Below, one piece after another: positions 1-64,000 of a stretch of 64,000 nucleotides of DNA. The notes beneath the pieces were generated by a model that was not told the DNA's origin, searched no databases, and saw only the letters and a program-made list of their open reading frames with translations. Positions within the stretch are counted from its first letter, which is position 1; each line of letters starts with the position of its first letter. Both the position numbers and the translations under genes were made by a program. The DNA is from an uncultured Gammaproteobacteria bacterium (lineage in GTDB: Bacteria; Patescibacteriota; Microgenomatia; Daviesbacterales; UBA10151): assembly GCA_964446685.1 (NCBI GenBank), contig CAYUPO010000001.1, positions 104,502 to 168,501 of the forward strand, written 5' to 3'.

Positions 1-159
1 TATCATATTTTCCCTGTCATTCTGATCCGCCAGCTGGCGGAGAAGAATCTCTGAACCGATTCGGCCTGAGGGCTCACGGTCTCGAAGACTTGTTTCAGAT
101 CTTAGACCTCGCATTCGCGAGAGATCCTTCACTTCGTTCAGGATAACATGCTCCAGCCC
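1..159. repeat. cluster of palindromic elements downstream of purE (GTCATTCTG..., CCGCCAGCTGGCGG, and CTGAACCGATTCGG...CTTGTTTCAG copy at 51-98)
   Basis: 51-98 is nearly identical (2 indels) to 27965-28011 inside rarA. Confidence 0.6.
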
Positions 160-675
160 TTATTTGTTTAAATATTTTTTATATCCTGCTTTTTCTAACT
201 TGGCATTTTTTTCTAAAACCATTTTCTCCAAATCTTTCATGTAATTATTTAACATGCTAGTTAGTTTTTCATCACTAGCAGCTAATATTTTTACTGCCAA
301 AAGTCCGGCATTTTTTGCTCCATTGATAGCAACAGTTGCAACTGGAATCCCAGGAGGCATCTGAACTATCGAATAAAGTGAATCTACTCCACTCAGTGTT
401 TTTGTCTGAACCGGTACTCCGATGACTGGTAAAGTTGTCAGTGATGCAACCATTCCTGGTAAATGAGCTGAGCCACCAGCTCCAGCGATAATTACTTTCA
501 ACCCTCTCTCCTGAGCTGATTGAGCATAGTCATACATCAGCTTAGGAGTCCGATGAGCTGAAACAATTTTTATCTCATATTCAACCCCAAACTCTTCCAG
601 CATTTCGGATGCCTCTTTCATAATCGGCAGATCAGAATCAGATCCCATGATGATACTTATAATAGGTTTATGCAT
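160..675 (-). CDS. purE: N5-carboxyaminoimidazole ribonucleotide mutase (PurE)
   Basis: 171 aa; [18 protein letters not shown] motif typical of class I PurE; adjacent to purK. Confidence 0.9.
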
Positions 676-767
676 AATTTTTTTTGTATTTTCTCACTTC
701 GTTCGAAAAATATTTTAATGCGGAGCAGCAAGCTCTGCTTATTGTTCGAGAGAATTCGAGAACTTTC

Positions 768-1895
768 CTAAATGCTAATGTATTTCCTCGCTGCTCTGGC
801 TTTTTTCCAGGCGTCGTTAATACTTTTTCCAACGGCATTGATATGACCCATTTTTCTTTCTATTTTAGTTTCGGCTTTTCCATACAGATGAATAAATACC
901 CCAGGAATTGCCAGAGCCCTTTCCATCCCTTTAACTTCAGATGCACCTGACCTGGTTCCTAAAATATTGACCATCACCACTGATGGATATATTAACTCAG
1001 TTTTGCCCAAAGGCATACCGGTAATTGCCCGGATGTGTTGTTGGAATTGATTGGTGAGCGAAGCGTCCATCGTGTAGTGCCCACTGTTATGAACCCGGGG
1101 AGCTATTTCATTAACTATCACTTTTCCCTGCTTGGTAACAAACATTTCAATTCCAAAAATCCCTGCGCCTTTTAATACTTTCATAACTTCGGCTGCTGTT
1201 TCCTCAGATTTTTTTATAATATTTTTGGATACTCTGGCCGGAACAAAAACAGTATGACAGATATTATTTTTATGAACTGTTTCAACAACCGGATGAGTTT
1301 TTATTTCACCTTTGGTATTTCTGGCCACCATTACTGCAACTTCTTTGCTAAATGGAATCCAACCTTCAACATACAACGATTTACCATGAAGTTTTTTTAA
1401 AGCATAATCGATTTGAGTTTTGTTTTTGATTACCACATTTCCTTTTCCATCATAGCCCCCTACTCTGGCTTTTAAAACTAATGGATATCCCAGTTCTTCG
1501 GCTGCTTTTTCAATATCATCTTTGGTTTCAATCGCCATAAATGGAGCCACCGGAATTTTGTATTTCGTTAAAAATTGTTTTTGGATTAACTTATCTTTGA
1601 TTATTTCCAAAGTTTTAGCAGATGGGTTGACACTAATTCCTGATTTAGCCAGTTCATCCAGTAATACTGAATTAGCCAGTTCCCACTCGATGGTTAAAAA
1701 ATCAGATCTCTCAGCTAATGTTTTCATTGCTTTTGGATCATCCAGACTGGCCAGAATCTGTTTGTCTGCTACCTGACCGGCAGGAGAATTTGGCGTAGGA
1801 TCCAGCACAGTCACAAAAAAACCCAATTTTTTTGCTTCAAAAATCAACATCCGTGCTAACTGCCCTCCCCCAACTATTCCAATTCTATTTTTCAT
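768..1895 (-). CDS. purK: N5-carboxyaminoimidazole ribonucleotide synthase (PurK, ATP-grasp)
   Basis: 375 aa; IGIVGGGQLARM N-terminus, ATP-grasp core, overlaps purE operon partner. Confidence 0.9.
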   Translation of the reverse strand: MKNRIGIVGGGQLARMLIFEAKKLGFFVTVLDPTPNSPAGQVADKQILASLDDPKAMKTLAERSDFLTIEWELANSVLLDELAKSGISVNPSAKTLEIIKDKLIQKQFLTKYKIPVAPFMAIETKDDIEKAAEELGYPLVLKARVGGYDGKGNVVIKNKTQIDYALKKLHGKSLYVEGWIPFSKEVAVMVARNTKGEIKTHPVVETVHKNNICHTVFVPARVSKNIIKKSEETAAEVMKVLKGAGIFGIEMFVTKQGKVIVNEIAPRVHNSGHYTMDASLTNQFQQHIRAITGMPLGKTELIYPSVVMVNILGTRSGASEVKGMERALAIPGVFIHLYGKAETKIERKMGHINAVGKSINDAWKKARAARKYISI

Positions 1896-2541
1896 TGTTA
1901 ATTGATTGTATTATATCTGGAATTTCTCTTAAATCCTCAATAACATAGTCTGCCAAAGAGAAGTCGATTGTTTGATTATGAGTGCCTTTACGAGCTATAA
2001 GAATCATATTTGCAGACTTTGCTGCATTAAACCCATGAACTGAATCTTCAATTACTACTGATTCAATTGGACTGACATTTAATAAGTATGCCGCTTTTAA
2101 GAAAATTTCGGGATCTGGCTTTGACTTTTTTACCATAGTACCAAACATTTTTGCGTTAAAAAAATCTAATAAATTATTCCGGCTTAATACCGCTTCAGCA
2201 TATTTTTCTTCTGTTGATGTAGCTAATGCTTGTTTATACATTTTTGACAGTACATCCATTACTTCATATGCAAAAGAAATGGTACCTACTTTATTTACAA
2301 AATCTTCTTCTATTAGCTGATTGCGTGCATCCATTAATAAATCCAGATTAATCTTTTTTCCACTTTTTTTAATTACATCATTAAATTCTTCCTCAATCTT
2401 GGTACCCGAATATCTTTTTGTAATTTCTTCTGGAGTAATATTAATACCTGATGATTTCAGGGCTTGTGATTCAATCTGGGCATGAATATGTTCAGAATCT
2501 ATTAACACTCCATCCATATCCCAAATTATTGCTTTTATCAT
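1885..2541 (-). CDS. HAD-superfamily hydrolase (beta-phosphoglucomutase-like subfamily IA)
   Basis: 218 aa; IIWDMDGVLIDSE motif I; C-terminal GDxxxD-like motif. Confidence 0.6.
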   Translation of the reverse strand: MIKAIIWDMDGVLIDSEHIHAQIESQALKSSGINITPEEITKRYSGTKIEEEFNDVIKKSGKKINLDLLMDARNQLIEEDFVNKVGTISFAYEVMDVLSKMYKQALATSTEEKYAEAVLSRNNLLDFFNAKMFGTMVKKSKPDPEIFLKAAYLLNVSPIESVVIEDSVHGFNAAKSANMILIARKGTHNQTIDFSLADYVIEDLREIPDIIQSINNEK

Positions 2542-2584
2542 AATTAAATTTTCTGTCGTAATAACAATCTAACAATTCAACAAT

Positions 2585-3988
2585 CTAAACAATTATTTTT
2601 CTTATTTTATTTACCAGTTTTTTTGCTCTTTGTGGTGCAGTTCCGAGATGGTTTGTGATCTGTAAACATTCGTTGATCTCGGGTGAAGAAAGGAACTGTT
2701 TAATGTATTTATCCTGAGTAATATTTTCTGCAAGTTCGTTTTTTTCTCCGTTTTGAATTTTATCCCATGAAGCTATGGCATAATCTCTGATCAGATGATG
2801 CATTTTTTGCCTGTCAGCGCCTTTTTTAACTGCTTTTAAAATAACTTCTTCAGTGGCAGTAAATGATGCAAATTTTTCTAAATTGTTTTTTACCTGAGTT
2901 GTATTGACGGTAAAATCTTTAGCAATTTTTTGTGATGAAGAAAGGATTTCATCAACGGCTAAAAACATTTCCGGCATATATGATCTTTTATTGGCTGAAT
3001 CATCTATTGTCCGCTCCAAAAGTGATAAAGCTGCATTGTCCCAGGCGTTTCTTTCAAGGGAAACAACTAATCTGGCCAAGGAACAAATTTGTTCTGACTT
3101 GATCGGATTTTTCTTAAAAGGCATCGCGGATGACCCAACCTGATTTTTGCCAAAAGGTTCAACCCATTCGCCAAAGCCTGCTGACTGGAGGACTCTAACA
3201 TCAAAAGCAAATTTATGCAGTGATTGAGCGATTGATGAAAGCAGTTGGGCAACTAAAGTATCAAATTTACGGGGAGATGTCTGACCGGCAATTAAAACCG
3301 GTTCTACTCCAAGATTTGTCATAATTTGTTTTTCAAAATCGGCTGATTCCTTTTCCCCAATTAACTTACTGTAACTAGCGGCTGTTCCAACAGCCCCTTT
3401 TAATCCTTTGGCTCTAAACTGTTTTTTGACAAATTCCAGATGCTCCAAGTCCAGCAATAAATCCTGAGCATACATCGCCAGACGATAACCAATAGTTGTT
3501 GGTTCAGCTGCCTGAAGATGGGTATAGGCTAAAGTTGGAGTTGTCAGATACTGATCGATTTTATCGGCAAAAATATTTAATAGCTCTTTTAGGCTTTTTT
3601 CAGTAATACTAAGCGCTTCCTGAACTCTAAGTGAATCAGTATTATCTACAATATCCATACTGGTTGCGCCAAGATGGATTTTACCTCCCCCTACTACTGC
3701 TTTCTCTGCAAATTCTCTGATTCCTGCGACAAGGTCATGGTGTGTTTCTTTTTCAATTTCAGAAATCCGATTTATATCAATGTTATTTTGATTCTTTTTA
3801 AGATCAGCGAGTTCTTTCTTTGAAACCAAACCAAATTTGGCCTGAGCAGTTGCTATTTCCACCCAGATTTTTCTCCATAACTGATATTTTCTTTCTTCTG
3901 AAAATATTTGTCTCATTGCTGCGCAGCCGTATCGCCAGGAGAAGGGGGATTGAAATGTAGAGTAATCAGTTTTCATTATTAACGACAT
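2585..3988 (-). CDS. purB: adenylosuccinate lyase (PurB)
   Basis: 467 aa; fumarate-lyase family signature GSSAMPFKKNP; overall PurB-like. Confidence 0.9.
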   Translation of the reverse strand: MSLIMKTDYSTFQSPFSWRYGCAAMRQIFSEERKYQLWRKIWVEIATAQAKFGLVSKKELADLKKNQNNIDINRISEIEKETHHDLVAGIREFAEKAVVGGGKIHLGATSMDIVDNTDSLRVQEALSITEKSLKELLNIFADKIDQYLTTPTLAYTHLQAAEPTTIGYRLAMYAQDLLLDLEHLEFVKKQFRAKGLKGAVGTAASYSKLIGEKESADFEKQIMTNLGVEPVLIAGQTSPRKFDTLVAQLLSSIAQSLHKFAFDVRVLQSAGFGEWVEPFGKNQVGSSAMPFKKNPIKSEQICSLARLVVSLERNAWDNAALSLLERTIDDSANKRSYMPEMFLAVDEILSSSQKIAKDFTVNTTQVKNNLEKFASFTATEEVILKAVKKGADRQKMHHLIRDYAIASWDKIQNGEKNELAENITQDKYIKQFLSSPEINECLQITNHLGTAPQRAKKLVNKIRKIIV

Positions 3989-4028
3989 TGCGAGAATGAG
4001 TCTTCGAATGACGAAGCAATCTCACAAC
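3985..4028. repeat. palindromic-element family member (CATTGCGAG...GACGAAGCAAT)
   Basis: shares the CATTGCGAG / CTCGCAATG core with 4154-4167. Confidence 0.4.
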
Positions 4029-4097
4029 ATTAAGTCAACCAAGTAACAAAGTTAATTCTTAGAAACAGATTGCCGCGCGTTAATTCTTAGTAATTTC

Positions 4098-4167
4098 GCT
4101 CGCCACGATCAGTTTCATGATTGTGGCTCGCCACGATCAGTTTCATGATTGTGGCTCGCAATGACGG
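4098..4167. repeat. 28-bp tandem direct repeat x2.5 (GCTCGCCACGATCAGTTTCATGATTGTG)
   Basis: two perfect units 4098-4125 and 4126-4153, then a partial third. Confidence 0.8.
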
Positions 4168-4171
4168 TTTC

Positions 4172-5278
4172 CTAACTCAGTATTAACTCAAGTTTATTTT
4201 GACCCACTGCCAGCTTGATTTCTTTTGCTACTCTTCTACCAACTGTAATCGGCTCACCGTATAAATATCCGGCATATGGGGTAGCTGAAATTCCCGGACT
4301 TCCCGGCATTCGGGGTGAAACATCAAAGACGACTATTTCTTTTTTTGGTGGACCAGGTAATATCATCGCCTGTAACCCAAATGGACCAATCACCCCTGGA
4401 TCTACATGTTTGGCTGCAGCGGCAACAAATCTTTCACCCATGGCAAATATATCTCCCAGTAAAGATTCTAAAACAGTGACTGCTATATGACCGGCTTCTT
4501 CGTATTTGACAGAAATACTTTGAATAACTTTTTCAATATCTACTCCAGGAATTTTGCTGAATCCTTCCAAATTAGTTTGTCTTCTGGTATCAGTGCCTGA
4601 GAGTTCAAGACGTTTAGTAATTGGAGAATAAAAATAATTAAAATTAACCTGTACCCCAACCAGAAACTCTTCAATCACTACTTTTTTAAGTTGCTCCTCT
4701 GTAAAATCTCCTCTTTCAAGTCTTAGTTCAACTTCTGACTGAAATTCTTTATAAGATGAGACAGTGAAAAAAGATCTTTCAAACCCTCTTTCCTGTTCCA
4801 GTACTTTGACCAGACATAATCTATCTATTTTTTTAGGATCGGTAAATTGTTTAGGGTAGCGAATTTTAGCTGCATCCAGTAAGTCATATTGATTTGGTTT
4901 GACTCCCCGTTCTTCAGTTTTGAGTAAAAATTTATTTCCAAACATCGGAACTTTAAACTTCTTTTCAATCGATGGATAGTCATTGAGATAGACCTCAAAT
5001 GATCTGTTGGGAACAAAGATGACATTTTTTTCTAACAGTTTTTTTTGAATATCAGGATTTAAAATATCTTTAAATTTTTCCAGTTCTAAAACCTCATCTA
5101 CACAACCTAATTCACCATTAGTTTTATAATGTTTACTGTAGACATCACCTCGGCCTTTTTGAGTAATAACCAGTGTTTTAAATCCTTCATCTTTGGCCCC
5201 TCTGGCAACATCTAAGGCAGAATGAGAACCAATAGAAGCAACTGTGATGTTTTGGCTGGTGTAAGATTTAAGATTCAT
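4172..5278 (-). CDS. purP: 5-formaminoimidazole-4-carboxamide ribonucleotide synthetase, archaeal-type (PurP), paralog 1
   Basis: 368 aa; N-terminal IGSHSALDV..GAKDEGF motif and ATP-grasp body match archaeal PurP. Confidence 0.7.
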   Translation of the reverse strand: MNLKSYTSQNITVASIGSHSALDVARGAKDEGFKTLVITQKGRGDVYSKHYKTNGELGCVDEVLELEKFKDILNPDIQKKLLEKNVIFVPNRSFEVYLNDYPSIEKKFKVPMFGNKFLLKTEERGVKPNQYDLLDAAKIRYPKQFTDPKKIDRLCLVKVLEQERGFERSFFTVSSYKEFQSEVELRLERGDFTEEQLKKVVIEEFLVGVQVNFNYFYSPITKRLELSGTDTRRQTNLEGFSKIPGVDIEKVIQSISVKYEEAGHIAVTVLESLLGDIFAMGERFVAAAAKHVDPGVIGPFGLQAMILPGPPKKEIVVFDVSPRMPGSPGISATPYAGYLYGEPITVGRRVAKEIKLAVGQNKLELILS

Positions 5279-5291
5279 GATTTACTAATTA

Positions 5292-5615
5292 TCAACTGCC
5301 CCCTACATCTGTCATTCTGGCTTGTCCAGAATCAAACAAAGTAGTATACAAATCGACCATTTCTGGATTCAAACTTTCTATCATTTTAAGTTTATTATCC
5401 CTATTCATATTTTTTATTTGTTTTTCCCGGATAATTCCTTCTATCTGTCCTTCAACAACTTCATAGTACAAAAGCTTATGCAAATGATACTTCCTAGTAA
5501 ATCCATCTACCAATTCTTCTTTATGCTCAGTAACTCTTTTTATTAAGTCACTTGTGACACCTGTATACAATGTAGGTCTATTATTACCCATAATGTAAAC
5601 ATACATCTGTTTCAT
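5292..5615 (-). CDS. GIY-YIG nuclease family protein (COG2827/YhbQ-like URI domain)
   Basis: 107 aa; YVYIMGNNRPTLYTGVTSDLIKRVTEH = GIY-YIG core; bracketed by inverted repeats 5311-5333 / 5624-5690. Confidence 0.7.
   Translation of the reverse strand: MKQMYVYIMGNNRPTLYTGVTSDLIKRVTEHKEELVDGFTRKYHLHKLLYYEVVEGQIEGIIREKQIKNMNRDNKLKMIESLNPEMVDLYTTLFDSGQARMTDVGGS
5311..5333. repeat. left inverted repeat flanking GIY-YIG gene 1 (GTCATTCTGGCTTGTCCAGAATC)
   Basis: reverse-complement halves found at 5624-5635 and 5680-5690. Confidence 0.65.
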
Positions 5616-5623
5616 CTTGTTTA

Positions 5624-5690
5624 GATTCTGGACAGATATTTTTAAGGCTAAGTTAATTCCAATCTAAACAATTAAGGTAGCCAGAATGAC
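5624..5690. repeat. right inverted repeat flanking GIY-YIG gene 1 (GATTCTGGACAG ... GCCAGAATGAC)
   Basis: RC of the left-repeat halves, split by a ~44-bp spacer. Confidence 0.6.
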
Positions 5691-5696
5691 AAATGG

Positions 5697-6725
5697 TTAA
5701 TTTAATATAAGTTCAAGTTTTTTCTGTTCGATAGCCCTCTTGATCTCTCTGGCTATTCTTCTTCCGGTACTCATTGGTTCATCATAATTTAAATCAGAAT
5801 AAGAGCTGCCATTGGTAAACAAATTAGTTCCGGCGACTATCCGGCAGGAAATTTCCATCGCCACAAATTTTTGATCTGGTGTTATAACAGTTTCCAAGCA
5901 AAATGGACCAAACAAGCCTTTTTTATCGATTAATTCTTTTGATGAACGAATAACTGACTCTCCCATAGCATAAGCTTCAGGTAAAAGGGATTCTCTTAGT
6001 ACTAGTGGACTATTGCCTACAACAACATAGCTTGGATCAATGTCTAATCCTTCCTGTCCGTGAAGCGGGATTCTGCCTAATCCATCAACATTGGTTTCAT
6101 ATCGTCTGTCCATCGACATTATTTCTATTTCTCCTGTCAGTGGAGAATGGAAGTAATGAATATAAAGTGTTACACCAATTACATATTCCTGAATAATAAA
6201 TTCATCAGTTTTGAGACTTTTTATTTTTTTAAGGAAATCTTCTTTATCACGAGCATAAAAATAACCTTTTCCTCCAGCTGCACCATATGTTTTTACAATT
6301 ACCGGATAGGTCACATCATCTAAATCATCAAATTGTTTTGGCATTGGTATTCTGGCATGAAGCAACCACTCCCTTTGCATTCCTCTATCCCCTTCCCAGT
6401 CCAGGACAGCTTTATTACCAAAATAAGGAATAGACAATTTTTTGTTGTTTTCAGTACCAAGATAAGCCACAAATGAACCATGAGGAACTAAAATGATATT
6501 TTGTTTAAGAAGCTGCTTTTCAACTTTTTTAAACTGACTAAAATGAGGAACAGTTAAAATAGTATCGATAAATTTAAACCGCTTGTAGAAAGACTCCCTT
6601 TCATGGGTCGTAACAATCAGTGTTTTAAAACCTTCTTGTTTAGCTCCATGCAGAATCTGAAGAGAAGAATGCGAACCCAAAGTTGCAATAGTGTAATCAC
6701 TAAATTTCATTGTATTGTGAAACAA
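5697..6725 (-). CDS. purP: archaeal-type FAICAR synthetase (PurP), paralog 2
   Basis: 342 aa; TLGSHSSLQILHGAKQEGF motif; ~40% identical to paralog 1 by eye, so an old duplication. Confidence 0.7.
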   Translation of the reverse strand: MFHNTMKFSDYTIATLGSHSSLQILHGAKQEGFKTLIVTTHERESFYKRFKFIDTILTVPHFSQFKKVEKQLLKQNIILVPHGSFVAYLGTENNKKLSIPYFGNKAVLDWEGDRGMQREWLLHARIPMPKQFDDLDDVTYPVIVKTYGAAGGKGYFYARDKEDFLKKIKSLKTDEFIIQEYVIGVTLYIHYFHSPLTGEIEIMSMDRRYETNVDGLGRIPLHGQEGLDIDPSYVVVGNSPLVLRESLLPEAYAMGESVIRSSKELIDKKGLFGPFCLETVITPDQKFVAMEISCRIVAGTNLFTNGSSYSDLNYDEPMSTGRRIAREIKRAIEQKKLELILN

Positions 6726-6845
6726 ATTGAAAAGATCAAAGAATTATAGATAACACCTCGAATAGTTTCAAGAGACTTTTCAATATATTGTATAGCTTAT
6801 AAAGTCCGATTTGTCCAGATGATATATTGATGCAACAACAATTCA

Positions 6846-7409
6846 TTGGTAAACTCAGCTCTAACAATGACTGAATTACCTGAAAGAAGAACAATCTATA
6901 TTGGTGAAAGAGCCGTAGATACAGCTTTAATCATAGAAGCTTCAGATTCGTTACTCGATTGCAATTTACAGGTAGTAGATGCCTTGCAACAAAATTTATC
7001 AATTATTAATCCTGGACTTGATACCAGACCTGAAAGTTTTGCTGTTCGACAAGCCTTAGATAAAATATCTCTCGGTGAAAAATTACGCAAGCGTTGGAAA
7101 AAAGATGAAGTTGCCTTAGTAAGACTGCTGGTAGAGTCCGGAATACATACTCATCCTGCTAAAATTTGGGATAAAATTCTGCATATCTTTCCTTATGCCA
7201 GAGAACTTCCGAGAAAGGACGATGCAGAAAATTTTCTTAATTCAAGAAAGGCAAGTATTCAAGTTATTCAATCACCAGCTATGAAATACCGATTAGGAAG
7301 TCTGAAAACTGCCGGCTTTACTATGGTTCAAAATACGATTTTGCGAGGCGCAATGCAAACCCAAACTTACATGTTACCAACTCATCCCGGAAGATTTAGT
7401 CCCAACTAA
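6846..7409 (+). CDS. hypothetical protein
   Basis: 187 aa ORF, no recognisable motif. Confidence 0.4.
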   Translation: MVNSALTMTELPERRTIYIGERAVDTALIIEASDSLLDCNLQVVDALQQNLSIINPGLDTRPESFAVRQALDKISLGEKLRKRWKKDEVALVRLLVESGIHTHPAKIWDKILHIFPYARELPRKDDAENFLNSRKASIQVIQSPAMKYRLGSLKTAGFTMVQNTILRGAMQTQTYMLPTHPGRFSPN

Positions 7410-7424
7410 TTAATAGCTACAGTT

Positions 7425-8996
7425 TTATTCCCATTCCATAGTTGCGGGAGGCTTTGTTGTTATATCATAAACTACTCTATTAACTTCTGTTACTTCGGTT
7501 ACTATTCTGTTTGAAATTTTCATTAATAATTCAAATGGTAAATTAGCTACATCTGCACTCATGGCATCTTTAGCATCCAGAGCTCTTAAGGCAATTGTTT
7601 CTCCATAAACTCTTTGATCACCTCTGACACCGGTTGTTTTGATGTTTGTAAAAATAGCAAAAGCCTGCCAGAGTTTGTCCTGCAATTTGGCTTTTAAAAT
7701 CTCTTCCTGGACTATAAAATCCGCTTGCCTTAAAATCTCTAAATTATAGTCAGTGACAGCTCCAATGATTCTAACTGCAAGGCCTGGACCTGGGAATGGC
7801 TGTCTTTTAACCACTGAATCCGGCATTCCCAGCAATTTACCAACCTGTCTGACTTGATCTTTATAAAAAAGCCGCAAAGGCTCAATTAGGGCCAGTTTCA
7901 TGACTTCTGGTAGCCCACCAACATTGTGATGGGACTTTATATTCTGAGAATGTTTGGTTCCCTGACTTTCTATCACATCTGGATAAATTGTGCCCTGGAC
8001 TAGAAATGTGGCACCAATCTTTTTGGCTTCTCTGTCAAAGATATCTATGAATGTTTTACCAATAATTTTTCTTTTGGTTTCCGGATCAACTACTCCTTTT
8101 AAGGCAGATAGAAATTCTTTTTTGGCATTAATGATCTGCACTTTCATGTGATAATGGTCTTTAAAAACTTTTTTCAAAACATCAGTTTCTCCTTTTCGCA
8201 TTAGTCCTGAATCAATATAAAAAGAAGTAAGCTTGGTTCCGATTGCCCGATGAACTAAGAGAGCAGCAACTGATGAATCGACTCCGCCGGATAAAGCGCA
8301 GATCGCTTTTTCATTACCAACCGACTCTTTAATATCTTCAATCATTTCAGCTACATATTTTTTATTTAAGGGAGATAACTCTGGTTTTAAACCACAGATT
8401 TTTAGAAAGTTGGATAAAATTGTTTCACCAAATTGGGTATGCACTAACTCTGGATGAAACTGAATACCAAAAAGTTTTCTTTTTTCATCTGACATAGCAG
8501 CCACAGGAATAGTTTTGGTAGTGGCATTTGTGACAAATCCTTTTGGTGGTTTCATTACTGAATCTCCATGCGACATCCAGACATTAAATTCCTCAGATGT
8601 TCCTTCAAATAAAGAATTTGCTTTTGATACCTTTCCTACATTTGATACCTTTAAATTAGCTGGCCCATACTCCCGTATTTTCCCTGGTTTTACATCTCCT
8701 TTTAAAAGGTGTGCCATCAGTTGCTGCCCATAACAAATCCCTAAAATTGGAATACCTAATTTAAATACCTCTTCAGAAATAGTTGGACTATCTTTTTCAT
8801 AAACAGAAGACGGCCCTCCTGAAAAAATAATCCCCATAACGTCATTCCCGCGACCTGTACTGAGCGAAGTCGAAGTAAAGCGGGAATCTAAATCAATATT
8901 CTCTGGCAAAATAATTTTTGTCTTCACCCCAAATTCATTTATTCTCCGGGAAATCAGATGTGTTGATTGTGAACCAAAATCGATAATTATTATCAT
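7425..8996 (-). CDS. guaA: GMP synthase, glutamine-hydrolysing (GuaA), carrying a 48-bp in-frame palindromic-element insertion
   Basis: 523 aa; GATase CYGQQ, FHPE, PP-loop SGGVDSSV; extra DSRFTSTSLSTGRGND encoded by repeat at 8841-8888. Confidence 0.9.
   Translation of the reverse strand: MIIIIDFGSQSTHLISRRINEFGVKTKIILPENIDLDSRFTSTSLSTGRGNDVMGIIFSGGPSSVYEKDSPTISEEVFKLGIPILGICYGQQLMAHLLKGDVKPGKIREYGPANLKVSNVGKVSKANSLFEGTSEEFNVWMSHGDSVMKPPKGFVTNATTKTIPVAAMSDEKRKLFGIQFHPELVHTQFGETILSNFLKICGLKPELSPLNKKYVAEMIEDIKESVGNEKAICALSGGVDSSVAALLVHRAIGTKLTSFYIDSGLMRKGETDVLKKVFKDHYHMKVQIINAKKEFLSALKGVVDPETKRKIIGKTFIDIFDREAKKIGATFLVQGTIYPDVIESQGTKHSQNIKSHHNVGGLPEVMKLALIEPLRLFYKDQVRQVGKLLGMPDSVVKRQPFPGPGLAVRIIGAVTDYNLEILRQADFIVQEEILKAKLQDKLWQAFAIFTNIKTTGVRGDQRVYGETIALRALDAKDAMSADVANLPFELLMKISNRIVTEVTEVNRVVYDITTKPPATMEWE
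8841..8888. mobile_element. 48-bp palindromic element inserted in-frame in guaA
   Basis: GTCATTCCCGCG...CTGAGCGAAGTCGAAG...GCGGGAATC; exactly 16 codons. Confidence 0.7.
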
Positions 8997-9523
8997 AAAT
9001 TATTTAAAATAAACTCCATTCTTTTTTCCGATTTCATAACAGGTACCCTGACAACCGTGTGACCATATTTTATATATGTTTCCTCTAATAAGCTATCTAT
9101 CTCTTTTGCTTCTTCTGCAGTCTCTGTTCTGGAATAATCTTTTGAGTATTGCAATAAATCAAAGATAAATACTTTTTTATATTTACTTAGTTTGGCAATT
9201 TCAGATAACTCATACTCATCTGTTATCCCACATTTTTTCAAATACGCAATGGAATCATGCATCCCCCTATCAAAAAAAATCATTTCATTCTTAGACAAAG
9301 ACTTTTCAAGTTGAATTTTTAAATTTACCTGAGCTTTTTGGAATTCAATTTCATTTTCTCTAATCTGTTCCAGAGTTCTACCTTTTTTCAACTCTTGATC
9401 AATTAGTTTTCTAGCAACCTCTTCAGTAATTTTAAACCCTTTTTTGCTTAATAATTTAAGCACTGTGGTTTTGCCTGATGATGGAGGACCTGTTATCACA
9501 TACCAATTATTCTGACTATTCAT
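8993..9523 (-). CDS. P-loop NTPase / predicted small kinase (AAA_28-like)
   Basis: 176 aa; Walker A GPPSSGKTT. Confidence 0.5.
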   Translation of the reverse strand: MNSQNNWYVITGPPSSGKTTVLKLLSKKGFKITEEVARKLIDQELKKGRTLEQIRENEIEFQKAQVNLKIQLEKSLSKNEMIFFDRGMHDSIAYLKKCGITDEYELSEIAKLSKYKKVFIFDLLQYSKDYSRTETAEEAKEIDSLLEETYIKYGHTVVRVPVMKSEKRMEFILNNL

Positions 9524-10468
9524 TTATGTGGTGTAAACACTTTTCCTGCCTACTTTCTGTCTTAATATTTGTCCTAAAACATGCCAGTTGCTAAAACTAA
9601 ATGAATTGACTCCTTTTGGAGGAGTTGCAACTTCTTGGTAATTTCCAAATAGTACATTCCCAGCAACAGCCATCTGACCATCTTTTACAGGGTCATCTCC
9701 AAAGTATATTACTTTATCAGCATGTTCATGAATTAAAGAAAGATCTAAGTCATCATGTGGGAAACCGGGTAAATCAAGCCATCTCCTTACTGCTAGTGCT
9801 AAAGAGAAGGGTGATGGCTTAACTATATTCTTACCATCAAGTGAAGAGACACCTCTAATGTCATCTTCTGACACAATAATATCTGGTTGAGACAATCCAT
9901 GTTTTTTAAATGTTTCTTCAATAAATAATTCATGACCTGAGGAAATATTTGCCGTTGTAATCGGGACACCTTCTTTTTTTAGATCATCGACAGTTTTCCA
10001 AAAATCAACAAATCCTCTACAAGGGCGTGGCCAAATATCTTTTTCAGATAATTTCATACCTATTTGGGGCATCATACTTCTTTGCTTTTGTCTAACAAAT
10101 ATTTCAGTCAATGCTTCCGTAGTTAATGGTTTTGTTAAATCCAATTCATACCCTTTTCCAACTGGCACATAACCATCTAGTAGCTCTAAGTTCTGGTGAG
10201 CGAATTCACCTGCTAAATTAACCAATTTAGCATTATTTCTTGCTGAAGAACCAGTAACAAGTGCTTTAACCACTTCGCTTGGGGCTCGGTTACGTAATCC
10301 ACCTTGAGCTAAATAAAGATTTAATCCCATTTTGCCAAACATCCTCTCAACAGTTTGTTCATAAGCTACTGGCACACTGGCAATCCCCGGCGCCATCTCG
10401 CTAGTCCTAAACTGGGTATTATCAAAATCAAACGCCAGTAATAATCCTTCAGGGGAATGGCGTTTCAT
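9524..10468 (-). CDS. HAD-like hydrolase (putative phosphatase)
   Basis: 314 aa; motif I FDFDNT, motif IV FGDDPVKD. Confidence 0.45.
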   Translation of the reverse strand: MKRHSPEGLLLAFDFDNTQFRTSEMAPGIASVPVAYEQTVERMFGKMGLNLYLAQGGLRNRAPSEVVKALVTGSSARNNAKLVNLAGEFAHQNLELLDGYVPVGKGYELDLTKPLTTEALTEIFVRQKQRSMMPQIGMKLSEKDIWPRPCRGFVDFWKTVDDLKKEGVPITTANISSGHELFIEETFKKHGLSQPDIIVSEDDIRGVSSLDGKNIVKPSPFSLALAVRRWLDLPGFPHDDLDLSLIHEHADKVIYFGDDPVKDGQMAVAGNVLFGNYQEVATPPKGVNSFSFSNWHVLGQILRQKVGRKSVYTT

Positions 10469-13400
10469 TTATTTAAAGTAGTTTACTCCGTTCCTGAATA
10501 TTTGTAAGCCAGGACCTTCAACTGGTAAATCTTTTCCATCTCTTTTGAGTTGTTCTTTGATAAGTGGCCAATTTGGTAATTGAGTGAAAAACATTGCTCT
10601 TTCAGGATGTGGCATCAGGCCAATGATCCTGCCTGTTTCATCTGTGATCGCAGCAATATCTTCAACTGCCCCATTTGGATTAGCTGGTAAATTTAGATAA
10701 TTACACATTTCACCTTTAAAATATCTGAGTGCCACCAATCCTTTCTGATTTATCATTTCTAAAGTTTCGTCCTCAGCATAAAATTTACCTTCGCCATGGG
10801 CGATCGGACAGGAAAAAGTATCTACATCTTTGACCCAGGGACTGTTTCCTTCAGCTTTCAGGTCCACCCATCTGTCGGTATAGGTAGCATTATCATTGTG
10901 CAAAATAGCAACCTGCTTTTGACCATATTTTTTATCAACCGCCGGAAAAAGTCCCAGATTTGCTAGGACCTGACAACCATTGCAGATACCGATAACAAGC
11001 CTATCCAGACTGATAAACCGCTCTAAATCTTCCCATAAATTGTTTTTTAATTTATTGGCAAAACCATTTCCGGAACCGGTATCATCACCAAAAGAAAACC
11101 CGCCTGGAATTGCTAAAATCTGATAATTTTTCAATAATTTTTTATTAGCTATCAGATCATTAATATGCAGGATATCAGCTTTTCCTCCAACTTTTTCAAA
11201 AGCTGTTTTAGTTTCCATCTCACAGTTGATTCCGTAGCCTGTCAGAACAGCAGCTTTTGGTGTAATTGCTGAACTTTGATGAGCAAAAGTTGATTTGTAC
11301 GATGAATACATCTGATCCAATGGAAGATCAACTATCTCTTCACTTGCAACTCCTTTGATTTTAACTTTCTTGTTTTGGGTAACAGATCCTAGAAAGCTGA
11401 TAGGGAGATCTTTAAATAAAGACTCAAACTGCGGTTTATTTTTTGGATCAATACTGACTAATATTCGGCCAGCTGATTCAGAAAATAAAAGAGTCTGATT
11501 ATTGCCTGTAATATTTTCCAAAGAAATATCAATTCCCAGTTGTCCGGCGAGGGCCATTTTTGATAGAGCAATTATTAATCCGCCACGGGTAACACTGACA
11601 CTGCTGGCTAATAAATTATTTTTAATTGACTGATGTAATACCTGATAAAGTTTTTTGTTTCGGTCAATATCCACATCAGGCAATGAATTGCCGGGTGCAA
11701 ATTCATTATTTTTTTCTGAAAGATATTGATAGTACTCCGAGCCACCTAAGATATCTTTTGTTTCACCCAACAGGTATATCAGATCACCTGGTATTTTAGC
11801 GTCCATTGAGACCACTTTTGTGACATCTTCGATAACCGAAATGGAAGATATTACAAGGGTTGGAGGGACTGAGATTTTGACAGCATTACCTGATTCGTCA
11901 AATCCTTTGAAATCATTAAACATGCTGTCTTTTCCGGATATAAACGGCGCGCCATATCCAACTGCCGCATCATAACAACCTTTAGCAGCCAGTTTTAATT
12001 GTCCGAGTCTTTCTTCTTCAAAGGATGAACACCAGCAGAAATTATCCAGCAAAGCAATTTTATCCGGATCTGCACCAACAGAAACTAAGTTTCTGACAGC
12101 TGTATCTACTGAAATAAGCGCCATTTGGTAGGGATCTATCTCGGAATAACCTGGGAAAAGTGCCTGAGAAACAGCAGCCCCTTTTAATGAATCAGGCAGC
12201 GGCTTGATAACTGATGTTTCTCCATTTACTCTCCCTCTCCCCTGGAGGGGTTTCAGTACTGTCATGGATTGGACCTCATGGTCATACTGAGTGGAAATAA
12301 ATTCAAAACTAGTGATATTAAGTCTTTTAACCAGATCAACTGTAACCTCGTTATAATCACTGACATCAGGAATAACCGGATTTTTAAAATCCGGCTTAAT
12401 CCATTTTGAAGTTAACTGTCTTTCAGGCAGGCCATCATGCAAAAATTCAAGATTAATATCCAAAATCTTTTTTGAATCCAGAAAAACTTCACATTTTCCG
12501 GAATCTGTAAATTCCCCGATTGCAGTGGCTTCAACTCCTCTTTGTTCAAGAAGCAATTTAAGCTGCTGCCATTTATCCTGCGGAACTGCCAATGTCATTC
12601 TTTCCTGTGATTCAGAGATCCAGATCTGCCATGGATCAAGCCCGGGATATTTTAGAGGCACTTTTTCTAAATCAACTCGACAGCCGCCGGATTCTTTTGC
12701 CATCTCAGCTACTGAACAAGATAAACCACCGGCGCCATTGTCAGTAATACTGTGATATAGCTCCTGAAATACGGCTTCTTTACTCAAGGCATCTGAAAAC
12801 TTTTTTTGAGTGATCGGATCCCCAATCTGAACAGCCGTTGAAGGAGAACCACTATCTAAAGCTTCCGAAGAAAAAGTAGCTCCATGTATCCCGTCAAGTC
12901 CGACTCTGCCCCCTAACATGACAACCAGATCTCCGGGTCTGGCTTTTTTCTGAAACGATTTTTTGCCATTTATCTCTCGTTGAATCAACCCTAAAGTCCC
13001 GACAAAAACTAATGGTTTTCCTTTGTATCTGTCATCAAAATAAATAAATCCCTGAGTAGTCGGTATTCCAGATTGGTTTCCTCCTGAATTAACACCGGCG
13101 ATCACCCCATCCATAATTCTTTTGGGAGATAACATCGCCTGGGTCAGCCCGCTATCTTTAAACAAAGGTTTATGATCATCCGGATCAGCGAAACAAAAAC
13201 CATAAGTATTCAAAATTGGCCTTGCTCCCATGCCAAAACCAAGTGCATCTCTGTTTACTCCGACAATTCCTGTAATTGCACCACCAAATGGATCAAGCGC
13301 TGATGGGGTGTTATGAGTTTCGACTTTGTGAGTTATCAGATACTGATCATCAAAGGCAATAGCACCTGAGTTGTCTGTAAAAACTGAAACACAAAAGTCA

Positions 13401-14239
13401 TTATCACCTTTTTGTTTGCGGATTTTCTCAGTGGCTTTTTTAATAAATGTTTTATACAAACCCTCTGGTACATCATCATCCATTGGGGACGCAAAGATTG
13501 TATGTTTACAGTGTTCCGACCAGGTCTGAGCTAAAGATTCTAATTCAATATCTGTTGGATTTCTTTTTAATTTTTTGAAATATTTCTGAATAGTTTTCAT
13601 ATAAAGCAGATCAAGTGCCAAAGGGCCCCGTCTGGTACCATCCTGGTTGGCAATTCCTTCTTTGCCGATTTTGGTTAATTCTGCATCGGAAACATTTAAA
13701 TCAACTTCACTGACCTGAGCTTTTGTTGTTAAAGTTACTTTTGGCACAATCAAATCCATTCCCTGATCTTTTTTATATTGCTGACTATCTTTTAAATGAA
13801 CTCTCTGAATAATTGGATTAATCAAACTTTCAGCCAACTGCTTAATTTCTCCATTTCCTCCATTTGTTCTGAAAAAAATTAATTGAGAAGTATAGACATT
13901 TTCGCCCTCAATAAACTTTATTTTTAATAAGTCTTCAATTATTTCTTTGGTGGTATGGGCAACATTATCTGTTACTCCCGGAAGAAAACCAATTTCAACC
14001 GCATAATCTGCTCCGTTCATTTCTGAGTTATTTAAAGAAATTTTTTGAGTTAAAGGATTTGTTAGGGCTGATGTTATTTTGAGTATTTGTGAAGAATTAA
14101 ATTCTTTATCAATCGTATATACATCAATAACCTGAGCATCTGAAACTAAAAGCCCTGGAAAAACTGCTTGAATTTTTTGGACAAAATGTGATGCTCTTGA
14201 ATCTGGTACTTTCGAGGAAACCTCTAGACGTCGCGCCAT
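10469..14239 (-). CDS. purL: phosphoribosylformylglycinamidine synthase, large single-chain form (PurL with fused glutaminase domain)
   Basis: 1256 aa; FGAM synthetase AIR-synthase-like repeats plus C-terminal class-I GATase (GICNGCQ, HGEG, MPHPER). Confidence 0.9.
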   Translation of the reverse strand: MARRLEVSSKVPDSRASHFVQKIQAVFPGLLVSDAQVIDVYTIDKEFNSSQILKITSALTNPLTQKISLNNSEMNGADYAVEIGFLPGVTDNVAHTTKEIIEDLLKIKFIEGENVYTSQLIFFRTNGGNGEIKQLAESLINPIIQRVHLKDSQQYKKDQGMDLIVPKVTLTTKAQVSEVDLNVSDAELTKIGKEGIANQDGTRRGPLALDLLYMKTIQKYFKKLKRNPTDIELESLAQTWSEHCKHTIFASPMDDDVPEGLYKTFIKKATEKIRKQKGDNDFCVSVFTDNSGAIAFDDQYLITHKVETHNTPSALDPFGGAITGIVGVNRDALGFGMGARPILNTYGFCFADPDDHKPLFKDSGLTQAMLSPKRIMDGVIAGVNSGGNQSGIPTTQGFIYFDDRYKGKPLVFVGTLGLIQREINGKKSFQKKARPGDLVVMLGGRVGLDGIHGATFSSEALDSGSPSTAVQIGDPITQKKFSDALSKEAVFQELYHSITDNGAGGLSCSVAEMAKESGGCRVDLEKVPLKYPGLDPWQIWISESQERMTLAVPQDKWQQLKLLLEQRGVEATAIGEFTDSGKCEVFLDSKKILDINLEFLHDGLPERQLTSKWIKPDFKNPVIPDVSDYNEVTVDLVKRLNITSFEFISTQYDHEVQSMTVLKPLQGRGRVNGETSVIKPLPDSLKGAAVSQALFPGYSEIDPYQMALISVDTAVRNLVSVGADPDKIALLDNFCWCSSFEEERLGQLKLAAKGCYDAAVGYGAPFISGKDSMFNDFKGFDESGNAVKISVPPTLVISSISVIEDVTKVVSMDAKIPGDLIYLLGETKDILGGSEYYQYLSEKNNEFAPGNSLPDVDIDRNKKLYQVLHQSIKNNLLASSVSVTRGGLIIALSKMALAGQLGIDISLENITGNNQTLLFSESAGRILVSIDPKNKPQFESLFKDLPISFLGSVTQNKKVKIKGVASEEIVDLPLDQMYSSYKSTFAHQSSAITPKAAVLTGYGINCEMETKTAFEKVGGKADILHINDLIANKKLLKNYQILAIPGGFSFGDDTGSGNGFANKLKNNLWEDLERFISLDRLVIGICNGCQVLANLGLFPAVDKKYGQKQVAILHNDNATYTDRWVDLKAEGNSPWVKDVDTFSCPIAHGEGKFYAEDETLEMINQKGLVALRYFKGEMCNYLNLPANPNGAVEDIAAITDETGRIIGLMPHPERAMFFTQLPNWPLIKEQLKRDGKDLPVEGPGLQIFRNGVNYFK

Positions 14240-14292
14240 GAAGATATACCTATTCTACAGATTGCTGTAACTAAGTCAAGGGCAACAAGTGG

Positions 14293-14340
14293 ATTAATTT
14301 GAAATTTGAAATTAGAAATTAGAAATTAGAAATTTAAATT
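14293..14340. repeat. AT-rich tandem heptamers (GAAATTA/TTTCTAA x5) just downstream of the pgi stop
   Basis: read directly. Confidence 0.6.
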
Positions 14341-14344
14341 GTAC

Positions 14345-15970
14345 TTATGCTTGATTTAAATATTTTTTTATCAGAGTTGTAGTAGAGCTATCATGAGATC
14401 CCTCTGCAACTGTCCGACTCTTTAATTCGGTTAGTACTTTTGATGCTAATACTTTGCCTAGTTCTACTCCAAATTGATCAAATGAATTTATTCCCCAGAT
14501 CACTCCTTCAACAAATATTTTATGTTCATAAAGAGCAATAAGCTCGCCAAAACTACGCGGAGTTAATTTTGGTAACAATAAACTATTTGATGGCCGATTA
14601 CCGGTAAAAGTCCGATGTGGAATTAGTTCTTCTGCTACTCCTTCCGCTTTTAACTGTGCTGCTGTTTTGCCAAAAGCTAAAGCTTCTGTTTGGGCAAAAA
14701 AATTGGCCATTAATTTATCATGATGATCACCCACTGGATTTAGTGACTGTTGAAAACCTATAAAATCACAGGGTATCAGTTTGGTTCCTTGATGAATTAA
14801 CTGGTAAAAAGCATGCTGCCCATTGGTACCTGATTCACCCCAAATAATTTGACCAGTCTGATAGTCTACCCATTCGCCTTTTTTGGTAACAGATTTACCA
14901 TTTGATTCCATTTCAGCCTGCTGCAAATAGGCCGGTAATCGGTGAAGATACTGATCATAAGGCAAAATTGCCTGAGTTTGGCAGCCATAAAAATTGTTAT
15001 ACCAGACTTCAATCAGAGCCAAAATAACCGGCATATTTTTATCAAAAGGGGCCGTTCTAAAATGCTGATCCATTTCATGGAATCCATCCAGCATCAAGTT
15101 AAAATTATCCGGACCGATAGCGATCATTAATGACAATCCAATCGCACTGCAAAGTGAATATCTCCCGCCGACAAAATCCCAAAAAGGAAAAACACTGCTG
15201 GCATGAATCCCAAATTTCGTAACTTCATTTAAATTAGTAGATAAAGCAACAAAATGCCTGTTAATAGCACTATTATTTTTTAGTGAATTTAATAACCATT
15301 CTTTGGCAGTCTGAGCATTAGTCATGGTCTCCTGAGTAGTAAAAGTTTTTGAAGCAATAATAAAGAGTGTTTCTGCAGGATCAATACCTCTTAAAGTCTC
15401 AGCTAAATGGGTACCATCAATATTTGAAACAAAGCTAACTGTAATTTTTCTATCTGAATATGCCTTGAGTGCTTCATAGGCCATCATTGGTCCCAGATCC
15501 GACCCCCCAATTCCAATATTAATAATGTTTTTGATTGGTTTTCCTGTAAAACCTGTCCATTCGCCGTTACGGATTTTAAAAGCAAACTCCCTCATCTGGC
15601 CCAAAACTTGAGCGATTTCTGCCATCACATTGATATCATCCACCCGCAAATCTTTGGAATATCTGTCGCGAAGTGCACTGTGTAAAACAGCTCTGTTTTC
15701 AGTGGTATTTATTTTTTTACCGGAAAACATCTCATCGATCTGTTTTCTCAGGTCAATCTCTTTAAAAAGCTCACCAAATATCTGAAAAACTTCATCATCA
15801 ATTCTATTTTTAGAATAATCAAGATAAATTGATCCGGCCTGTAATGAATAAACCTTTCCCCTGAGAGGATTTTGGACAAAAAATTCTTTGATCTGTTTAT
15901 TTTTTGTCTGCTGATAGTGAGTAAGAAGTTTTTGATAAGAAGGTAATGTAGAAAATTTAGTCATGATCAA
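14345..15970 (-). CDS. pgi: glucose-6-phosphate isomerase (Pgi)
   Basis: 541 aa; PGI family signatures. Confidence 0.9.
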
Positions 15971-16020
15971 AAAGTAGCACTTTCACCTCAATCTATCAAG
16001 CTTTCTTTTTGGTAATCCAT

Positions 16021-16049
16021 TTACAAAGAGCTGGTAACCAACTAGAATC
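16021..16049 (+). promoter_or_regulatory. candidate sigma70-type promoter TTTACA-17-TAGAAT, 6 bp upstream of the zwf ATG; no SD, so possibly a leaderless transcript
   Basis: hexamers and 17-bp spacing read directly from the sequence; no Shine-Dalgarno before ATG at 16055. Confidence 0.3.
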
Positions 16050-16054
16050 TATCC

Positions 16055-17518
16055 ATGGAATCTTTGCAGCTGATTATCTTTGGAATTACAGGTAACTTAG
16101 TTCAAAAATATATTCTCCAGGCTCTTTATGACATGGCTGAGAAAGGTTTACTTCCGGAAAATCTTTCAATTATTGGCAATGCCAGAAAGCCAAAATCCAC
16201 AGAAGAATTCCAAGAATACTTATCTGAAGTGCTTCATGCAGATAATGTTCACCACCAGCATCCGATCAAACCGGAAATATTTAATGATCTGGTCAATAAA
16301 ATAACTTATATTGATGGCAATTTAGATGATCCTGATTTTTATGTCAGACTCAAAAAATACCTTGATCAGCTAAATCCATCCCATACTGGTAAAACCAACC
16401 GGATTTTTTATCTGGCAACTTATCCTGAGCTTTACCAGCATGTCTTTGAAAACCTTAAAAAACAGTCTCTCAATGAACAGACAGATGGCTGGGTCAGGCT
16501 GATGGTGGAAAAACCTTTTGGACATGATCTGACAAGCGCTCAACATCTCAATAAGCAACTTTTACAATATTTTACTGAAGACCAAATCTACCGGATGGAT
16601 CACTATCTGGGCAAAGAAACCTTGCAGAATATTCTGACATTCAGGTTTGGAAATGGTATTTTTGAACCATTAATGAACAGTGAATATGTTGATCATATTC
16701 AGATTACTGCTTCTGAGGATTTTGGGATTGGTAAAAGAGGCGGATATTATGACACTGTTGGTGCTTTGAAAGATGTTGGCCAGAACCATCAGTTGCAAAT
16801 GCTGGCTTTTGCCACAATGGATGCTCCTGAAGAATTTACCAATCAGGCGGTAACTTCAAAAAGAGCTAAAATTTTACAAAATCTGGTTTCAGACCCTGAG
16901 CATCTGGTATTTGGTCAATACGAAGGATATAAAGAAGAAGAAAATGTAAACCCAGAGTCAGAGACTGAGTCATTTTATGCATTTAAAACTGAGATTAAAA
17001 CAGACAGATGGCAGGGAGTACCAATTTATGTCCGAGCCGGAAAGAAACTCAAACAGACTGCCACAGAAATTGCTGTTGTCTTTAAAATACCGGAAAACCG
17101 GCTTTTTAAATCTCATGAAGCTGGAATGATCCCAAATGTACTTTTTTTCCGGATCCAACCAAACGAAGGAATTGTTATGCGAATTCTCTCAAAAAAACCG
17201 GGTGCAGGTGTCACTCTGGAACCAACTTACATGCAGTTTTGTTATAAACAAGATTCAGAGTTTCACACTCTGCCTGATCCATATGAAAGGCTGATCTCAG
17301 ATGCTATCCGAGGTGATCAGACATTTTTTAATGCAGCAGATGAAGTGGAAGCACAATGGGCGTTTATTGATCCATTAACAGATGCTAAAGTCAAAGCCCA
17401 TCCATACAAACCAGGCAGCTGGGGACCGGAAGCAGCAGATGAGCTAATCAAAAAAGACGGCCGAGAATGGCTAGAACCATCCGAAGAGTTCTGCGCCATC
17501 CCACCCTATAATCCCTGA
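16055..17518 (+). CDS. zwf: glucose-6-phosphate 1-dehydrogenase (Zwf)
   Basis: 487 aa; N-terminal Rossmann FGITGNL, DHYLGKE motif. Confidence 0.9.
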   Translation: MESLQLIIFGITGNLVQKYILQALYDMAEKGLLPENLSIIGNARKPKSTEEFQEYLSEVLHADNVHHQHPIKPEIFNDLVNKITYIDGNLDDPDFYVRLKKYLDQLNPSHTGKTNRIFYLATYPELYQHVFENLKKQSLNEQTDGWVRLMVEKPFGHDLTSAQHLNKQLLQYFTEDQIYRMDHYLGKETLQNILTFRFGNGIFEPLMNSEYVDHIQITASEDFGIGKRGGYYDTVGALKDVGQNHQLQMLAFATMDAPEEFTNQAVTSKRAKILQNLVSDPEHLVFGQYEGYKEEENVNPESETESFYAFKTEIKTDRWQGVPIYVRAGKKLKQTATEIAVVFKIPENRLFKSHEAGMIPNVLFFRIQPNEGIVMRILSKKPGAGVTLEPTYMQFCYKQDSEFHTLPDPYERLISDAIRGDQTFFNAADEVEAQWAFIDPLTDAKVKAHPYKPGSWGPEAADELIKKDGREWLEPSEEFCAIPPYNP

Positions 17519-17580
17519 CATTTACTCTACATTGCTATCTGTTCAATTAGTATTTCCAAGTTTATAATCTGAAAATAAGA

Positions 17581-18033
17581 ATGCCTAAAGAAAAACATAT
17601 TATAAAAGATCCAAGATTTGATGATCAAGCGACAGAAGCTTTTACTAGAGCTGAAAGAACTAGGGATCATTTTGGTCACGATCTGATAATTCCTGAGACT
17701 CTGGTTATGGCTATTATTATAGATCCATCAACCCATCCATTTATAAATCCACAGATCCCTAATCAGTCTTTGTTGGAAAGATATATTAAAGATATCCCTG
17801 CTTCACGCCACACACCGAAAGATTCAGAATATGATATTTGGGATCAATATGTTGAGTGGGCTATTAATCAATCAGTAATTAAACGCAAACAGGTTCGAAT
17901 ACCAGATCTTTTTGATTATCTTTATTTAACAGATCCAATGATGGATTTCAGATTTGCACTTACAAATGCTACTCCTGTGAATGTGACAGTAGTAAATTCC
18001 CCTAAGTCAAATCGTAGAAGATATTTATCTTAA
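17581..18033 (+). CDS. hypothetical protein
   Basis: 150 aa ORF. Confidence 0.35.
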   Translation: MPKEKHIIKDPRFDDQATEAFTRAERTRDHFGHDLIIPETLVMAIIIDPSTHPFINPQIPNQSLLERYIKDIPASRHTPKDSEYDIWDQYVEWAINQSVIKRKQVRIPDLFDYLYLTDPMMDFRFALTNATPVNVTVVNSPKSNRRRYLS

Positions 18034-18034
18034 A

Positions 18035-18361
18035 TTAATAAACAGATAAAGCTAAAACTATCCTGCTGCCCCCGAAAATTTCTACCAAATGGGATATTCT
18101 ATCAGGATTTTTTCTTGAAGGTAATTGATCTGGTATTTCTGAAAAAACGTTGGGTTTTTCTTTACATCTAAGGAGGGGTGCTTGATAATCCCTTAAATAA
18201 TTTCTAACCACGTTAAGTTCAACTTCTCCTAAACTCCCAACTATCTGGCCTCTTTGTTCTGGCGTGAGTCTATTTTCGTAATCGGCTGCTTTTGGCATAA
18301 ATTTAATCTGACAGGAACCTGACATTTGTCTGATTTTTCTCTGTCTGTGGTAAATGTACAT
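18035..18361 (-). CDS. hypothetical protein
   Basis: 108 aa ORF. Confidence 0.3.
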   Translation of the reverse strand: MYIYHRQRKIRQMSGSCQIKFMPKAADYENRLTPEQRGQIVGSLGEVELNVVRNYLRDYQAPLLRCKEKPNVFSEIPDQLPSRKNPDRISHLVEIFGGSRIVLALSVY

Positions 18362-18419
18362 CTCTGTGTTATGCCTGTCAATAGGCTATGGGGTGAGATT
18401 TGTGCGTAGAATGTATGAA

Positions 18420-19367
18420 TTATGTAAGTTTTCTACCGGTTGAACTAACTGGGGTGTTTTTACTGACTTCATGCTGGCCAAATTTACCTCTCATAGCTGA
18501 TGTCAGTTTATTGCGATAGCCGTTTGGAGATGATTCTTCAATATTTTCGGATTCAACCCTGATATCAAATGAATCCTTAATCACTCTGGCCTCTACTCCC
18601 AGATCCTCCGCCACTTTAACAGTCCATTCGCCTTCTCCGGTATGTCCGATTTTTGAGGAATAAACTCCCAGTTCAGGATCTTCTTTCAGAGCATCTAGTG
18701 CCCAACCAACTAAACGGGACTCGACCACTGAACGATTGTTGTAAACTCTAAATATCTCAACCATATCCAGATCAAAATCAGATGACTTTAAAATGGCAGC
18801 ACCTTCTGAGATAGCTTCCATCATGCCGTATTCAATACCGTTGTGAACCATTTTGGCAAAATGCCCGGCACCAACAGGACCAAAGTGACCATAGGCATCG
18901 GGGGAGGCAATTTTTTTAGCCAAATCTTTAATTAATTCATAATCTTCTTTTTCGCCACCAATCATCAGACAAGCACCTGTCCGGGATCCGCCTGGTCCTC
19001 CGGAAGTACCGATATCCATAAAATGAACACCGGTTGGTTTAATCTTTTCTGAGCGTCTTAAAGTGTCTTTGTAAAAGGAATTTCCTCCATCAATCAGTAA
19101 ATCTCCTGGTTCAAGGAGAGGGAGAACTTTATCAATAAATTCATCTGTCACTTCCCCTGCAGGAAGCATCAACCAGATAACGCGAGGAGTTTCAAGTTTG
19201 GATACCAAATCGGCAACATCTTGGGCGGGGATTGCACCCGATTGTGTAACTTCTTCAAGAGGTTCTGGGGACCTGTTCCAGGCAACGACTTCCTGGCCTT
19301 GCTCAAGCAAGTGTAAAACCATATTTTTGCCCATCCGGCCTAAACCAACATAACCAAGTTTCATCAC
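18420..19367 (-). CDS. gnd: 6-phosphogluconate dehydrogenase, decarboxylating, short-form (Gnd/YqeC-like)
   Basis: 315 aa; GYVGLGRMGKNM NAD(P) fold; 6PGDH-like body; sits with zwf/pgi. Confidence 0.8.
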   Translation of the reverse strand: MMKLGYVGLGRMGKNMVLHLLEQGQEVVAWNRSPEPLEEVTQSGAIPAQDVADLVSKLETPRVIWLMLPAGEVTDEFIDKVLPLLEPGDLLIDGGNSFYKDTLRRSEKIKPTGVHFMDIGTSGGPGGSRTGACLMIGGEKEDYELIKDLAKKIASPDAYGHFGPVGAGHFAKMVHNGIEYGMMEAISEGAAILKSSDFDLDMVEIFRVYNNRSVVESRLVGWALDALKEDPELGVYSSKIGHTGEGEWTVKVAEDLGVEARVIKDSFDIRVESENIEESSPNGYRNKLTSAMRGKFGQHEVSKNTPVSSTGRKLT

Positions 19368-19397
19368 ATTGAATATACTACCTCAAAAGGAAGATGT

Positions 19398-19637
19398 CTA
19401 GCGTTTTGGAAGATATGAAGGACGATAGTATGAACTAGCAGGAGGAACTTCATGTAATCTGAACCTACTGGTAGGAGGTCTTTGAGTTAATTGTTGAATA
19501 GTATTAACTGTTTCCTGAATCCTAGAATTAGGATCAGCATTAAATTGCCTCCATTGGTCAGCAATTAATTCTGTTTGCACGTAAGGAGTAAGATGGGCAG
19601 CTACTTCCGCCTGAATAATTTCTTTTGAAATGGGCAT
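19398..19637 (-). CDS. hypothetical protein
   Basis: 79 aa ORF. Confidence 0.25.
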   Translation of the reverse strand: MPISKEIIQAEVAAHLTPYVQTELIADQWRQFNADPNSRIQETVNTIQQLTQRPPTSRFRLHEVPPASSYYRPSYLPKR

Positions 19638-19787
19638 AATATATTTATACTTAATTAAATTATATTAATCAAGATATTATTTATGTTAATTTTTGTCTAA
19701 ATTAATGCTAATTATGTTTTTGTGATTAATTGTCTTAATATTGTCCAATTAGTTTTGTTTTGGTTTGGTAATTTGTATACTGAATAT

Positions 19788-20630
19788 ATGTATCTTTCAA
19801 TTGACATCGGTGGGACCCATATCCGGTTTGCCACCTCGGGTGATGGTAAGAAAATTTCTCAGAAAGAAAAGTTCCACACTCCGGCCAAATACGACGATGG
19901 AATTGATCTGATTGAAGAGACCATCGAACGGATGACTAATGGTCATATTCCAAAAAAGATTACTCTTGGGGCTGCCAGCCCAATCAACTATGAAAAAGGG
20001 ACTATTATGAAGCCCCCAGCTCTGCCAAATTGGGCCGGTCACTCAATCCGGAAAGAATTGGAACTTCGTCTCAGAACACATATTATTTTAGAAAATGATG
20101 CCTCTTTAGCCGGACTTGCAGAAGCCCATACCAGTAAAAAGAAACAGTCAGAGGTGGTGGCTTATATTACGCTAAGTACGGGTGTTGGCGGCTCCAGAAT
20201 AGTTAACGGCAAGATTGATTATCATGCCACACCATTTGAACCAGGACACCAAATTCTGGACCCTAAAGGCCGTTTTTGGCCCGGATGCGGACAGAGAGGA
20301 TGCTTTGAATCAATGGCCAGCGGACGGGCGTTTGAGATCACTTATGGAGTCAAACCAGAATTATGTGAAGATTTTAAAATTTGGGAGGAACATGCCCAGG
20401 TAGTCTCACAGGGTCTGGTAAATGTACTCACTTTGTGGTCCCCTGATGTTTTAGTATTGGGCGGCAGTCTGGTCAAAGCTGGAAAGAAATTTATAGATCC
20501 GCTGATGCATTTTACTATTAATAATCTGCAAATTTTTCCCGCTCCAAAAATAGAGATTTCTAAACTGGATGATAATAATGTATTACTCGGTGGATTTATC
20601 TTACAGCAGCAGAAAGATCCTAATCTTTGA
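19788..20630 (+). CDS. ROK-family sugar kinase (putative glucokinase)
   Basis: IDIGGTHIRFA, ENDASLAGLAE, TGVGGS motifs; start moved to internal MYLSIDIGG (19788) because the upstream stretch is an AT-rich spacer. Confidence 0.75.
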   Translation: MYLSIDIGGTHIRFATSGDGKKISQKEKFHTPAKYDDGIDLIEETIERMTNGHIPKKITLGAASPINYEKGTIMKPPALPNWAGHSIRKELELRLRTHIILENDASLAGLAEAHTSKKKQSEVVAYITLSTGVGGSRIVNGKIDYHATPFEPGHQILDPKGRFWPGCGQRGCFESMASGRAFEITYGVKPELCEDFKIWEEHAQVVSQGLVNVLTLWSPDVLVLGGSLVKAGKKFIDPLMHFTINNLQIFPAPKIEISKLDDNNVLLGGFILQQQKDPNL

Positions 20631-20631
20631 T

Positions 20632-21423
20632 TTACCTAACTTCGTAACTTAAAGTAACTGTCATCACAACTTCATTTTCGCCAGGATTAAGCTCAGTCTG
20701 GGCGCTGTCTTGATTGGAGCCGGCTGTCATTGTTTTGTTGTACATCAGAGGACTCTCACCCCGTCCACCTTCCTGGTAATTAATAATTTTGCCTAAATTA
20801 AATCCAGCAGCTTTAGCAGCTGTTTCTGCTTTAGCTTTGGCATCGGCAACTGCTTTGATCCGCGCTTCATTTTCAGCATTTGTTTTATCAACATTATTAA
20901 ACTGAACTCCGCCAATCTGATTGATGCCATTTTTAGTTCCAACATCAATCACTTTTTCCGCCAAATCTATTTTTCCGGCAACTACCACCAAAGTAGTGTT
21001 TGCCCGGTAAGAGACAGCTCTGGAATTGGGATCTTGGACTGCTGGTGGTGTGACTACTTTTTCGGCCGGAAGAGGGCGGTTGTCATAATTTTCATAAACA
21101 TTCAGATTTTCGGTTTTAATATCTTTATCGGCAATTCCTAAAGCTTTTAATTCTGTAGTAACTTTATTAATCACTTCATTCATCTTATTTTTAGCGACAT
21201 CGGCTGTGGCTCCGTCTGCGATCACACCAAGTCTGACAGTGGCTTTATCAGGTGTAATTGAAGCCTTGCCTTCACCTGTTACAGAAAATGCATCACTTTT
21301 TTGAGTTGTGGTACTGGTAACTGAAAAAGGAATCGGTCCAGCCAGTTTGGTATAAACAAACAATGAGAAAAGAATAAAAACAACTGTTAAGGCGATTAGC
21401 CCAAAAGTTCTTAAAAAAGCCAT
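20632..21423 (-). CDS. SIMPL-domain (DUF541) periplasmic protein
   Basis: 263 aa; N-terminal TM anchor; SIMPL-like body. Confidence 0.55.
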   Translation of the reverse strand: MAFLRTFGLIALTVVFILFSLFVYTKLAGPIPFSVTSTTTQKSDAFSVTGEGKASITPDKATVRLGVIADGATADVAKNKMNEVINKVTTELKALGIADKDIKTENLNVYENYDNRPLPAEKVVTPPAVQDPNSRAVSYRANTTLVVVAGKIDLAEKVIDVGTKNGINQIGGVQFNNVDKTNAENEARIKAVADAKAKAETAAKAAGFNLGKIINYQEGGRGESPLMYNKTMTAGSNQDSAQTELNPGENEVVMTVTLSYEVR

Positions 21424-21429
21424 TACTTA

Positions 21430-22110
21430 TTATTCACTTTTTTTCTGAGGAAAGTCAACAAATTTTCTCCGATAGTGAACTACTATTAACAACCATATCA
21501 CACCTATTAAATAAGCCCCGATGGTATCGGAAAACCAGTGAGCCCCTAAATAAATTCTTGATACACCAATTAATATTATTAACAAAAGACACACCATTTG
21601 GATTATTTTTTTAACTACACCTTTAGGTAAATAAAGATGGGATACATATAAAAGATACCCCACAAATCCAATATAAAATAAAACATGTCCGGAGGGGAAA
21701 GAGTCGGCTACTTTAAATGTACCAATCTGATTGATCAGATCCGGATCCGGACGTGGTCGGGCGACAACAGCTTTAAAAAAAATGCTTACAGCAACAGCTC
21801 CTGAAGTAGATATTATTAAAACAAAAGCATCATTTAGTTTGCGTAAATGCAGTAGTCCGAGTACTCCCGCAGCTAAAACTAAACTGCCGGGAACAGTGTT
21901 ACCGGCGAAAGTTAGAAGATTCATAAGTTCTGCAAAAACAGGATTTGAGACCTGTTGAATAGCTAATGTAATATATAAATCCAAAGGAAAAAATGTATAG
22001 GTTTTTACTAAAAAAGCTAATACGCCAAAAGAGATTACGATCAAAACAACCATTGCTTCAAACCAGCGGCTTCTTTTTCTAATCTCAGGTTTTGCAGGAG
22101 TGATATTCAT
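21430..22110 (-). CDS. PAP2-family membrane phosphatase
   Basis: 226 aa; PSGH and SRIYLGAHWFSD motifs. Confidence 0.75.
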   Translation of the reverse strand: MNITPAKPEIRKRSRWFEAMVVLIVISFGVLAFLVKTYTFFPLDLYITLAIQQVSNPVFAELMNLLTFAGNTVPGSLVLAAGVLGLLHLRKLNDAFVLIISTSGAVAVSIFFKAVVARPRPDPDLINQIGTFKVADSFPSGHVLFYIGFVGYLLYVSHLYLPKGVVKKIIQMVCLLLIILIGVSRIYLGAHWFSDTIGAYLIGVIWLLIVVHYRRKFVDFPQKKSE

Positions 22111-22682
22111 TTTAATTTCAGCATTTTAACAGATATGGCATAAAAAGAAAAAAATATCATGTTACATAAAACGGCAAATAAAATCGTAAATCCAAGGGTT
22201 GGCAAAAAAGTAAAGACATCCACAATATCCTGTAACACCCGCCCTGGTTGAGTAAACAGATAAAATGAATGTGTTCGCTCAATTTTTCCCATTGTAACGC
22301 CAAAAGCTATTGCAAAGTTCAGCACTATAGCAGCTGGGATTAATAAAGGATTCTCTCTTTTTCGGAAAACCGGAAATAATTTATTTAGCGGATACATTCC
22401 AAAAAGATAAGAAAAAATACCAAAAGTAAAAAGAAAAATATACTGCAGATATAAAACTATTTGTTCTGCAAAACTGCGGGAGGCAAAAAACTGTTTATTA
22501 AAATGCTGAAGATCGGTTACTAGATAAATGGTATTTGGTAAAAATAAAATCCATAACACCAAAAAAAATAATTTAAGATAAAAGTTTTTAAAATAAACCC
22601 AGAGTAACCCAAAAATCAATCCCAGACAGGCCAGGAAAATATTTAAAGACATCCATTCGAGATTTTGCAAAGCAATGGGCAT
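22107..22682 (-). CDS. integral membrane protein, unknown function
   Basis: 191 aa, multiple hydrophobic segments. Confidence 0.4.
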   Translation of the reverse strand: MPIALQNLEWMSLNIFLACLGLIFGLLWVYFKNFYLKLFFLVLWILFLPNTIYLVTDLQHFNKQFFASRSFAEQIVLYLQYIFLFTFGIFSYLFGMYPLNKLFPVFRKRENPLLIPAAIVLNFAIAFGVTMGKIERTHSFYLFTQPGRVLQDIVDVFTFLPTLGFTILFAVLCNMIFFSFYAISVKMLKLK

Positions 22683-22715
22683 TGAAATTAGTATAACGTA
22701 AAAGGATTGCAGAAA

Positions 22716-24017
22716 TTAACTGTTGATTATTTTTTCAAATTTAGTAGTTGATTTAAAAGGACCGATCAGCTGAAGATTGTATTTTTCTTTTCTAAATAAA
22801 TCTTTTGCAACAGCCATTACATCTTCAACCGTCACAGCATCTATCTGTTTGAGGTATTCATCAAAAGGCATCAGCTCCTGGTCTAAAATAAACTGAACAC
22901 CAAAATGCTCAGCCAGAAAATTTGTAGATTCACTTCTGAGAGCTAGTCTGCCTCTGATCATCTCCTTAGCTTTTTTCATTTCATCCATTGTGACAGGAGT
23001 TTTGGTGGTTGCTTCAAGTTCATCTTTGATGACTTTTAATCCCTCTTCTATTTTTTCCAGTTTTATTCCGGCTGACGCTACAAACATACCGGTATCAATA
23101 TATGACTCATGATCGGCTGATACATGATAAGCCAATCCCCTTCTTTCCCTGACCTGCATAAAAAGTCTGGATGACATTCCTTCACCTAAAATAGTAGCCA
23201 GGATTCTGGCAGCAAAACGACGTGGATCATGTCTGTCATAAGCTTCAACCCCCAACACTAAGTTTGCCTGATCAGTTTTTTTGTAATAGGCATGTACCCG
23301 GGACTTAGTTTGCTCAGTTTTTTTATAAGCCGGGACTTTAAATGAATTTCTTTTTGGTAAATCGGCAAAGTATTTTTCTGCCATTTCATCAATGTTTTTT
23401 GGTAGCTTTCCAGCAAAGACTAAGGCCATATTTTCCGGCGCATAAAGTGAATCAACATATTTTTCAAAATCCGGCTGACTGACTCCCATAATAGTTTTTT
23501 CATCTCCACCGATATCCCAGCCCAAAGGTTGGTCACCAAACTGAAGCTGCTCATACAGATCCCAGATGTATCTGGTTGGATTATCCCTATACATTCTCAA
23601 CTCTTCAATAATAACCCCTTTTTCTCGTTCAATTTCCGATTTATCCAGTAAAGATTCTTTAAGCATCGATGATAGAAGATCGGTTGCCAGTTCAACATGT
23701 TTGGCTGAAGATTTAATCCAGTAGAAAGTCCACTCTTTACTAGTTGCAGCATTGTTAACTGCCCCTATTCCATCGACCAGTGTTGCTATAACTTCAGCAG
23801 TTGGATATTTTTTACTGCCTTTAAAAAACATATGTTCCAAAAAGTGAGAAATACCATTTATTTTACGGGATTCATACCTGGAACCTGCACCAACAGAAAC
23901 TAAAGTAGTCACAGAGTCAACATGAGGCATTGGGATAGTAATCAGAGTCAAACCATTTTTAAGAGTCTTAATGTTGTACATGAAGGCAAGGATAACAAAC
24001 TTTGTATTTTGAATCAA
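22716..24017 (-). CDS. M16-family zinc peptidase (pitrilysin-like)
   Basis: 433 aa; inverted zinc motif HFLEHMFFKGS. Confidence 0.8.
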   Translation of the reverse strand: MIQNTKFVILAFMYNIKTLKNGLTLITIPMPHVDSVTTLVSVGAGSRYESRKINGISHFLEHMFFKGSKKYPTAEVIATLVDGIGAVNNAATSKEWTFYWIKSSAKHVELATDLLSSMLKESLLDKSEIEREKGVIIEELRMYRDNPTRYIWDLYEQLQFGDQPLGWDIGGDEKTIMGVSQPDFEKYVDSLYAPENMALVFAGKLPKNIDEMAEKYFADLPKRNSFKVPAYKKTEQTKSRVHAYYKKTDQANLVLGVEAYDRHDPRRFAARILATILGEGMSSRLFMQVRERRGLAYHVSADHESYIDTGMFVASAGIKLEKIEEGLKVIKDELEATTKTPVTMDEMKKAKEMIRGRLALRSESTNFLAEHFGVQFILDQELMPFDEYLKQIDAVTVEDVMAVAKDLFRKEKYNLQLIGPFKSTTKFEKIINS

Positions 24018-24018
24018 G

Positions 24019-24903
24019 CTAAATTACCAGAACATCCTTTTTATCAGGAATTATATTTGGTCTACCTGGCGGATTTAAAGTGTTTTCAGAAGGTATAAAC
24101 AGCACAAATATTAGATGTCCATTTGGTTGAGCTTGCACATATGATCTAGGTTGTCCAAAGTCATTTGACCCATCTACTCCGTGTGGAACAGCTTTGTTTT
24201 GCTTTTCATCAAAAATAGTCCTGTCTGCCCATACTTTAGGAGCAAATGGAGTCATTTTATTAACGATCGCTTTTAAATCATCATTAGCTATTTCATTTTC
24301 CCCAGCTTTCATCTGTGGGATTATTTTTCCGGATTTATCAACATTAAATTCTACTGATAACAAATCATCAAATCTTTCTCGGTTGGTCTGTATTAGAAAT
24401 TTAATATCAGGATCTGACCCAAGTGGAGAATTTCGATCTAAAATTAATTCATACTGTTTTGCGTTATGCTCAGGTATTTCTCTAATCCGAAACTGCCTAT
24501 TGTTCAAATTATTCGATTTATCTCCAACTAATTCTTTTAAAGCAGGATTATCATCAAGCAATCCAGGAAAATACTCTAAAGTTTTTTTCATACTTAAAAT
24601 AGCATCAGCATACTGCTCATTTTTATTAATTCCCCCGGTAGACTCTGCTGTTCTTGGAACCTCAGTCGGTTTCTTTATTGGTTCAGATTCAACTGATTTA
24701 GTTGTTAAATCAGGGATTGGGGTTGGAGTTGGAATTACAGGAGATTTTTTTATGTCAGGATTATCTTCTGTTAAAAGATACTTGGCAACTCCACCAGCAA
24801 TTATACCTTTAGCGGCAATTTCACCAACCTTTGCTGAAGCTTTTTTAAAAAAATCTCTTTTGCTTAAATGTTTTGATCTTTCTGGAGAAGGCCCATCTGA
24901 CAT
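24019..24903 (-). CDS. hypothetical secreted protein
   Basis: 294 aa; N-terminal hydrophobic segment, Pro/Thr-rich linker. Confidence 0.4.
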   Translation of the reverse strand: MSDGPSPERSKHLSKRDFFKKASAKVGEIAAKGIIAGGVAKYLLTEDNPDIKKSPVIPTPTPIPDLTTKSVESEPIKKPTEVPRTAESTGGINKNEQYADAILSMKKTLEYFPGLLDDNPALKELVGDKSNNLNNRQFRIREIPEHNAKQYELILDRNSPLGSDPDIKFLIQTNRERFDDLLSVEFNVDKSGKIIPQMKAGENEIANDDLKAIVNKMTPFAPKVWADRTIFDEKQNKAVPHGVDGSNDFGQPRSYVQAQPNGHLIFVLFIPSENTLNPPGRPNIIPDKKDVLVI

Positions 24904-24941
24904 ATTTCTAGCATATCATATTGATGTATTAGTTAAAATTT

Positions 24942-25712
24942 TTAAATATAAAAAGACAAAAAGATAAGGGCCAGAATAATTCTGTATACCCCAAAAGCCA
25001 CAAATGTATTTTTTTGGACAAATTTTAGAAACCATTTTATGACCAGTAAGGCTGTAATAAATGAACCAATAAATCCAACTGCAATTAATCCCCATTCACT
25101 ACCTGAAAAAGAAAAATCAGATTTAACTAAATCATAGCCTGTTGCTGCCAGCATTGTTGGAACTGCCAGTAAAAATGAAAACTCGACAGCTACTTCCCTT
25201 TTGGCACCCAGAAACATTCCGCCTAAAATAGTGGCAGCTGATCTCGATACTCCAGGAATAATGGAAACAGACTGAGCTAAACCAATCAAAAATGACTGTT
25301 TAATTGTTAACTTATTAATAGAACTGGTATGACTATCTTTTGCATGATGAATTTTTTCTAGAAAAATCAGTAGGATTCCTCCAATGAGTAAAGATGTAAC
25401 TGTGATTAAAGGGTTTTCCAGCAACACATCTTTGACAATCCGATAAAGCGCGAAACCAATCAGCGCTGTGGGGATAAATGCCACAATGACATTTTTCCAG
25501 ACAGTCATATCCTGAATATATTTTTTAATAAATAAAACAACCACCGCCAATATTGCACCCAGCTGAATATAAATTTCAAAACTTTTGACAAATTCTGTCT
25601 GAGCTATTCCCAGAAGCTGGCTGGTTAAAATCAGATGACCGGTCGAGGAAACAGGTAAAAACTCAGTAATGCCCTCTACAATAGATAAAATTACAGCCTG
25701 GAAAATATTCAT
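24942..25712 (-). CDS. uppP: undecaprenyl-diphosphatase (UppP/BacA)
   Basis: 256 aa; EFLPVSSTGHL motif. Confidence 0.9.
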   Translation of the reverse strand: MNIFQAVILSIVEGITEFLPVSSTGHLILTSQLLGIAQTEFVKSFEIYIQLGAILAVVVLFIKKYIQDMTVWKNVIVAFIPTALIGFALYRIVKDVLLENPLITVTSLLIGGILLIFLEKIHHAKDSHTSSINKLTIKQSFLIGLAQSVSIIPGVSRSAATILGGMFLGAKREVAVEFSFLLAVPTMLAATGYDLVKSDFSFSGSEWGLIAVGFIGSFITALLVIKWFLKFVQKNTFVAFGVYRIILALIFLSFYI

Positions 25713-26380
25713 TTACCGTAAACCTGTTTGAAGTGTGACAACATCTTCTCAACAGATTCTTTACTGGAGGCGGTGGTATTTTCAATAATTACAGCATCTG
25801 GTGCAATCCTTAAAGGTGAGATTTTACGAGTCATATCTTTTTTATCACGGTCAATCATATCCTCCAAGACTTGTTCATACATAATATCCGGATCCTTTTC
25901 CCGAAGCTGAGCCAGTCTTCTGAAAGCCCGGATCTGAATATCAGCTGTCAGATAAAATTTGAGTTTGGCATCAGGAAATATCTCAGTGCCGATATCACGA
26001 CCTGCCATGACAGTATTTTGCTCCAAAGCCACTTTTCTCTGAAGTCTGGTAGAAGCTTCTCTGACTTTTTTATACATGCTGACAATCGGAACTGCTTTGG
26101 TAACTTCTGGATTGTGTAAAATATCTGAGACATCTTCACCATTTAGAAATGTGTGCATTTTATCATTGATATCTTTAAATTCGATCTGAGCTGAGGCAAA
26201 AATTTCTGCAACTTTATCCTCATCATCCAAAGAAATTTTTTGCTTCAAAATAAGCAAGGTTCCGGCGCGAAAAATGGTTCCTGAATCAACATAGTGAAAC
26301 CCGATATTTTTGGAGAAAAGATAACCAACGGAAGATTTTCCGGAAGAAGTAGGACCGTCAATAGGAATTACAATGGACAC
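25709..26380 (-). CDS. cmk: cytidylate kinase
   Basis: 223 aa; IDGPTSSGKSS P-loop, CMP-kinase layout. Confidence 0.85.
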   Translation of the reverse strand: MSIVIPIDGPTSSGKSSVGYLFSKNIGFHYVDSGTIFRAGTLLILKQKISLDDEDKVAEIFASAQIEFKDINDKMHTFLNGEDVSDILHNPEVTKAVPIVSMYKKVREASTRLQRKVALEQNTVMAGRDIGTEIFPDAKLKFYLTADIQIRAFRRLAQLREKDPDIMYEQVLEDMIDRDKKDMTRKISPLRIAPDAVIIENTTASSKESVEKMLSHFKQVYGK

Positions 26381-26504
26381 TAAAAATGAATTATATAGAT
26401 GTAGGCAGATACAAGCAATACTTAGAATTTAAAATTTTCATTTATAAATAATAACTGATTCTAAACAATGTAATGAATGTAAGAAATGTGATATAATTTA
26501 TACT

Positions 26505-27146
26505 ATGAGATCTGATTCAGAGAAACAGCTTGAGAAAGTTACAAGTATGCTCGAAAAACAACGGCGTGAAGCTTTATTGTTGGCCTTTCGAGCAGAAGAA
26601 GCTAGACAATTATTGCTAAATGGAACATTTTCACCTGACAAATTAATAAACGAATTAATAGGTGATCTAAATCATTTTGGTACGGTTGAGCACAGAGGTC
26701 ATGCAGTGGTAGATTTCAAAGAGATAGCTCGCCGTTTGGAGGGATCATCTGTAATAAATACTGAGATTCCGGAAGACAGAATAGTTTCTGCAGGCCCTTA
26801 TAGTTTAAATGCAACTACAAGATTACTCACGATTAGTGGCCCTTATAAAGCCATTAATTTAGGATCAAATCAAGAAATAGTAAAAAAGCTGGATAATATC
26901 CCAACCCGTCTTTTAGAAATACTTATGGTAAATGCTGGAAGAATTGTGCCTTATATAAGTATGGAAGACTGGGGATGGCAAGATGATGGGTTTGATCACA
27001 GATTGCATATATCTCCTTATATGAGCCATATCAGAAATGCAGTTTTGGATTCAAAAAATCCTAAAAATCCTACCAGATTCAGACTGATAAATAATCACAT
27101 CCAGGCTGGTTATTCATTTGATTTTGACAATACTTTAAGAAGATAG
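26505..27146 (+). CDS. hypothetical protein
   Basis: 213 aa ORF. Confidence 0.4.
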   Translation: MRSDSEKQLEKVTSMLEKQRREALLLAFRAEEARQLLLNGTFSPDKLINELIGDLNHFGTVEHRGHAVVDFKEIARRLEGSSVINTEIPEDRIVSAGPYSLNATTRLLTISGPYKAINLGSNQEIVKKLDNIPTRLLEILMVNAGRIVPYISMEDWGWQDDGFDHRLHISPYMSHIRNAVLDSKNPKNPTRFRLINNHIQAGYSFDFDNTLRR

Positions 27147-27171
27147 TTGATCTAAGTGGTATAATATATCT

Positions 27172-27384
27172 ATGAATCTATTGAATTCAGAAAGAAGCTT
27201 TTCAAGAGTTGCACAGTTAAAAAGATTAAATAATTTTAGACCAAAACTCCCATCAACTGTGGATGAAGCAAATCAATTGGTTAATGAGGCTCAAAAGTTA
27301 CATAGACTCGGCGATAAGGCTAAAGGATTTTTGCGTTTTGCTCAACATGCGCAAGCTAATTTAAATAAAGAGTTATCTAAATAA
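27172..27384 (+). CDS. hypothetical small protein
   Basis: 70 aa ORF. Confidence 0.25.
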   Translation: MNLLNSERSFSRVAQLKRLNNFRPKLPSTVDEANQLVNEAQKLHRLGDKAKGFLRFAQHAQANLNKELSK

Positions 27385-27401
27385 TTTCCCCTCGGATCAG
27401 T

Positions 27402-28718
27402 TCAAGTAATTTTATTTTTTAGATATTTTTTATCTTTTAATTTATCAGGCAGTAAACTTTGATCTGTATACATTTCATAGCCTTTGCCGTATCCCACCTC
27501 TTTCATCAGCTTGGTTGGTGCATTTCTTAAGCTCATTGGTATAGGTAAATTGCCGTATTGTTTGACATCGGCCTGAGCTGCTCTGAATGCATCATAGGAT
27601 GTGCGGTCTTTTTTGGCAGATGCCAGATACACCACTCCATGAGCTAAATTAATACCACACTCTGGGTAGCCAATTGTTTCACAGGCTCTGAACACTTCAT
27701 TTGCCACAACCAAAGCTGTGGGTTGCGCCATACCAATATCTTCAGAAGCAAAGATCACCATTCTTCTGGCAATAAATAAAGGATCCTCCCCTGCTTCAAT
27801 CATTCTGGCTAAATAATAAAGAGCAGCATCAGGATTTGATGCCCGCATTGATTTGATAAAAGCTGAAATTGTATTGTAATGCTCTTCCCCGCCTTTGTCA
27901 TAAGCTAAAGCTTTGTGCTGGAGAGCCTCTTCAATAAGTTCTTTGGTGATTCTACCCTTGTCATGCTGAACCGATTCGGTCTGAGCCTCACGGTCGAAGA
28001 CTTGTTTCAGCATCTTCCCCTTGAATAAGTTCTCATTTTGATCAGCTTGAGAATTGGCAGATCCTGAAACAAGTTCAGGATGACAAAAATACGAAGCTAT
28101 TTCCAAAGTGTTCAAAATCATTCTGGCATCTCCGTTTGAATGTTCAATTAAAAATTCCTGAGCATCTTTAGCAATTTTTAGTTTTAAGTTTCCTAATCCT
28201 TTTTCTTTGTCTTTTAAAGCCCGGTTTATTAACTCTGAAATATCTTCCGGTTTTAGAGACTCTAATACAAACACTCTGGAACGGGATAACAACGGGGAAA
28301 TAATCTCAAAGCTGGGATTCTCAGTCGTCGCCCCAATCAGAGTGATTGTGCCATTTTCAACATATGATAAAAATGCATCCTGCTGGGCTTTATTAAAACG
28401 ATGAATTTCATCAATAAAAACAATAGTCTGCTTTTTTGAAAATAAAGTCCTTTGCCCTTTTAACTCTTCAAAGATTTTTTTCAGATCAGCTATTCCGGTA
28501 GTAACCGCTGAAAATTCCATAAAATCTGAATCTGTTTCATTGGCAATAATCCGGGCTAAGGTGGTTTTACCGACTCCCGGAGGACCCCAGAACATCATAG
28601 AAAAAATCCGGTTTTCTTTAATTGCGTTATAAAGCAGTTTACCAGGAGCTAAAATATGCTTTTGACCAACATAATCAGCGAGGGACTGCGGACGCATTCG
28701 GTCAGATAATGGAATCAT
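27402..28718 (-). CDS. rarA: replication-associated recombination protein A (RarA/MgsA AAA+ ATPase), carrying an in-frame palindromic-element insertion
   Basis: 438 aa; Walker [10 protein letters not shown], Walker B FIDEIH; repeat copy at 27965-28011 encodes [15 protein letters not shown]. Confidence 0.85.
27965..28011. mobile_element. palindromic element inserted in-frame in rarA
   Basis: GCTGAACCGATTCGGTCTGAGCCTCACGGTCGAAGACTTGTTTCAGC; paralog of 51-98. Confidence 0.65.
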
Positions 28719-28878
28719 AATGAATATATAGTAGATGGTATATAGTATTTAGAGATTTGTATACTGTAATTTTATCAACCATATCTACCGAGCAATATGA
28801 TAACCGAAAGAAAGACGAAGGTCAATTAAGTAACTCATAAAACACTCTCTAAGCCATAGGATTTGCTGAATTAAATAG

Positions 28879-29994
28879 TTATTGCTTAAATTGTCTTATA
28901 TTGTCAGGTTGATGCTGAGATTTCAGAGTTTCAGCTGCATTTAGATTGTTAAGGTGCTCTCCCATCAGCATAACCAGGTTGGGATCTTGAAATACTCCTG
29001 GCTGATTTGAGAACACCTGCAGATCTTTTTTAGCCTGATCCAACACCCCCCAATCTAATGTTAAATCTTGGGCAGCCTGAGGATGGAATTCATTCATAAA
29101 TCGAAGTGCCATAACAGCAGATAAGGCATTACTACCCAGATGAAACTGTTCAGAGGTGCATGCATCTGACTGATATGTCATCCTAGCTTTTCCAATATTT
29201 GATTCATCTTTGGGGTGGACTGCAATTTTTTTATGGTCTGGTGGATACAACTGACCCTGAGTGGCTTTTTCCAAAAAACTAGCCGCTAAAGCAAATGCTT
29301 GCCCCTGTCTGGATCCCCCATGTCTGAGTGGAACATCATAAACATCGATCTGATCGGCTTTTTCAGGAAAAGCTTCCTTTAAACGTATCGCGAGTGACAT
29401 ACTTTTAAATGTTTCCTCAGAATTAATTTTTGAGGGATCATCAATCCGATTGGTATAAAAAAGCTGACCATTCAACATCTTAAACCAATTTCCAGTATCA
29501 GCATTAAACTGTGGATGTCCAGTCTCTAAACTGCCTGTACTTTGCCGTAAATTGGCTAACATATACGCTTTATAAAGATCCCCTTCATAGTGCTCAGAAT
29601 AAGGTAACACTACGCCTGTAATCGAATACTGATAAAATTCATTGATGGCCGTTTCAGCAACTCTTTCAGAAGTTGTTCGGGGTAGTTTCTGGGGTAATTC
29701 ACCTTGCTGCTGCAGTAGTCTGCCGCTTGTCCCTGCTAATAAACCATTATTTTGAAAGATGGATTTCAAATATAGATCTTTTTCAGCTTGAATAGTTTGT
29801 CCACTGGTATCATTTTCCGGTGATGGTATTTCTATTTGTTCAACTGCCTGATCCATTATCATCATTCTGGCAGTAGAATTTGGATTTGGCAAGAGCATCA
29901 CTCCTGGTAAAAGCGGCGTATCTGTCCGAATTGAAAAAAAAGTGACTTCGCCTTCCCCAAAAGGATAGGCTGAAGCCGTCCGTTCAGCAAACAT
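28879..29994 (-). CDS. hypothetical protein
   Basis: 371 aa ORF, no motif recognised. Confidence 0.4.
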   Translation of the reverse strand: MFAERTASAYPFGEGEVTFFSIRTDTPLLPGVMLLPNPNSTARMMIMDQAVEQIEIPSPENDTSGQTIQAEKDLYLKSIFQNNGLLAGTSGRLLQQQGELPQKLPRTTSERVAETAINEFYQYSITGVVLPYSEHYEGDLYKAYMLANLRQSTGSLETGHPQFNADTGNWFKMLNGQLFYTNRIDDPSKINSEETFKSMSLAIRLKEAFPEKADQIDVYDVPLRHGGSRQGQAFALAASFLEKATQGQLYPPDHKKIAVHPKDESNIGKARMTYQSDACTSEQFHLGSNALSAVMALRFMNEFHPQAAQDLTLDWGVLDQAKKDLQVFSNQPGVFQDPNLVMLMGEHLNNLNAAETLKSQHQPDNIRQFKQ

Positions 29995-30056
29995 AGTATT
30001 TCTTATATTAATGCTAGAAGTAATGGATCAGCTAATCTTGACAGGAAGTGGACAAT

Positions 30057-31439
30057 TTATAGTTTTTTGATTCGGGGACCATCTGCTGTATCTTCAACTT
30101 CATATCCTAAATCTTGAATCTTAAATCTTAAATCATCAGAAGTTTTAAAATCTTTACTCTGCCTTGCTACTTCTCTTTGGTCAGCCAGTATTTGAACCTC
30201 TTCCGGAATTACTAAAGGTTTCCCCAAATATTTTTCTAAGTCCAATCCGAGTATTTTGTCCATTGCTAAAAGATCGTTACTTTTACTAAATGTTGTACCA
30301 TCACTCTTTACCATTTCCCACATTACCGCAACTGCTTGTGGTGTGTTTAAATCGTTGTTAGCACTCTCTAAGAATTTCTGATAAAAATGGCTTGGATCAC
30401 CTTTAGCCTCTTCCCAAGACCTAATCTCAGACCTTAAATTATTCAAAGCAGTTTGAGCGGCTTGCAAAGACTCCCAAGTGAAATTCATCTGATCTCTGTA
30501 GTGAGCTGTTAAAAATAAATATCTCAGAGCCAGCGGATCAAAACCTCTTTCAATAATTTCTTCGATTTTATAAAAATTACCTTTTGACTTGGACATCTTT
30601 TCGCCATCAATCATCATATGTTCATGGTGGACCCAGTATTTGGTAAATTGTTTGCCGGTTGCAGCTTCAGATTGAGCAATCTCATTGGTGTGATGAACAG
30701 CGATGTGATCGACACCTCCGGTGTGAATATCGATAGTTTCGCCCAGATACTCCATACTCATCGCTGAACATTCAATATGCCATCCGGGAAATCCTTCACC
30801 CCAGGGGGATGACCAATGCATGGCATGATTTTCAAAATGGCCGACGGTAAAAAACCACAAAGCAAAATCAGCCGGATGTTTTTTGAGAGGATCAACTTTA
30901 ACTTCATCCCTGGAACCAATTTCTTTATCCTCCAATTTTTGCCCGGATAGTTTTGTGTAATCAGGAAATTTGGTAACATCAAAATAAATTGCCTGCGGAG
31001 TCTGATAAGTAAAACCTTTTTCTTCCAGCTGCTGAATTAAATTTATTTGCTGGGGAATATGTTCTGTAGCTCGGCAAATAATATCCGGAGTTTCAAAATT
31101 AATTTTAGCTAAAGATTCCCAGGAATAATTTTCAAAAAACTTAGCTACTTCCCAAACTGTCTTTCCGGCTTTCTTAGCACCTTTTTCCATCTTATCTCCG
31201 CCTTCATCAGCATCAGATTCCAAGTGCCCAACATCTGTTACATTCATCACATGTTTAACCTGATAACCGTTGGCCCGCAGCACTCTTTTTAAAACATCAT
31301 CTCCCACATATTTATACAGGTGTCCGATATGGGTATAGTCATAGACTGTCACGCCGCAGGTATAAAGACCAACCTGGTTGTCCTTAAGTGGAATAAAATC
31401 TTCTATTTTGCGGGATAAAGTGTTGTAGAGTTTTAACAT
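30057..31439 (-). CDS. cysS: cysteine--tRNA ligase
   Basis: 460 aa; HIGH (HIGH at YTHIGH) and KMSKS motifs. Confidence 0.9.
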
Positions 31440-31500
31440 TGAGGTAAGTATATGAGAATAGGCTTGAAAATTCCAGAGTAATTAATTACACTCCTCAAAT

Positions 31501-31758
31501 ATGGATGATAAAAATGCAAATAAAATTTTTACACACCTTTTTCAGATGGAAGACCGTCTGAATAATAAGTTAGAGTCTTACCACAATGAAATTACTGAGT
31601 TTAAAGATGGGGTTCATACCAGAATAGATGAAGTTATGGGAGAGTTAATTAGAATACGTGAGGAGCAATCTTTTTCAGGACATAGAATTTCTAATCTTGA
31701 AGAGCGGGTCGAAACCATTGAAAAAGTTCCGGTCATTGCTCATACAATTAAAAAATGA
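31501..31758 (+). CDS. hypothetical coiled-coil protein
   Basis: 85 aa. Confidence 0.3.
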   Translation: MDDKNANKIFTHLFQMEDRLNNKLESYHNEITEFKDGVHTRIDEVMGELIRIREEQSFSGHRISNLEERVETIEKVPVIAHTIKK

Positions 31759-31782
31759 GCAAAGCTCTTGCTTCGCAATAAT

Positions 31783-32202
31783 TTAACCTCCGACACCGTT
31801 TCTTTGTTCTTTTGATCTTTCGGCATTATAGACAGCCACATTCATCTGTTCTTCTTTTTTACTGTCTTCAAATTTTTCTACCTGCTCTTTTTGTTTATCC
31901 TGCTGCTCAGATGCAGCTCTTTGCTGATCTCTGATCTGTGTTGCCTCTCGGGCTTTTTGCTCTTCTTCAGTTAGTTTGTTAAAAAAATCTCTGTAGTAAG
32001 CAGCCTTTTTAGCGTCAGTTTGCTTTTTTTGCATCTCCTCCTGTTGCTTTTTGGCCTGAGCTTGGGGATCATCTGAAGCAGTTATTGATTGAGCCCCTAC
32101 TTCAATCATCTTCCCCATCTCTTCCCCAACAGGTTTCACAATTGCATCAGAGACTACTCCCAACATCTCTGAAATATTTCCACCTGAATCACCATCTGCC
32201 AT
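31783..32202 (-). CDS. hypothetical low-complexity (Q/E/K-rich) protein
   Basis: 139 aa. Confidence 0.3.
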   Translation of the reverse strand: MADGDSGGNISEMLGVVSDAIVKPVGEEMGKMIEVGAQSITASDDPQAQAKKQQEEMQKKQTDAKKAAYYRDFFNKLTEEEQKAREATQIRDQQRAASEQQDKQKEQVEKFEDSKKEEQMNVAVYNAERSKEQRNGVGG

Positions 32203-32305
32203 CCCTTAATACTAATAACCAAATGTCAAAGATACAAGTAATCCAAAGGTCTGCATAAATTGTAATTTATTTGTTACTTGGTTTTTGTATCTTGGATAAC
32301 TTGCT

Positions 32306-32911
32306 TTAATATTCTTTCCTCCCCTCAAAAGATCTGGTCAGGGTTGATTCATCAGCATATTCAAGGTCGCCTCCAACTGGCAATCCTCTGGCAATTCGGG
32401 TGACTTTAATTCCAAGAGGTCTGATCAGACGATCAATATACATGGCGGTTGCCTCCCCTTCCATTGTGGGGTTGGTAGCCAGAATGACCTCTGTGACTGA
32501 TCCATCTTTCAACCTGGGCAATAACTCTCTGACATGAAGTTCATCCGGTCCAATGTTTTGCAAAGGTGAAATAGCTCCATGTAAGACATGATACAGCCCT
32601 TTGAAATTTGTCCGGTCAATTGCCAATACATCTAAAGGATCTTCCACCACACAAATAATACTTTTATCACGAGTCGGATCACTATCAATTTCACAGGGAT
32701 CTTTTTCTGAGATATTAAAACAAACAGAACAAAGCACCGTACTTTCTTTGAGAGCGAGAGCCGACTTTGCCAGCATCTCAGCTTCTTCTTTTGGTGCATG
32801 AAGTAAATAATAAGTCAGCCGCTGAGCCGACTTTGGTCCAATACCAGGCAGTCTTTCAAACGCTTCAATTAATTCTCTAACAACTTTGGGAATTGTAGCC
32901 ATGGCAAACAC
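32306..32911 (-). CDS. recR: recombination protein RecR
   Basis: 201 aa; HhH LPGIGPKSAQR, C4 zinc finger, Toprim. Confidence 0.9.
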   Translation of the reverse strand: MFAMATIPKVVRELIEAFERLPGIGPKSAQRLTYYLLHAPKEEAEMLAKSALALKESTVLCSVCFNISEKDPCEIDSDPTRDKSIICVVEDPLDVLAIDRTNFKGLYHVLHGAISPLQNIGPDELHVRELLPRLKDGSVTEVILATNPTMEGEATAMYIDRLIRPLGIKVTRIARGLPVGGDLEYADESTLTRSFEGRKEY

Positions 32912-32990
32912 TATATCAGAAATAAGCCCAAATGTGTTATTAAATAAGCTTATAGTTGTATTTATGTGGTTTTTTTTATATCATTAGTCA

Positions 32991-33446
32991 ATGGAATTTA
33001 TTCATGCCTCAGAACAAGACAACTTAATGATCGCTGCAGAGGTCTTTAGCAAGACTAAAAAAGTTATCAATTTACCAGATCAAGGATATGTAGATTTTAT
33101 TTTGAATTCAGCAGATATTATTGATCAGATGCGAAAGCATACAAACTGGAGAGAGGCTTTGATTGAAATTGAAGGAATACCAGAAGAAGAGCTTTATGGA
33201 ATGGGTTTAATATCCAGTCTAAAAAATTGGGTTGATTCTAGTTACCCTGATATAGACGGTTATACTAATGGATTTAAACAAACTTTTAGAAGTGCCTTCC
33301 GTATGCTTGGAGCAAAAAAAGTTTATAGACCAGATTTATATACCCATCGCCAAATTTTGGCAACTAAACAAGGTCGAGCATATACCCAAGAAAAAGTAGC
33401 TGGCCATCGACACAATTTGTCTGCAGGATTTAAAATTGTAGTTTGA
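32991..33446 (+). CDS. hypothetical protein
   Basis: 151 aa. Confidence 0.35.
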   Translation: MEFIHASEQDNLMIAAEVFSKTKKVINLPDQGYVDFILNSADIIDQMRKHTNWREALIEIEGIPEEELYGMGLISSLKNWVDSSYPDIDGYTNGFKQTFRSAFRMLGAKKVYRPDLYTHRQILATKQGRAYTQEKVAGHRHNLSAGFKIVV

Positions 33447-33455
33447 GAAAGAATA

Positions 33456-33734
33456 TTACATTCCAGGGAGACCCATGCCACCCATTAGGGATTTCATTTC
33501 TTCAGCGGCTACTTTTTGGGATTGTTTTAGTGCTTCATTGACTGCATCAGCTACTTTAGCATGATCATTGTCGCCTTCAATTGAGATAACTTTTTGATCA
33601 CCAGTCATTGCAACAGTCACTCCTTTGTGCTCAACAGTGATTTTAATTTGGGCTAATTTTTTCTGCACTTCCATCGCCTGGTCACGCATTTTTTTCATAT
33701 CACCCAGCTGTTTTAAATTGTCCATTAGTCCCAT
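33456..33734 (-). CDS. ybaB: YbaB/EbfC nucleoid-associated protein
   Basis: 92 aa; classic recR-ybaB pairing. Confidence 0.8.
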   Translation of the reverse strand: MGLMDNLKQLGDMKKMRDQAMEVQKKLAQIKITVEHKGVTVAMTGDQKVISIEGDNDHAKVADAVNEALKQSQKVAAEEMKSLMGGMGLPGM

Positions 33735-33781
33735 ATGGATGAAATTATAAGGGAAGAGATCTGAATACGCAAGGGTAAAAT

Positions 33782-34513
33782 TTAGCCTTTCGGATACTGG
33801 GCGATGGCTAGACGTTTAGCTTCAGCGAGATGATATTCTTCTCCGGGAAGAATTAATCTTTGTGTCCGATATATCGGATTTATTTCTCCGGTTTTTTCAA
33901 CATGATCCCAAAACGCTTTATTTTGCTGTCTTTCCACTTCTTTAACTCGTTGCTGCAATGATTCTGGGGTGTCATTTGGTTCAATCTTAACCAGTGAGGC
34001 TGCGACTACCATTCCTTTATCATATTCTTCAGTTACCTGATGCAAACAGACTTCAGTATAGTCAAAAGGTCGGTTAATCCGCTTTTTAAAAATCAGGACA
34101 GCTGCATGCACTGCCAATCCATGCATTCCCACTCCACCAAAATCTTCATACCCTGGATCAAGGGGGGCTGGATGAGAGTTAATGATTTTTCCATTAAACT
34201 GTTTTATCACATTAATAGGAGTCATGACCGACCAGCCATTTTGAGAAATATAATTGATATCATAAATCCTAAAAGTTGCTAGAAGTGATTGACCATATTT
34301 AAGCCTGGTTGCTTCCTGATCGATTTCACCATTCTCTTTATAGACCAGGTAATCCCTTTTTGGCAGCACAATACAATCTAATTTATGCTCTGAAGCACGC
34401 TCTTTGACCGGTGCTTTTTCATTGTTGGTGATCAACAAATCAGCCTTGTCAAATAACGGCTCACCTGTTGAACCTGATCCTGAAGCTAAGATGGCTAAAT
34501 GAAAATTACTCAT
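33782..34513 (-). CDS. purN: PurN-like formyltransferase (phosphoribosylglycinamide formyltransferase family)
   Basis: 243 aa; LAILASGSGS N-terminus, INSHPAPL (catalytic Asn/His), downstream Asp; C-terminal extension. Confidence 0.55.
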   Translation of the reverse strand: MSNFHLAILASGSGSTGEPLFDKADLLITNNEKAPVKERASEHKLDCIVLPKRDYLVYKENGEIDQEATRLKYGQSLLATFRIYDINYISQNGWSVMTPINVIKQFNGKIINSHPAPLDPGYEDFGGVGMHGLAVHAAVLIFKKRINRPFDYTEVCLHQVTEEYDKGMVVAASLVKIEPNDTPESLQQRVKEVERQQNKAFWDHVEKTGEINPIYRTQRLILPGEEYHLAEAKRLAIAQYPKG

Positions 34514-34552
34514 ACTCTATTTATTGATAAAAAGATTTTTTTAAATCCCGAA

Positions 34553-35371
34553 TTAAGAATTCTTGGCAGATTGAACAACGTTTCTTAGTAAACAGGCGAT
34601 TGTCAGAGGGCCAATGCCTCCAATTGTCGGACAAAATAGCTTGGCTTTTTCCGCAATTGCTTCCTCATCTAAGTCACCGACTGTTTTACTATTCTCATCT
34701 TTACTGACACCAACACCAATTATATAAGCCCCTTTTTTAATATTCTGGGCATTAATAATATGCTTTTTGCCGGTAGCAGAGATAATAACATCTGAGGACT
34801 GGATAATACCATCTGGGTTTTGGGTTTGGGAATGGATCAAGTTTGAGGGGAATCTTTTTGTTAAAAGCATTTCCCTGATCGGTCCACCCGCAGTCTTCCC
34901 TCTGCCTAAAACTGTTATATTTTTTCCTTTAAGGAAATTTTCAGCTTTATCAAATCCTTCAATTCGGGCAAACTCAGTTAGCATCTCCCAAACGGCGGCG
35001 GCTGTAGCAGGCATAAATGGAGCATCAAATTTAAAACCATCAACATCTTTTTTTGAATTAACTGCTTTGGATAACTCTTTAAAATCCCAGCTTACAAAAA
35101 TTGGAAACTGAATAATAATCCCGCTGACTGTTTTATTTAATTTAAGAATCAATGGCAGAACCTGATCTTTCTGATCTTCACTAAATTGATGCAAAGTGGC
35201 AGCAATTCCAATTTCTCCGGCTCTGGCTAGTTTATTTTCGACATAGAGACGGGATGCAGAATTGTTGTTTGCTAAAATGATAGCTAACTTTGCCTGAAGC
35301 TGGTCTTCCGCTATTTCAAGTTTCAGTGCATTTAAAATTGAATCAGCTAGTGGTTTTCCGGATACTTTCAT
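34553..35371 (-). CDS. folD: bifunctional methylenetetrahydrofolate dehydrogenase/cyclohydrolase
   Basis: 272 aa; VLGRGKTAGGP and GGIGPLT motifs. Confidence 0.85.
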   Translation of the reverse strand: MKVSGKPLADSILNALKLEIAEDQLQAKLAIILANNNSASRLYVENKLARAGEIGIAATLHQFSEDQKDQVLPLILKLNKTVSGIIIQFPIFVSWDFKELSKAVNSKKDVDGFKFDAPFMPATAAAVWEMLTEFARIEGFDKAENFLKGKNITVLGRGKTAGGPIREMLLTKRFPSNLIHSQTQNPDGIIQSSDVIISATGKKHIINAQNIKKGAYIIGVGVSKDENSKTVGDLDEEAIAEKAKLFCPTIGGIGPLTIACLLRNVVQSAKNS

Positions 35372-35393
35372 GTGTTATTTATACTACCTCAAA

Positions 35394-35692
35394 CGTCATT
35401 CCAGCGAAAGTCATCGATTCTGAGGTCTAACGCCTCCACCTCCAGACTCGAAGAGCAGGCATCTGTAATAACAGGTTAGCAATTCATTAAATTTTCACCT
35501 AGTTATCAGAGAACAGATTCCCCTTTACAGGGGAATGACGTTTACTAGTTAATTATTAACTGACTTCCGGCCACAGCGGTAGTGGTTTCCGTCATTCCTG
35601 CGAAAGCAGGAATCTGTTATAACTGGAACTAACTAGGAAACTATTGAAACCCTGTATGAAAACAGCAGATTCCCCTTTTCAGGGGAATGACG
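35394..35692. repeat. array of at least four GTCATTCC-type palindromic elements in the folD-yjjX spacer
   Basis: 35516-35540, 35590-35616, 35666-35692 are clear hairpins (ATTCCCCT/AGGGGAAT, ATTCCTGC/GCAGGAAT); 35394-35430 is degenerate. Confidence 0.75.
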
Positions 35693-35697
35693 AATTT

Positions 35698-36243
35698 TTA
35701 ATTATAAAGTTCCGGGTTAATGAATCTGACTAGTGCTGATAGAACTCCAGATCTGTAAGCATCAGTTCTGGTAATCAGATTTTTTGTTAATAAACCAAAC
35801 TGTCCTTCCGCCTGCTTGGTATTTTTTCTTTTATATAAAATATCGCAGGCATCACCCAGTTCAAGTCCCTTTTCTAAAACCATTTCCATCATCTTATGCG
35901 GAGTATGCATTCTGATACTGGATCCAATACCCATTTTGCCACTTTTTTCAAAAACTATCACCCAGCCTGAATCAACATATTCTGAACCAATTTTTTGAAT
36001 TCCGCCTTCAATCCCTACTCCAAAATCAGCTTTTAGCTCTTTCAAAGCTCTTTTAGCCCGATTGATAGCCCCTTTAACTGATTCTTTATCCGACATTGGT
36101 TGATCGGAAACCCCGGAAGCTACATCAGACCCATTAACAACCCATTCTATCTCAGGCCAAACATCACTAAAAGCCAACCTAACAGCTTCCACTTTGACCG
36201 GATTTTTTGAACCAACAGCAACCGTTTTTCTTGGTTTATTCAT
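35698..36243 (-). CDS. yjjX: non-canonical purine NTP phosphatase (YjjX-like ITPase/XTPase)
   Basis: 181 aa; N-terminal VAVGSKNPVK, FGVGIEGG motif. Confidence 0.65.
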   Translation of the reverse strand: MNKPRKTVAVGSKNPVKVEAVRLAFSDVWPEIEWVVNGSDVASGVSDQPMSDKESVKGAINRAKRALKELKADFGVGIEGGIQKIGSEYVDSGWVIVFEKSGKMGIGSSIRMHTPHKMMEMVLEKGLELGDACDILYKRKNTKQAEGQFGLLTKNLITRTDAYRSGVLSALVRFINPELYN

Positions 36244-36415
36244 AGTTAAATTTCTAAGTACTAATTTCTAATTACTAAATAATGTCTAATGAATAAATTC
36301 TTGCTTCGCAATGAATAAATTCTTGCTTCGCAATGAATAAATGTCTAAAGAGTTTAGTCATTAGTATTTGGGATTTGTTTAGGAATTAGAAATTAGAGTA
36401 ATTAGAAATTTTTCT
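36244..36415. repeat. AT-rich spacer with inverted TTTCTAATT / AATTAGAAA heptamer arms plus a 23-bp direct repeat (AATGAATAAATTCTTGCTTCGCA x2)
   Basis: read directly. Confidence 0.6.
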
Positions 36416-36892
36416 TTAGTCTTCCCGTACATTCACCAATCCGCCCAGATACTTTGCCCAATAGATCTCTTCTTCCGAATGACTGATTTTTTCTTCGCCG
36501 CTAAACTGACTGATCTCACCTTCCCATTTATTTTTATATTCAAAACTTTCCTGCTTAAATTCTTCAGGTCCTCTGAATGGATAATCTTCCGGCGCATTTA
36601 GTAATGCCTGCTGGAGAACTTCATAAATTTTAGTAAAGTTAGTTATATCTTTGGCCACACTACCGTAATAAACCATCATCCAGACCGGTTTCCCTTTATA
36701 AAAAACGACTGTTCTTCCGGAAAAAGGTTCACCACCAAAGTAATTATCATGACTTTTCCAGTCATCTTTTTCATATAAAAATGTTTTTGATCCATCTGCT
36801 TCTATTTTTTTACGCGTTTCTCCCGCAGCTGCATAGCCGTGTTTGGTGGATTCAAGAATAAACTGGCGGAGGTCGCTTAAATTGAGTGGCAT
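36416..36892 (-). CDS. hypothetical protein
   Basis: 158 aa. Confidence 0.4.
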   Translation of the reverse strand: MPLNLSDLRQFILESTKHGYAAAGETRKKIEADGSKTFLYEKDDWKSHDNYFGGEPFSGRTVVFYKGKPVWMMVYYGSVAKDITNFTKIYEVLQQALLNAPEDYPFRGPEEFKQESFEYKNKWEGEISQFSGEEKISHSEEEIYWAKYLGGLVNVRED

Positions 36893-36908
36893 ATTATAAT
36901 AGTATTTA

Positions 36909-37187
36909 TTAAAAAGCTTCTTGTCGTCTTAATCTCGGAATTGTTTCTCTCATGATCCATCCATTGGTGGTGTCTCTTGATTCTTGCATTTTACTTTTGA
37001 AATTAGCATTCTGATTAAATTTGAGACTTTGTTCTATTGCCCGATCCAATCTGATCATAGATCTTATGAAATCAGCAGGAGAACTTGAGGTAACAACTTG
37101 ATGCATCCTAATTCCAACTTGAAGGCCAAATTCTCTAACAAATTTATCCGTAACTTCTGGAGCTAATAAAGTTTCTGGAGAAATCAT
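36909..37187 (-). CDS. hypothetical protein (start trimmed to internal Met to avoid an 86-bp overlap with glyA)
   Basis: ORF 36909-37274; internal ATG at 37187 abuts the glyA stop. Confidence 0.25.
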   Translation of the reverse strand: MISPETLLAPEVTDKFVREFGLQVGIRMHQVVTSSSPADFIRSMIRLDRAIEQSLKFNQNANFKSKMQESRDTTNGWIMRETIPRLRRQEAF

Positions 37188-37188
37188 A

Positions 37189-38556
37189 TCAGATATCAAT
37201 TCCTGGGACGGGGAATTTTTTAGCAAAGGAGGTGATCTCTTTTTGAAGCTTGAGTAAGTTTTTGTTTTTAACAATCTCTGCCCGGAATTTTCTCAGTAAT
37301 TCTAAGCGTCCTTCTTTATCAGCTGGCAGAATATATCCTTCAACTTCTTTGATCACCTGGGCAATCCAATTGCCTACCTTCACCATATCTTTTTCTTTCA
37401 TTCCCCGGGTAGTCAAAGCTGGTGTTCCAATCCGGATGCCTGAGGTATAAAAAGGAGGCATTGGATCATATGGAACAAGTGAGAAATTCAGAACGATTCC
37501 GGCAACTTCCAAAGCCTCGGCAGCTAATTTGCCCGACACCTGCTGTCGCTGCAGATCAACTAATATCAGATGATTATCTGTGCCTCCGGAAACCAGATCC
37601 AGACCGTTTTTGGTCAGAGTTTCAGCCAATTTTTGGGCATTTTTAACAATTTGAGCAGCATATTTTTTAAACGAGGCTTTTGAAGCTTCTTCCAGCGCTA
37701 CGGCAATGGCGGCTGTCTGATTGTCATGCGGACCTCCCTGAAGGCCCGGGAAGACTGCAGCATCGATTTTTTTACCCATTTCCGGATCTTTCTTTAACCC
37801 TCTCTCAGTTACCATAATCATCGCCCCTCTTGGACCCCGCAAGGTCTTGTGGGTAGTGGTCATCATCACATCAACATATGGTGCCGGTGAAGGATGCGCT
37901 CCTCCCACTATCAGCCCGGCAATATGTGAAACATCAGCCATCAAAAGTGCACCAACTTTATCAGCAATCTTGCGGAATTTGGCGAAATCGATAGTTCGGG
38001 GGTAAGCCGTAAAGCCGCAAATGATTAAATCAGGTTTTTCATTTAAAACAGCCTCCTCTACTTCTTTATAATCTAACTGACCGGTTTTTTGGGAAACTTT
38101 GTAATGAGCGGTTTTGAAAAACCTCCCGGAAAAACCAATCTCCAGACCATGAGTGATATGTCCACCCTGATCCAGAGCCAGTCCCATCATTTTCTGGCCG
38201 TTTTTCAAAATTCCCATAAAAATAGCGGCATTAGCCGGGGATCCTGAATAAGGCTGAACATTGACATGAGGCACCCCAAACAGTTTTTTAGCTAAATCCT
38301 GGGCATAGATTTCAACTGTATCAACCACTGCATTGCCCTGATAGTAACGTCTTTTTGGATAGCCTTCTGAGTATTTATTGGTAAAAACAGAGCCCAGTGT
38401 TTCAATAACTGCTGAGGAAGTATAGTTTTCTGAAGCAATCATCTCCAGCACCTCTTTTTGGCGCTTTTCTTCCTGTTTAATAGCGTTATAAATTTTAGGT
38501 GATTGTTTCTTTAAGGCCTTCATCTTCGATGGAAATACAATAACCCGAAGTCCCAT
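37189..38556 (-). CDS. glyA: serine hydroxymethyltransferase
   Basis: 455 aa; PLP-lysine region TTTHKTLRGPRG. Confidence 0.9.
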   Translation of the reverse strand: MGLRVIVFPSKMKALKKQSPKIYNAIKQEEKRQKEVLEMIASENYTSSAVIETLGSVFTNKYSEGYPKRRYYQGNAVVDTVEIYAQDLAKKLFGVPHVNVQPYSGSPANAAIFMGILKNGQKMMGLALDQGGHITHGLEIGFSGRFFKTAHYKVSQKTGQLDYKEVEEAVLNEKPDLIICGFTAYPRTIDFAKFRKIADKVGALLMADVSHIAGLIVGGAHPSPAPYVDVMMTTTHKTLRGPRGAMIMVTERGLKKDPEMGKKIDAAVFPGLQGGPHDNQTAAIAVALEEASKASFKKYAAQIVKNAQKLAETLTKNGLDLVSGGTDNHLILVDLQRQQVSGKLAAEALEVAGIVLNFSLVPYDPMPPFYTSGIRIGTPALTTRGMKEKDMVKVGNWIAQVIKEVEGYILPADKEGRLELLRKFRAEIVKNKNLLKLQKEITSFAKKFPVPGIDI

Positions 38557-38667
38557 AAAAAAACAAGTGGATCAATTTGGATCAAAATAATTTAGGATTG
38601 AAAGTTTAAATTTTATATTTAGAACTGAAGTAAATTAAACTATTTTACTAATTAACTAATTCACTAA

Positions 38668-40248
38668 TTAACTATTAAATATTTCGGCGGCGATTCTGAT
38701 GACTTCATCATCCTGAGCTAGTTCGACATTGGCTAGCTCTTCGACTCTGACCGGTCTCTGGCTTAAAGTGGTGGTTACCCGGGCTGGTTTTCCTAAAACA
38801 TCAGTTAAAACTGATTCAAGCAAATTTCGGGAACGGGGAGTTTCCAATATCCTCTGATGGAAAGCATAAGGCACCTCCAAAATCACTATCCCATTATCAC
38901 AGCCCATCAGATTCGCCTGTTTAAGCAGCGCTTCCAGGGAAAAATTGTCAGGTCTGATGGTTTCTAAAATATAATCCCATTTTTCCCGCAATACGATGAT
39001 TTCATGGGAGGGAGCAATCTCCACCTGCTCTTTGAGCATCTGATGGGGCGGGATCTTATCATCTTTCCCTGTATTTACAGGCTGTGAGGGAGAGGATATT
39101 TCACCAATTGTCTGAACCATAGTCATCTGAGGCGCAATCATGTTTGGAGAAATGACCGGAGCCTGAATTCCCAGACAGCTTTCAACTACGGCAACTTCAA
39201 GTGGAAGTGTTGGAATTGAGGTGTATTTTAACTGTTCTAAACTATCTTGAATTAGCTGAATGGAATGCACTAGCTCTCTTTTATTAAATGCAGTAGCCAA
39301 AGTCGTTAATTCTTCATAAATCTCACTACCAAACTGTTGTTTAACACTGATACCTGCCTGAGACTGAATTAGCATCAGCGAGCGCAACACCTCCAGTAAT
39401 TGGGTTGTTCCCTCTTTGACATTTGCCCCTTTTTCCGACAGCTGATAAATAACTGCCAATGCATTGGCGGAATCTTTGCGGGAGATAGCTCCTGCCAGAT
39501 TTAAAATATCTTTAAAACTGGTTGATTTAAGACCTTCTTCGACAGACTGAAGCGTGATTTTTCCTCCGGAGGAAGCGATCTGATCCAGCAGCTTCAAACC
39601 GTCTCTAAAACTCCCGTCCGCTTTACGGGCCAGCAACTTTAAAGCGGCTTCTTCAGCTTCTATTTTTTCTTCTTTGACTACCCGGGATAAAGCTTTAAGC
39701 AGATCTTCTGTGGAAGCAGTCTGAAAATCCAGACGTTGCACCCTGGACAAAATAGTTTGTGGCAGCTTATGCACTTCAGTGGTCGCCAAAATAAAAGCAA
39801 CATGAGAAGGAGGCTCTTCCAGAGTTTTTAGCAAAGCATTAAATGCTTCTGTAGTCAGCATATGAACTTCATCAATAATATAAACTTTTTTCTTAGCCTG
39901 GGTCGGAGCTAGTTTTATCCGCTCCTTCAGATCCCGGATATCATCAATTCCCCTGTTTGAGGCTGCATCAATCTCCATTAAATCCAAATTGGATCCATCA
40001 GTGATAGACAGACACATATTACATTTATTGCAAGGAACTGTTTCCATCTCAGTTCCTTTAACTTCACAGTTGATCATTTTAGCCACTATCCTGGCAGTTG
40101 AAGTTTTACCAGTGCCCCTGGGGCCGCAAAAGAGATAAGCATGGGACAGTTTTTCTGCCTGGTGAGCTTTGAACAGGGTTAATTTGATCTGATCCTGACC
40201 AATAAGTTCTGAAAGTGTTTGTGGACGATACTTGCGATAGAAAACCAT
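38668..40248 (-). CDS. dnaX: DNA polymerase III subunit gamma/tau
   Basis: 526 aa; GPRGTGKTS, zinc module CNKCNMC, SRC/sensor motifs. Confidence 0.9.
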   Translation of the reverse strand: MVFYRKYRPQTLSELIGQDQIKLTLFKAHQAEKLSHAYLFCGPRGTGKTSTARIVAKMINCEVKGTEMETVPCNKCNMCLSITDGSNLDLMEIDAASNRGIDDIRDLKERIKLAPTQAKKKVYIIDEVHMLTTEAFNALLKTLEEPPSHVAFILATTEVHKLPQTILSRVQRLDFQTASTEDLLKALSRVVKEEKIEAEEAALKLLARKADGSFRDGLKLLDQIASSGGKITLQSVEEGLKSTSFKDILNLAGAISRKDSANALAVIYQLSEKGANVKEGTTQLLEVLRSLMLIQSQAGISVKQQFGSEIYEELTTLATAFNKRELVHSIQLIQDSLEQLKYTSIPTLPLEVAVVESCLGIQAPVISPNMIAPQMTMVQTIGEISSPSQPVNTGKDDKIPPHQMLKEQVEIAPSHEIIVLREKWDYILETIRPDNFSLEALLKQANLMGCDNGIVILEVPYAFHQRILETPRSRNLLESVLTDVLGKPARVTTTLSQRPVRVEELANVELAQDDEVIRIAAEIFNS

Positions 40249-40445
40249 ATGAGGATTCTTAGATTACCATAGTTCCACAGTAAAGGGTCAAGATAGAAGA
40301 ATAACTATGGAACAGATAGAAAGAGGTAAGTCCTGAGGAAATTTCTAATTTCTAATTACTAATTGACCTAAATAAATTCCAGTTTCTAAGAAGCTAAACT
40401 ACTTAAACATTATTTAGAAATTAGGTTAATTAGAAATTAGAAATT
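40249..40445. repeat. AT-rich spacer with inverted TTTCTAATTTCTAATTACTAATT / TTAGAAATTAGG..TTAGAAATTAGAAATT arms (dnaX-ybeY)
   Basis: read directly. Confidence 0.6.
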
Positions 40446-40859
40446 TTAATGTTGGTGTATTCCCAGGAGGTGGCTGGTGCCGTGTTCGACTAGCATTCGG
40501 ATCTCTTCTTCAACAGCAACTCCCTCAGCAACAGCATCTTTTTTGGCTTCCGGATAGGAAATGACAATATCACCCAGTCTGGTGATTTTATCCGGTGAGG
40601 GCACAAAACCCATTTTGCTAAGATGCATCACACCATTTTTTTGAGGTTGTTCATAGGGAAAAGAAAGAATATTTGTGGTGCTATCAATACCCCTATAAGT
40701 TTTGTTAATCTCGTGCATCTGATTGTCACCGACAATCGTAATACCTATTTCAATATTTCCATGGATCTGATGCCTTTTTAAGACCTCCATAGCAGCTGAC
40801 TGGACAGCGAATTTGTTAATTTCAAATTTTGTATCAGAATTGACAATAATATTAACCAT
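40446..40859 (-). CDS. ybeY: rRNA maturation endoribonuclease YbeY
   Basis: 137 aa; HGTSHLLGIHQH metal-binding H-box. Confidence 0.75.
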   Translation of the reverse strand: MVNIIVNSDTKFEINKFAVQSAAMEVLKRHQIHGNIEIGITIVGDNQMHEINKTYRGIDSTTNILSFPYEQPQKNGVMHLSKMGFVPSPDKITRLGDIVISYPEAKKDAVAEGVAVEEEIRMLVEHGTSHLLGIHQH

Positions 40860-40863
40860 AAAA

Positions 40864-41301
40864 TTAGGCTGTTAGCCTTTGCCTGACCAACGCACTGACC
40901 CGACTTCCTTCAGCTCCCTGGCCAGCTTTGGCCATTACAGCAGGAATTATTTTGCCCATATCAGCCATGGAAGTGGCACCTAGTTCATTTATAACTTCAT
41001 CAACTAAGGATTGCAACTGGTCATCTGTCAGCTGAGTTGGTAAATAATTTTCCAGGATTTTAGCTTCTGCTTCTTCTTTCTGTGCCTGTTCTTCCCGGTC
41101 CCCTTTTCTAAAAGCTTCAGCTGCTTCCCGGCGCTTTTTTAGCTCTTTTTGCACAACGGAAACTATTGCCTGGTCATTTAGCTCACTACCTGCGACTTCG
41201 GCATATTTTATTTCAGACAAAAGCATCCGCAGAGTTGATACTGCAGTTTCGTCCCGAGCTAACATGGCTGTTTTTAAATCCTGACGTAATTTGTCATTCA
41301 T
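40864..41301 (-). CDS. GatB/YqeY-domain protein
   Basis: 145 aa; YqeY-like N-terminus. Confidence 0.7.
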   Translation of the reverse strand: MNDKLRQDLKTAMLARDETAVSTLRMLLSEIKYAEVAGSELNDQAIVSVVQKELKKRREAAEAFRKGDREEQAQKEEAEAKILENYLPTQLTDDQLQSLVDEVINELGATSMADMGKIIPAVMAKAGQGAEGSRVSALVRQRLTA

Positions 41302-41425
41302 AGTTAAAATTTCTAATCACTAATTGCACTAATTCCTAAATAAATCCAAAATCAGAATGTCTAAAAATTAGGATTTAGAAATTTAGTATTGTTTAGTAAT
41401 TAGAAATTAGTACTTAGACATTGCT
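41302..41425. repeat. AT-rich spacer with inverted TTTCTAAT / ATTAGAAA arms (yqeY-rpsU)
   Basis: read directly. Confidence 0.55.
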
Positions 41426-41629
41426 TTAGCTGGCATCAGCTAAACGTTGTGCTCTTCTGATTTTGCGTCGTCTTTCAGCTAACTGTTCTTTTCTTTTTTC
41501 AGAATTTTTTTTGTGAAACATCAGATCACGATATTCCTGAACCACTTTTTCCGCAATAGATTTTTTCTGAAATTTACGGATAACTGAATCAGTACTATCA
41601 TTTCCTGAAGCTTTAATAATAATTGGCAT
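41426..41629 (-). CDS. rpsU: 30S ribosomal protein S21
   Basis: S21-like RKFQKK..RRRKIRRAQR; start placed at MPIIIK because the ORF-track N-terminal extension (41630-41734) is made of AT-rich inverted repeats. Confidence 0.6.
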   Translation of the reverse strand: MPIIIKASGNDSTDSVIRKFQKKSIAEKVVQEYRDLMFHKKNSEKRKEQLAERRRKIRRAQRLADAS

Positions 41630-41866
41630 AAACTGGGTTAGTAGATCGTTTTTTGTATATCGTGTATCGTTAATCGTATATCGGAAAACAGATTCCTGCT
41701 TTTTCCGATAAACCATACACGATTTACGATTCACTATTACGATTTACTAATAAAAACACCTCCTTTGGTAATTCTAACACGATTATCGCATTAGTTTGAT
41801 CTATTTTACCACAAAAAACCTAATTTGGGGAAACAAAAGCAAAGTCACCGTTTAGACAAATACTTG

Positions 41867-41882
41867 CTGAGCGAAGTCGAAG
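41867..41882. repeat. left IR of GIY-YIG gene 2 (CTGAGCGAAGTCGAAG)
   Basis: perfect RC at 42222-42237; the same 16-mer lies inside the guaA insert. Confidence 0.8.
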
Positions 41883-41928
41883 CATTTCAATATTGCTTTT
41901 TAAATAACTGATCATTATTATCCAGATC

Positions 41929-42198
41929 ATGAGTAGCTGGAAATGGTTTGTGTATATTTTAGAATGTCAGGATGGAAGTTATTACACTGGATTAAGTTAT
42001 AGATATGATCAGCGATATGAACAGCATTTATCTGGATTGGGAGGTAAATACACAGCTAACCATGGAGTTAAAAAATTAGTATATGTTGAGGAATATGATA
42101 ACTTCGAGGAAGCTAAGTTAAGAGAAAACCAGATCCATGGATGGACAAGAAAAAAGAAAGAAAACCTAATAATAGGCAAATGGACAAAATGGCAATAG
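41929..42198 (+). CDS. GIY-YIG nuclease family protein (COG2827/YhbQ-like), second copy
   Basis: 89 aa; WFVYILECQDGSYYTGLS...QH core; bracketed by perfect 16-bp inverted repeat CTGAGCGAAGTCGAAG (41867-41882 / 42222-42237). Confidence 0.7.
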   Translation: MSSWKWFVYILECQDGSYYTGLSYRYDQRYEQHLSGLGGKYTANHGVKKLVYVEEYDNFEEAKLRENQIHGWTRKKKENLIIGKWTKWQ

Positions 42199-42221
42199 GG
42201 TTTTAGCCCAGTAATGAATTC

Positions 42222-42237
42222 CTTCGACTTCGCTCAG
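42222..42237. repeat. right IR of GIY-YIG gene 2 (CTTCGACTTCGCTCAG)
   Basis: perfect RC of 41867-41882. Confidence 0.8.
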
Positions 42238-42258
42238 GAAATATTAAATAAAATTGAA

Positions 42259-43257
42259 TTATTTAACGATAGTTTTGAGAAGATTGAGGGTTTTTGTTTG
42301 TCTTAAGGCGTGTCTTAAATGCATTCTTGGTTCCTGTGACTGGAATTGGGATTTGACTCTGGCGTCCTGGATCTTGTCTATTTCTGCCTGGAGCTCTTCA
42401 TCAGTAATATTTACATTTTCCATTCGAGCGATTTCGGAGAGACCAAGCTCCATTCGAACATTTCTTTCCGCCTGTGGACGCCATTCTGTTTTGATTTGTT
42501 CAGCAGTTTTATTTTGAGTTTTTAAGTATTCTTCAAGCAACATCCCTCTGTCAGAAACATTTCTTTGCAGAGAAAGCATCATTCTGTTTAATTCGTCCTG
42601 AATTAACACTTCTGGGATATCAACATTGGTGACTTTTTCAACTTCCTGCAGAATTGATTCTTCATAATCCAGTTCATTGTTGTATTTAGATTCACTTTCT
42701 AAATCAGTTTTAATTTTAGTTTTAAGATCAGCCAGACTTTCTGCTCCAACACCTTTGGCAAACACATCATCCATAGTTGCCTGAGCATTTTCGGCGTTGC
42801 GGGATTTCCAGCGGTTAAATAAATCATCGATTACTTTTTGAACTTCTTCATCAGTCACCTGTTTAGCAAGTGGTCTTTTAGCGTTTAAAATTTTGTAGTT
42901 ACCTATTTTAACTGTTGGTCTTTCAGTTACCTTAGCGGTAAATACTAACTGAGATCCTTTAGTAAATGAAATAACATTGTATTGTGGATAATCAATTGGT
43001 ACTACATTTGATCCCTGTAACGCTTCGATCAGAGCCTGAGGCATCACTATTTTGAAAACTTCCTGCTGCAGAGAGTTAGCAATTCTTGGCTCAACCATAT
43101 TAGCTGGAGCCTGACCTTTGCGGAAACCGGCAACCTCAACTTCTGAAGCTAACTTGTTATACATATCGTTCCAACGAGCCTCAATATCTGCCCATGGCAC
43201 GGTAATTGTCACTTCGACCTGGGCTTTTGGTAATTTGTTGATTGTTTTAGTCACCAT
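42259..43257 (-). CDS. tig: trigger factor, short form (ribosome-binding and C-terminal arm domains; no recognisable PPIase domain)
   Basis: 332 aa; N-terminal GFRKGQAP ribosome-binding signature. Confidence 0.7.
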   Translation of the reverse strand: MVTKTINKLPKAQVEVTITVPWADIEARWNDMYNKLASEVEVAGFRKGQAPANMVEPRIANSLQQEVFKIVMPQALIEALQGSNVVPIDYPQYNVISFTKGSQLVFTAKVTERPTVKIGNYKILNAKRPLAKQVTDEEVQKVIDDLFNRWKSRNAENAQATMDDVFAKGVGAESLADLKTKIKTDLESESKYNNELDYEESILQEVEKVTNVDIPEVLIQDELNRMMLSLQRNVSDRGMLLEEYLKTQNKTAEQIKTEWRPQAERNVRMELGLSEIARMENVNITDEELQAEIDKIQDARVKSQFQSQEPRMHLRHALRQTKTLNLLKTIVK

Positions 43258-43298
43258 AACTTCGTAAGTTTAGCAGAGCTTGAAGCTAAAATCAACGT

Positions 43299-43634
43299 TC
43301 AGCTATTAAATCTCTCAGCTTGTAAATCGATAATATCTTCAATAGCTCTTTCCCTCAGTTCGCCATCCTTATGAGCTCCACGAAATAAACCCTGATCTCT
43401 TTTAATCTCATCAGATGTTTGGGTTGCAAAATGATATGTTAAGGGCGCATCGAAACCAAGTGAAGGCAAACGCATTATTTTGCTTACTGCCGGTGGATGA
43501 TATTCAGGCGGATTCAGTTCTAATAGATCAAGTAATTTGATGGAATTTTTGTAACCAAAGGCCCAGACAGCTACTCTGATCAGTTTTGAAGGGGCTTCAA
43601 TATGATTAGAGGTGGTTTCTTTGCGTTGAGACAT
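43299..43634 (-). CDS. hypothetical protein
   Basis: 111 aa; weak, unconvincing resemblance to S10/NusE fold. Confidence 0.3.
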   Translation of the reverse strand: MSQRKETTSNHIEAPSKLIRVAVWAFGYKNSIKLLDLLELNPPEYHPPAVSKIMRLPSLGFDAPLTYHFATQTSDEIKRDQGLFRGAHKDGELRERAIEDIIDLQAERFNS

Positions 43635-43664
43635 GCGGCTTATAGTAGCAACTTAGGGAGATTT

Positions 43665-44915
43665 TTACAAGCTTAGGTTACTCATAACTTCATTAAGCGG
43701 CATAATAATAAAATCTTTATCGCCTCTTTTTTTAAACTCAATCTTGTCCCCTGTTTTTCTGGAGATAACCAGCCTGTAAGGAATGCCAATGAGATCATAA
43801 TCAGCAAATTTAGCACCGGCTGTGATATCTTCTCGGTCATCATAAATTACTTCCACTCCTTTATCTAATAATGTCTGATAGGTCTCTTCTGCTTGTTTTT
43901 TGACTTCTGTGTCATTTAAATCCAGTCCAATAAGATGCACTTGAAAAGGAGCTACTGCTTCGGGCCAGATAATTCCTCTGTCATCATGAAAAACCTCAAC
44001 TAAAGTACCCATCACTCTGGTTGGACCAATACCGTATGATGCAAACCAGATTGGTTTGTTTTCACCGTTTTCATCTTTAAAGAACACTTTCATTTTTTCG
44101 GAATATCGGGTGCCTAAAGGGAAAATATTACCCACTTCAGTCGCTTTCATCTCCTCGATATCTCCTTTTCCGCACTGACATTTATCTCCAGTCTGACCTT
44201 CAAAGACCTCTTTATTCTGGGCAAAATCACATTCTTTGCAGAAATAAATAATATCCTCTCCGGCTGGGTTTTCAACCTGAAATTCATGGGTGTGCTTATC
44301 GGTAAAGACTCCCCCGCTGGCTTCAGCTACCATCACTTTAAAGCCAATTCTTTCAAATATTCTGACATAAGCCTGCTTCACTTTTTCATAATACTCAAGC
44401 ATGTTTTCTTCCGAAACATGGGCACTATAGAGATCTTTCATTAAAAATTCCCGGCCCCGCATAATGCCGGATTTTGCCCGTAGCTCGTTTCGGAATTTGG
44501 TTGAGAACTGATAAACTTTAACCGGCAGATCTTTGTATGACTCGATCGTTTTTCCCAGCAGATTCATGACGATTTCTTCATGAGTAAATGACAGACAAAA
44601 CTCGCGGTCATGAATATCTTTAAACTGATACATGATCTCTTTGACATCCGGATCTGACCATCTGCCTGTCTGATCCCAGATTTCCCGAGGATGAAGTAAT
44701 GGCATCGCCATCTCCGCTGCATCAGTTTTATTGAGCTCTTCCCGGATAATGTTATTAATTTTAGTTACTACTCTTAGTCCAAGCGGCAGAAGCGTCCAGG
44801 AACCTGCCATTAACTGGTCCATAAAGCCTCCCCTGACCAGAAGCTGATGATTTACAGCCGTGGCATCAGCTGGTGGTACTTTAAGTGTTTTTGGGAAATG
44901 TTTACTAAACCTCAT
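43665..44915 (-). CDS. proS: proline--tRNA ligase, bacterial-type without INS editing domain
   Basis: 416 aa; class II motifs, N-terminus MRFSKHFPKTLK like bacterial ProS. Confidence 0.85.
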   Translation of the reverse strand: MRFSKHFPKTLKVPPADATAVNHQLLVRGGFMDQLMAGSWTLLPLGLRVVTKINNIIREELNKTDAAEMAMPLLHPREIWDQTGRWSDPDVKEIMYQFKDIHDREFCLSFTHEEIVMNLLGKTIESYKDLPVKVYQFSTKFRNELRAKSGIMRGREFLMKDLYSAHVSEENMLEYYEKVKQAYVRIFERIGFKVMVAEASGGVFTDKHTHEFQVENPAGEDIIYFCKECDFAQNKEVFEGQTGDKCQCGKGDIEEMKATEVGNIFPLGTRYSEKMKVFFKDENGENKPIWFASYGIGPTRVMGTLVEVFHDDRGIIWPEAVAPFQVHLIGLDLNDTEVKKQAEETYQTLLDKGVEVIYDDREDITAGAKFADYDLIGIPYRLVISRKTGDKIEFKKRGDKDFIIMPLNEVMSNLSL

Positions 44916-44971
44916 AAGTGGGAATATTGTACCTATCTGATCTGTTTAACTCAAGTGATAATAAAGATTGA

Positions 44972-45595
44972 TTATTTTTGAATTAAATTGGCTAATTCAT
45001 CAGCGGTGTTTTCCAGTACTGTAATATTTGTAATAATCAGACTATCCGGAACCGGATCTTTTTCATTTATTCCTTTGGTAGTTATTACCTGACGTTTTGA
45101 TACCAACCTGCCCTGTTCACCCTGAAAAGAGTCAATTGTAAATGTTTTCATTGAAGACGCGCGGTCTATCCCCAATAAATCCTTTTGAGTGTCAGACTTA
45201 TATATAAAACTTTGCCTGGCATTAGCCAAAAACGTCTGGTAGTTTGAAAAGTAACTAACTCTGGTATCAACATCAGGAATTGACTGGATATCAAACAGAG
45301 TTTTTTTGGTTAGTGCTAAAAAAATAGCCGCTGTCTCTGTAGCATCTTTATCACTATCAATAAGTCCTAGTACTTCCTGGTATCTGCGCTGAGACAAAAG
45401 AAAGGAAAAATAAGCATGTGTTGCAGGGGTAATCCCAGATAACTTTTCAATAATCAATTCAGTTTTTTGTTTAACCGGGTAGTTCCATTGTCCGGGTACC
45501 AAACCCACTGTTGCAGCATACAGACCAAATAAAGGAAGTAATAAAACAGCTAATACTATTACTAAAATGCCACTGATTTTGAGGATTTTTTTCAT
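44972..45595 (-). CDS. hypothetical membrane-anchored protein
   Basis: 207 aa; N-terminal TM. Confidence 0.4.
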   Translation of the reverse strand: MKKILKISGILVIVLAVLLLPLFGLYAATVGLVPGQWNYPVKQKTELIIEKLSGITPATHAYFSFLLSQRRYQEVLGLIDSDKDATETAAIFLALTKKTLFDIQSIPDVDTRVSYFSNYQTFLANARQSFIYKSDTQKDLLGIDRASSMKTFTIDSFQGEQGRLVSKRQVITTKGINEKDPVPDSLIITNITVLENTADELANLIQK

Positions 45596-45641
45596 ATACT
45601 CAGTATGAAGATTATGTAAGGGATTGGCAAGATTAGTTAAA

Positions 45642-46745
45642 TTAGAAAAATTTACTGATATCAGAAAAAGTTATTAAAAGCAGCAGTCCGAGCAAACAAA
45701 CCATACCAACAGCATGAATCACTCTTTCAATCTCAGCGTTAGCCTTGCGTCCAGTAAGCGCTTCCCACAAAAGAAAGAACAGCCTGCCCCCATCGAGCGC
45801 CGGAATTGGCAGTACATTGAAAAATGCCAGAGATAAAGAAATATTAGCCACAAACCAGATGTAAAACAGGAAAGCATCTTTGCCCTGATCAACTATACTT
45901 TTAGTGATTGAAACCAAACCAACAGGCCCGGCAACGCTTTTGGAAGCTTGGGAAACATTTCCCTGAGATAAATCACCAAAAACCCGGCCCAACCCCATGA
46001 TATTCACTCTGGTAACATCCCAAGAATAAGTGATTCCTGAAAAGATTCTTTCAGTGGGAGTCTTATATTCTTTAAAAGGGATCGGATTAAATACTACCCC
46101 AATTCTAAAAACACCATCTTCTGATTTTTTAGCTATCATTGTCAGGTTTCGGGTATTTTTGCCTTCCATATCTCCGACAACTAAACCTAATTCTGCATTT
46201 TCTCCTCTGGATTTGATCTCATTAATAACATCATCCGTTGTCTGGACTTGTTTGCCGTCAATAGATAATATTCGGTCACCAGCTTTTACTCCTGCAGCAG
46301 CGGCCGGAAAATCAGGCTCGACTTCTGCCACCATTGCTACGGGCTCTAAAACCGGATAAATTACTTTCCATCCCTGAGCAATAATCACTGCGTAAAACAA
46401 AATCCAGGCTAACACCAGATTCATGGCGACACCTGCAACAACAACTAAAATCCGTTTCCAGACATTTTGGGAAGCAAAAGATCTTTTGTCATCCAATACT
46501 TTTTTATCCACTTCATCTTCACCCAACAGTCTGACAAATCCGCCAAAAGGCAGCCAGTTGACTGACCAGATGGTCTCTCCAATTTTTTTACCCCAAGCCC
46601 GGGGTGGAATCCCAAAACCAAATTCCAGCACTTTTATACCAAACTTTTTGGCAGCAAAAAAATGTCCAAATTCGTGAATAACAACTAAAGTGATGATAGT
46701 AACAAGAAAGATTAGGATCGTAGGTATCAATTCAAGTAATGCCAT
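45642..46745 (-). CDS. rseP: RIP zinc metalloprotease RseP (site-2 protease)
   Basis: 367 aa; HEFGHF zinc motif, PDZ, LDGG motif. Confidence 0.85.
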   Translation of the reverse strand: MALLELIPTILIFLVTIITLVVIHEFGHFFAAKKFGIKVLEFGFGIPPRAWGKKIGETIWSVNWLPFGGFVRLLGEDEVDKKVLDDKRSFASQNVWKRILVVVAGVAMNLVLAWILFYAVIIAQGWKVIYPVLEPVAMVAEVEPDFPAAAAGVKAGDRILSIDGKQVQTTDDVINEIKSRGENAELGLVVGDMEGKNTRNLTMIAKKSEDGVFRIGVVFNPIPFKEYKTPTERIFSGITYSWDVTRVNIMGLGRVFGDLSQGNVSQASKSVAGPVGLVSITKSIVDQGKDAFLFYIWFVANISLSLAFFNVLPIPALDGGRLFFLLWEALTGRKANAEIERVIHAVGMVCLLGLLLLITFSDISKFF

Positions 46746-46889
46746 TTTGAAGCTTAAGAATAATGCAATTGAACCGAAGAATCAATAGAAGGTATCAGAT
46801 TAGAATATCAAATATCCAATGCCAAATATCAAATATCCAAACTTAGTATTGGTATTTATTTGATATTGGATATTAGATATTGGATATTT
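46746..46889. repeat. AT-rich spacer with inverted CAAATATCAAATATCCAA / TTGGATATTAGATATTGG arms (rseP-frr)
   Basis: read directly. Confidence 0.6.
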
Positions 46890-47444
46890 CTAAATCTCTC
46901 TCAAATCAGCCTGTTTATCTTTGACCATTCCATCAACTACTGCGTTGGCTTTGTCTACCTGTTCCTGAAGCACTTTTTCTCGGCGGAAAAGTTCGTCTTC
47001 ACCGATTGCTCCGGATTCTTTTTGTTTGAGCCAATCCTCTTTTTGTTCCTGTCTGGCCTGGCGGATTGATACTTTGGTCTCTTCCCCTTTGGTTTGGGCA
47101 TATTTGACGAATTCTTCCCTTCTTTCAGCAGTTAAAGGGGGGATTGGCAGTCTGATGAGTGTTCCATCAACAGCCGGATTTAAGCCCAGTTTTGACTCAG
47201 TAATAGCTTTTTCAACATTTCTGACAACTGTTGCATCCCAGAGCTGAACAGTAAGCAGTGAAGGCTGGGGAGCCATTATTGTTCCCATCTCCATCAGTTT
47301 CATTTTACTGCCATAAGCTTCTACCATCAGCTCTTCAATAATTGCCGGATTAGCTCTGCCGGCACGGATGGCTGCCAGTTCATGTTTAAGGTGATCAAGT
47401 GAATTTTGGATTTTTTGATTTACTTCTGATAAAAAAGGATCCAT
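46890..47444 (-). CDS. frr: ribosome recycling factor
   Basis: RRF family; start moved to MDPFLSE because the upstream part of the ORF is the palindromic element at 47453-47479. Confidence 0.85.
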   Translation of the reverse strand: MDPFLSEVNQKIQNSLDHLKHELAAIRAGRANPAIIEELMVEAYGSKMKLMEMGTIMAPQPSLLTVQLWDATVVRNVEKAITESKLGLNPAVDGTLIRLPIPPLTAERREEFVKYAQTKGEETKVSIRQARQEQKEDWLKQKESGAIGEDELFRREKVLQEQVDKANAVVDGMVKDKQADLREI

Positions 47445-47452
47445 GTTGTTTA

Positions 47453-47479
47453 CAGATTCCTGCTTTCGCAGGAATGACG
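47453..47479. repeat. palindromic element CAGATTCCTGCTTTCGCAGGAATGACG between tsf and frr
   Basis: same hairpin type as 35590-35616 and 51427-51450. Confidence 0.7.
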
Positions 47480-47495
47480 ATTGCAAAGGTTCAAA

Positions 47496-47951
47496 TTATG
47501 AGCCTAAGGCAATTCTTGAGAAAGATTTTACCTGGATATTTTCGCCTAATTTAGCGATGGTTGTTTTGATTAAGGTTTCAATTGTCAGACTGGTATCTTT
47601 AATATATTCCTGATCCATCAGCTCTGCTGGATCTGCAGGATTCATTGATGCAATTTGGAGAGCTAAATCATGAGCTAAAGCTTTGAATTCTTCAGTTTTG
47701 GCTACGAAATCAGTTTCACATTTTAACTGAACCAAAACGCCGATTTTACCGTTGTGGGAATAAGCTTCAACAATTCCGGCACCTGTTTCTCTATCAGATT
47801 TGCCACCAGCTTTGTCTAAACCTTTTTTATGGAGAACTTTTTTGGCTTCTTCGAGATTGCCTTTAGTTTCTTCCAGAGCAGTACGGCAGTCAGCAATTCC
47901 TGCACCTGTTTCTTCTCTGAGTTGTTTAATTAGAGTTATATCAATAGCCAT
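47496..47951 (-). CDS. tsf: elongation factor Ts, minimal form
   Basis: 151 aa; UBA-like N-terminus and CETDFVA core. Confidence 0.8.
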   Translation of the reverse strand: MAIDITLIKQLREETGAGIADCRTALEETKGNLEEAKKVLHKKGLDKAGGKSDRETGAGIVEAYSHNGKIGVLVQLKCETDFVAKTEEFKALAHDLALQIASMNPADPAELMDQEYIKDTSLTIETLIKTTIAKLGENIQVKSFSRIALGS

Positions 47952-47956
47952 TGGAC

Positions 47957-48805
47957 TTATTTTACTTTACTGGATGATTCTGTGACAACTTCTTTTTCAA
48001 CCATCTCTTCTAAAGCAGCGGCTTCTTCAGCTACGGATTCAGAGATCTCATTTTCAGCTATGTCTTTAGATTCTTTTGGTTCTTCGGTCACTTTTTTCTC
48101 GCCTGTTTTGATACCACTTTCTTTTTTACCTTCAATGTAAGCATTAATGACTGTTTCACAGATCAGTTTAATCGACTTAATACCGTCATCGTTTGCCGGA
48201 ATCGGATAATCAAAAGTCATTGGATCAGCATTGGTATCTGAGATACCTAATACTTTAACACCAGTTTCTCCGGCTTCTTTAACAGCTATTTTGTCAGATA
48301 CTCCATCAACTACAAAAATTGCGTCAGGCAGCTTGGTCATATCAGCTACTCCACCTAATTCATAATCAAATTTATTAACTTTGCGAGCCATAAACAGCTG
48401 TTCTCTTTTGGTGTATTGAGTCAGTTGGTTTTTTTGCTGTCTTTCTTTGAGGTCAAGCAGTTTTTTGATATTTTTGCGGATTTCTTCGAAGTTAGTAAAA
48501 AGACCTTTAACCCATTTCTGAACCAGGTAATAAGTATCAGCTTCTTTAGCCAGATCCCGGATCAGCTCCTGAGCCTGTTTTTTAGTTCCTATCAAAAGCA
48601 TGATTTTGCCATCTTTTCCGAGCTGATAAGCTTTTTCTGTAGCTTCTTTGAGTAGTTCTTCAGTTTTGGCTAAATCAACTATCTGAACGCCATCACGAGC
48701 GCCGTAAACATATCTTTTCATTCGAGGATTGCCACGAGAAACTTTGTGCCCAAAATGAGCGCCTGCTTCAAGTAAATCCTGCATTGATGGTACTTTTGTT
48801 TTCAT
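47957..48805 (-). CDS. rpsB: 30S ribosomal protein S2 with acidic C-terminal tail
   Basis: 282 aa; LLEAGAHFGH signature. Confidence 0.9.
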   Translation of the reverse strand: MKTKVPSMQDLLEAGAHFGHKVSRGNPRMKRYVYGARDGVQIVDLAKTEELLKEATEKAYQLGKDGKIMLLIGTKKQAQELIRDLAKEADTYYLVQKWVKGLFTNFEEIRKNIKKLLDLKERQQKNQLTQYTKREQLFMARKVNKFDYELGGVADMTKLPDAIFVVDGVSDKIAVKEAGETGVKVLGISDTNADPMTFDYPIPANDDGIKSIKLICETVINAYIEGKKESGIKTGEKKVTEEPKESKDIAENEISESVAEEAAALEEMVEKEVVTESSSKVK

Positions 48806-48935
48806 CTCTTTTAACTCACACGGAAAAATCTAACACGTTTCCTGTAACTTCTCTAGTAGCGGAATAGTTAGGAAACATATCTACTAGATGTGTGATAAAA
48901 AGGATTGTAAAAGATATAGGCTCAAAAGTCAACGG

Positions 48936-49190
48936 TTAATTAGCTTTGCGGCGATAATTAGTAGTCGGATTATTAATTGGTCTCTGTCTGGCCATTCCCC
49001 GAAGACCTCTTCCTGTAAAAAGGTCATCTTTCATGCGTCTAGGGTTGAAAACAACTTGAGCTTTACTTCGAGGAACATTCTCACCATTTGTTACAAAATA
49101 GGCTATAACAGACATCATTGCTTCAATTGCTTGTCCATTGCCAAGTCCCAGACCATCAAGGGCAACAAATTCAGGAGCTTTTTTACTCAT
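48936..49190 (-). CDS. hypothetical small protein
   Basis: 84 aa; between rpsB and folA. Confidence 0.3.
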   Translation of the reverse strand: MSKKAPEFVALDGLGLGNGQAIEAMMSVIAYFVTNGENVPRSKAQVVFNPRRMKDDLFTGRGLRGMARQRPINNPTTNYRRKAN

Positions 49191-49235
49191 GCGAATATTT
49201 ATATAACTCTAAAAAAGATTTGTCAATTGCTGAGC

Positions 49236-49775
49236 TTACTCAAGAATTTGGGTTTTGTAGTGTATTCCCTGTTCTTCAAAACTTTTTTCTTCTATTATTT
49301 TTTCAAATGCTGAATAATCCGGAAAATAGGTATCGCCTGAATATTCTCCTTCCACTATAGTCAGATACAGCCTGTCTGCTAAAGGTAGTGCCTGCTCATA
49401 AATCTGGCCTCCACCAATTATAAAGATCTCATTTGAATAAGTATCTTTTTTTGAGGTATCAAACGTATCAGATGTTGCGTTGGCTTTTGGTACTTTTGAT
49501 ACTTCTGATGCTTTTTCTGCCTCCTCTATCGCTTTATCTAATGAATTTACGACTATTGCTCCATCAACTTTATAATCTGGATCTCGGGTGATAATAATAT
49601 TGATTCTGTTTGGCAATACGCGGCCAATTGATTCATGTGTTTTTCTGCCCATGATAATCGGATGGCCAGATGTAATTTCTTTAAATCTTTTCAGTTCACC
49701 TGGGATATTCCAGAGAAGCTTATTTTGACCGCCAATCAGACGGTTTTTATCCATTGCTACAATTAGGGAAATCAT
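49236..49775 (-). CDS. folA: dihydrofolate reductase
   Basis: 179 aa; ISLIVAMDKNRLIG..LPW-like N-terminus. Confidence 0.8.
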   Translation of the reverse strand: MISLIVAMDKNRLIGGQNKLLWNIPGELKRFKEITSGHPIIMGRKTHESIGRVLPNRINIIITRDPDYKVDGAIVVNSLDKAIEEAEKASEVSKVPKANATSDTFDTSKKDTYSNEIFIIGGGQIYEQALPLADRLYLTIVEGEYSGDTYFPDYSAFEKIIEEKSFEEQGIHYKTQILE

Positions 49776-49776
49776 A

Positions 49777-50424
49777 TTAGGTCCTTTTGAGACTAGCTAA
49801 TCCTGGGCACAAGTCAGTTATTATCATTCTAGCTTGATTTAAGCATGGATTAACTCTTAATTTCATATTCAAAGGTACCAGTCTAATACCTGTAACTGCA
49901 AGAACAAGATTTAATTTAACAGTCAGTTTATCTAAAAATGCCGGGTCATTAAACTGGCAGTAACCCATTCTCTCCGACATTAATTCCAGATCATTAATTG
50001 CCCGGTAACTTTCCTCAAAAAAAGTACGCTCATCTGAAGGTAGTCCAGCCAACTCAGAATCAAATTTCTGGTTCCCATTTTGAACCTGATCAAATCTTGG
50101 ACCCGCAATAAAAGCAGATCGTGCTATAGGTATACCCTCATGGTCTAATGTCCGCTCTAAAATGGGATTGACTTCAAATGCACAGGGAAGTGTTCTATTT
50201 CCTATATTTAATACACTGGATACAGGAATCAATTTTAAATTTTCAGCTGCAGTATTGGTTACTTCTTGGTACAAAGCCACTTGTGACGGATCTGACTGCC
50301 ATGTTGGGTAATGCTTTAAAATCTCACCTGTGGAGGTCAGAAAAACATCAGAATCGGCACCATGGGCAATTTTTTTCAAAGAGGTTAGCTTTGCCATTTT
50401 TGGCAGTTCAGGATTAAAATTCAT
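49777..50424 (-). CDS. hypothetical protein
   Basis: 215 aa; immediately upstream of folA in the same operon; no firm family. Confidence 0.35.
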   Translation of the reverse strand: MNFNPELPKMAKLTSLKKIAHGADSDVFLTSTGEILKHYPTWQSDPSQVALYQEVTNTAAENLKLIPVSSVLNIGNRTLPCAFEVNPILERTLDHEGIPIARSAFIAGPRFDQVQNGNQKFDSELAGLPSDERTFFEESYRAINDLELMSERMGYCQFNDPAFLDKLTVKLNLVLAVTGIRLVPLNMKLRVNPCLNQARMIITDLCPGLASLKRT

Positions 50425-50518
50425 ATCTTATAGTATACATAACATTTTAAAGTAACTCAATTCCGAATATACAACATATTGTTATATTGAAAAAAAGTTA
50501 TCCATTTACTAGTATGGT

Positions 50519-51361
50519 TTGATCATGACTTCATTTGATCTTCAATACCAAAAACTTCTTAAAGAGATAATGACCAATGGCATTGAGGAGATCAATGAAC
50601 GAACTAAGCACGGTGTCAAAGCACTCCCTGGTAAATCAATTGAACTAGAAGCTGGCGAAGGTTTTCCGCTTCTTACTTTGCGTAAAATCCCAATTCGGAT
50701 CTTTGTCGCTGAGCAGGTCTGGTTTTTGACTGGATCAAGGCGACCATCAGAATTTCTGAATAAATTCACCAAGATCTGGGATGATTTCACCAATGTTGAC
50801 GGCGTAGTTTCAACTGCTTATGGCTATAGATGGCGACATCATTTTGGCAGAGACCAAATTGCTTTATTGATTAATCTGCTAGAAAAAGAACCCTCTTCCA
50901 GGCATGGCGTGGTGATGATGTGGGATGCTGCAAGTGATGGTCTCTCCCCGACTTTCAAAAAAGCTAATATCCCCTGTCCCTACTCTTTTACCGTCAATAT
51001 TATTGGCGGAATGCTGCACATGCATCTGATTGTGAGATCAAATGATGTCATTTTAGGTCTACCACATGATGCAGCTGGTTTTGGTTTGCTGCAACGAATT
51101 CTGGCTGCCAGACTTGGTGTCAAAGTCGGCAAGTACACTCACACTATCTCCAATGCGCATGTTTATGATATACATTATGACGCAGCGCAGGAGATGATTA
51201 AGCGAAAAAATAAGCATCAGCCTGTGGAAATCAGCGCTTCAAAAAATTGGTTTAGCAGGGCAGAAAAAGGAGATGAAAAGTTGGTAGCAGAAATAGTTGA
51301 TGCACTGAGTAGTCAGTACCAGCCAGGAGAAGCGTTAAAGGGATTGAAAATAGTTCTTTAA
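50519..51361 (+). CDS. thymidylate-synthase-family (ThyA/dCMP-hydroxymethylase superfamily) pyrimidine C5-modifying enzyme; Asn-to-Asp at the base-specificity position
   Basis: 280 aa; FPLLT.K, RWR, SRH, catalytic Cys in IPCPYS (PCP not PCH), RSNDVILGLPHD aligns to E. coli RSCDVFLGLPFN with N177 replaced by D. Confidence 0.7.
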   Translation: MIMTSFDLQYQKLLKEIMTNGIEEINERTKHGVKALPGKSIELEAGEGFPLLTLRKIPIRIFVAEQVWFLTGSRRPSEFLNKFTKIWDDFTNVDGVVSTAYGYRWRHHFGRDQIALLINLLEKEPSSRHGVVMMWDAASDGLSPTFKKANIPCPYSFTVNIIGGMLHMHLIVRSNDVILGLPHDAAGFGLLQRILAARLGVKVGKYTHTISNAHVYDIHYDAAQEMIKRKNKHQPVEISASKNWFSRAEKGDEKLVAEIVDALSSQYQPGEALKGLKIVL

Positions 51362-51373
51362 CCCGTTTTAATC

Positions 51374-51450
51374 CGTCATTCCCCTGAAAAGGGGAATCTG
51401 TAAATACCTAAGAGTAGGCACCGCATATTCCTGCTTTCGCAGGAATGACG
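51374..51450. repeat. two palindromic elements between the thyA-family gene and dcd-like gene
   Basis: CGTCATTCCCCTGAAAAGGGGAATCTG and ATTCCTGCTTTCGCAGGAATGACG. Confidence 0.75.
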
Positions 51451-51452
51451 TT

Positions 51453-52127
51453 TTGACAAAAGAAAAACTTATGACACAAGGAATATTAACCAAACAACAA
51501 ATATTAGAATTGATTGAGTCAGAACAGCTCAAATTTTCCCCAGCAATTGATTCATTTCAGGTCCAATCACATTCCATCGATCTGCGACTCGGGTATTCAT
51601 TCATGATCCCTAAACTATGGTCTTTGACTGAGAAAGGACGCGAAGCCTTTTTGATTGATTATCTGGATGAAACTGAAAGATTTGAACTGGTTGAGCTGGA
51701 GCACAAACAATTTTTTGACCTTTTACCAAAAGAATCGGTTGTCGCTTCAACTCTTGAAGAAGTCTCCTTACCAGCTAATTTAATGGCTGTCCTCTACCCA
51801 CGTTCTTCTATTAATCGACGCGGCCTGTCTGTTGATCTTTCTGGTATTGTTGATGCCGGATATGAAGGAAGGTTGTTGATACCTATTACCAATAACACGC
51901 CACATGTAATCAGAATTTACCCAGGTGAAAGGTTTTGCCAGTTAGTATTTTATCCACTGTCTGAAGATATTAAGGTAGAACAAAGCAGATGGCATAAAAA
52001 GGATATTATTATAGGTAGACTCCCTGAAAAGAAAAAAGCTGAGGAAAAATATATTGTCTCTGGCGATATAAAAGGATTAAAACAAAAGTTTGCTCTGACT
52101 GCTCCTAAAACCAATGATTCAAAGTAA
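51453..52127 (+). CDS. dCTP deaminase / dUTPase-superfamily protein (Dcd-like)
   Basis: 224 aa; SIDLRLG, LYPRSS, GIVDAGYEGRL motifs; the position aligning to the Dcd catalytic Glu appears to be non-acidic. Confidence 0.6.
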   Translation: MTKEKLMTQGILTKQQILELIESEQLKFSPAIDSFQVQSHSIDLRLGYSFMIPKLWSLTEKGREAFLIDYLDETERFELVELEHKQFFDLLPKESVVASTLEEVSLPANLMAVLYPRSSINRRGLSVDLSGIVDAGYEGRLLIPITNNTPHVIRIYPGERFCQLVFYPLSEDIKVEQSRWHKKDIIIGRLPEKKKAEEKYIVSGDIKGLKQKFALTAPKTNDSK

Positions 52128-53157
52128 ATCTGGCTTCATATTTGAAGGAAAAACTCCCACTGATGTCTTAAAAGATGTCCAGGAAGCTATTCAAACTCAT
52201 GGCTCCTCTATTCAAACCCAAAGAGGAATTGCTAAATCGATTCGTGGCGCAACTTTTATCATTAATGACATCTCAAATGAAAAGAAAAATTATCCTTACT
52301 GGGACAAACAGTCAGATGACTGGTATCAGGATAACTTTGTCAGAAAAGAAACAACATTAGCTCCGGAAATAATCAAACCTGGACAGGATATTTATCCTTA
52401 TAAATATGCCTGGAGATCAAGATATTATGACAGTGGAACTGGTTATATTGTGGCGGTTATAACTGTCTTAAAAAAACTCAAAATTAAAAAGCTACAGATT
52501 AAAAATGAATCTCAACTGATTGATTTACTCAAACAAAGTTATCTGTTGATTCATCCAGAAATCGTTTTGGCTGTCTTGTCCTGGAAAGGTTTAAAACTAA
52601 TCAACTTTTATTTGGAAAATCCAAAAATCTTAGAGTTAGAGCTGCAAACTCAAAGACGAGATACTCTGGAATCAGTTATTGAAGAAGTTAAACAATCTCC
52701 CGCGACCAGACGCGCCATCATGCCATCATTTACTTATGAACATATTGACCATTCAGGAGCTGCAGGTGGAGTACCTGTCTACCAAAATTATCAGCTCTAT
52801 GTAAATTTTGACAAAAAAGGTAATCCTGCAAGTATTACTTCATATCATCTACATAGGGCGATTGATGCTTTTGGCGGGGCTCAGCTGGATATCAATCATG
52901 ATAAAGAATGGGGACTATATGCATCGAAAAAACTAAATTTACCTTTGGAAAAAATAGTTATTTATGTCAATGACGTCTGGGCTAGCTTTGATAAAGATAT
53001 GCAACACCTTTCAAATAAAACCGATATTCGCTCTTGGTTATTTTCTGTGACAGACGCCTATGATCCAAAACTGGAAGATATAGATAAAAGACTGAGTTCC
53101 CCTCTGTATAAAAAGAAAATTAGTTACACTTTGTTTCAAATTACCAGCTATGGATAA
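52114..53157 (+). CDS. ThyA-fold paralog with no cysteine (predicted non-catalytic or non-canonical thymidylate-synthase-like protein)
   Basis: 347 aa; RRAIMPSF..VPVYQNYQLYV..HRAIDAFGG..VNDVW parallels ThyA core motifs; zero Cys residues; 14-bp overlap with the upstream dcd-like gene. Confidence 0.5.
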   Translation: MIQSKSGFIFEGKTPTDVLKDVQEAIQTHGSSIQTQRGIAKSIRGATFIINDISNEKKNYPYWDKQSDDWYQDNFVRKETTLAPEIIKPGQDIYPYKYAWRSRYYDSGTGYIVAVITVLKKLKIKKLQIKNESQLIDLLKQSYLLIHPEIVLAVLSWKGLKLINFYLENPKILELELQTQRRDTLESVIEEVKQSPATRRAIMPSFTYEHIDHSGAAGGVPVYQNYQLYVNFDKKGNPASITSYHLHRAIDAFGGAQLDINHDKEWGLYASKKLNLPLEKIVIYVNDVWASFDKDMQHLSNKTDIRSWLFSVTDAYDPKLEDIDKRLSSPLYKKKISYTLFQITSYG

Positions 53158-53170
53158 TTTAATAATTGTA

Positions 53171-54325
53171 TTACCTTTTTCCAATAACAAATTCCGTCCC
53201 TGTAATTCTCGAAATAATTGCCCTTAAAAAAGTCAGTGAACACGACTTAATGAAACTATCAATGATCCATGATTCTTTTTTTGTTAATAGTTCTTCTAAA
53301 TATGCAGGGTTGTATCTTACAAGATTAGATAAATAGAACATTATTAAATATATTGCAATTGTTTCATTCATTGGAATCTGTTTATTAATTTTATAAGGTA
53401 ATGAAGTTACAAACTCTAAACCATCATCAAAATAATTCACTTGAGCTATAGAACCAAGTGATTCTAGAACTAAATTCCTACATTTTTTTTCTGGGATTAT
53501 ATCTGGATTATCCCAAGGGATTGTTTGTCTACTTTGAAAAAAAGTAAAAGCTAATATAATATCTCTGCTAACCTGGAAATATTCTCTTGCATATTTTTCT
53601 GGAACCTCGACTAGTTCAAATTTATCAAAAAAAATATTTAAAGACTTTTTATATTTTTTAAATTCATTAAAATTGGGAATACCAACTAAAGGCCATGCTG
53701 TCTTATTACTATGGTCAACTAAATTTACATAGTAACAGCTTTCAACTTTTCTTCTTCCATATCCAGCTATTAATGATTGATAAGAAATATCCGTACAATA
53801 ACTTAGTAGCTGTTCGACACTTAGAGACTGTTTTTTAATTGGAGATTCACAAAACATTTCATAAAATCTTTCAAAGACTCCATTATCTTTTATAATTTTA
53901 ATTGTTTGTTTTTTTATTTTTGTAAAATCTTTCGGAAGACAACTTGCACCATGGCTTATTCTTTTACCTCCAATCTCGGGATTCTTTTGAATGATTAATG
54001 CCTTTGCTAAATTCAAAAAACAGTAGTAATAAAGTAATGCTGCAGATCTAGGATGAAGCTGCTTTGCAGCATGATAATAATTTTTTGCCTGTCTAATATA
54101 GCCCTGAAAATGCTTGTAAGTGGTTTTTATTTTTCTTCTTGCAACACCTTGCTCGAGTAAATGTTTAATTCCAACTGATTCGATTTCGGAATAATATTCT
54201 ATTAATATCCATAGTTCATCATCTATTTGCCCATCCGTTTTCAAACCTTGCAAATTTCTAGTACTTAATGGTTGTCTAATCCATCCCGAAGCTGCTCTAA
54301 AAGTTCCTGTAGGAATTTCACTCAT
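53171..54325 (-). CDS. hypothetical protein
   Basis: 384 aa; AT-rich codon usage; no family recognised. Confidence 0.4.
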   Translation of the reverse strand: MSEIPTGTFRAASGWIRQPLSTRNLQGLKTDGQIDDELWILIEYYSEIESVGIKHLLEQGVARRKIKTTYKHFQGYIRQAKNYYHAAKQLHPRSAALLYYYCFLNLAKALIIQKNPEIGGKRISHGASCLPKDFTKIKKQTIKIIKDNGVFERFYEMFCESPIKKQSLSVEQLLSYCTDISYQSLIAGYGRRKVESCYYVNLVDHSNKTAWPLVGIPNFNEFKKYKKSLNIFFDKFELVEVPEKYAREYFQVSRDIILAFTFFQSRQTIPWDNPDIIPEKKCRNLVLESLGSIAQVNYFDDGLEFVTSLPYKINKQIPMNETIAIYLIMFYLSNLVRYNPAYLEELLTKKESWIIDSFIKSCSLTFLRAIISRITGTEFVIGKR

Positions 54326-54947
54326 TTATAAGTAATCCAGTTATTTCTTTAAATAAATCTTCTTTGCTTTGCATACCATCTATTACTTTGACTGTATCAG
54401 GATGAGCTGAAGCAAATGTCAGATAACCTTGTCTTAATTTTTCTAAAAATTGGACGCCCTGCATCTCATAAATCAGATCCTGACCTTTTCTATCAGCATT
54501 TGCTCCTCTTTTGATACTTTCTTCAGTCGGTATATCGATAATGATAAATAAATCCGGATAAGCACCTGAATTTTTAACACAGTATTCTGATAAGGTATCA
54601 AGTAGACTGAGATCAACCCCCTGAACTATCCCCTGGTAAACATAGGTTGAGGATTCAAACCGATCTGTAATCACCATTTTCCCGGCATCAAGATTTGGTT
54701 TAACAACTTGATCCATAAACTCGGTTCTAGCGGCGTAAAAAAGGAGAGTTTGGGTAACTGGATTGGCCATTTGGTCACGAGGTTTTAAAACGACTTCTCT
54801 AATCTCTTCGCCCATTTGGGTCCCCCCAGGTTCGCGAGCTAAGACGACATCAGTACCAAGATCTAGGAAATATTTTTCAAGCATTTTGGCCTGGGTAGAT
54901 TTACCACAGTTGTCGATGCCTTCTAGTACTATGAATTTACCTTTCAT
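54318..54947 (-). CDS. tmk: thymidylate (dTMP) kinase
   Basis: 209 aa; LEGIDNCGKST P-loop, DRF/LID features. Confidence 0.85.
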   Translation of the reverse strand: MKGKFIVLEGIDNCGKSTQAKMLEKYFLDLGTDVVLAREPGGTQMGEEIREVVLKPRDQMANPVTQTLLFYAARTEFMDQVVKPNLDAGKMVITDRFESSTYVYQGIVQGVDLSLLDTLSEYCVKNSGAYPDLFIIIDIPTEESIKRGANADRKGQDLIYEMQGVQFLEKLRQGYLTFASAHPDTVKVIDGMQSKEDLFKEITGLLINE

Positions 54948-55053
54948 AACAATTAAATATCCAAAGTCAAATGTCTAATGCCAAATGTAGAATGTCAAAT
55001 TTCCAATGATGTATTGGACATTTGTCATTTGACATTGGTAGTATTTGACATTT
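54948..55053. repeat. AT-rich spacer with inverted CAAATGTC.. / GACATTTG.. heptamer arms (tmk-mazG)
   Basis: read directly. Confidence 0.6.
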
Positions 55054-55398
55054 TTATCTCTTATCCCCGCTTCCTCCTAGTTTGCCTCTTTCCATTCGCG
55101 AATAAAGTTTTTTGATATTTTTCTCAGCTACTTCTTCCAGATTAACATCCAGCTCTGAAGCAATTTGAGTCAGATACCACAAGACATCTCCTAGTTCTAA
55201 TGTCAGCATCTCTTTATCTTCCTGCGTGATCTCCCCTTTTTTATCACGAAAAATTTTTTTAATTTTTTCGGATATCTCTCCTGCTTCACCGGATAATCCC
55301 AGCACAGGGTAAATTATCGGATGACCAATTGGCGGATATCCAGCAGTTTTACGAGAGTCTTTTTGATAGTTTCTGAAACTATAATTGGTTTTCTTCAT
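55054..55398 (-). CDS. MazG-like all-alpha nucleoside triphosphate pyrophosphohydrolase
   Basis: 114 aa; LGLSGEAGE..ELGDVLWYL metal-binding motifs. Confidence 0.65.
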   Translation of the reverse strand: MKKTNYSFRNYQKDSRKTAGYPPIGHPIIYPVLGLSGEAGEISEKIKKIFRDKKGEITQEDKEMLTLELGDVLWYLTQIASELDVNLEEVAEKNIKKLYSRMERGKLGGSGDKR

Positions 55399-55403
55399 TT
55401 TTT

Positions 55404-55479
55404 GTCATCCCGAACTCGTTTCGGGATCTACCCTTTTGTATAACCTCGGCAGATGCTGAAACAAGTTCAGCATGACAAG
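55404..55479. repeat. two palindromic elements between mazG-like gene and pyrG (GTCATCCCGAACTCGTTTCGGGATC; GATGCTGAAACAAGTTCAGCATGAC)
   Basis: second one shares CTGAAACAAG with the 51-98 / 27965-28011 variant. Confidence 0.65.
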
Positions 55480-55484
55480 GTATA

Positions 55485-57098
55485 TTATGTTAACTTAACT
55501 TTAGATGCAGCTTCTAGAAAACCCAGAAACATTGGATGAGGAGCCAATGGGCGGGATTTGAGCTCTGGATGAAACTGTGAACCGGCCATAAATGGGTGAT
55601 CCGCAATCTCCATGATTTCGACTAATTTTCCATCAGGAGAAGTTCCGACAATATTTAGGCCTTTTTTCTCAAATTCTTCCCGATATTTGTTGTTCACTTC
55701 ATAACGGTGACGGTGTCTTTCGGATACTTTGGCTTTTCCATAAAGTTTTCTCATTAGTGATCCGGCTTTGAGGTCACATTCCCAGGCACCCAGTCTCATA
55801 CTGGCTCCATAATCTTTGGCTAAGACCTTTTTCTCCTGATCTGACATGATATGGATGACCGGAGCTTTGGTAGCAGGATCTATCTCGGTTGAGTTGGCAT
55901 CTTTGTATCCAAGCACATTGCGGGCAAATTCAATCGCCATCATTTGCATGCCATAACACAAACCAAGATAAGGAATTTTGTTTTCCCGGCAATATTTAGC
56001 TGCAGCTACTTTGCCTTCGGTATCTCTGCCGCCAAAGCCGCCTGGCACAATAATTCCCTGATAGTTATCAAGTAGTTCAGGTTTTTCTAAAACTTTTCCT
56101 GAATCGACCCAGTGAATATCGGGTTTTAATCCAAACTGATAGGCTGCATGTTTGCAGGCTTCAATAACCGAAATATATGAATCAGTCAGGACTCCGGCGC
56201 CACTGGTAAAATATTTGCCGACGATCGCAATTTTTACCGGAGTTTTAGCGCTGTGGGCTTTTTTAACAAATTCACTCCATTCTTTTAAATCAGTCTCTTT
56301 TCTTTCCAGTTCAAGTTTTTTCAGTATTCGATCGGTCAGGTTTTGTTTTTCATAATCTAAAGGCACATCATAAATACTTTCCACATCAGGGGCTGCAATA
56401 ATATCTTCCTCTTCTATTCCTGTATTCAAAGATAATCGTTTGCGACGGGGGGCATCTATTGCTACTTCAGCTCTGGCTAAAATAATATCGGGTTGGATCC
56501 CGACAGAATTTAAATCCCTGACAGACATCTGAACCGGTTTACTTTTCATTTCACCTAGTGTGGAAGGAATTGGCAGATAACTGATATGGACATGGATCAC
56601 ATCGTTATGTTTTTTTAGTTTCATCAGACGGTTGGCTTCCAAAAATAGCATATTTTGGTATTCCCCGGCGGTACCACCTATTTCAACCAAGACAATATCA
56701 GCATTTTTATTTCTACCGGCATCCTGAATTCTTTTTAATATTTCCTGAGTGACGTTGTGAATATCTACATAGTCGCCGTCGTATTCCAGATTGCGTTCTT
56801 TTTGGATAACAGATAAATAAATACTACCCTGAGTATTAATACTGGAAGATGTTAGATTTTCGTTGAGGTATCTTTCATAGTGTCCAAGATCCTGATCAGT
56901 CTCTCTACCATCATCCAGGACAAATGTTTCACCATGAGCGAGTGGATTCATAGTTCCGGCATCAACATTTAGATAAGGATCCATTTTGACTGGTACGACT
57001 TTAAATCCAGCAGCTTTGAGGAGGAGGCCAATCGAGGCAGTTGCAATGCCTTTTCCAATACCCGATATTACGCCACCTGATACAAAAATGTATTTCAT
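55485..57098 (-). CDS. pyrG: CTP synthase
   Basis: 537 aa; VSGGVISGIGKG N-terminus, GATase GLCYGMQ. Confidence 0.9.
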   Translation of the reverse strand: MKYIFVSGGVISGIGKGIATASIGLLLKAAGFKVVPVKMDPYLNVDAGTMNPLAHGETFVLDDGRETDQDLGHYERYLNENLTSSSINTQGSIYLSVIQKERNLEYDGDYVDIHNVTQEILKRIQDAGRNKNADIVLVEIGGTAGEYQNMLFLEANRLMKLKKHNDVIHVHISYLPIPSTLGEMKSKPVQMSVRDLNSVGIQPDIILARAEVAIDAPRRKRLSLNTGIEEEDIIAAPDVESIYDVPLDYEKQNLTDRILKKLELERKETDLKEWSEFVKKAHSAKTPVKIAIVGKYFTSGAGVLTDSYISVIEACKHAAYQFGLKPDIHWVDSGKVLEKPELLDNYQGIIVPGGFGGRDTEGKVAAAKYCRENKIPYLGLCYGMQMMAIEFARNVLGYKDANSTEIDPATKAPVIHIMSDQEKKVLAKDYGASMRLGAWECDLKAGSLMRKLYGKAKVSERHRHRYEVNNKYREEFEKKGLNIVGTSPDGKLVEIMEIADHPFMAGSQFHPELKSRPLAPHPMFLGFLEAASKVKLT

Positions 57099-57190
57099 AA
57101 TAATTACAAATATCTAATATCTAATAAAAATCAAAATACAATCGTTCCAATTTAGCATTGGATATTTGATATTTGATATTTGATATTTTT
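57099..57190. repeat. AT-rich spacer with AAATATCTAATATCTAAT and TTGGATATTTGATATTTGATATTTGATATTT arms upstream of pyrG
   Basis: read directly. Confidence 0.6.
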
Positions 57191-57421
57191 CTAGCTTGGG
57201 TTTCCTGCTCTTTACAGAAAAACTTAAGGGGATCCTTTGACTATTCTCAGGATAAATTTATGCTTTCAGATTTTTCAAAATCTTGAGCCCTCATTAAAGT
57301 ACCAAGAGAATGTTCTGTTGTCAACTAAGGAAAAACGCCATATTTGCTTGATTTCAAACTCTGTAACCCCAACCATACTACCCTCATAATGGAAGGTAGT
57401 ATGTTACTCATCTGCTATCAA

Positions 57422-57703
57422 TTATAAAGTCCTTCTTAACTCTGCTGGACCAGTTGCTAGAAACTGCTTTGGAATTCCATTAATCCCTCTTTTTAAAAAT
57501 GATGCTTTAGCAACATCTGGTGCACTAGTCACTGCATCTATTGATGCAACCAAATTTCCTGATGAAGGACCTTCCACTTGATGCTCCAACCTGCCGTGCT
57601 CAGCCAGCCATCTTAAGAAACGCAGCCTTGACATATCGACTGGTCTCGGTGTCTGTACAAACATTTGTAATGCACTATCATAATTGCCCATTCTTTCACT
57701 CAT
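57422..57703 (-). CDS. hypothetical small protein with a strong RBS
   Basis: 93 aa; AGGAGGT 7 nt upstream of ATG (57711-57717). Confidence 0.5.
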   Translation of the reverse strand: MSERMGNYDSALQMFVQTPRPVDMSRLRFLRWLAEHGRLEHQVEGPSSGNLVASIDAVTSAPDVAKASFLKRGINGIPKQFLATGPAELRRTL

Positions 57704-57740
57704 TTGTTTTACCTCCTTTCTTTATTTTTATACTCAAAAA
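57704..57740 (-). promoter_or_regulatory. Shine-Dalgarno (AGGAGGT) plus TATAAA-like -10 for the 57422-57703 gene
   Basis: minus-strand read: cgtttttgagTATAAAaataaagaaAGGAGGTaaaacaaATG. Confidence 0.4.
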
Positions 57741-57747
57741 CGAAAAA

Positions 57748-57784
57748 GCCGCCCATTTGGTGAGGCGGCGGTTTGATTTTTTTT
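57748..57784. terminator. bidirectional intrinsic terminator (GCCGCC-loop-GGCGGC stem with U-tracts on both strands); serves topA on the minus strand
   Basis: aaagccgcccatttggtgaggcggcggtttgattttttttt read directly. Confidence 0.55.
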
Positions 57785-57912
57785 ACTCTTTTTTGAGTAC
57801 ATCAACCACCAGCACCAGTGAGGTGAAGGGGGGTGATCATAATGATACTCACGAAATAATTCATACTGTATAGGGGCTTACTCCTGTAGGAAGAACAAGT
57901 CAATCAGACAGT

Positions 57913-60036
57913 TTAGGATTGTGTGGGTGACGGTGTTTCAGTTGAGGCTTTTTCATCTTTTGGTTTGGTCCATGAGGCGAAAGTGCAGTTTGGCCAATTT
58001 TTGCAGCCATAAAAAGTTTTGCCTTTTTTAGTTTTTCTGACCATGATATCTCCCCCATCCTGCGGGCATTTGGCGTCAATTTGTTCAACTATTGGTTCGG
58101 TATGTTTACAGTCAGGAAAGCCGGAACAGGCAAGGAATTTACCAAATTTACCGGTTCTGACCAGTAGATCTTTTCCACACTCAGGACATTGTTTATCAAC
58201 TTTTTCTACCTCAAGTGCTACTCTGTCGGCAGTACCTCCAATCACTTCAACTTTTTTCTCAAAAGGTCGGAAAAAATCAGCAATCGTCTGTTTCCACTGT
58301 CTTTCACCACGGGAAACCTCATCCAGTCTGTCCTCCATCTGAGCGGTAAATTCATAATCAAAAACCTCAGCAAAATGTTTCATCAAAAAATCATTTACTG
58401 CCATACCTAGCGGGGTAGATTTGAATTTCCGTTCTTCCCGTTCAACATAAAACCGGTCCTGAATGGTCGAAATAATTGGAGCATAAGTAGAAGGACGGCC
58501 AATGCCCAGCTCTTCCAGTCTTTTCACCAAAGAAGCTTCGGTAAACCGGGGCGGTGGCTGAGTAAAATGTTGAGCAGGAGTAACTTTTTTCTCATCAAGT
58601 GGCTCATCCTGATTTAATTCAGGGAGAACCTGTTTTTTATCTTCACTTTTTTCTTCAGCTGAGGGTTGTTCAGCTTCTTCTTCAACAAACTGTTTGACAC
58701 CGTAAAGCTTTAACCAGCCGTCAAATTTTAAAATTGTTCCGGTAGTTCGGAGCAAATAGCTTTCAGTCGTCTGTCGTCTGTCATCTGTCGTCTGATCTAT
58801 GCTTTTTGCTGATGACTGATCGCTGATGGCTGATGGCTTGGCTGTTACATCAACAGTTGTCTGGTCTAGTACCGCATCAGCCATTTGAGAAGCCAAAGTT
58901 CTTTTCCAGATCAAGTCATACAGCTTTTTGTGATCCCGGGTAAACTGGTCGATGTTTAATTTTTCTCCCGGAAGTGCCATATTTGTCGGTCTGATCGCTT
59001 CATGAGCTTCCTGGGCATTTTTGGATTTAGCTTTGTAAATCCGTTTCATAGCTGGGACATAAGCTGCACCATAGGTTGAGCCAATATATTCTCTGGCTGA
59101 TTCGACTGCTTCTGAAGAAAGATTGACTGAATCGGTTCTCATGTAGGTGATCATTCCCTGTTCATACAGATTTTGGGCTAACATCATGGCTTTTTTAGCA
59201 CTCATACCCAGTTTATTGCCTGCTGCCTGCTGAAGCGTTGAAGTGGTAAAAGGAGCTGAAGGATATCGTTTGACCTCTTTTTTATTTACTTTCGTGACTA
59301 AATATGAAGCCACTTCCAGATCTTTTACTATGGCTTCAGCTTCCTCTGTATTTTTTATTTCAACTTTTTTACCATCTTTTTCAACCAATTCAATCCGAAA
59401 TTCCTGGCCACTTTTTTTTGCCACTACGACTTCAATACTCCAGTATTCAACTGGCTTAAAAGCATCAATTTCCCGGTCTCTTTCGACGATTAGTCTAAGG
59501 GCGACTGACTGAACCCGGCCGGCAGATAACCCTCTTTTAACTTTTTTCCAAAGTAGAGGAGACAATTTATATCCTACTAAACGGTCTAATACTCGTCTGG
59601 CCTGTTGAGCATCAACTAGCTTGGTGTCCAGATCTCTGGGGTGTAAAAAAGCATCTTTAATAGCACTTTCAGTGATCTCATGAAAAACCACCCGTTTGAT
59701 ATCATGAACCATCGCTTTTTCACCTTTTTTAGGTTTGATATCCTCAATAATAGACCTGATATGCCAGGCAATTGCTTCACCTTCACGGTCAGGATCGGAG
59801 GCCAGCCAGATATTTTTAGCTCCTTCAGCGATCTTTTTCAGTTCATTTACTTTTTTCTTTTTATCACGGGGAATTATGTATTTAGGATCAAAATTACCAG
59901 CTGTATCTACCCCCATCTCGGACTTTGGCAGGTCACGGATATGTCCCATGGAGGCTTCAATCCGGTAATCTTTGCCCAAAAAACGGGCTAAGGTACGGGC
60001 TTTGGTAGGTGACTCAACAATTACTAAGTTATTCAT
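57913..60036 (-). CDS. topA: DNA topoisomerase I
   Basis: 707 aa; Toprim N-terminus, C-terminal C4 zinc ribbons; internal low-complexity insert. Confidence 0.9.
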   Translation of the reverse strand: MNNLVIVESPTKARTLARFLGKDYRIEASMGHIRDLPKSEMGVDTAGNFDPKYIIPRDKKKKVNELKKIAEGAKNIWLASDPDREGEAIAWHIRSIIEDIKPKKGEKAMVHDIKRVVFHEITESAIKDAFLHPRDLDTKLVDAQQARRVLDRLVGYKLSPLLWKKVKRGLSAGRVQSVALRLIVERDREIDAFKPVEYWSIEVVVAKKSGQEFRIELVEKDGKKVEIKNTEEAEAIVKDLEVASYLVTKVNKKEVKRYPSAPFTTSTLQQAAGNKLGMSAKKAMMLAQNLYEQGMITYMRTDSVNLSSEAVESAREYIGSTYGAAYVPAMKRIYKAKSKNAQEAHEAIRPTNMALPGEKLNIDQFTRDHKKLYDLIWKRTLASQMADAVLDQTTVDVTAKPSAISDQSSAKSIDQTTDDRRQTTESYLLRTTGTILKFDGWLKLYGVKQFVEEEAEQPSAEEKSEDKKQVLPELNQDEPLDEKKVTPAQHFTQPPPRFTEASLVKRLEELGIGRPSTYAPIISTIQDRFYVEREERKFKSTPLGMAVNDFLMKHFAEVFDYEFTAQMEDRLDEVSRGERQWKQTIADFFRPFEKKVEVIGGTADRVALEVEKVDKQCPECGKDLLVRTGKFGKFLACSGFPDCKHTEPIVEQIDAKCPQDGGDIMVRKTKKGKTFYGCKNWPNCTFASWTKPKDEKASTETPSPTQS

Positions 60037-60141
60037 AAGTTAGGTATTTAGTATATGGGGTATTTAAAAGAAAGAAAACTATCAAAAGACAAATTCTTTC
60101 AGAAATACTTCGCAGAGGAATTGTACACGGCGTGTCAATAT

Positions 60142-60420
60142 TTAAATGCTGACGAGTTTTTGAATACCAGCAATTGGTGCTTTAAGATTTAATCTCTCAG
60201 AATTTACTATCACATTGTTAGCATGATAGGCGTATTTAAAGAGTGAACCAATAGACAGTAAAGCTGGCACCAGACTGACATCTCCCCGATGTTCCGGTAA
60301 TATAAACGCATTTAAAGCTACTATAAAAGAAGCTGCTAATGCAGCAATAAGTGGATATCTGGCCTTTTCACTTTGCCTGTTTACTTCATTGATTATCCGA
60401 CGATAGTTTTCATTAGACAT
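60142..60420 (-). CDS. hypothetical small membrane protein
   Basis: 92 aa. Confidence 0.3.
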   Translation of the reverse strand: MSNENYRRIINEVNRQSEKARYPLIAALAASFIVALNAFILPEHRGDVSLVPALLSIGSLFKYAYHANNVIVNSERLNLKAPIAGIQKLVSI

Positions 60421-60433
60421 AATTAGAATAAAG

Positions 60434-60865
60434 CTATGGACAATTAATAACTAAATTTTGGCGGGCAACTTCTGTTGATTTTTCCTGACCCTGGGGAGTT
60501 TGATATCCTCGGATTAAAAATTCATGTCCATTTTGAATATCTACTCTACCTGTACCAGTTCTGTATAAACCCCGCGGCTCTCGGGTCATTAGAGAATGGT
60601 AACCTATTTTTTCATTTCCTCCCGCGACAATTCCTTCCTGCCCGGTAGTAGTGTTTAAAACTCCGATCGCTAAAGCCATTTCCGGATCACCTCCTGAAAA
60701 AGAAATATTCATTGCAATCGGCTGTCCTGGTTCTTTTGGACATTCGAAATCAGCTTCTAAGCTGGGCTGGAAGGATAATAGTCTTCCGCTCAAAGCCAAG
60801 ATAGATAATGATCTACCAGAATTTCGGCGAATTTTGTCAAACTCTTTTTTTAGTACTTCTAACAT
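60434..60865 (-). CDS. hypothetical protein
   Basis: 143 aa. Confidence 0.35.
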   Translation of the reverse strand: MLEVLKKEFDKIRRNSGRSLSILALSGRLLSFQPSLEADFECPKEPGQPIAMNISFSGGDPEMALAIGVLNTTTGQEGIVAGGNEKIGYHSLMTREPRGLYRTGTGRVDIQNGHEFLIRGYQTPQGQEKSTEVARQNLVINCP

Positions 60866-60906
60866 TATAATTATATTATAAGTCTAAATTGTAAGAATTC
60901 CAAGCA

Positions 60907-63456
60907 TCAATATTGTTTAAATATTTCGCTTGTAAGTGTGAAAGTTGATCCTTTTTGTAGTTTATCTTCCAACATCATTTTTGAAAGGTTGGATTCGATT
61001 TTGTCCTGAATTAAACGGCGCAGGGGTCTGGCTCCTAAAATAGGATCAAAACCCTGTCTGGCAAGCTCAGCAATCAGCTCTTTATCAAAATTAACCACAT
61101 ACCCCTGCTCCAGTAATTTTTGCTTTAATGCTTTTAATTTAATCTGAACGATCTCCTCCAGATCAAACTGTGACAGCGGCTTAAAAATAACCACTGAATC
61201 AAACCGGTTCACCAACTCCGGCTTCATCACTTTCAGCAACTCATCTCTGACTTCACTATTTATCTGCTCTAAACTTTTATTTGCTTTCAGACCATCTACT
61301 ATTAATAATGACCCCACGTTGGAAGTGGCAATAATAATCGTGTTAGTAAAATCAACTGTTTTGCCATCTCCTCCGGTCAGTCTCCCATCTTCCAGTATTT
61401 GCAGAAAAAGTGTCAGAATTTGCGGACTGGCTTTTTCAAATTCATCAAGCAATATCAGGCAATAAGGCTTATTTTTGATCGCTTCAGTCAGTTCACCAGG
61501 ATTTTCTGAAGTACCAAGCAACCGACTGGCTGATTCGCTTGACTGATACTCTGACATATCAAAACGGACAAAATAACTAGAGCTTGATTTGTCAACGTTG
61601 TTGCCAAAATAGACCTCTGACAAAGTTTTGGCAAGCTCAGTTTTACCAACTCCGGTGGGACCAACAAATAAAAATGAACCAATCGGACGGCTCTCTTCCC
61701 GTAAAGCTGTGGCTGCCCGCCGGAGTGTGTCTGCAACAGCTGTCACAGCCTGAACCTGATCGATCATCCGCTGATGAATAGCGTCCTCCAAATGGAGTAG
61801 GTTTTGCTTTTGATTTTGATCAAGCTCAAGCAAAGGCATATTTATCTGACGGGATAAAACAGTTTTAACCGTATCGGAAGAAATAACTTTGGCAGTAGTC
61901 TGAGTTTTACATTCATTATAAAGATACAAAGCTGAATCAGGCAGTTTTCTTTCATGAATATACTGTTTAGCTTTTTTGGCGATATAGTCCAAAGCCGGAA
62001 AAGTGGTTGTTATCCCCTGTGTCATCAAGGTTTCAATCGAACGGATTTTTAAGATACTAAGTGTTTCTTCAACAGTAGCTTCAGGTACTTCTACTTTATG
62101 AAAAAGCCTGGCTAAACTGCCCTCTTTTTCCAAAATCCGGGCGTAATTTCCCGGTTCAGTTGAAGCAATAAATTGAAAAGTATTTGATTCAAGATACGGA
62201 GTTAACAGAGAATAAATATTATAACTTTTGGATGCGTCCCCGATTCCTAATTCATGTATTTCATCAATAAAGACGATTACATCACCGCTTTGCTGTACCT
62301 CTTCAAAAGCTGCTTTTATTTTTTTAGCCATATCACCCTCTGAATTAACATTTGATAACAGTTTACTGGGCTCAAGTTTAACCAGCCTCCTGGTGGCCAA
62401 TACAGCTGGCGCATCGCCTGAAATAATCATTTTTGCCAGATACTGAACTAAGGTTGATTTTCCAACTCCAGGCTCACCCACCAGTAAAGCATTGCGATCT
62501 GTATCCTGGGATAAAATAGCTGTAACTTGGCTGACCACCTCTTCCCTGCCAAAAAAATCTTCAAAATACTGATACGAAGCCTGCAGTGTCAGATCGGTTG
62601 ATATAGCATCTAGTGCTGGTGTCGGAGCACCCAACCAGCCTCTGTTAGTTCCTTTGAGATGCCGGGTATGGAAATCCTCATCCCAGATATAGGATTTGCG
62701 CCACATCTGGTCTGTCTGTTCAATAAAAGTTTGCGCTCTTAAAAAGTCATCAATGGTTATCTGATTTTTAACAAGTTCAGGCTGAACTTCGGGAATAGTT
62801 TTTAAAAAGGCGATGAAAAAATCACTGACGCTAATGTGCCGTGCAGCTCTTTTTTTAGCCAGCATGAACGCTTCTTCGGCTAATTTAGACTGGTCAAAAG
62901 AAAGTGACTGAGGAATCTTCCATTCTTCAAGTTCCAATACTTTTAGTAGTTTTTTAATCTGACTTTTTTGCAATAAGATCTCCAGTTTGACCTCTTTTTG
63001 TTTAACTCTGGTAGCTTTCCAGATCTCTTTAGCGGATGTTATCTGCCAGGTTTTTTTAATGGGATGATAGATCAGATGATGAATAAAAAGAGCCAGTCCA
63101 AATATATTTCCAGCGAGTACCGGCAGATACAGCCACTCCTTAAAAGGAAGCAGATTGAGAAAATACATTAAAAGTGCCGGGGGAAGAATAATCCAGACAA
63201 TGGACAAAACAAATACAGAGACTGATGCGACCAGCATCGTGACAACTCCGCTTAATATTCTGACCAATCGGAAAATAAAACTGAGAATTCGCCCGACAAA
63301 AGAGGAGTCATGAAACAAAGGCACAAACATCAACCGCCACATCAGACCTACAGCCATATCTTCTTCTATTAAAAAAAGCAGATTTCGCCAGATTCGGATC
63401 AGTGTCTGGATGCCATCGATATACCAAAACCGGATCAAATGTAGGGGCAGCAACAT
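60907..63456 (-). CDS. Clp/Hsp100-family AAA+ ATPase with two nucleotide-binding domains and an N-terminal multi-pass membrane domain
   Basis: 849 aa; GEPGVGKS and GPTGVGKTE Walker A sites; first ~150 aa hydrophobic. Confidence 0.8.
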   Translation of the reverse strand: MLLPLHLIRFWYIDGIQTLIRIWRNLLFLIEEDMAVGLMWRLMFVPLFHDSSFVGRILSFIFRLVRILSGVVTMLVASVSVFVLSIVWIILPPALLMYFLNLLPFKEWLYLPVLAGNIFGLALFIHHLIYHPIKKTWQITSAKEIWKATRVKQKEVKLEILLQKSQIKKLLKVLELEEWKIPQSLSFDQSKLAEEAFMLAKKRAARHISVSDFFIAFLKTIPEVQPELVKNQITIDDFLRAQTFIEQTDQMWRKSYIWDEDFHTRHLKGTNRGWLGAPTPALDAISTDLTLQASYQYFEDFFGREEVVSQVTAILSQDTDRNALLVGEPGVGKSTLVQYLAKMIISGDAPAVLATRRLVKLEPSKLLSNVNSEGDMAKKIKAAFEEVQQSGDVIVFIDEIHELGIGDASKSYNIYSLLTPYLESNTFQFIASTEPGNYARILEKEGSLARLFHKVEVPEATVEETLSILKIRSIETLMTQGITTTFPALDYIAKKAKQYIHERKLPDSALYLYNECKTQTTAKVISSDTVKTVLSRQINMPLLELDQNQKQNLLHLEDAIHQRMIDQVQAVTAVADTLRRAATALREESRPIGSFLFVGPTGVGKTELAKTLSEVYFGNNVDKSSSSYFVRFDMSEYQSSESASRLLGTSENPGELTEAIKNKPYCLILLDEFEKASPQILTLFLQILEDGRLTGGDGKTVDFTNTIIIATSNVGSLLIVDGLKANKSLEQINSEVRDELLKVMKPELVNRFDSVVIFKPLSQFDLEEIVQIKLKALKQKLLEQGYVVNFDKELIAELARQGFDPILGARPLRRLIQDKIESNLSKMMLEDKLQKGSTFTLTSEIFKQY

Positions 63457-63489
63457 ATTATATAGTGTAGCAGGAAAAGAGGGTGGGAG

Positions 63490-63530
63490 TTAATTAGTTA
63501 ATTAGTTAATTAGTTAATTAGTTAATTAGT
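63490..63530. repeat. tandem octamer TTAATTAG x5 upstream of the Clp ATPase gene
   Basis: read directly. Confidence 0.8.
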
Positions 63531-63624
63531 GAACAGGTTATAAGCCAAGCATCTGTGCTAAAACTTTTTTGGTTGATTTAACTTTTAATCTGATTAACTA
63601 TTCTCTAGTTAACTGATTAACTCG

Positions 63625-64000
63625 CTAAAACACCCTAACAACATTGCCTAAGGCATCCAGCTCTACAAAATGCTTGGCCCGGCCTTCAACAAAAGCGGCA
63701 CATTGATTTTCCGGAAGACTATCACTGGAAATTCGGGGATTGTGGACTATATCGACTACCCAGTCTGGCAGCAAGTCATTGGTCAGACAGGGACCTGTTG
63801 TAAAATCTATTCCTAAATCTTTCTTTTGCAGATAAACTTTTTTTGCCTGATCAACTGCATTGTCAGCTTCTATATCAACGCCAACTTTGTAGCCGTTTTT
63901 AAGTTTTCTTTCAAAAGGATTATGATTGTTTCCAAATACTGTAACCAGTGAAACGACCACAATGACTGAAAGAACTAAGAAAAATAATTTATCCTGTCTT
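63625..64000 (-). CDS. hypothetical protein, 5' end runs off the window
   Basis: the frame stays open upstream of the GTG at 63960 through a hydrophobic signal/TM-like segment to the window edge. Confidence 0.35.
   Translation of the reverse strand, partial: RQDKLFFLVLSVIVVVSLVTVFGNNHNPFERKLKNGYKVGVDIEADNAVDQAKKVYLQKKDLGIDFTTGPCLTNDLLPDWVVDIVHNPRISSDSLPENQCAAFVEGRAKHFVELDALGNVVRVF

Follow-up and report, generated by a model that had tools for sequence, protein, structure and literature searches.

A nested variant of a CGTC-tagged hairpin repeat, probably a tolerated and translated insertion in the GMP synthase of a Candidate Phyla Radiation bacterium

The essential guaA gene of the uncultured, ultra-small bacterium studied here, encoded on the minus strand at positions 7425–8996 of the 64-kb stretch of DNA that was analysed (the window), contains within its reading frame a complete hairpin repeat unit of 51 nt, or 17 codons, at 8840–8890 (+ strand). 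We consider it very probable that this unit is a nested variant of a known repeat class that was inserted into the gene, is tolerated there and is translated, and that it is a passenger and not a new functional part of GuaA. The copy is nested, consisting of an NTS-type hairpin of 27/28 nt (CGTC tag, 8-bp arms, GAAA loop and 3-nt tail) with a 24-nt module inside the loop; it is absent from close orthologs, has been retained under purifying selection, and recurs at the same site in other lineages. The repeat class is new for Candidate Phyla Radiation (CPR) bacteria.

The original prediction described a palindromic element of 48 bp, or 16 codons, at 8841–8888, and the 48 bases it quoted match the window exactly. 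Its reading of the element as in-frame stands, while the true repeat unit is wider, adding the CGTC tag and a 3-nt tail in a layout common to six other copies in the window. Along the plus strand, which is antisense to guaA, the unit comprises the CGTC tag (8840–8843), a left arm ATTCCCGC (8844–8851), a loop of 28 nt (8852–8879), a right arm GCGGGAAT (8880–8887) and the tail CTA (8888–8890). The arms are 100% complementary over 8 bp, and the pattern ATTCCCGC-N2-32-GCGGGAAT matches the window once, against 0.01 matches expected from shuffles. The G+C content of 8841–8888 is 54%, compared with 38% for the window, placing it in the 97th percentile of 48-nt windows. Within the GAAA loop of the outer hairpin lies the inner module, CCTGTACTGAGCGAAGTCGAAGTA (8854–8877, + strand), which has short arms of its own (TACT/AGTA) and includes a 16-nt core, CTGAGCGAAGTCGAAG (8860–8875), of which the window has exactly three copies where 0.18 are expected. 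Deleting the module in silico leaves CGTCATTCCCGCGAAAGCGGGAATCTAA, which agrees at 27 of 28 positions with the NTS consensus CGTCATTCCCGCGMAVGCGGGAATCYRG taken from PMC11893778. The folding energy of the composite is unexceptional relative to shuffles, whether folded as RNA or as DNA (z = -1.3 to -1.6), and a search of the entire window against Rfam at gathering thresholds returned no family.

Both parts of the composite occur elsewhere. Short intergenic copies of 27 nt are found at six other places in the window, three of them in an intergenic cluster of alternating orientation: CGTCATTCCCCTGTAAAGGGGAATCTG at 35514–35540 (-), CGTCATTCCTGCGAAAGCAGGAATCTG at 35590–35616 (+; predicted DNA hairpin of -7.8 kcal/mol, z = -4.0) and CGTCATTCCCCTGAAAAGGGGAATCTG at 35666–35692 (-). 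A further copy of CGTCATTCCTGCGAAAGCAGGAATCTG is located at 47453–47479 (-), and an intergenic CGTCATTCCCCTGAAAAGGGGAATCTG at 51374–51400 (+) forms an inverted pair with CGTCATTCCTGCGAAAGCAGGAATATG at 51424–51450 (-). All six carry the same CGTC tag as the guaA copy, and the pattern CGTC-ATTCCnnn-[G/T]AAA-nnnGGAAT-CTG fits five of them, the exception being 51424–51450, with the tail ATG. The published pattern for 'Ssn-related motifs' (SRM) matches three of the six, against 0.06 expected. The window holds seven CGTC-ATTCC copies plus several other GTC-tagged hairpins, with 25 GTC-hairpin candidates against 9 expected. Composites of the form ATTCC...GAGCGAAGTCGAAG...GGAAT are present in at least 120 metagenome contigs, where a rough estimate of the chance expectation is 1–2. 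Near-identical composites were found in the unrelated contigs L204, L152, L090 and L142; the composite of L204 is near-identical to the guaA copy, and that of L152, in which the inner module is inverted relative to the guaA copy, is followed by a GIY-YIG gene and then a short NTS. The 24-nt module itself sits in NTS loops in either orientation, interrupting GAAA at one or other of two positions. Because further copies of both the outer shell and the inner core exist in the window and in these metagenome contigs, sequence comparison supports the view that the segment is foreign repeat DNA and not native linker.

Nor is guaA the only gene of the window to contain such hairpins in its reading frame. 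The gene rarA has in-frame insertions of the same kind, namely a translated, in-frame GTC-tagged hairpin with a long loop at 27959–28016 (+; TGTCATGCTGAA, a 35-nt loop with CTGAGCC...TCGAAGA, and TTCAGCATCTT) and a short GTC-tagged hairpin, TGTCATCCTGAACTTGTTTCAGGATCTG, at 28058–28085 (-), read as (F)CHPELVSGS. Hairpin inserts of this kind are also found in unrelated metagenome contigs in murE, tilS, RNase D and other genes.

Judged by its sequence, the segment belongs to a dispersed, oriented family of hairpin repeats that has been described as CGTC-tagged REPs, as dRS3/NTS in Neisseria, and as SRMs. The CGTC REPs are defined by a CGTC tag, a stem of 8–9 bp, a loop of 4–5 nt and a 3-bp tail (PMC3733652, Table 1), and are not associated with a dedicated transposase (PMC3733652). 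The copies described here share with them the tag, the perfect 8-bp stem and the 3-nt tail (CTA in guaA, CTG in all but one of the six short copies), the pairs in opposite orientation, the mainly intergenic placement with a minority in-frame within ORFs, and the frequent occurrence in replication and repair genes, of which rarA is the example here; no adjacent tyrosine transposase gene was noticed, though not through a systematic search. They differ in the loop, which is 28 nt in the guaA copy, and in host and architecture, since the survey of PMC3733652 (Di Nocera et al., BMC Genomics 2013) covers five phyla with no CPR among them and reports no nested composites. We class the element as a variant because its 28-nt loop consists of GAAA split by a discrete module of 24 nt, which is known on its own as well. 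The likeness to NTS, dRS3 and SRM extends beyond the outer shell to the oriented tag directly 5' of the left arm ((C/H)GTC in NTS/SRM hairpins), the same arms, the presence of several copies, here counted within the 64 kb of the window, and the GIY-YIG genes between inverted hairpins in the window and in L152. In contrast, the module in the loop departs from the N8 spacing of dRS3 and from the 0–5 nt loop permitted by the SRM search pattern (PMC11893778), and because the loop is 28 nt, neither the NTS consensus nor the SRM pattern matches 8830–8900 exactly; copies with a CCTGC stem are likewise unmatched by the SRM pattern. The NTS/SRM study (PMC11893778) further differs in that CPR bacteria are missing from it and intragenic copies are unmentioned in it, and in that it deals with SsnA-type single-strand DNases, the GIY-YIG proteins here being recognised by their Pfam domain.

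The original prediction compared the insertion with Rickettsia palindromic elements (RPE), which is apt in that RPE-4 and RPE-6 are classed with Neisseria dRS3 as CGTC-tagged repeats (PMC3733652). Its suggestion that such insertions are unusual outside Rickettsia was overstated, as intragenic CGTC and GTAG repeats are known from several phyla (PMC3733652) and similar inserts are seen here in other GuaAs as well as in rarA, murE, tilS and RNase D. As far as the RPE are described in Ogata et al. 2000, as cited in PMC3733652, they resemble the present case in being palindromic repeats in-frame in a housekeeping gene, with function kept and a surface peptide added; the guaA ORF, too, has by its sequence an in-frame insertion in a gene that very probably stays functional. 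The differences are the host and the replacement here of part of the native linker, and the link to RPE follows from the classification in PMC3733652. Miniature inverted-repeat elements (MITEs such as Correia/NEMIS and Nezha) are similarly short, non-autonomous, self-complementary and dispersed, and may lie in-frame in genes. A MITE with target-site duplication was nevertheless rejected, as the copies have no long terminal inverted repeats (8-bp arms against a criterion of 15–30 bp) and no target-site duplication is consistently present beside the seven copies. RPE-1 has a length of about 100–150 bp. It is called a 'longer palindromic insertion' in PMC3733652, where MITEs are typically 70–300 bp, compared with 27–51 nt for the repeats here. 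In a literature search for the element sequences and peptides, the hairpin was quoted in a single paper, on Neisseria, and nothing on CPR came to light, and we found no literature linking RPE with GIY-YIG.

Small GIY-YIG genes are physically associated with these hairpins. One such gene, single-domain and encoding 89 aa, lies between rpsU and tig at 41929–42198 (+; Pfam GIY-YIG, E = 1.2e-15), with a stand-alone inner core, CTGAGCGAAGTCGAAG, 46 nt upstream (41867–41882, +; own arms TGCT/AGCA) and an inverted stand-alone core 23 nt downstream (42222–42237, -; own arms TTCCT/AGGAA). A second, also single-domain and encoding 107 aa, is found at 5292–5615 (-; Pfam GIY-YIG, E = 5.4e-11) between two DUF1246/DUF1297 genes, which are directly adjacent, with the cassette absent, in the relative L002. 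Its 3' end is overlapped by a GTC-tagged hairpin, TGTCATTCTGG-CTTGT-CCAGAATCAA (5310–5335, +; DNA hairpin z = -2.9), which encodes the GIY-YIG C-terminus ...DSGQARMTD, and just upstream of the gene is a long-loop hairpin with arms TGTCATTCTGG / CCAGAATCTA and 49 nt between them (5622–5690, -). The arms of the two hairpins are the same, and the hairpin-gene-hairpin arrangement is inverted. Thus hairpins flank a small single-domain GIY-YIG gene, as in the NTS/SRM layout, at both genes of the window and in L152, and across the 750 kb of composite-bearing contigs all three GIY-YIG genes found are at most 116 nt from a composite. For the NTS/SRM layout, PMC11893778 goes no further than noting its likeness to IS elements, and the repeat class is not known to transpose by a defined mechanism. 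The best PDB match of the GIY-YIG proteins, a weak one, is UPF0213, and an NCBIfam search gave no match.

The gene that received the insert is intact. Its ORF encodes a glutamine-hydrolysing GMP synthase of 523 aa, identified by Pfam domains (GATase, 1.4e-39; GMP_synt_C, 3e-38; NAD_synthase-like also matched) and PDB matches (7sbc, E = 6.7e-150), and the protein has the features of its family: a class I glutaminase domain with a Cys-His-Glu triad, an ATP pyrophosphatase domain and a C-terminal dimerisation domain. The catalytic columns C88, H181 and E183 are invariant among orthologs and are kept in the element-bearing GuaA. As had been predicted, the minus strand reads through the element between ...ILPENIDL and VMGIIFSGGP..., residues 37–52 being the element-encoded DSRFTSTSLSTGRGND; if the insert is translated, the peptides FTSTSLSTGR and GNDVMGIIFSGGPSSVYEK are expected from guaA. 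The dN/dS of guaA against relatives is about 0.02–0.06, and a strain at 98.8% identity (L085) differs at 14 guaA positions, all of them synonymous, with the element identical. A pseudogene, which would have undone the original prediction, is rejected by these values and by the intact ORF and catalytic residues. The suggestion that the insert might form a surface loop fits an AF2 model, which places it in a disordered loop on an otherwise GuaA-like fold: mean pLDDT is 81.5, falling below 50 for residues 38–50, residues 34–54 have no secondary structure, and the TM-score is about 0.7 against solved GuaA structures and 0.86–0.87 against glutaminase-only chains. On this model GuaA appears to tolerate the insert as an extra surface loop, and we infer that the loop is without effect on GuaA activity.

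Comparison with orthologs gives a further view of the insertion. GuaA orthologs at 84–88% identity lack the segment, in agreement with the claim that it is an insertion and not native sequence, which an equivalent 16-aa segment in close orthologs would have contradicted. The indel itself is not the exact 16-residue one, coinciding with the repeat boundaries, that had been anticipated: the net gain is 9 residues, exactly 27 nt, with about 7 native residues missing and the boundaries at 8840–8890, as set on relatives at 84–86% identity (the closest ortholog, P0002, is at 88%). Excision of 8840–8890 would leave a linker 8 residues shorter than that of any close ortholog and, given the net gain of nine codons, a simple cut-and-paste insertion is therefore insufficient. 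Orthologs have a native GCGGGAAT that equals the right arm in a different frame, a match which, from the sequences, could possibly be an anchor of homology. The GuaA scan of genome contigs yielded L004–L008 as usable relatives, the rest being mostly distant Proteobacteria and Firmicutes, and neither the short-hairpin pattern nor the core was present in the roughly 20-kb flanks of the close relatives L001, L002, L004 and L005, which are therefore uninformative on the donor.

Extra residues at this site are not confined to the present GuaA. They are found there in 15 of 120 GuaA cluster representatives, seven of which have a recognisable or decayed DSR..GND peptide, with nearest neighbours mostly lacking an insert, and the other GuaAs with related inserts there include Daviesbacteria-like ones. 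In each of the five guaA inserts compared at the DNA level the tag lies on the antisense strand of the gene, and all five share one frame (DSR..GND); such an agreement in orientation and frame is easier to reconcile with selection or targeting than with pure neutrality. Plain hairpins of 27/28 nt occupy the GuaA site in other lineages, as in P0043 and P0099, and they raise the alternative that the composite was built in place, a plain 27-nt NTS-type hairpin entering guaA first and the 24-nt module entering its loop later. Such an origin would account for the gain of exactly 27 nt over orthologs, the module is seen to occupy NTS loops either way round and at two GAAA positions, and the frame would be kept at each step because 27 and 24 are both multiples of three. 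Against this, ready-made near-identical composites are present in four unrelated contigs, one of them flanking a GIY-YIG gene, which shows that the composite occurs as a unit in its own right; none of the close relatives examined has the plain intermediate, and a separate loss of 24 nt of native sequence would still be required. We consider assembly in two steps unlikely.

Another alternative is that the hairpin has been domesticated, being kept in guaA for a role at the DNA or RNA level, either as a target of an Ssn-type single-strand nuclease by which recombination and transformation at the locus are restricted or guided, as do NTS near Neisseria genes, or as an mRNA structure tuning guaA translation. 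In Neisseria, NTS repeats modulate transformation (PMC11893778; Chenal et al., Nat Commun 2025). The common orientation and frame of the five guaA inserts would be in keeping with such a role, as would the GIY-YIG genes 1.8 kb and 33 kb from guaA and the unchanged element in two strains between which guaA has 14 synonymous differences; however, 51 unchanged nucleotides are the chance expectation at 1.2% divergence. Furthermore, related GuaA inserts have decayed freely in other lineages (DSGFHQND, SFGLRPQDD, GSTQGKQVQD), most orthologs have no insert at all, the hairpin energy is unexceptional, and the inserts coincide by region and not by single nucleotide position. Domestication seems to us rather improbable.

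That the segment is left untranslated, either because it is cut out of the mRNA or because the ribosome skips it, as with the 50-nt gap of phage T4 gene 60, is suggested by its similar size of 51 nt and by the nearby GIY-YIG genes, but is very improbable: bypass is rejected for want of a stop codon following a take-off codon, the length is divisible by three, only two frames of the composite are fully open and guaA uses one of them, and the inserts of other GuaAs are also open and decay like coding sequence. An intein or intron was rejected as well, the segment being too small and its frame open. Finally, although linker length varies among GuaA homologs, an assembly chimera or an accidentally self-complementary native hypervariable linker has a negligible probability, given the arm pattern expected only 0.01 times, the membership of shell and core in repeat families, the metagenome composites, and the identical allele in two more assemblies, which are independent and come from separate sequencing runs (L084 is one).

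Having weighed these alternatives, we return to the tolerated, translated insertion of a passenger repeat. The 51-nt composite most likely reached guaA ready-made, landing in the glutaminase domain, in the linker that joins strands 2 and 3, where it would have replaced about 7 native residues and would now be translated as a disordered surface loop. Survival of the insert can be explained by its length of 17 codons, by the open frame in which guaA reads it, and by a linker that tolerates extra residues. As for the route by which the element moved, we infer that the repeats may be spread by GIY-YIG (Ssn-like) nucleases or by host repair acting on the single-stranded DNA of the hairpin.

These findings extend to the CPR a repeat class of Neisseria, Rickettsia, Wolbachia and free-living Proteobacteria, with repeats translated within core enzymes of genomes usually regarded as streamlined, and they join two literatures without mutual citation here, that on in-frame palindromic inserts (RPE, CGTC) and that on NTS/Ssn hairpins with GIY-YIG single-strand nucleases. 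Metagenomic proteins with DSRFRGND, VIPAKAGI or PVLSEVEG contain repeat-derived peptides that should be masked in homology work, and the hot spots in GuaA and RarA mark sites that accept extra loops. We raise as a speculative possibility that the Ssn-type GIY-YIG nucleases and hairpin repeats of the CPR constitute an active mobile system by which essential proteins acquire new peptide loops at recurring sites (the GuaA linker, the RarA lid). If so, the system would have two undescribed properties, the insertion of one hairpin into another, with a 24-nt module entering the 4-nt loop of a different repeat in either orientation, and an intragenic bias of strand and frame, as in the five GuaA cases, which would reflect targeting or an arrangement that spares the exposed non-template strand from the nuclease. 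The nested composites provide concrete substrates for the study of hairpin movement.

The 48 bases at 8841-8888, described in the original prediction as a palindrome inserted in frame in the GMP synthase gene guaA, agreed exactly on re-reading. The two arms, ATTCCCGC (8844-8851) and GCGGGAAT (8880-8887), pair perfectly across a spacing of 28 nt, a pattern expected 0.01 times per shuffled window, and the G+C content of 8841-8888 is 54% against a window mean of 38%. These limits lie within the repeat but are too narrow: a CGTC tag precedes the arms (8840-8843), as in the short copies described below, and a CTA tail follows them (8888-8890), so the true unit is 8840-8890, 51 nt or 17 codons. The element is in frame in guaA (7425..8996, minus strand), which encodes a complete GMP synthase of 523 aa (Pfam GATase, 1.4e-39; GMP_synt_C, 3e-38; closest solved structure 7sbc, E = 6.7e-150), and contributes the peptide DSRFTSTSLSTGRGND as GuaA residues 37-52. 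Homologs with a named source come from Candidatus Daviesbacteria or Microgenomates, so the host would belong to that group of CPR bacteria. Four public MAG records labelled 'uncultured Gammaproteobacteria' (L004-L007) share the purL-guaA layout of the window and carry GuaAs 63-85% identical to its Daviesbacteria-like protein; judged by sequence, these labels look wrong.

The prediction presupposed a functional gene, and guaA is not a pseudogene: the reading frame is intact, the catalytic columns are conserved and dN/dS is low (0.02-0.06 against four relatives, with dS saturated). An independent assembly (L084) has an identical guaA allele, and a locus from a different sample (L085), 98.8% identical overall, keeps the element unchanged, with all 14 differing guaA sites synonymous. 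These differences, found in the comparison with window 7365-9493, gather in two places, codons 203-269 and 512-519, a pattern more suggestive of recombination tracts than of even divergence. In an AlphaFold model built from a 69-sequence alignment (mean pLDDT 81.5), residues 34-54 lack secondary structure between strands at 26-29 and 55-58, and the remainder superposes on solved GuaAs. A short helix is normal at this position in the class I glutaminase fold; the insert, whose possible folding as a loop had been raised at the outset, is predicted to form a flexible loop (residues 38-50, pLDDT <50) in place of most of that helix. GuaA presumably works with the insert in place. The glutaminase domain has another loop of variable length (residues ~114-124, window ~8625-8660), about 6 residues longer in the window than in the closest orthologs and extended by 10-30 residues in several homologs (P0014, P0018, P0041, P0054, P0070), one of which carries the repeat-derived peptide VIPARAGMT there. 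In relatives L001 and L002, purL, guaA and a DUF1246 gene are contiguous, whereas the window has extra genes on either side of guaA (8993-10468 and 6846-7409), namely an AAA_28 NTPase, a 314-aa ORF and a 187-aa ORF, the last without a Pfam match.

A 16-residue indel coinciding with the repeat boundaries had been anticipated, and the element is indeed absent from orthologs at 84-88% GuaA identity (92% outside the linker), but the difference is not a simple addition. Where these orthologs read PDEKVLDQVKDSKVAG, the window reads PENIDLDSRFTSTSLSTGRGNDVMG; DEKVL aligns opposite ENIDL, and VA or VE opposite VM, so that the 16 element residues replace about 7 of the native linker and lengthen it by a net 9 codons. 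Hypothetical excision of 8840-8890 leaves a linker 8 residues shorter than that of any close relative. Either native sequence was lost or replaced in the event, or a compensating deletion may have followed.

Of 120 GuaA cluster representatives, 15 are longer in this linker by 3 residues or more. Some are recognisable as DSR[FL]RGND (P0043, P0099, P0101), one is expanded to DSRRSLPRATTRGGND (P0047), and others have decayed to DSGFHQND or DSGLRQND. The nearest neighbours of insert-bearing GuaAs, judged outside the linker, are mostly without an insert, which suggests that inserts were gained several times or spread by recombination. Four of these inserts are resolved at the DNA level: L003 and L208 have a plain 28-nt NTS-type hairpin, L207 pairs a partial hairpin with a full one, and L206 has a composite in which another hairpin is nested. 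Each of the four runs antisense to guaA and uses the frame seen in the window, a uniformity that open frames do not account for, since the short unit is open in five of its six.

Relaxing one stem position in a search of the window gave three further hairpins, and a structural scan gave six short copies of 27 nt, each with a CGTC tag, an 8-bp stem, a 4-nt loop and a 3-nt tail. They follow the pattern CGTC-ATTCCnnn-[G/T]AAA-nnnGGAAT-CTG with one exception (51424-51450, tail ATG), and their stems occur in two variants, CCTGC/GCAGG and CCCCT/AGGGG, with complementarity kept in both. All six are intergenic, some of them about 50 nt apart in alternating orientation. One 326-nt intergenic stretch (35372-35697) holds three CGTC hairpins in this arrangement, as a BIME-like cluster for which Rfam has no family, and between a MazG-like gene and pyrG (55403-55476) stands a further, oppositely oriented GTC-tagged pair, TGTCATCCCGAACTCGTTTCGGGATCTA and TGTCATGCTGAACTTGTTTCAGCATCTG. 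The guaA element has a nested form of this architecture: its 28-nt loop consists of GA, 24 nt and AA, and deletion of 8854-8877 restores a GAAA loop and leaves CGTCATTCCCGCGAAAGCGGGAATCTAA. The 24-nt module contains a 16-nt core, CTGAGCGAAGTCGAAG, of which the window has exactly two further copies (0.18 expected in total), at 41867-41882 (plus) and 42222-42237 (minus). Both are intergenic with short complementary arms of their own; between the copies at 41867-42237 the core is invariant and the arms vary yet remain complementary.

That such a composite, an NTS-type shell with a module in its loop, is a one-off accident in guaA is contradicted by its abundance. The pattern ATTCC-N4-24-GAGCGAAGTCGAAG-N4-24-GGAAT occurs in at least 120 metagenome contigs, against a rough chance expectation of 1-2, and the copy in guaA has several near-identical counterparts among the matches listed (L204 reads cgtcATTCCCGCGACCTGTCCTGAGCGAAGTCGAAGGGAAGCGGGAATcc); the composite is therefore a recurrent unit. 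A common class among the matches listed has the 24-nt module after GAAA, not after GA, and L152 has the same module within the loop in reversed orientation.

Di Nocera et al. (2013) described CGTC-tagged REPs with an 8-9 bp stem, a 4-5 nt loop and a 3-bp tail, which form opposite-orientation pairs, lie in part within ORFs, often of replication and repair genes, and have no dedicated transposase; Neisseria dRS3 and Rickettsia conorii RPE-6 belong to CGTC-1, and RPE-4 to CGTC-4 (PMC3733652). Chenal et al. (2025) defined the 28-nt NTS, CGTCATTCCCGCGMAVGCGGGAATCYRG, which is bound and cut as single-stranded DNA by SsnA, a small single-domain GIY-YIG protein, and found ssn genes across bacteria flanked by NTS-like hairpins ('SRM') in a layout noted as insertion-sequence-like (PMC11893778). 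The guaA shell, with the 24-nt module removed, matches 27 of the 28 NTS consensus positions. The published SRM pattern matches three of the six short window copies (0.06 expected) but misses the guaA composite, because it permits a loop of only 0-5 nt. CPR bacteria are absent from both papers, and PMC11893778 makes no mention of intragenic copies or RPEs.

The window also contains GIY-YIG genes with hairpin flanks. Between rpsU and tig, a GIY-YIG gene of 89 aa is bracketed by the inverted stand-alone cores CTGAGCGAAGTCGAAG. A second GIY-YIG gene, of 107 aa (5292..5615, minus strand), lies 1.8 kb from guaA; it has the hairpin TGTCATTCTGG-CTTGT-CCAGAATCAA (5310-5335) at one end and, inverted, a long-loop hairpin (5622-5690) whose arms are the same at the other. 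One of these two hairpins supplies the C-terminus of the 107-aa protein, DSGQARMTD. In L002, the two DUF1246/DUF1297 purine genes on either side of this cassette (5279-5696) are separated by only 68 nt, so that the whole cassette is a presence/absence difference between the two loci. In L152 a GIY-YIG gene is flanked by one composite and one short NTS, and a profile search of 750 kb of the composite-bearing contigs listed found three GIY-YIG genes, all at most 116 nt from a composite. The window genes have the layout expected of ssn genes, and their products are candidate SsnA homologs (cd10448).

GuaA is not the only protein affected. In rarA (27402..28718, 438 aa) two in-frame hairpins of opposite orientation, a long-loop one (27959-28016, plus) and a short one (28058-28085, minus), encode with their spacer about 43 residues (CHPELVSGS...) that interrupt the RarA/MgsA AAA lid domain. 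Orthologs at 80-88% identity lack these residues (the closest, at 88%, has 396 aa against 438 aa), whereas RarAs of other Daviesbacteria have related peptides in that position. Among the metagenome matches listed, the genes that read in frame through a composite include murE (L123), those for RNase D (L140) and a copper-transport membrane protein (L173), and tilS (L142), where several repeats follow one another. Different repeat-derived peptides in series, in L111 and in TilS (for example DPSTSLRFAQNDRGRFPLTSTSLSTGSGGNDKEEGRCPLGGGHDK), indicate repeated colonisation of one loop.

The guaA element is thus a translated, tolerated nested variant of the CGTC/NTS/SRM hairpin class in a permissive GuaA linker. 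Hairpins of this class are already known, as is their tendency to lie in frame within genes, and the system is not of a new kind. New are its occurrence in a CPR host, the nesting of one hairpin in another, the hot spots in GuaA and RarA, and an explicit connection of in-frame palindromic inserts with hairpins that flank GIY-YIG genes. From the association with GIY-YIG genes we infer that the repeats may spread when a GIY-YIG nuclease acts on single-stranded hairpin DNA, or through host repair. The guaA element is a concrete, testable extension of a known repeat system.

Follow-up and report, generated by a model that had tools for sequence, protein, structure and literature searches.

An inverted dimer of TGTC-tagged hairpins in frame within the RarA linker of a Microgenomates bacterium

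Results

The rarA gene carries an in-frame inverted hairpin dimer

The window (the whole 64,000-nt stretch of DNA that was analysed) contains at 27402..28718, on the minus strand, an intact 438-aa open reading frame (ORF) that matches E. coli RarA (3pvs, E = 3.6e-104) and was thus identified as rarA (mgsA). Its orthologs have the Pfam domains RuvB_N, AAA, AAA_assoc_2 and MgsA_C, and in an ortholog alignment the AAA+ and MgsA_C blocks of the window RarA are all conserved. The gene hosts an insertion in the flexible linker that leads from the AAA+ lid domain to the C-terminal MgsA_C domain, the place at which the alignment with the E. coli protein is interrupted (residues 209/256). In the AlphaFold2 model, residues 217-253 have a pLDDT <50 and no secondary structure, and the inserted segment, with a pLDDT of about 27-30, is predicted to be disordered. 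The GC content of the insertion is 45%, compared with 38% in the remainder of rarA. From the intact ORF, we assume that the insertion is translated as part of RarA.

In the whole insertion (27959..28085), two TGTC-tagged hairpin units form an inverted dimer, their tags pointing away from each other and their tails towards each other. Residues H213-H252 are encoded by it, as are C212 and D253 on either flank, and it adds 40 codons to the linker, taking the empty site AAQYA/DKGK of two orthologs (P0004 and P0005) as the reference. Each unit is built on the same plan: an unpaired (T/C)GTC tag on the 5' side is followed by an 8-bp stem that starts with AT and encloses a loop, and then by a short tail, which is CTG or CTT. 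Unit B (27959..28016, plus strand) comprises the tag TGTC (27959-27962), a perfect 8-bp stem in which ATGCTGAA (27963-27970) pairs with TTCAGCAT (28006-28013), a 35-nt loop (27971-28005) that holds a 30-nt module, CGATTCGGTCTGAGCCTCACGGTCGAAGAC (27972..28001, plus strand), and the tail CTT (28014-28016). A coding spacer of 41 nt (28017..28057) separates it from unit A (28058..28085, minus strand), a canonical short unit that reads TGTC ATCCTGAA CTTGT TTCAGGAT CTG, with its TGTC at 28085-28082. Unit A belongs to repeat family D4, has a 5-nt loop and a likewise perfect stem, and encodes CHPELVSGS. When copies from other genomes were compared, stem changes were paired and kept the pairing (ATGCTGAA, ATCCTGAA and ATTCCGAA), and the length of the spacer varied among orthologs and elements, being 9 nt in one locus (L005) and 10 nt in another (L016).

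A first-pass annotation of this DNA had reported a 47-nt string at 27965-28011 (plus strand) as the inserted segment. The string lies inside the RarA ORF, which reads through it without a break in frame, and falls within unit B; the inserted entity, however, is the 127-bp dimer of 40 codons. The string had also been called a perfect-arm hairpin, which is correct for the 8-bp stem, although this extends one base further out on each side than had been noted, and incorrect for the 35-nt interior, which is unpaired and not self-complementary. Folding, which gave an 8-bp stem only, ruled out a long perfect palindrome at 27965-28011.

The folding energy of unit B was unremarkable (z = -1.8 on the plus strand and -0.2 on the minus strand). 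Rfam searches of the whole window at the gathering threshold, and of 27900-28150 at E values up to 1, returned no match, and a known structured RNA at the rarA insertion was rejected on this basis. These results bear on a possible role of the dimer at the level of DNA or RNA, either as an Ssn target that modulates recombination or uptake or as an mRNA hairpin, with the peptide being incidental. The Ssn GIY-YIG nucleases of Neisseria cut repeats termed NTS (consensus CGTCATTCCCGCGMAVGCGGGAATCYRG), and NTS that flank genes lower transformation via SsnA (Chenal et al. 2025, PMC11893778). In the window, the stems and tags of both units are perfect, which could mean that they are maintained, and the dimer offers one strand for cleavage at either side of the insertion. 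Yet the folding energies are unexceptional, Rfam has no match and a recent insertion would explain intact stems equally well; we regard such a role as improbable.

RarA orthologs support a lineage-specific insertion

Alignment with orthologs, the check proposed with the first-pass annotation, showed the expected indel. The 15 closest RarA orthologs, which are 78-88% identical overall and up to 95% identical over aligned columns, lack the segment and have linkers that are 40 residues shorter. At three syntenic loci (L001, L002 and L004), DNA alignment revealed an empty site, and in a neighbour-joining tree the window RarA is nested in a clade of otherwise empty members. Long linkers were found in 33 of 116 RarA orthologs, many of them with repeat-type peptides, and parsimony places an empty linker at the root and at least 18 events of gain or loss of repeat insertions among the orthologs. 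The occupants of the linker differ between orthologs in stem, loop content, repeat subtype, length, spacer and frame. Collectively, these comparisons support the conclusion that the insertion is specific to its lineage and not an old part of RarA.

Five more distant orthologs (P0018, P0022, P0034, P0039 and P0111) have HPELVSGS...MPKQVRHDK-type peptides at exactly the same position and share the right junction ATGAC/AAR, as might be expected if the segment were ancestral in the RarA linker and had been lost by relatives, with the related, apparently intergenic copy described below being a gene-derived fragment. This history is highly improbable given that the window RarA sits among 15 empty orthologs, that parsimony gives an empty root and at least 18 changes, and that the occupants differ in stem, loop content, spacer and frame. 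It also conflicts with the occurrence of the unit in other genomes, both between genes and within unrelated ones, and with the dozen related units in the window.

An artefact of assembly or chimerism produced by repeats is an extremely improbable source of the insertion. Contigs can be mis-joined at short repeats, and very short contigs carry many of the ssn homologs, but the reading frame of rarA is exactly kept and its flanks are collinear with the orthologous loci. Moreover, an independent JGI metagenome encodes a RarA (P0001) that has the insertion and is 100% identical to that of the window, and analogous in-frame dimers occur in several independent assemblies.

Tagged hairpin units are abundant in the window

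In total, the window contains 12 tagged hairpin units, compared with 0.9 expected from shuffles, and most are arranged as inverted pairs. The units outside rarA all have a CGTC or TGTC tag as well. Intergenic inverted dimers lie downstream of pyrG (55403..55479), between thyA and dcd (51374..51453, CGTC units with 4-nt loops) and, two in succession, at 35396..35695. One unit of the dimer downstream of pyrG (55449-55479) equals unit B minus the 30-nt loop module, and a related insert, CGATTCTGAG...CTCGAAGA, is found in the loop of the first unit of the paired dimers (35396-35455). Two CGTC units are single, one immediately before what is probably the true frr start (47453..47482, minus strand) and the other in frame in guaA (8840..8890, plus strand), where it encodes DSRFTSTSLSTGRGND. 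The arms of the guaA unit are those of the Neisseria NTS, its 28-nt loop includes CTGAGCGAAGTCGAAG, and 7sbc, the solved GMP synthase that matches best, shows a gap of 10 residues where the unit lies.

Downstream of purE, which we confirmed by its AIRC domain (9.3e-69), is a degenerate composite dimer (15..148), in which a tagged hairpin (15-51) is followed by a module-bearing unit (51-102), a short hairpin as spacer and a partner unit that has decayed (122-148). The module-bearing unit has no adjacent tag of its own, the tag being displaced, and includes the copy at 51-98 that had been reported as nearly identical to the rarA string. This copy is present, but the difference between the two had been given as two 1-bp indels; we found two internal substitutions and two indels, of 1 nt and 2 nt. 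Identity extends over 43 of 47 aligned positions, and the copies have exact blocks of 14 and 17 nt in common. None of the window shuffles gave a match at three or fewer mismatches, so the similarity is far above chance. The partner unit (119-149), a member of family D4, shows 68% identity. The copy at 51-98, which starts 50 nt from the window edge, lies within no ORF that is wholly inside the window; plus-strand frame 3 is open there, starting at base 3 and reaching a stop near 146, and the reading frame used in rarA is bounded by stops on both sides. It is the more degenerate of the two copies and bears no mark of being the source.

Module-bearing units are dispersed in other Microgenomates

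We scanned two sequence collections for the module-bearing unit with the pattern GAACCGATTCGGN{10,24}TCGAAGACTTG, which requires exact anchors of 12 and 11 nt; the copies recovered come from genomes other than that of the window. The unit was found in Gottesmanbacteria, Curtissbacteria and metagenome contigs, with only one or two copies per genome in this exact-anchor scan. Intergenic copies occupy four loci (L008, L009/L018, L013 and L020), and two copies are genic, one in LepA and one in a 703-aa membrane protein. A further match came from a Hyphomicrobiales MAG, where it lies in a gene resembling relA/spoT (L017); it was discarded as due to chance. A split recR (L007), considered as another repeat insertion, proved to be a plain frameshift without a hairpin unit. 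In 7 further distinct copies, the 30-nt loop module is nearly invariant and the host stems differ. The repeat is thus dispersed at unrelated loci, both intergenic and genic, in other Microgenomates, which upholds the first-pass view that the two copies in the window did not evolve convergently. Its distribution suggests that the repeat is mobile.

The copies in LepA and in the membrane protein use the rarA frame and encode QVFDRExQTESVQ. Tabulated as had been proposed, all 3 of 3 genic copies, including that of rarA, are in the same one of three stop-free frames (about p = 0.1). That every genic copy is in the same polar frame could reflect co-option of the inserted peptide as a functional part of RarA, such as a new loop for interaction or regulation, as could the intact ORF and undecayed state of both hairpin units, the identical allele in a second sample, the recurrence of repeat insertions at the RarA linker in many Microgenomates and the finding that intragenic REPs often lie in replication or repair genes (PMC3733652). 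We consider co-option quite unlikely, however: the segment is predicted with very low confidence to be disordered, the 15 nearest orthologs do without it, the repeat subtype, length and even frame at the site vary between orthologs, and the occurrence of the same peptide in the unrelated LepA and membrane protein fits a passenger constrained only against stops. The earlier proposal that a mobile element was co-opted as coding sequence is well supported as regards insertion of a repeat, whereas for its second part the disordered, variable linker makes a passenger the simpler reading.

Small GIY-YIG genes are flanked by repeats

The window also encodes a putative small single-domain GIY-YIG nuclease that is ssn-like (5292..5615, minus strand, 107 aa). 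Pfam GIY-YIG (PF01541, 5.4e-11) covers residues 4-76 of the 107-aa protein, similarity to the UPF0213 structure 1zg2 is weak (E = 0.03), and an NCBIfam search gave no hit; the protein has 685 homologs, mostly in the candidate phyla radiation (CPR). Inverted units flank the gene on both sides, both with the TGTC tag and the stem ATTCTGG: the unit on the 3' side (5310..5335, plus strand) has the loop CTTGT, and that on the 5' side (5622..5691, minus strand) has an expanded 50-nt loop. The TGTC tag and CTTGT loop are shared with the rarA subfamily. The downstream hairpin unit encodes the C-terminal DSGQARMT of the protein. In a Daviesbacteria genome (L024), a 69%-identical homolog has the same unit-gene-unit architecture.

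Another small GIY-YIG gene belongs to the UPF0213 type (41929..42198, plus strand; 1zg2, 5.5e-15) and is flanked by inverted repeats of a 16-mer, CTGAGCGAAGTCGAAG, on the left (41867..41882, plus strand) and right (42222..42237, minus strand). Exact copies of this 16-mer number 3 in the window, compared with 0.18 expected, and the loop module of unit B contains CTGAGC...GTCGAAG, which is related to it. Because no further GIY-YIG genes were found in the ~200 kb of fetched loci, the association of nuclease and repeat in CPR is based on two loci, that of the window and L024. A Pfam scan of window ORFs of at least 120 aa identified no transposase, Y1_Tnp or RAYT, and the presence of a RAYT or other transposase among these ORFs was rejected.

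Discussion

Our results indicate that the rarA insertion is very probably an inverted dimer of the CGTC/TGTC-tagged REP superfamily, which includes the Ssn-related motifs, in a REPIN-like arrangement. Unit B represents a known repeat class that departs from it by a conserved 30-nt loop module. The dimer would have inserted into codons for the flexible linker of RarA and would persist there because its length keeps the frame, the strand and frame used are free of stops, the peptide is polar and the linker is disordered and variable in length. For the same reasons, the insertion is most likely a tolerated, presumably neutral passenger and not a new functional domain.

By analogy with the Ssn system, small GIY-YIG nucleases may recognize the hairpins as single-stranded DNA and cleave it a few nucleotides to the 5' side of the tag. 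Spread and loss of the repeats would then most plausibly be the work of the ssn-like putative nuclease of the window, which would mobilize them. We know of no transposition chemistry of GIY-YIG nucleases, nor of a strand-transfer activity of Ssn. A more speculative and rather unlikely reading takes the 30-nt module as a second recognition element, which would make unit B a nested composite of two nuclease-repeat systems. If so, the at least 18 gains and losses at the RarA linker would represent ongoing, nuclease-dependent insertion and excision in CPR, and the locus would offer both a candidate mobilizing enzyme for CGTC REPs and a natural test system.

Palindromic repeats in frame in housekeeping genes are known mainly from Rickettsia, and the question of which enzyme spreads CGTC-type repeats dates from 2013, with the Ssn nucleases as a candidate only since 2025. 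To this, the present locus adds probable activity of the same repeat class in CPR bacteria, a conserved loop-expanded variant common to Microgenomates lineages, a RarA linker that has been hit repeatedly and a repeat-flanked ssn-like gene in the same window. For annotators, strings such as DSRFRGND in CPR proteins are repeat-derived, and repeat-derived peptides can lead homology searches, the placing of domain boundaries and gene calling astray.

RPE-1-type palindromic repeats, reportedly described by Ogata and co-workers in 2000, are said to lie in frame in many Rickettsia housekeeping genes. They are tolerated at surface or linker positions and have a preferred reading frame. Compared by description, RPE-1 is a longer single palindrome (about 100-150 bp), whereas the rarA element is a dimer of short hairpins.

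The REPIN/RAYT system, as far as it is described through PMC3733652 (citing Bertels & Rainey 2011), is based on GTAG-tagged REP doublets. Like the elements here, it combines two inverted tagged hairpins with an enzyme gene in single copy that has these hairpins on either side. However, the tag is GTAG there and (C/T)GTC here, which places our elements outside REPIN/RAYT, and the enzyme there is a Y1/HUH tyrosine transposase, whereas the associated gene here encodes a putative GIY-YIG nuclease, with no Y1/HUH transposase among window ORFs of at least 120 aa.

In the Ssn system, repeat motifs are found near 71% of ssnA homologs, cleavage is specific to single-stranded DNA and occurs upstream of the motif, intragenic NTS are rare in Neisseria (2%), and mobilization of the repeats by Ssn is likewise a hypothesis (PMC11893778); the main text of that study does not mention CPR. 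NTS are the same kind of tagged hairpin as the units here, with arms identical to those of the guaA unit. The search string published for the Ssn-related motif (SRM), HGTCWYN(0-2)YYVSBRHN(0-5)WNVSBRGN(0-2)RNCYNB, had no match in the rarA units or in the ssn-flanking units, which rejects literal SRM membership of the former, and it matched three other units of the window (35513, 35665 and 51374), compared with 0.09 expected. The motif-ssn-motif architecture recurs at 5310-5691 and in L024, with copies on both sides of a small single-domain nuclease gene of about 100 codons. The window protein is a putative nuclease and a candidate member of the Ssn family (cd10448), whose proteins have a single GIY-YIG domain of about 90-110 aa.

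The closest match is to the CGTC REPs of Di Nocera, De Gregorio & Rocco 2013 (PMC3733652), a class that includes Neisseria dRS3 and in which the Rickettsia conorii repeats RPE-4 and RPE-6 equal CGTC-4 and CGTC-1; the comparison with RPEs drawn in the first-pass annotation was thus sound. Literature searches for work joining GIY-YIG to REP or CGTC repeats, or CPR to palindromic elements, gave no directly relevant result; this survey and PMC11893778 emerged from broader ones. CGTC REPs have a terminal unpaired CGTC, often TGTC or CCTC, a stem of 8-9 bp whose first and second pairs are A-T, a loop of 4-5 nt and a short unpaired 3' tail, mostly CCA; they occur mostly as inverted dimers with spacers of 20-100 bp, mainly in intergenic regions near the 3' ends of genes, and some units or dimers lie in frame within genes, often those of replication and repair, where they encode 20-30 or more residues (PMC3733652). 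Both rarA units have the TGTC tag and a perfect 8-bp stem starting with AT, and inverted dimers recur at 27959-28085, 35396-35695, 51374-51453 and 55403-55479. The 4-5 nt loop is found in unit A (CTTGT) and in the module-free unit at 55449-55479, whereas unit B has a 35-nt loop with the conserved 30-nt module; the short tails in rarA and elsewhere in the window are conserved but are CTG or CTT, compared with the commonest published tail, CCA. Thus, the rarA dimer resembles CGTC REPs in its tag, AT-starting stem, inverted pairing and in-frame genic location, and differs in the loop of unit B, in its host group, Microgenomates (CPR), which the 2013 survey did not include, and in its setting: CGTC REPs were described there without an associated enzyme gene, whereas here a GIY-YIG gene is flanked by the units.

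An inverted hairpin dimer lies in frame in rarA

The 47-bp segment that the first-pass annotation had placed inside rarA was confirmed there: it lies at 27965-28011 on the plus strand, within a minus-strand ORF (27402..28718) encoding a 438-residue RarA/MgsA protein (E = 3.6e-104 against E. coli RarA, 3pvs), orthologues of which carry RuvB_N, AAA, AAA_assoc_2 and MgsA_C domains. When this protein was aligned with 18 homologues, its closest orthologues (P0002-P0016; ~395 amino acids, with 78-88% identity overall and at most 95% over aligned columns) proved to lack 40-42 residues directly after the lid-domain helix LNTLEIA, revealing the predicted indel. Comparison at the DNA level with the syntenic loci L001, L002 and L004 showed that the extra DNA reads, on the coding strand, TGTC-ATCCTGAA-CTTGT-TTCAGGAT-CTG, then a 41-nt spacer, then AAG-ATGCTGAA-ACAA[30 nt]G-TTCAGCAT-GACA. 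The insertion is an inverted pair of hairpin units with their tags outward (27959-28085), and the 47 bp first taken as the unit of insertion are only the second of these (unit B, 27959-28016), the partner being unit A (28058-28085, minus strand).

Unit B had been described as a perfect-arm hairpin. Its 8-bp stem (ATGCTGAA/TTCAGCAT, 27963-27970 with 28006-28013) is perfect, but the rest of the description is overstated: on folding, the 35 nt inside the stem do not pair with each other, and the segment gave z-scores of -1.8 and -0.2, one per strand. A function of the inserted element at the DNA or RNA level appears improbable to us. A version of unit B without 30 internal bases is present at 55449-55479 (TGTCATGCTGAACTTGTTTCAGCATCTG), which identifies the 30-nt stretch (CGATTCGGTCTGAGCCTCACGGTCGAAGAC) as a loop module within a short hairpin repeat that is otherwise ordinary.

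A related copy of the segment occurs at 51-98, downstream of purE (AIRC match, 9.3e-69). The two copies have exact blocks of 14 and 17 nt in common and are identical at 43 of 47 aligned positions, the mismatches being two internal substitutions and two terminal positions; one 1-nt and one 2-nt indel separate them, rather than the two 1-bp indels originally counted. No shuffle of the window contained a match to the segment at ≤3 mismatches. This putatively non-coding copy lies 50 nt from the window edge, where no stop interrupts plus frame 3 between base 3 and ~146, and in the rarA reading frame it has stop codons on either side. It is part of a decayed composite (15-148) that resembles the rarA dimer, including a partner unit (122-148) 68% identical to that in rarA.

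The RarA linker is a permissive site

In the window protein, alignment to E. coli RarA is lost between residues 209 and 256, with 11 residues at the break in E. coli compared with 46 in the window. Residues 217-253, which follow the lid helix (198-212) and precede the MgsA_C domain, have pLDDT <50 and no secondary structure in an AlphaFold2 model built from our RarA protein alignment (A1). A long linker is found in 33 of 116 Microgenomates-like orthologues, and many of these linkers contain repeat-typical peptides (HPELVSGS...MPKQVRHDK, VILNSFQDP, VIPAKAGI, CHSERSEES and VIARTDTTKQS). The DNA of four occupied orthologues contains intact tagged dimers whose stems, spacers and even reading frames differ, and in one of the four the loop insert is a different one, carried by the other unit in the opposite orientation. 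The right junction (ATGAC/AAR) is identical in all four and may coincide in part with a native pair of codons, GAY-AAR, which is also seen in empty sites.

On a neighbour-joining tree with an empty root, the occupied state entails at least 18 changes, a rough count because this is a quick distance tree, and window RarA is nested in a clade in which all other members are empty; identity values alone also place it among empty near neighbours. Given this variety and these repeated changes, the linker is a permissive site with a history of repeated occupation. We regard the inserted peptide as most likely neutral, a passenger, and a protein-level function as unlikely. To judge from the intact ORF, a repeat element is translated within RarA, as first proposed, but its 'co-option' is unsupported.

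Proline- and glycine-rich repeat-like peptides (PLPSPLPPERG...SPLRERARERG, PSPLLKGEG...SPLREKVRMRG) occupy the linker in P0067, P0087, P0099 and P0120, suggesting that another, GC-rich repeat family may use the same site. Four other orthologues (P0021, P0034, P0041 and P0092) have repeat-like insertions at a second site, between the Walker A region and the Walker B strand (A1 columns 90-140), where window RarA has none. Between cmk and rarA, the window has a 213-residue ORF on the opposite strand (26505-27146, plus) with no Pfam match; the same interval in L001, L002 and L004 has only a same-strand ORF of 77-88 residues. In locus L007 (496-1064), recR is called as two short genes; the region is frameshifted, contains no hairpin unit and is likely a pseudogene or an assembly error.

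Related units in the window and in other genomes

A window scan for GTC-AT-stem...stem-AT-C hairpins found 12 tagged units, compared with 0.9 expected from shuffles. Most are intergenic inverted pairs near gene ends. Intergenic units lie at 35396-35695, 51374-51453, 55403-55479 and, immediately 5' of what is probably the true start of frr, 47453-47482. A single CGTC unit with a 28-nt loop (8840-8890) is in frame in guaA (7425..8996, minus strand), where it encodes DSRFTSTSLSTGRGND; this peptide falls at a 10-residue gap in 7sbc, the solved GMP synthase that matches best. It is probably the 'first' insertion of the first-pass annotation, in which the rarA one was the second. AT-rich short tandem motifs unrelated to the hairpin units (TTAGAAA, AGTTAATT and similar) also recur in several intergenic regions (14291-14339, 36354-36396, 40428-40450, 41368-41422 and 63488-63535).

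Scanning collections with the 30-nt module and its stem edges, with exact anchors required (a bias toward conserved copies), yielded six further loci with a module-bearing unit after duplicates and a chance match (L017) were dropped. Four are intergenic (L008, L013, L020 and, in Curtissbacteria, L009/L011/L015/L018) and two are genic, in a 703-residue membrane protein of Gottesmanbacteria (L010/L016) and in LepA of Curtissbacteria (L012/L019), where the copy reads ILNQVFDRESQTESVQDDK. The module is near-invariant across these copies (CGATTCGGTCTGAG[A/C]CT[C/T]ACGGTCGAAGAC), and the host stems vary, both arms changing together so that pairing is kept. The partner unit in the Gottesmanbacteria protein is again ATCCTGAA-stemmed, so the repeated entity appears to be the heterodimer as a whole; this protein also carries a further repeat-derived insertion, NNVIPVKTGIQSLKDGSRVTFAKLSVNKPGMTIE. 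Of the six frames in which the module-bearing unit can be read, three are stop-free, and all three genic copies use one same frame on the same strand, giving a polar peptide. With three cases only, this agreement (about p = 0.1) is no more than suggestive of the frame preference that had been anticipated.

Small GIY-YIG nuclease genes are flanked by repeats

The genome encodes a single-domain GIY-YIG protein of 107 residues (5292..5615, minus strand; GIY-YIG 5.4e-11) flanked by hairpin units in inverted orientation (5310-5335 and 5622-5691), the downstream one encoding its last residues. These units have a TGTC tag and CTTGT loop in common with the rarA subfamily but a different stem, ATTCTGG; in the upstream one the loop is 50 nt long. 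A homologue in a Daviesbacteria genome (L024), 69% identical, has the same motif-gene-motif layout and the same stem, with a 22-nt loop upstream and a short unit downstream. In Neisseria, the 94-residue single-domain GIY-YIG nuclease SsnA binds a tagged hairpin, NTS (CGTCATTCCCGCGMAVGCGGGAATCYRG), as single-stranded DNA and cuts a few nucleotides upstream; 'Ssn-related motifs' (SRMs) lie near 71% of ssnA homologues, and motif-ssnA-motif was noted to resemble an insertion sequence (Chenal et al. 2025, PMC11893778).

Close homologues of the window's ssn-like protein are mostly on very short contigs (0.5-2 kb), which is what one would expect should this gene and the repeats around it interrupt metagenome assembly. 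The gene and its units (5292-5691) lie between two paralogous DUF1246/DUF1297 ORFs (4172..5278 and 5697..6725), which we take to be PurP-like, archaeal-type purine synthesis enzymes, in a purine-biosynthesis cluster with purE, purK, purB, a purL-like gene and guaA. Pfam scans of all other window ORFs of at least 120 residues found housekeeping genes only and no transposase.

A second small GIY-YIG gene, of UPF0213 type (41929..42198; 1zg2, 5.5e-15), lies between two exact copies of CTGAGCGAAGTCGAAG in inverted orientation (span 41867-42237). The window has just one more exact copy of this 16-mer, in the guaA unit loop, making three in all (0.18 expected), and this suggests that a second nuclease-repeat pair may be nested in the first. 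The rarA module contains CTGAGC-CTCACG-GTCGAAG, which appears related to CTGAGCGAAGTCGAAG.

A possible mechanism and comparison with known repeats

A lineage-specific tagged-hairpin dimer is in frame in rarA, its module-bearing unit is dispersed in other genomes, and we hold the repeat-insertion reading as a whole to be very probable. Drawing on the literature, the hairpins would form in single-stranded DNA, where an Ssn-type nuclease could recognise them and cleave on the 5' side of the tag. In a dimer, such cuts would fall at both outer edges, on opposite strands, and could account for clean loss as well as spread. Because we know of no joining activity in Ssn-type nucleases, we propose mobilisation by the nuclease tentatively, as somewhat less than an even prospect. 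In-frame repeat insertion is already known; what is new is a host in the candidate phyla radiation, a conserved module in the hairpin loop, a RarA linker occupied time and again and a hint that a second nuclease is paired with a repeat.

CGTC-tagged REPs have an unpaired CGTC (often TGTC) tag, an 8-9-bp stem with A-T pairs at its first two positions, a 4-5-nt loop and a 3-nt tail, and occur chiefly as inverted dimers with 20-100-bp spacers; some are intragenic, many of them in replication or repair genes, and no associated transposase was reported (Di Nocera et al. 2013, PMC3733652). The window units agree with these in tag, stem and dimer organisation, but the 35-nt loop of unit B far exceeds 4-5 nt and the tails are CTG or CTT rather than CCA. 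The earlier comparison with RPEs was apt, as R. conorii RPE-4 and RPE-6, along with Neisseria dRS3, have been equated with CGTC REP families (PMC3733652). The literal 2025 SRM search string matched three window units (0.09 expected), with no match to the rarA units, and in its arms the guaA unit is identical to the Neisseria NTS.

Follow-up and report, generated by a model that had tools for sequence, protein, structure and literature searches.

Dispersed AT-rich palindromes with heptamer-repeat arms in intergenic spacers of a Microgenomates bacterium

Three full copies and one partial copy of a small non-coding palindromic repeat of about 110-170 bp, here called family A, are found in both orientations in a window (the whole stretch of DNA analysed, 64,000 nt) from an uncultured member of the Microgenomates (CPR/Patescibacteria), close to Ca. 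Daviesbacteria; other copies are present in related species. We hold with middling confidence that these modules are MITE/ERIC-like dispersed palindromes kept as intercistronic stem-loops, and we infer that they have a function. The clade has several families of heptad palindromes, and family A is one of them.

Family A and other heptad elements

A first-pass annotation had assigned inverted TTTCTAA/TTAGAAA arrays to five spacers, for which its coordinates and sequences check out. All five are AT-rich (19-28% GC), and each separates co-directional genes on the minus strand. The gene names were borne out by NCBIfam (pgi, purL, ITPase/yjjX, glyA) and Pfam (S21, YqeY, YbeY, DnaX); these are housekeeping genes, with an order kept across six relatives. 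Small GIY-YIG proteins are also encoded near the modules. The inverted arrays themselves hold for three of the spacers (36244-36415, 40249-40445, and 41302-41425; M1, M2, and M3 in Table 1), but not for the other two. Between pgi and purL there is a direct array only, with no inverted partner and no hairpin on folding, although it matches an M2 arm at 96% over 26 nt. The dnaX-glyA spacer (38557-38667) contains no TTTCTAA; its array has a different, 8-nt unit, AATTAACT, without an inverted partner, and the spacer folds no better than shuffles (z -1.4). Since the modules are identical across independent assemblies of four sequencing runs, they are not assembly artefacts.

The family-A arm is a ~35-nt terminal inverted repeat in which four degenerate units, each 7-9 nt long, are built around a CTAA(TT) core (consensus AAATTTCTAA-KTAC-TAATTTCTAATTAC-TAAAYAA), and the two arms flank a variable center of 30-100 nt. 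Eight arms (from M1, M2, M3, and an element in the relative L169), together with the pgi array, all align to this one plan. The modules are more than the local heptamer arrays that they had been taken for: each is a homologous copy of a single dispersed element, and the copies have both terminal inverted repeats and internal sequence in common. The family is, as proposed, distinct from the GTCATTCC palindromes.

Table 1. Repeat elements and candidate promoters in the window
Feature	Position	Strand	Setting and properties
M1, family A	36248..36411	.	Fills spacer from DUF5680 stop (36416) to yjjX/ITPase start (36243); arms about 36248-36283 and 36375-36411 (inverted repeats I11, I16); RNA fold -37 kcal/mol, z -6.8
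22-nt tandem duplication in M1 central loop	36288..36342	.	2.5 copies, 100% identical (Tandem Repeats Finder)
M2, family A	40339..40446	.	Directly after ybeY stop (40446), upstream of dnaX promoter; arms 40339-40371 and 40414-40446; inverted repeats I12 (20 nt, 100% complementary) and I5 (25 nt, 92%); fold -31.8 kcal/mol, z -6.2
M3, family A	41302..41414	.	Fills spacer from rpsU stop (41426) to yqeY start (41301); fold -30.3 kcal/mol, z -5.5
One-armed family-A array, 5.6 direct AATTAGA units	14296..14340	.	Between pgi stop and purL promoter
Candidate sigma-70-like dnaX promoter, TTGACC-N17-GGTAAT	40263..40291	-	Downstream of M2, outside palindrome
Candidate sigma-70-like purL promoter, TTGACT-N16-TAGAAT	14252-14279		After pgi array
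Direct array of 8-nt unit AATTAACT, 5.8 copies	38633..38678	.	At dnaX stop; different family, related to M7 arm
M4, heptad palindrome, AATATCC/GGATATT units	46804..46889	.	Between frr stop and rseP promoter candidate (46757-46785); I1 (32 nt, 84% complementary); fold z -5.5
M5, heptad palindrome, AATGTCA/TGACATT units	54966..55049	.	Between mazG-like gene and tmk; I10; fold z -2.95
M6, degenerate AATATCA/TGATATT palindrome	57099..57190	.	Immediately upstream of pyrG; I4; fold z -2.4
M7, palindrome, one arm five perfect AGTTAATT octamers	63487..63623	.	I15; Tandem Repeats array; fold z -3.7
rpsU leader hairpin, heptad (A/T)ATCGT units	41638..41750	-	Between conserved AAGGAGGTG (41757-41765) and likely true rpsU start codon (41629); I3, I17; fold z -4.8

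Tandem Repeats Finder reports head-to-tail period-7 arrays of 3.6-5.6 copies beginning at 14296, 36249, 36379, 40340, 40414, and 41393. With at least three head-to-tail intergenic 7-nt units, and copy number changing between close relatives, these have the properties of heptameric simple sequence repeats (STRR-like). That they are a chance product of AT-rich base composition has a negligible probability. The single heptamer TTAGAAA is enriched just ~1.5-fold (43 vs. 28 expected), as chance might allow, but shuffling puts the double heptamer TTAGAAATTAGAAA (up to two mismatches) far above expectation: 18 were found against 3.7 expected, with none of 100 shuffles equaling this, and in intergenic DNA alone 17 against 0.46, with a maximum of four over 300 shuffles. 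None of 200 shuffles folds as stably as the three inverted modules (z -5.5 to -6.8), and perfect 27-nt matches link arms of different elements. Base-composition chance is refuted by the shuffling tests.

The heptad period extends well beyond family A. Period 7 comes out strongest in 34 of 70 clade spacers (p = 3e-16), compared to 40 of 561 in a coding control, and in two of 21 spacers for L170 (DnaX 62% identical) and L004 (50%) together; a cruder ORF-based count yields 14 strongly period-7 spacers of 56 in the ingroup vs. 11 of 491 in unrelated loci. About half of the clade spacers are heptad-periodic, and many of them are palindromes made from other, unrelated heptads. Within the window these include M4, which is absent from the frr-rseP spacer of L168, L169, and L170; M5, an arm of which matches a non-orthologous spacer in L085 (96% over 26 nt); and M6, which is related to M4 (96% over 24 nt, reverse orientation). 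The AATTAACT array matches 63457-63624 at 90% over 30 nt, also in reverse orientation, and the sister species L084 carries a 118-aa gene at its position. Because other spacers share the same architecture with unrelated heptads, binding sites for an AT-hook or HU-like protein, as had been suggested for the TTTCTAA/TTAGAAA modules, become less likely as a general explanation.

Dispersal, turnover, and conservation

Sequence matches connect elements at different loci. The 5' arm of M3 matches the reverse complement of the M1 3' arm at 27/27 nt, the internal orientation of M1 is flipped relative to M2 and M3, and 46 internal nt of M1 match the L169 ybeY-dnaX element at 93.5% in opposite orientation. 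In L168 another palindrome, of ~134 nt, is present twice with 96% identity, once in the rpsU-yqeY and once in the ybeY-dnaX spacer. Orthologous spacers in relatives carry unrelated palindromes or none: that between DUF5680 and yjjX is 172 nt in the window and 12 nt in L085. At a finer scale, the 3' arm of M2 has two AATTAGA units in the window and three in L084, unit order differs between M2 and the L169 element, and L168 shows the in situ expansion of a local 9-mer. Comparison of junctions gave no target-site duplication and no consistent 5'-TA-3' termini, with TA termini plausible for the L169 copy only. Pfam or NCBIfam scans of the window proteins (all but a few ORFs, e.g., 60907-63456) turned up neither a transposase nor a RAYT, so mobility is read from distribution only.

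Much of this could be produced by palindromic repeats that do nothing for the host and are selfish or neutral throughout (MITEs combined with heptamer slippage). They would accumulate wherever non-coding DNA is tolerated in a compact genome, and would survive since an insert that is palindromic is looped out of the mRNA. Dispersed copies in both orientations, spacer turnover, whole-unit gain and loss, and in-place 9-mer expansion are all as expected, as are the degenerate copies M5 and M6 (z -2.4 to -3), one-armed remnants, and the assembly contigs that break within arms. Neutral, vertically inherited DNA should however diverge about like synonymous sites, and between the window and L084 there are only four substitutions in 284 nt of module spacer (1.4%) vs. 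35-54% divergence at four-fold sites (Fisher 8e-44), with a sharp conservation boundary at the stop codon; M1 alone is 98.96% identical over 96 nt. L169, whose DnaX is just 65% identical, still carries family-A unit sequences. Absence of any host function is a possibility, if a minority one. The low divergence is not specific to the elements, since short heptad-free spacers are conserved in the clade as well (2-16% vs. 45% at four-fold sites). The turnover of spacers among relatives sits oddly with such strong sequence conservation.

Position, folding, and the rpsU leader

The modules start directly after stop codons of co-directional genes (0-11 nt), as the first-pass annotation had observed; in 26 of 30 heptad spacers the dominant stem-loop is 0-11 nt past the upstream stop. 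At their other end, elements either reach to within 0-25 nt of the following start codon or finish a short way ahead of the following promoter. Candidate sigma-70-like promoters come after M2, M4, and the pgi array; those of dnaX and rseP recur in relatives, the dnaX block being conserved in L084, L086, L087, L168, L169, and L171. The very long A-U-rich hairpins that had been envisaged are indeed predicted for the three inverted spacers, with stems of 25-40 bp that are ~80% A-U (6-13 G-C of 41-59 pairs).

Such positions are shared with intrinsic terminators, and with REP/BIME 3' stabilizers: a stem-loop directly past the stop, between co-directional genes or before a promoter. It is nonetheless very unlikely that the elements act as canonical Rho-independent terminators or supply the gene downstream with a promoter. 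The short G+C stem of a terminator (at least three G-C pairs, loop of 3-8 nt) is missing at the modules, as already noted in the first-pass annotation, in favor of mostly A-U stems with large centers (loops of 10-100 nt). Nor does a T-run follow: the 3' flanks are AACTATG (M1, M3) and CCTCAGG (M2). When 33000-48000 was scanned with a terminator consensus, none of the modules had a site, and overall the sites were not enriched (15 vs. 12 expected). A genuine G+C stem with T-run occurs elsewhere in the window, at 57736-57771. Where genes in the window converge, there is hardly any spacer between their ends and no hairpin, which argues against a general terminator role. As to promoter donation, TAGAAA is found 7-8 nt upstream of the yjjX and yqeY starts, in a genome almost devoid of Shine-Dalgarno (SD) sequences, but as a -10 it lacks the final T, the -35 match is three of six as read from the sequence, and M1 is flipped with respect to M3 yet ends in the same way.

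Folding is as good on the antisense strand of the elements as on the sense strand, which leaves no G-U signature that would mark selection on the sense RNA. At the DNA level, the regularly spaced CTAATT/AATTAG cores could be multiple protein-binding sites (subterminal repeats recognized by a transposase, operators of a heptad-binding repressor of the omega/RHH kind, or sites for a nucleoid or partition protein), or the AT-rich palindromes could extrude as cruciforms. The equal folding and the two orientations would suit this; so would the conserved core with variable linkers in all arms, conservation that extends to both loops and stems, and the direct TTAGAAA arrays that recur directly upstream of dnaX in the distant CPR contigs L091 and L095. 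There is also a precedent in the omega repressor of inc18 plasmids, which binds 7-bp heptads in direct and inverted arrays. A DNA-level function is unlikely all the same: the unrelated heptads of other spacers with this architecture (AATATCC, AATGTCA, ATCGT, AAGATAC) would each need a protein of their own, unit spacing varies from 7 to 9 bp, M1 and M3 are inside operons with no promoter to regulate, and no Pfam DNA-binding domain is found in the genes flanking the modules, although several small ORFs nearby have no Pfam match of any kind.

Among relatives, the rpsU leader is where spacing points to RNA. The distance from SD to ATG is 10, 42, 83, 101, 124, or 127 nt; the conserved AAGGAGGTG is 10 nt from the ATG in L004 and 42-127 nt from it in the others. 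The added length is always a hairpin, leaving ~6 + 8 unpaired nt. Read from sequence comparison, this pattern is evidence that folding matters in RNA. Compensatory changes were seen for one of 21 pairs, with almost none available to count.

If the modules are dispersed palindromes kept as intercistronic stem-loops, their arms would gain and lose whole units by slippage, and the elements, transcribed inside operons, would fold into 25-40-bp A-U stem-loops. The fold would loop the insert out, restoring proximity of stop and start or, in the rpsU leader, of SD and AUG. The stem-loops may also act as punctuation in the transcript, whether they protect 3' ends, bring about partial termination that needs no U-tract, or lead to processing. 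A more far-reaching proposal, which seems to us rather doubtful, is that heptad-armed stem-loops are functional, lineage-wide operon punctuation in some CPR bacteria: they would set the 3' ends of transcripts, or sites of processing, with no U-tract involved, combined with stop-start or rpsU SD-AUG bridging that couples translation over 100-170-nt inserts, the hairpins being continually renewed by heptamer slippage and inter-locus copying. A structure-specific nuclease, possibly one of the small GIY-YIG proteins, might take part. The setting would be CPR bacteria almost without SD sequences and classical terminators.

Comparison with known repeats

REP/REPIN sequences are 20-40-nt G+C-rich palindromes, single or in inverted doublets, associated with RAYTs; the arms here are rich in A+T and consist of repeated heptads, and the proteins that were scanned yielded no Y1 transposase. 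The separate GTCATTCC family is closer to REP doublets than family A is. Integron attC sites are imperfect palindromes with R''/L''/L'/R' cores (GTTRRRY) that follow promoterless mobile cassettes, with intI nearby; the modules have housekeeping flanks in conserved order, no paired cores, and no integrase among the proteins scanned. In the omega sites of inc18 plasmids, WATCACW heptads follow one another without gaps within promoters, and the repressor gene adjoins them. Family A shares with them 7-bp units in direct and inverted arrays, but its arms are 30-100 bp apart with a spacing of 7-9 bp, many of its sites are internal to operons, and there is no such gene in the vicinity. Rfam gave no match at gathering score in the whole window, and a permissive scan of 36000-42000 a chance-level miRNA hairpin match (E = 0.57). 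TIGR arrays have tandem 36-nt units with box C/D-like motifs, adjoining a Nop-domain Tas gene (PMC12045711); here the period is 7-9 nt, and there are single palindromes between housekeeping genes with no Nop-domain gene nearby.

Intergenic inverted pairs of the tandem heptamer GGGAATC in Xanthomonas are G-rich and form G-quadruplexes, with function unknown (Rehm et al., 2015, PMC4692102). Like these, the present elements have tandem 7-nt units in two convergent arrays per spacer, with stem-loop potential, and a conserved position with repeat length varying between related species. Family A differs in being AT-rich and degenerate (7-9 nt), with both ~35-nt arms and internal sequence common to copies, in a CPR host; the TTTCTAA/TTAGAAA units have no G-tracts for G-quadruplexes. 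Mazel et al. are said to have described the STRR heptamers of cyanobacteria in 1990. Direct repeats of the intergenic heptamer TAACTGA are found in Beggiatoaceae, Cyanobacteria, and Bacteroidetes (MacGregor, 2015, PMC4679880). Shared with both are arrays in SD-poor intergenic regions, often ending a few bases before a start codon, and a patchy phylogenetic distribution, related species having shorter, repeat-free spacers. Those are however direct repeats of one heptamer, whereas here two inverted arrays make a palindrome and several heptad families coexist.

A further likeness is to bacterial MITE-like repeats such as ERIC/IRU, Correia/NEMIS, RUP, and YPAL, of which ERIC and Correia act on the stability of mRNA or on its processing by RNase III (Delihas, 2008, PMC2229807). 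Family A differs in that no target-site duplication, consistent TA termini, or, among the window proteins scanned, partner transposase was found, in having no sequence homology to those families, and in that its arms consist of repeated heptads changing by whole-unit slippage. In common with these MITE-like repeats it is non-coding, shorter than 200 bp (108-164 bp), and A+T-rich (spacers of 23-28% G+C). By the criteria of the same review (PMC2229807), it has terminal inverted repeats common to all copies, with arms matching between copies, and dispersed copies at non-orthologous sites, filled or empty in relatives. Like those repeats it is dispersed in intergenic regions and would be co-transcribed with flanking genes into long stem-loops. 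Family A is a variant of already known kinds of repeat.

Inverted heptad modules and their dispersal

The spacers studied here contain a dispersed family of palindromic repeats whose arms are built of heptads and have strong hairpin potential; the conserved copies follow stop codons and are found in both orientations. The host, because its DnaX shares 53-57% identity with proteins named Candidatus Daviesbacteria or Microgenomates, is judged to be an uncultured CPR/Patescibacteria bacterium. The window has 38% G+C and short spacers, with nearly every gene on the minus strand. The gene names first proposed were borne out by NCBIfam (pgi, purL, ITPase/yjjX, glyA, frr, rseP, tmk, pyrG) and Pfam (S21, YqeY, YbeY, DnaX), the latter also identifying a small GIY-YIG protein. 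The sequence recurs at 99.9-100% identity in independent assemblies from four sequencing runs, so the modules are not assembly artefacts. Runs SRR21621035-37 and SRR12762304 contain the organism. Six retrieved relatives share the gene order rpsB-tsf-frr-rseP...tig-rpsU-yqeY-ybeY-dnaX-glyA-DUF5680-yjjX-folD-purN-ybaB-recR. Among the matches listed, which were taken up by a generic ATPase motif, the best in a genome scan with DnaX was 50% identical, without modules, and a metagenome scan gave no relative above 40% identity.

Inverted TTTCTAA/TTAGAAA modules, which the first-pass annotation placed in several spacers, are present in three of them (M1, M2, and M3, full copies of what is here called family A) and absent from two others. 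In gene sense (minus strand), the order in M1-M3 is stop codon, TTTCTAA-type run, centre, TTAGAAA-type run, next gene. Besides period-7 arrays, they contain inverted repeats of up to 20 nt perfect, or 25 nt at 92% complementarity, with predicted folds of -37 (M1, z -6.8), -31.8 (M2, z -6.2), and -30.3 kcal/mol (M3, z -5.5); none of 200 shuffles folds as stably as any of the three. Between pgi and purL there is a direct array of 5.6 AATTAGA units alone, without a hairpin; the dnaX-glyA spacer lacks TTTCTAA altogether, carrying instead an octamer array (AATTAACT) that folds like shuffled sequence (z -1.4). The suspicion that base composition alone accounts for the motif did not survive shuffling: a single heptamer is barely enriched in the window, but the double heptamer, with up to two mismatches, is found 18 times (3.7 expected), and 17 times in intergenic DNA alone (0.46 expected). 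Chance is scarcely credible as an explanation.

All eight arms (those of M1, M2, M3, and a copy in the related contig L169) and the pgi array align to one plan of ~35 nt, AAATTTCTAA-KT(AC)-CTAATT-NCTAATT-(NN)-CTAAAYAA. In an all-against-all spacer comparison, the M3 5' arm matches the M1 3' arm perfectly, in reverse complement, over 27 nt; the pgi array and an M2 arm are 96% identical over 26 nt; and the M1 interior (AGTTTAGTCATTAG.ATTTGGGATTTGTTTAG) matches the L169 ybeY-dnaX element at 93.5% over 46 nt, in opposite orientation relative to the genes, where DnaX is only 65% identical. The modules are a dispersed repeat with terminal inverted repeats, rather than products of independent local slippage. 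Slippage does, on sequence comparison, act on the element as well; two AATTAGA units in the window correspond to three in the sister species L084 (DnaX 86% identical), and what distinguishes M2 from the L169 copy is mainly how many whole units there are and in what order.

That the element is a purely selfish repeat is possible, though we doubt it. Junction comparison found no consistent target-site duplication, and TA termini are plausible only for the L169 copy; the window proteins scanned included no partner transposase, and scans of viral contigs did not find the arm sequence. Rfam yielded no matching family. Unit size and gene context led to the rejection of TIGR arrays (PMC12045711), integron attC sites, and CRISPR, and REP elements were excluded as the identity of the modules.

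Other repeats are present. A second, G+C-richer family (CGTCATTCCCCTGAAAAGGGGAATCTG and variants), common to relatives, forms inverted doublets resembling REP/REPIN. A small GIY-YIG gene (41929-42198, plus strand) lies between perfect 14-bp inverted repeats (within 41869-42235), with which it may form a mobile cassette; the repeat also stands alone at 8862, and the distant CPR contigs L091 and L095 have similar sequence.

Gene content also varies. The window has an extra ORF of ~92 aa between glyA and DUF5680 (37187-36909) that L084 lacks; it is missing a 118-aa gene found between dnaX and glyA in L084, L085, L169, and L170 (38527-38667 in the window); and it has M2 where L086, L087, and L171 have a 167-222-aa gene between ybeY and dnaX. 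dnaX itself (38668-40248, vs. 196-1773 in L084) is a mosaic, ~85-92% identical at its ends and 57-76% in the middle (~38970-39770), as if by recombination with a more divergent lineage. For a CPR genome, the complement of purine and pentose-phosphate genes is large.

Coordinates of repeats, promoter candidates, and selected genes (window unless a contig is named)
Feature	Coordinates	Remarks
M1	36244-36415	spacer with inverted heptad runs
M2	40339-40446	inverted heptad runs
M3	41302-41425	spacer with inverted heptad runs
M4, AATATCC palindrome	46804-46889	fold z -5.5
M5, AATGTCA palindrome	54966-55049	
M6, AATATCA palindrome	57099-57190	
M7, octamer palindrome	63487-63623	
rpsU leader	41630-41765 (minus); L169 8535-8660; L171 190-335; L086 4140-4255; L170 8715-8785; L004 4830-4865	
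ATCGT-type units, rpsU leader	41638-41750	
dnaX promoter candidate	40263-40291	TTGACC-N17-GGTAAT; block kept in six relatives
rseP promoter candidate	46757-46785	TTGATT-N17-TATTCT; seen in L168 too
purL promoter candidate	14252-14279	TTGACT-N16-TAGAAT
Heptad arrays, distant contigs	L091 6955-7000; L095 6950-7000 and 11760-11815; L140 5900-6003 and 6417-6532	
CGTCATTCCCCTGAAAAGGGGAATCTG family	35372-35697, 51362-51452, 3989-4171, 55399-55484; L169 13875-14184; L085 8896-8948	
14-bp inverted repeats flanking GIY-YIG gene	41869; 42222	GAGCGAAGTCGAAG; CTTCGACTTCGCTC
Second GIY-YIG gene	5292-5615	
Purine/pentose-phosphate genes	160-15970	purE, purK, purB, fused purL-purQ, guaA, pgi, G6PD, 6PGD
PurP-like genes, archaeal type	4172-5278 and 5697-6725	DUF1246/DUF1297

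Heptad palindromes across the clade

Other window spacers have the same architecture built from unrelated heptads (M4-M7 and the ATCGT-type units of the rpsU leader). Six relatives hold further palindrome families, again common to non-orthologous loci: M5 matches such a locus in L085 (5262-5351), and L168 has two 96%-identical copies of a ~134-nt palindrome, in its rpsU-yqeY and ybeY-dnaX spacers. When periods of 3-12 were compared in spacers of at least 60 nt, period 7 gave the strongest self-similarity in 34 of 70 clade spacers (p = 3e-16), vs. 40 of 561 coding controls and 2 of 21 spacers from the more distant L170 and L004. A cruder, ORF-based count gave 14/56 vs. 11/491 in 136 unrelated loci. 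The rpsU-yqeY spacer contains a hairpin in the window, L086, L168, L169, and L171, with a different sequence in each, and none in L170 or L004; orthologous spacers turn over.

Still further afield, in distant CPR contigs with DnaX 36-39% identical, L091 and L095 have direct TTAGAAA arrays right before the start of dnaX, followed in L095 by a G+C hairpin, and L140 shows different heptad arrays or hairpins at ybeY-dnaX and at the junction preceding yqeY (presumably rpsU-yqeY). Either such junctions attract heptad repeats recurrently, or the repeats act there. A 9-mer, CAGATAAAT, has grown to ~6 tandem copies in the L168 DUF5680-yjjX spacer (13505-13563), while a single seed copy in L085 (4689-4730) spans the yjjX start; the sequences make this a clear case of in-place repeat growth within the clade.

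Position, folding, and conservation

The placement first noticed, just after stop codons, held up: among 30 spacers with heptad periodicity, 26 have their dominant stem-loop starting 0-11 nt past the upstream stop. The following start codon lies at one of two ranges of distance, 0-25 or 43-107 nt (a bimodal distribution), and in the longer class the remaining stretch contains a sigma-70-like promoter candidate. M1, M3, M5, and M6, of the short class, leave no room for a promoter, and the element would therefore be transcribed inside an operon. All of the heptad hairpins M1-M7 are between co-directional genes, while that of the rpsU leader precedes rpsU in a spacer between divergent genes; where gene ends converge in the window, there is almost no spacer.

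A position after stop codons might suggest classical terminators, or promoters donated to the next gene, but this is very improbable. G+C stem, short loop, and T-run are all missing at the modules; a consensus scan shows no enrichment; and promoter donation by the 3' arm is weak because hexamer matches are poor. A genuine terminator-like structure, the sole clear one with G+C stem plus T-run, is found elsewhere (57736-57771), in the spacer from topA to a 93-aa gene (57704-57912; 209 nt, 40% G+C, strong Shine-Dalgarno [SD] motif). This spacer may hold a small RNA; it has no Rfam match.

Several other features lie near start codons. An 8-bp dyad, CCATAGTT...AACTATGG, embraces the dnaX promoter candidate (40263-40310, minus strand), with a similar dyad in relatives, and may be an operator. 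The window has only two copies of the motif ATCCACTTGTT, one shortly before glyA (38524-38575) and one shortly before the purL -35 box (14284-14294); purine and one-carbon genes may share it as a regulatory site. L084 has a glyA leader 100% identical to that of the window, ATTGATCCACTTGTTTTTTTATGGGACTTCGGGTTATTGTATTTCCAT; since it reads there as an upstream ORF of 9 codons, glyA probably starts at 38523. SD-like motifs of any kind precede only ~5 of 55 minus-strand genes (20 nt upstream), with a strong one only at 57703, and many genes have -10-like boxes 0-14 nt before the start codon, which together suggest very short leaders or leaderless mRNAs.

The best, if indirect, evidence that heptad inserts fold in mRNA is the rpsU leader. 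In the window, a heptad hairpin separates a perfectly conserved AAGGAGGTG (the SD) from the rpsU ATG. This distance is 10 nt in L004, 42 in L170, 83 in L086, 101 in L169, 124 in L171, and 127 in the window; the extra length is in each case a predicted hairpin, leaving ~6 + 8 unpaired nt. SD and start codon are themselves paired in the fold, GGUGU with AUGCC, and S21 might regulate its own gene through this structure. Because S21 has 67 aa in relatives, rpsU probably starts at 41629, and ORFs called from 41734 or 41716 would be over-extended. Covariation in this hairpin (1 of 21 pairs changed on both sides) is uninformative because its arms are nearly invariant. An apparent A-U to G-C compensatory change in a hairpin downstream of recR (L085 vs. 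L169) was set aside, since the folds are weak and the repeats can pair in several registers.

A comparison of the window with L084 gave differences at 35% (glyA, DUF5680) to 54% (dnaX) of four-fold degenerate sites, but only 4 substitutions (1.4%) across 284 nt of aligned module spacer (Fisher 8e-44); the shift is abrupt at the stop codon, from ~82% identity in the last 80 coding bases to 99%. In a second species pair, short heptad-free spacers differ by 2-16%, vs. 45% at four-fold sites, and one heptad hairpin by 17%. Because heptad-free spacers are conserved too, constraint seems a general property of spacers rather than one of heptad elements alone. A test for selection on sense RNA was negative, with no consistent bias in G-U pairs or in sense-vs.-antisense stability, and the antisense fold is as good or better in three of seven elements; M1 is moreover flipped relative to M2 and M3, which also speaks against selection on the sense strand. 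Action at the DNA level, as protein-binding arrays or cruciforms, we consider unlikely.

The elements would, we propose, be co-transcribed with their neighbours and folded. Folding would loop the insert out and restore proximity of stop to start, or of SD to AUG, and the stem-loop could be a 3' stabiliser, partial terminator, or processing site, roles reported for ERIC and Correia elements (PMC2229807). We regard the case for this reading, taken whole, as evenly balanced.

Significance and comparison with known repeats

Three observations suggest a real role of RNA (or DNA) stem-loops in the gene expression of this lineage: heptad-periodic palindromes occupy about half of the spacers in one Microgenomates clade, they are conserved no less than promoters, and one lies between the SD and AUG of an essential ribosomal protein gene. 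CPR/Patescibacteria have small, densely packed genomes, and to our knowledge almost nothing is known of how their transcripts end, are processed, or are translated. If only selfish, the elements would still break assemblies and cause mis-called gene starts, as for rpsU and glyA here.

A full-text literature search found no account of such elements in CPR genomes. Among the closest precedents are the STRR heptamer arrays, which end shortly before start codons. Others are the TAACTGA heptamer arrays, ending just before start codons (PMC4679880); the inverted pairs of GGGAATC heptamer arrays in Xanthomonas (PMC4692102); and bacterial MITEs, with which family A agrees in size, A+T content, terminal inverted repeats, dispersal, and (as predicted) folded transcripts (PMC2229807). 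The heptad-armed elements are a variant of these known kinds of repeat, not previously described for CPR in the literature searched. They extend the heptamer-repeat excess of cyanobacteria, Xanthomonas, and Beggiatoaceae to a new phylum, and link it here to MITE-like dispersal.
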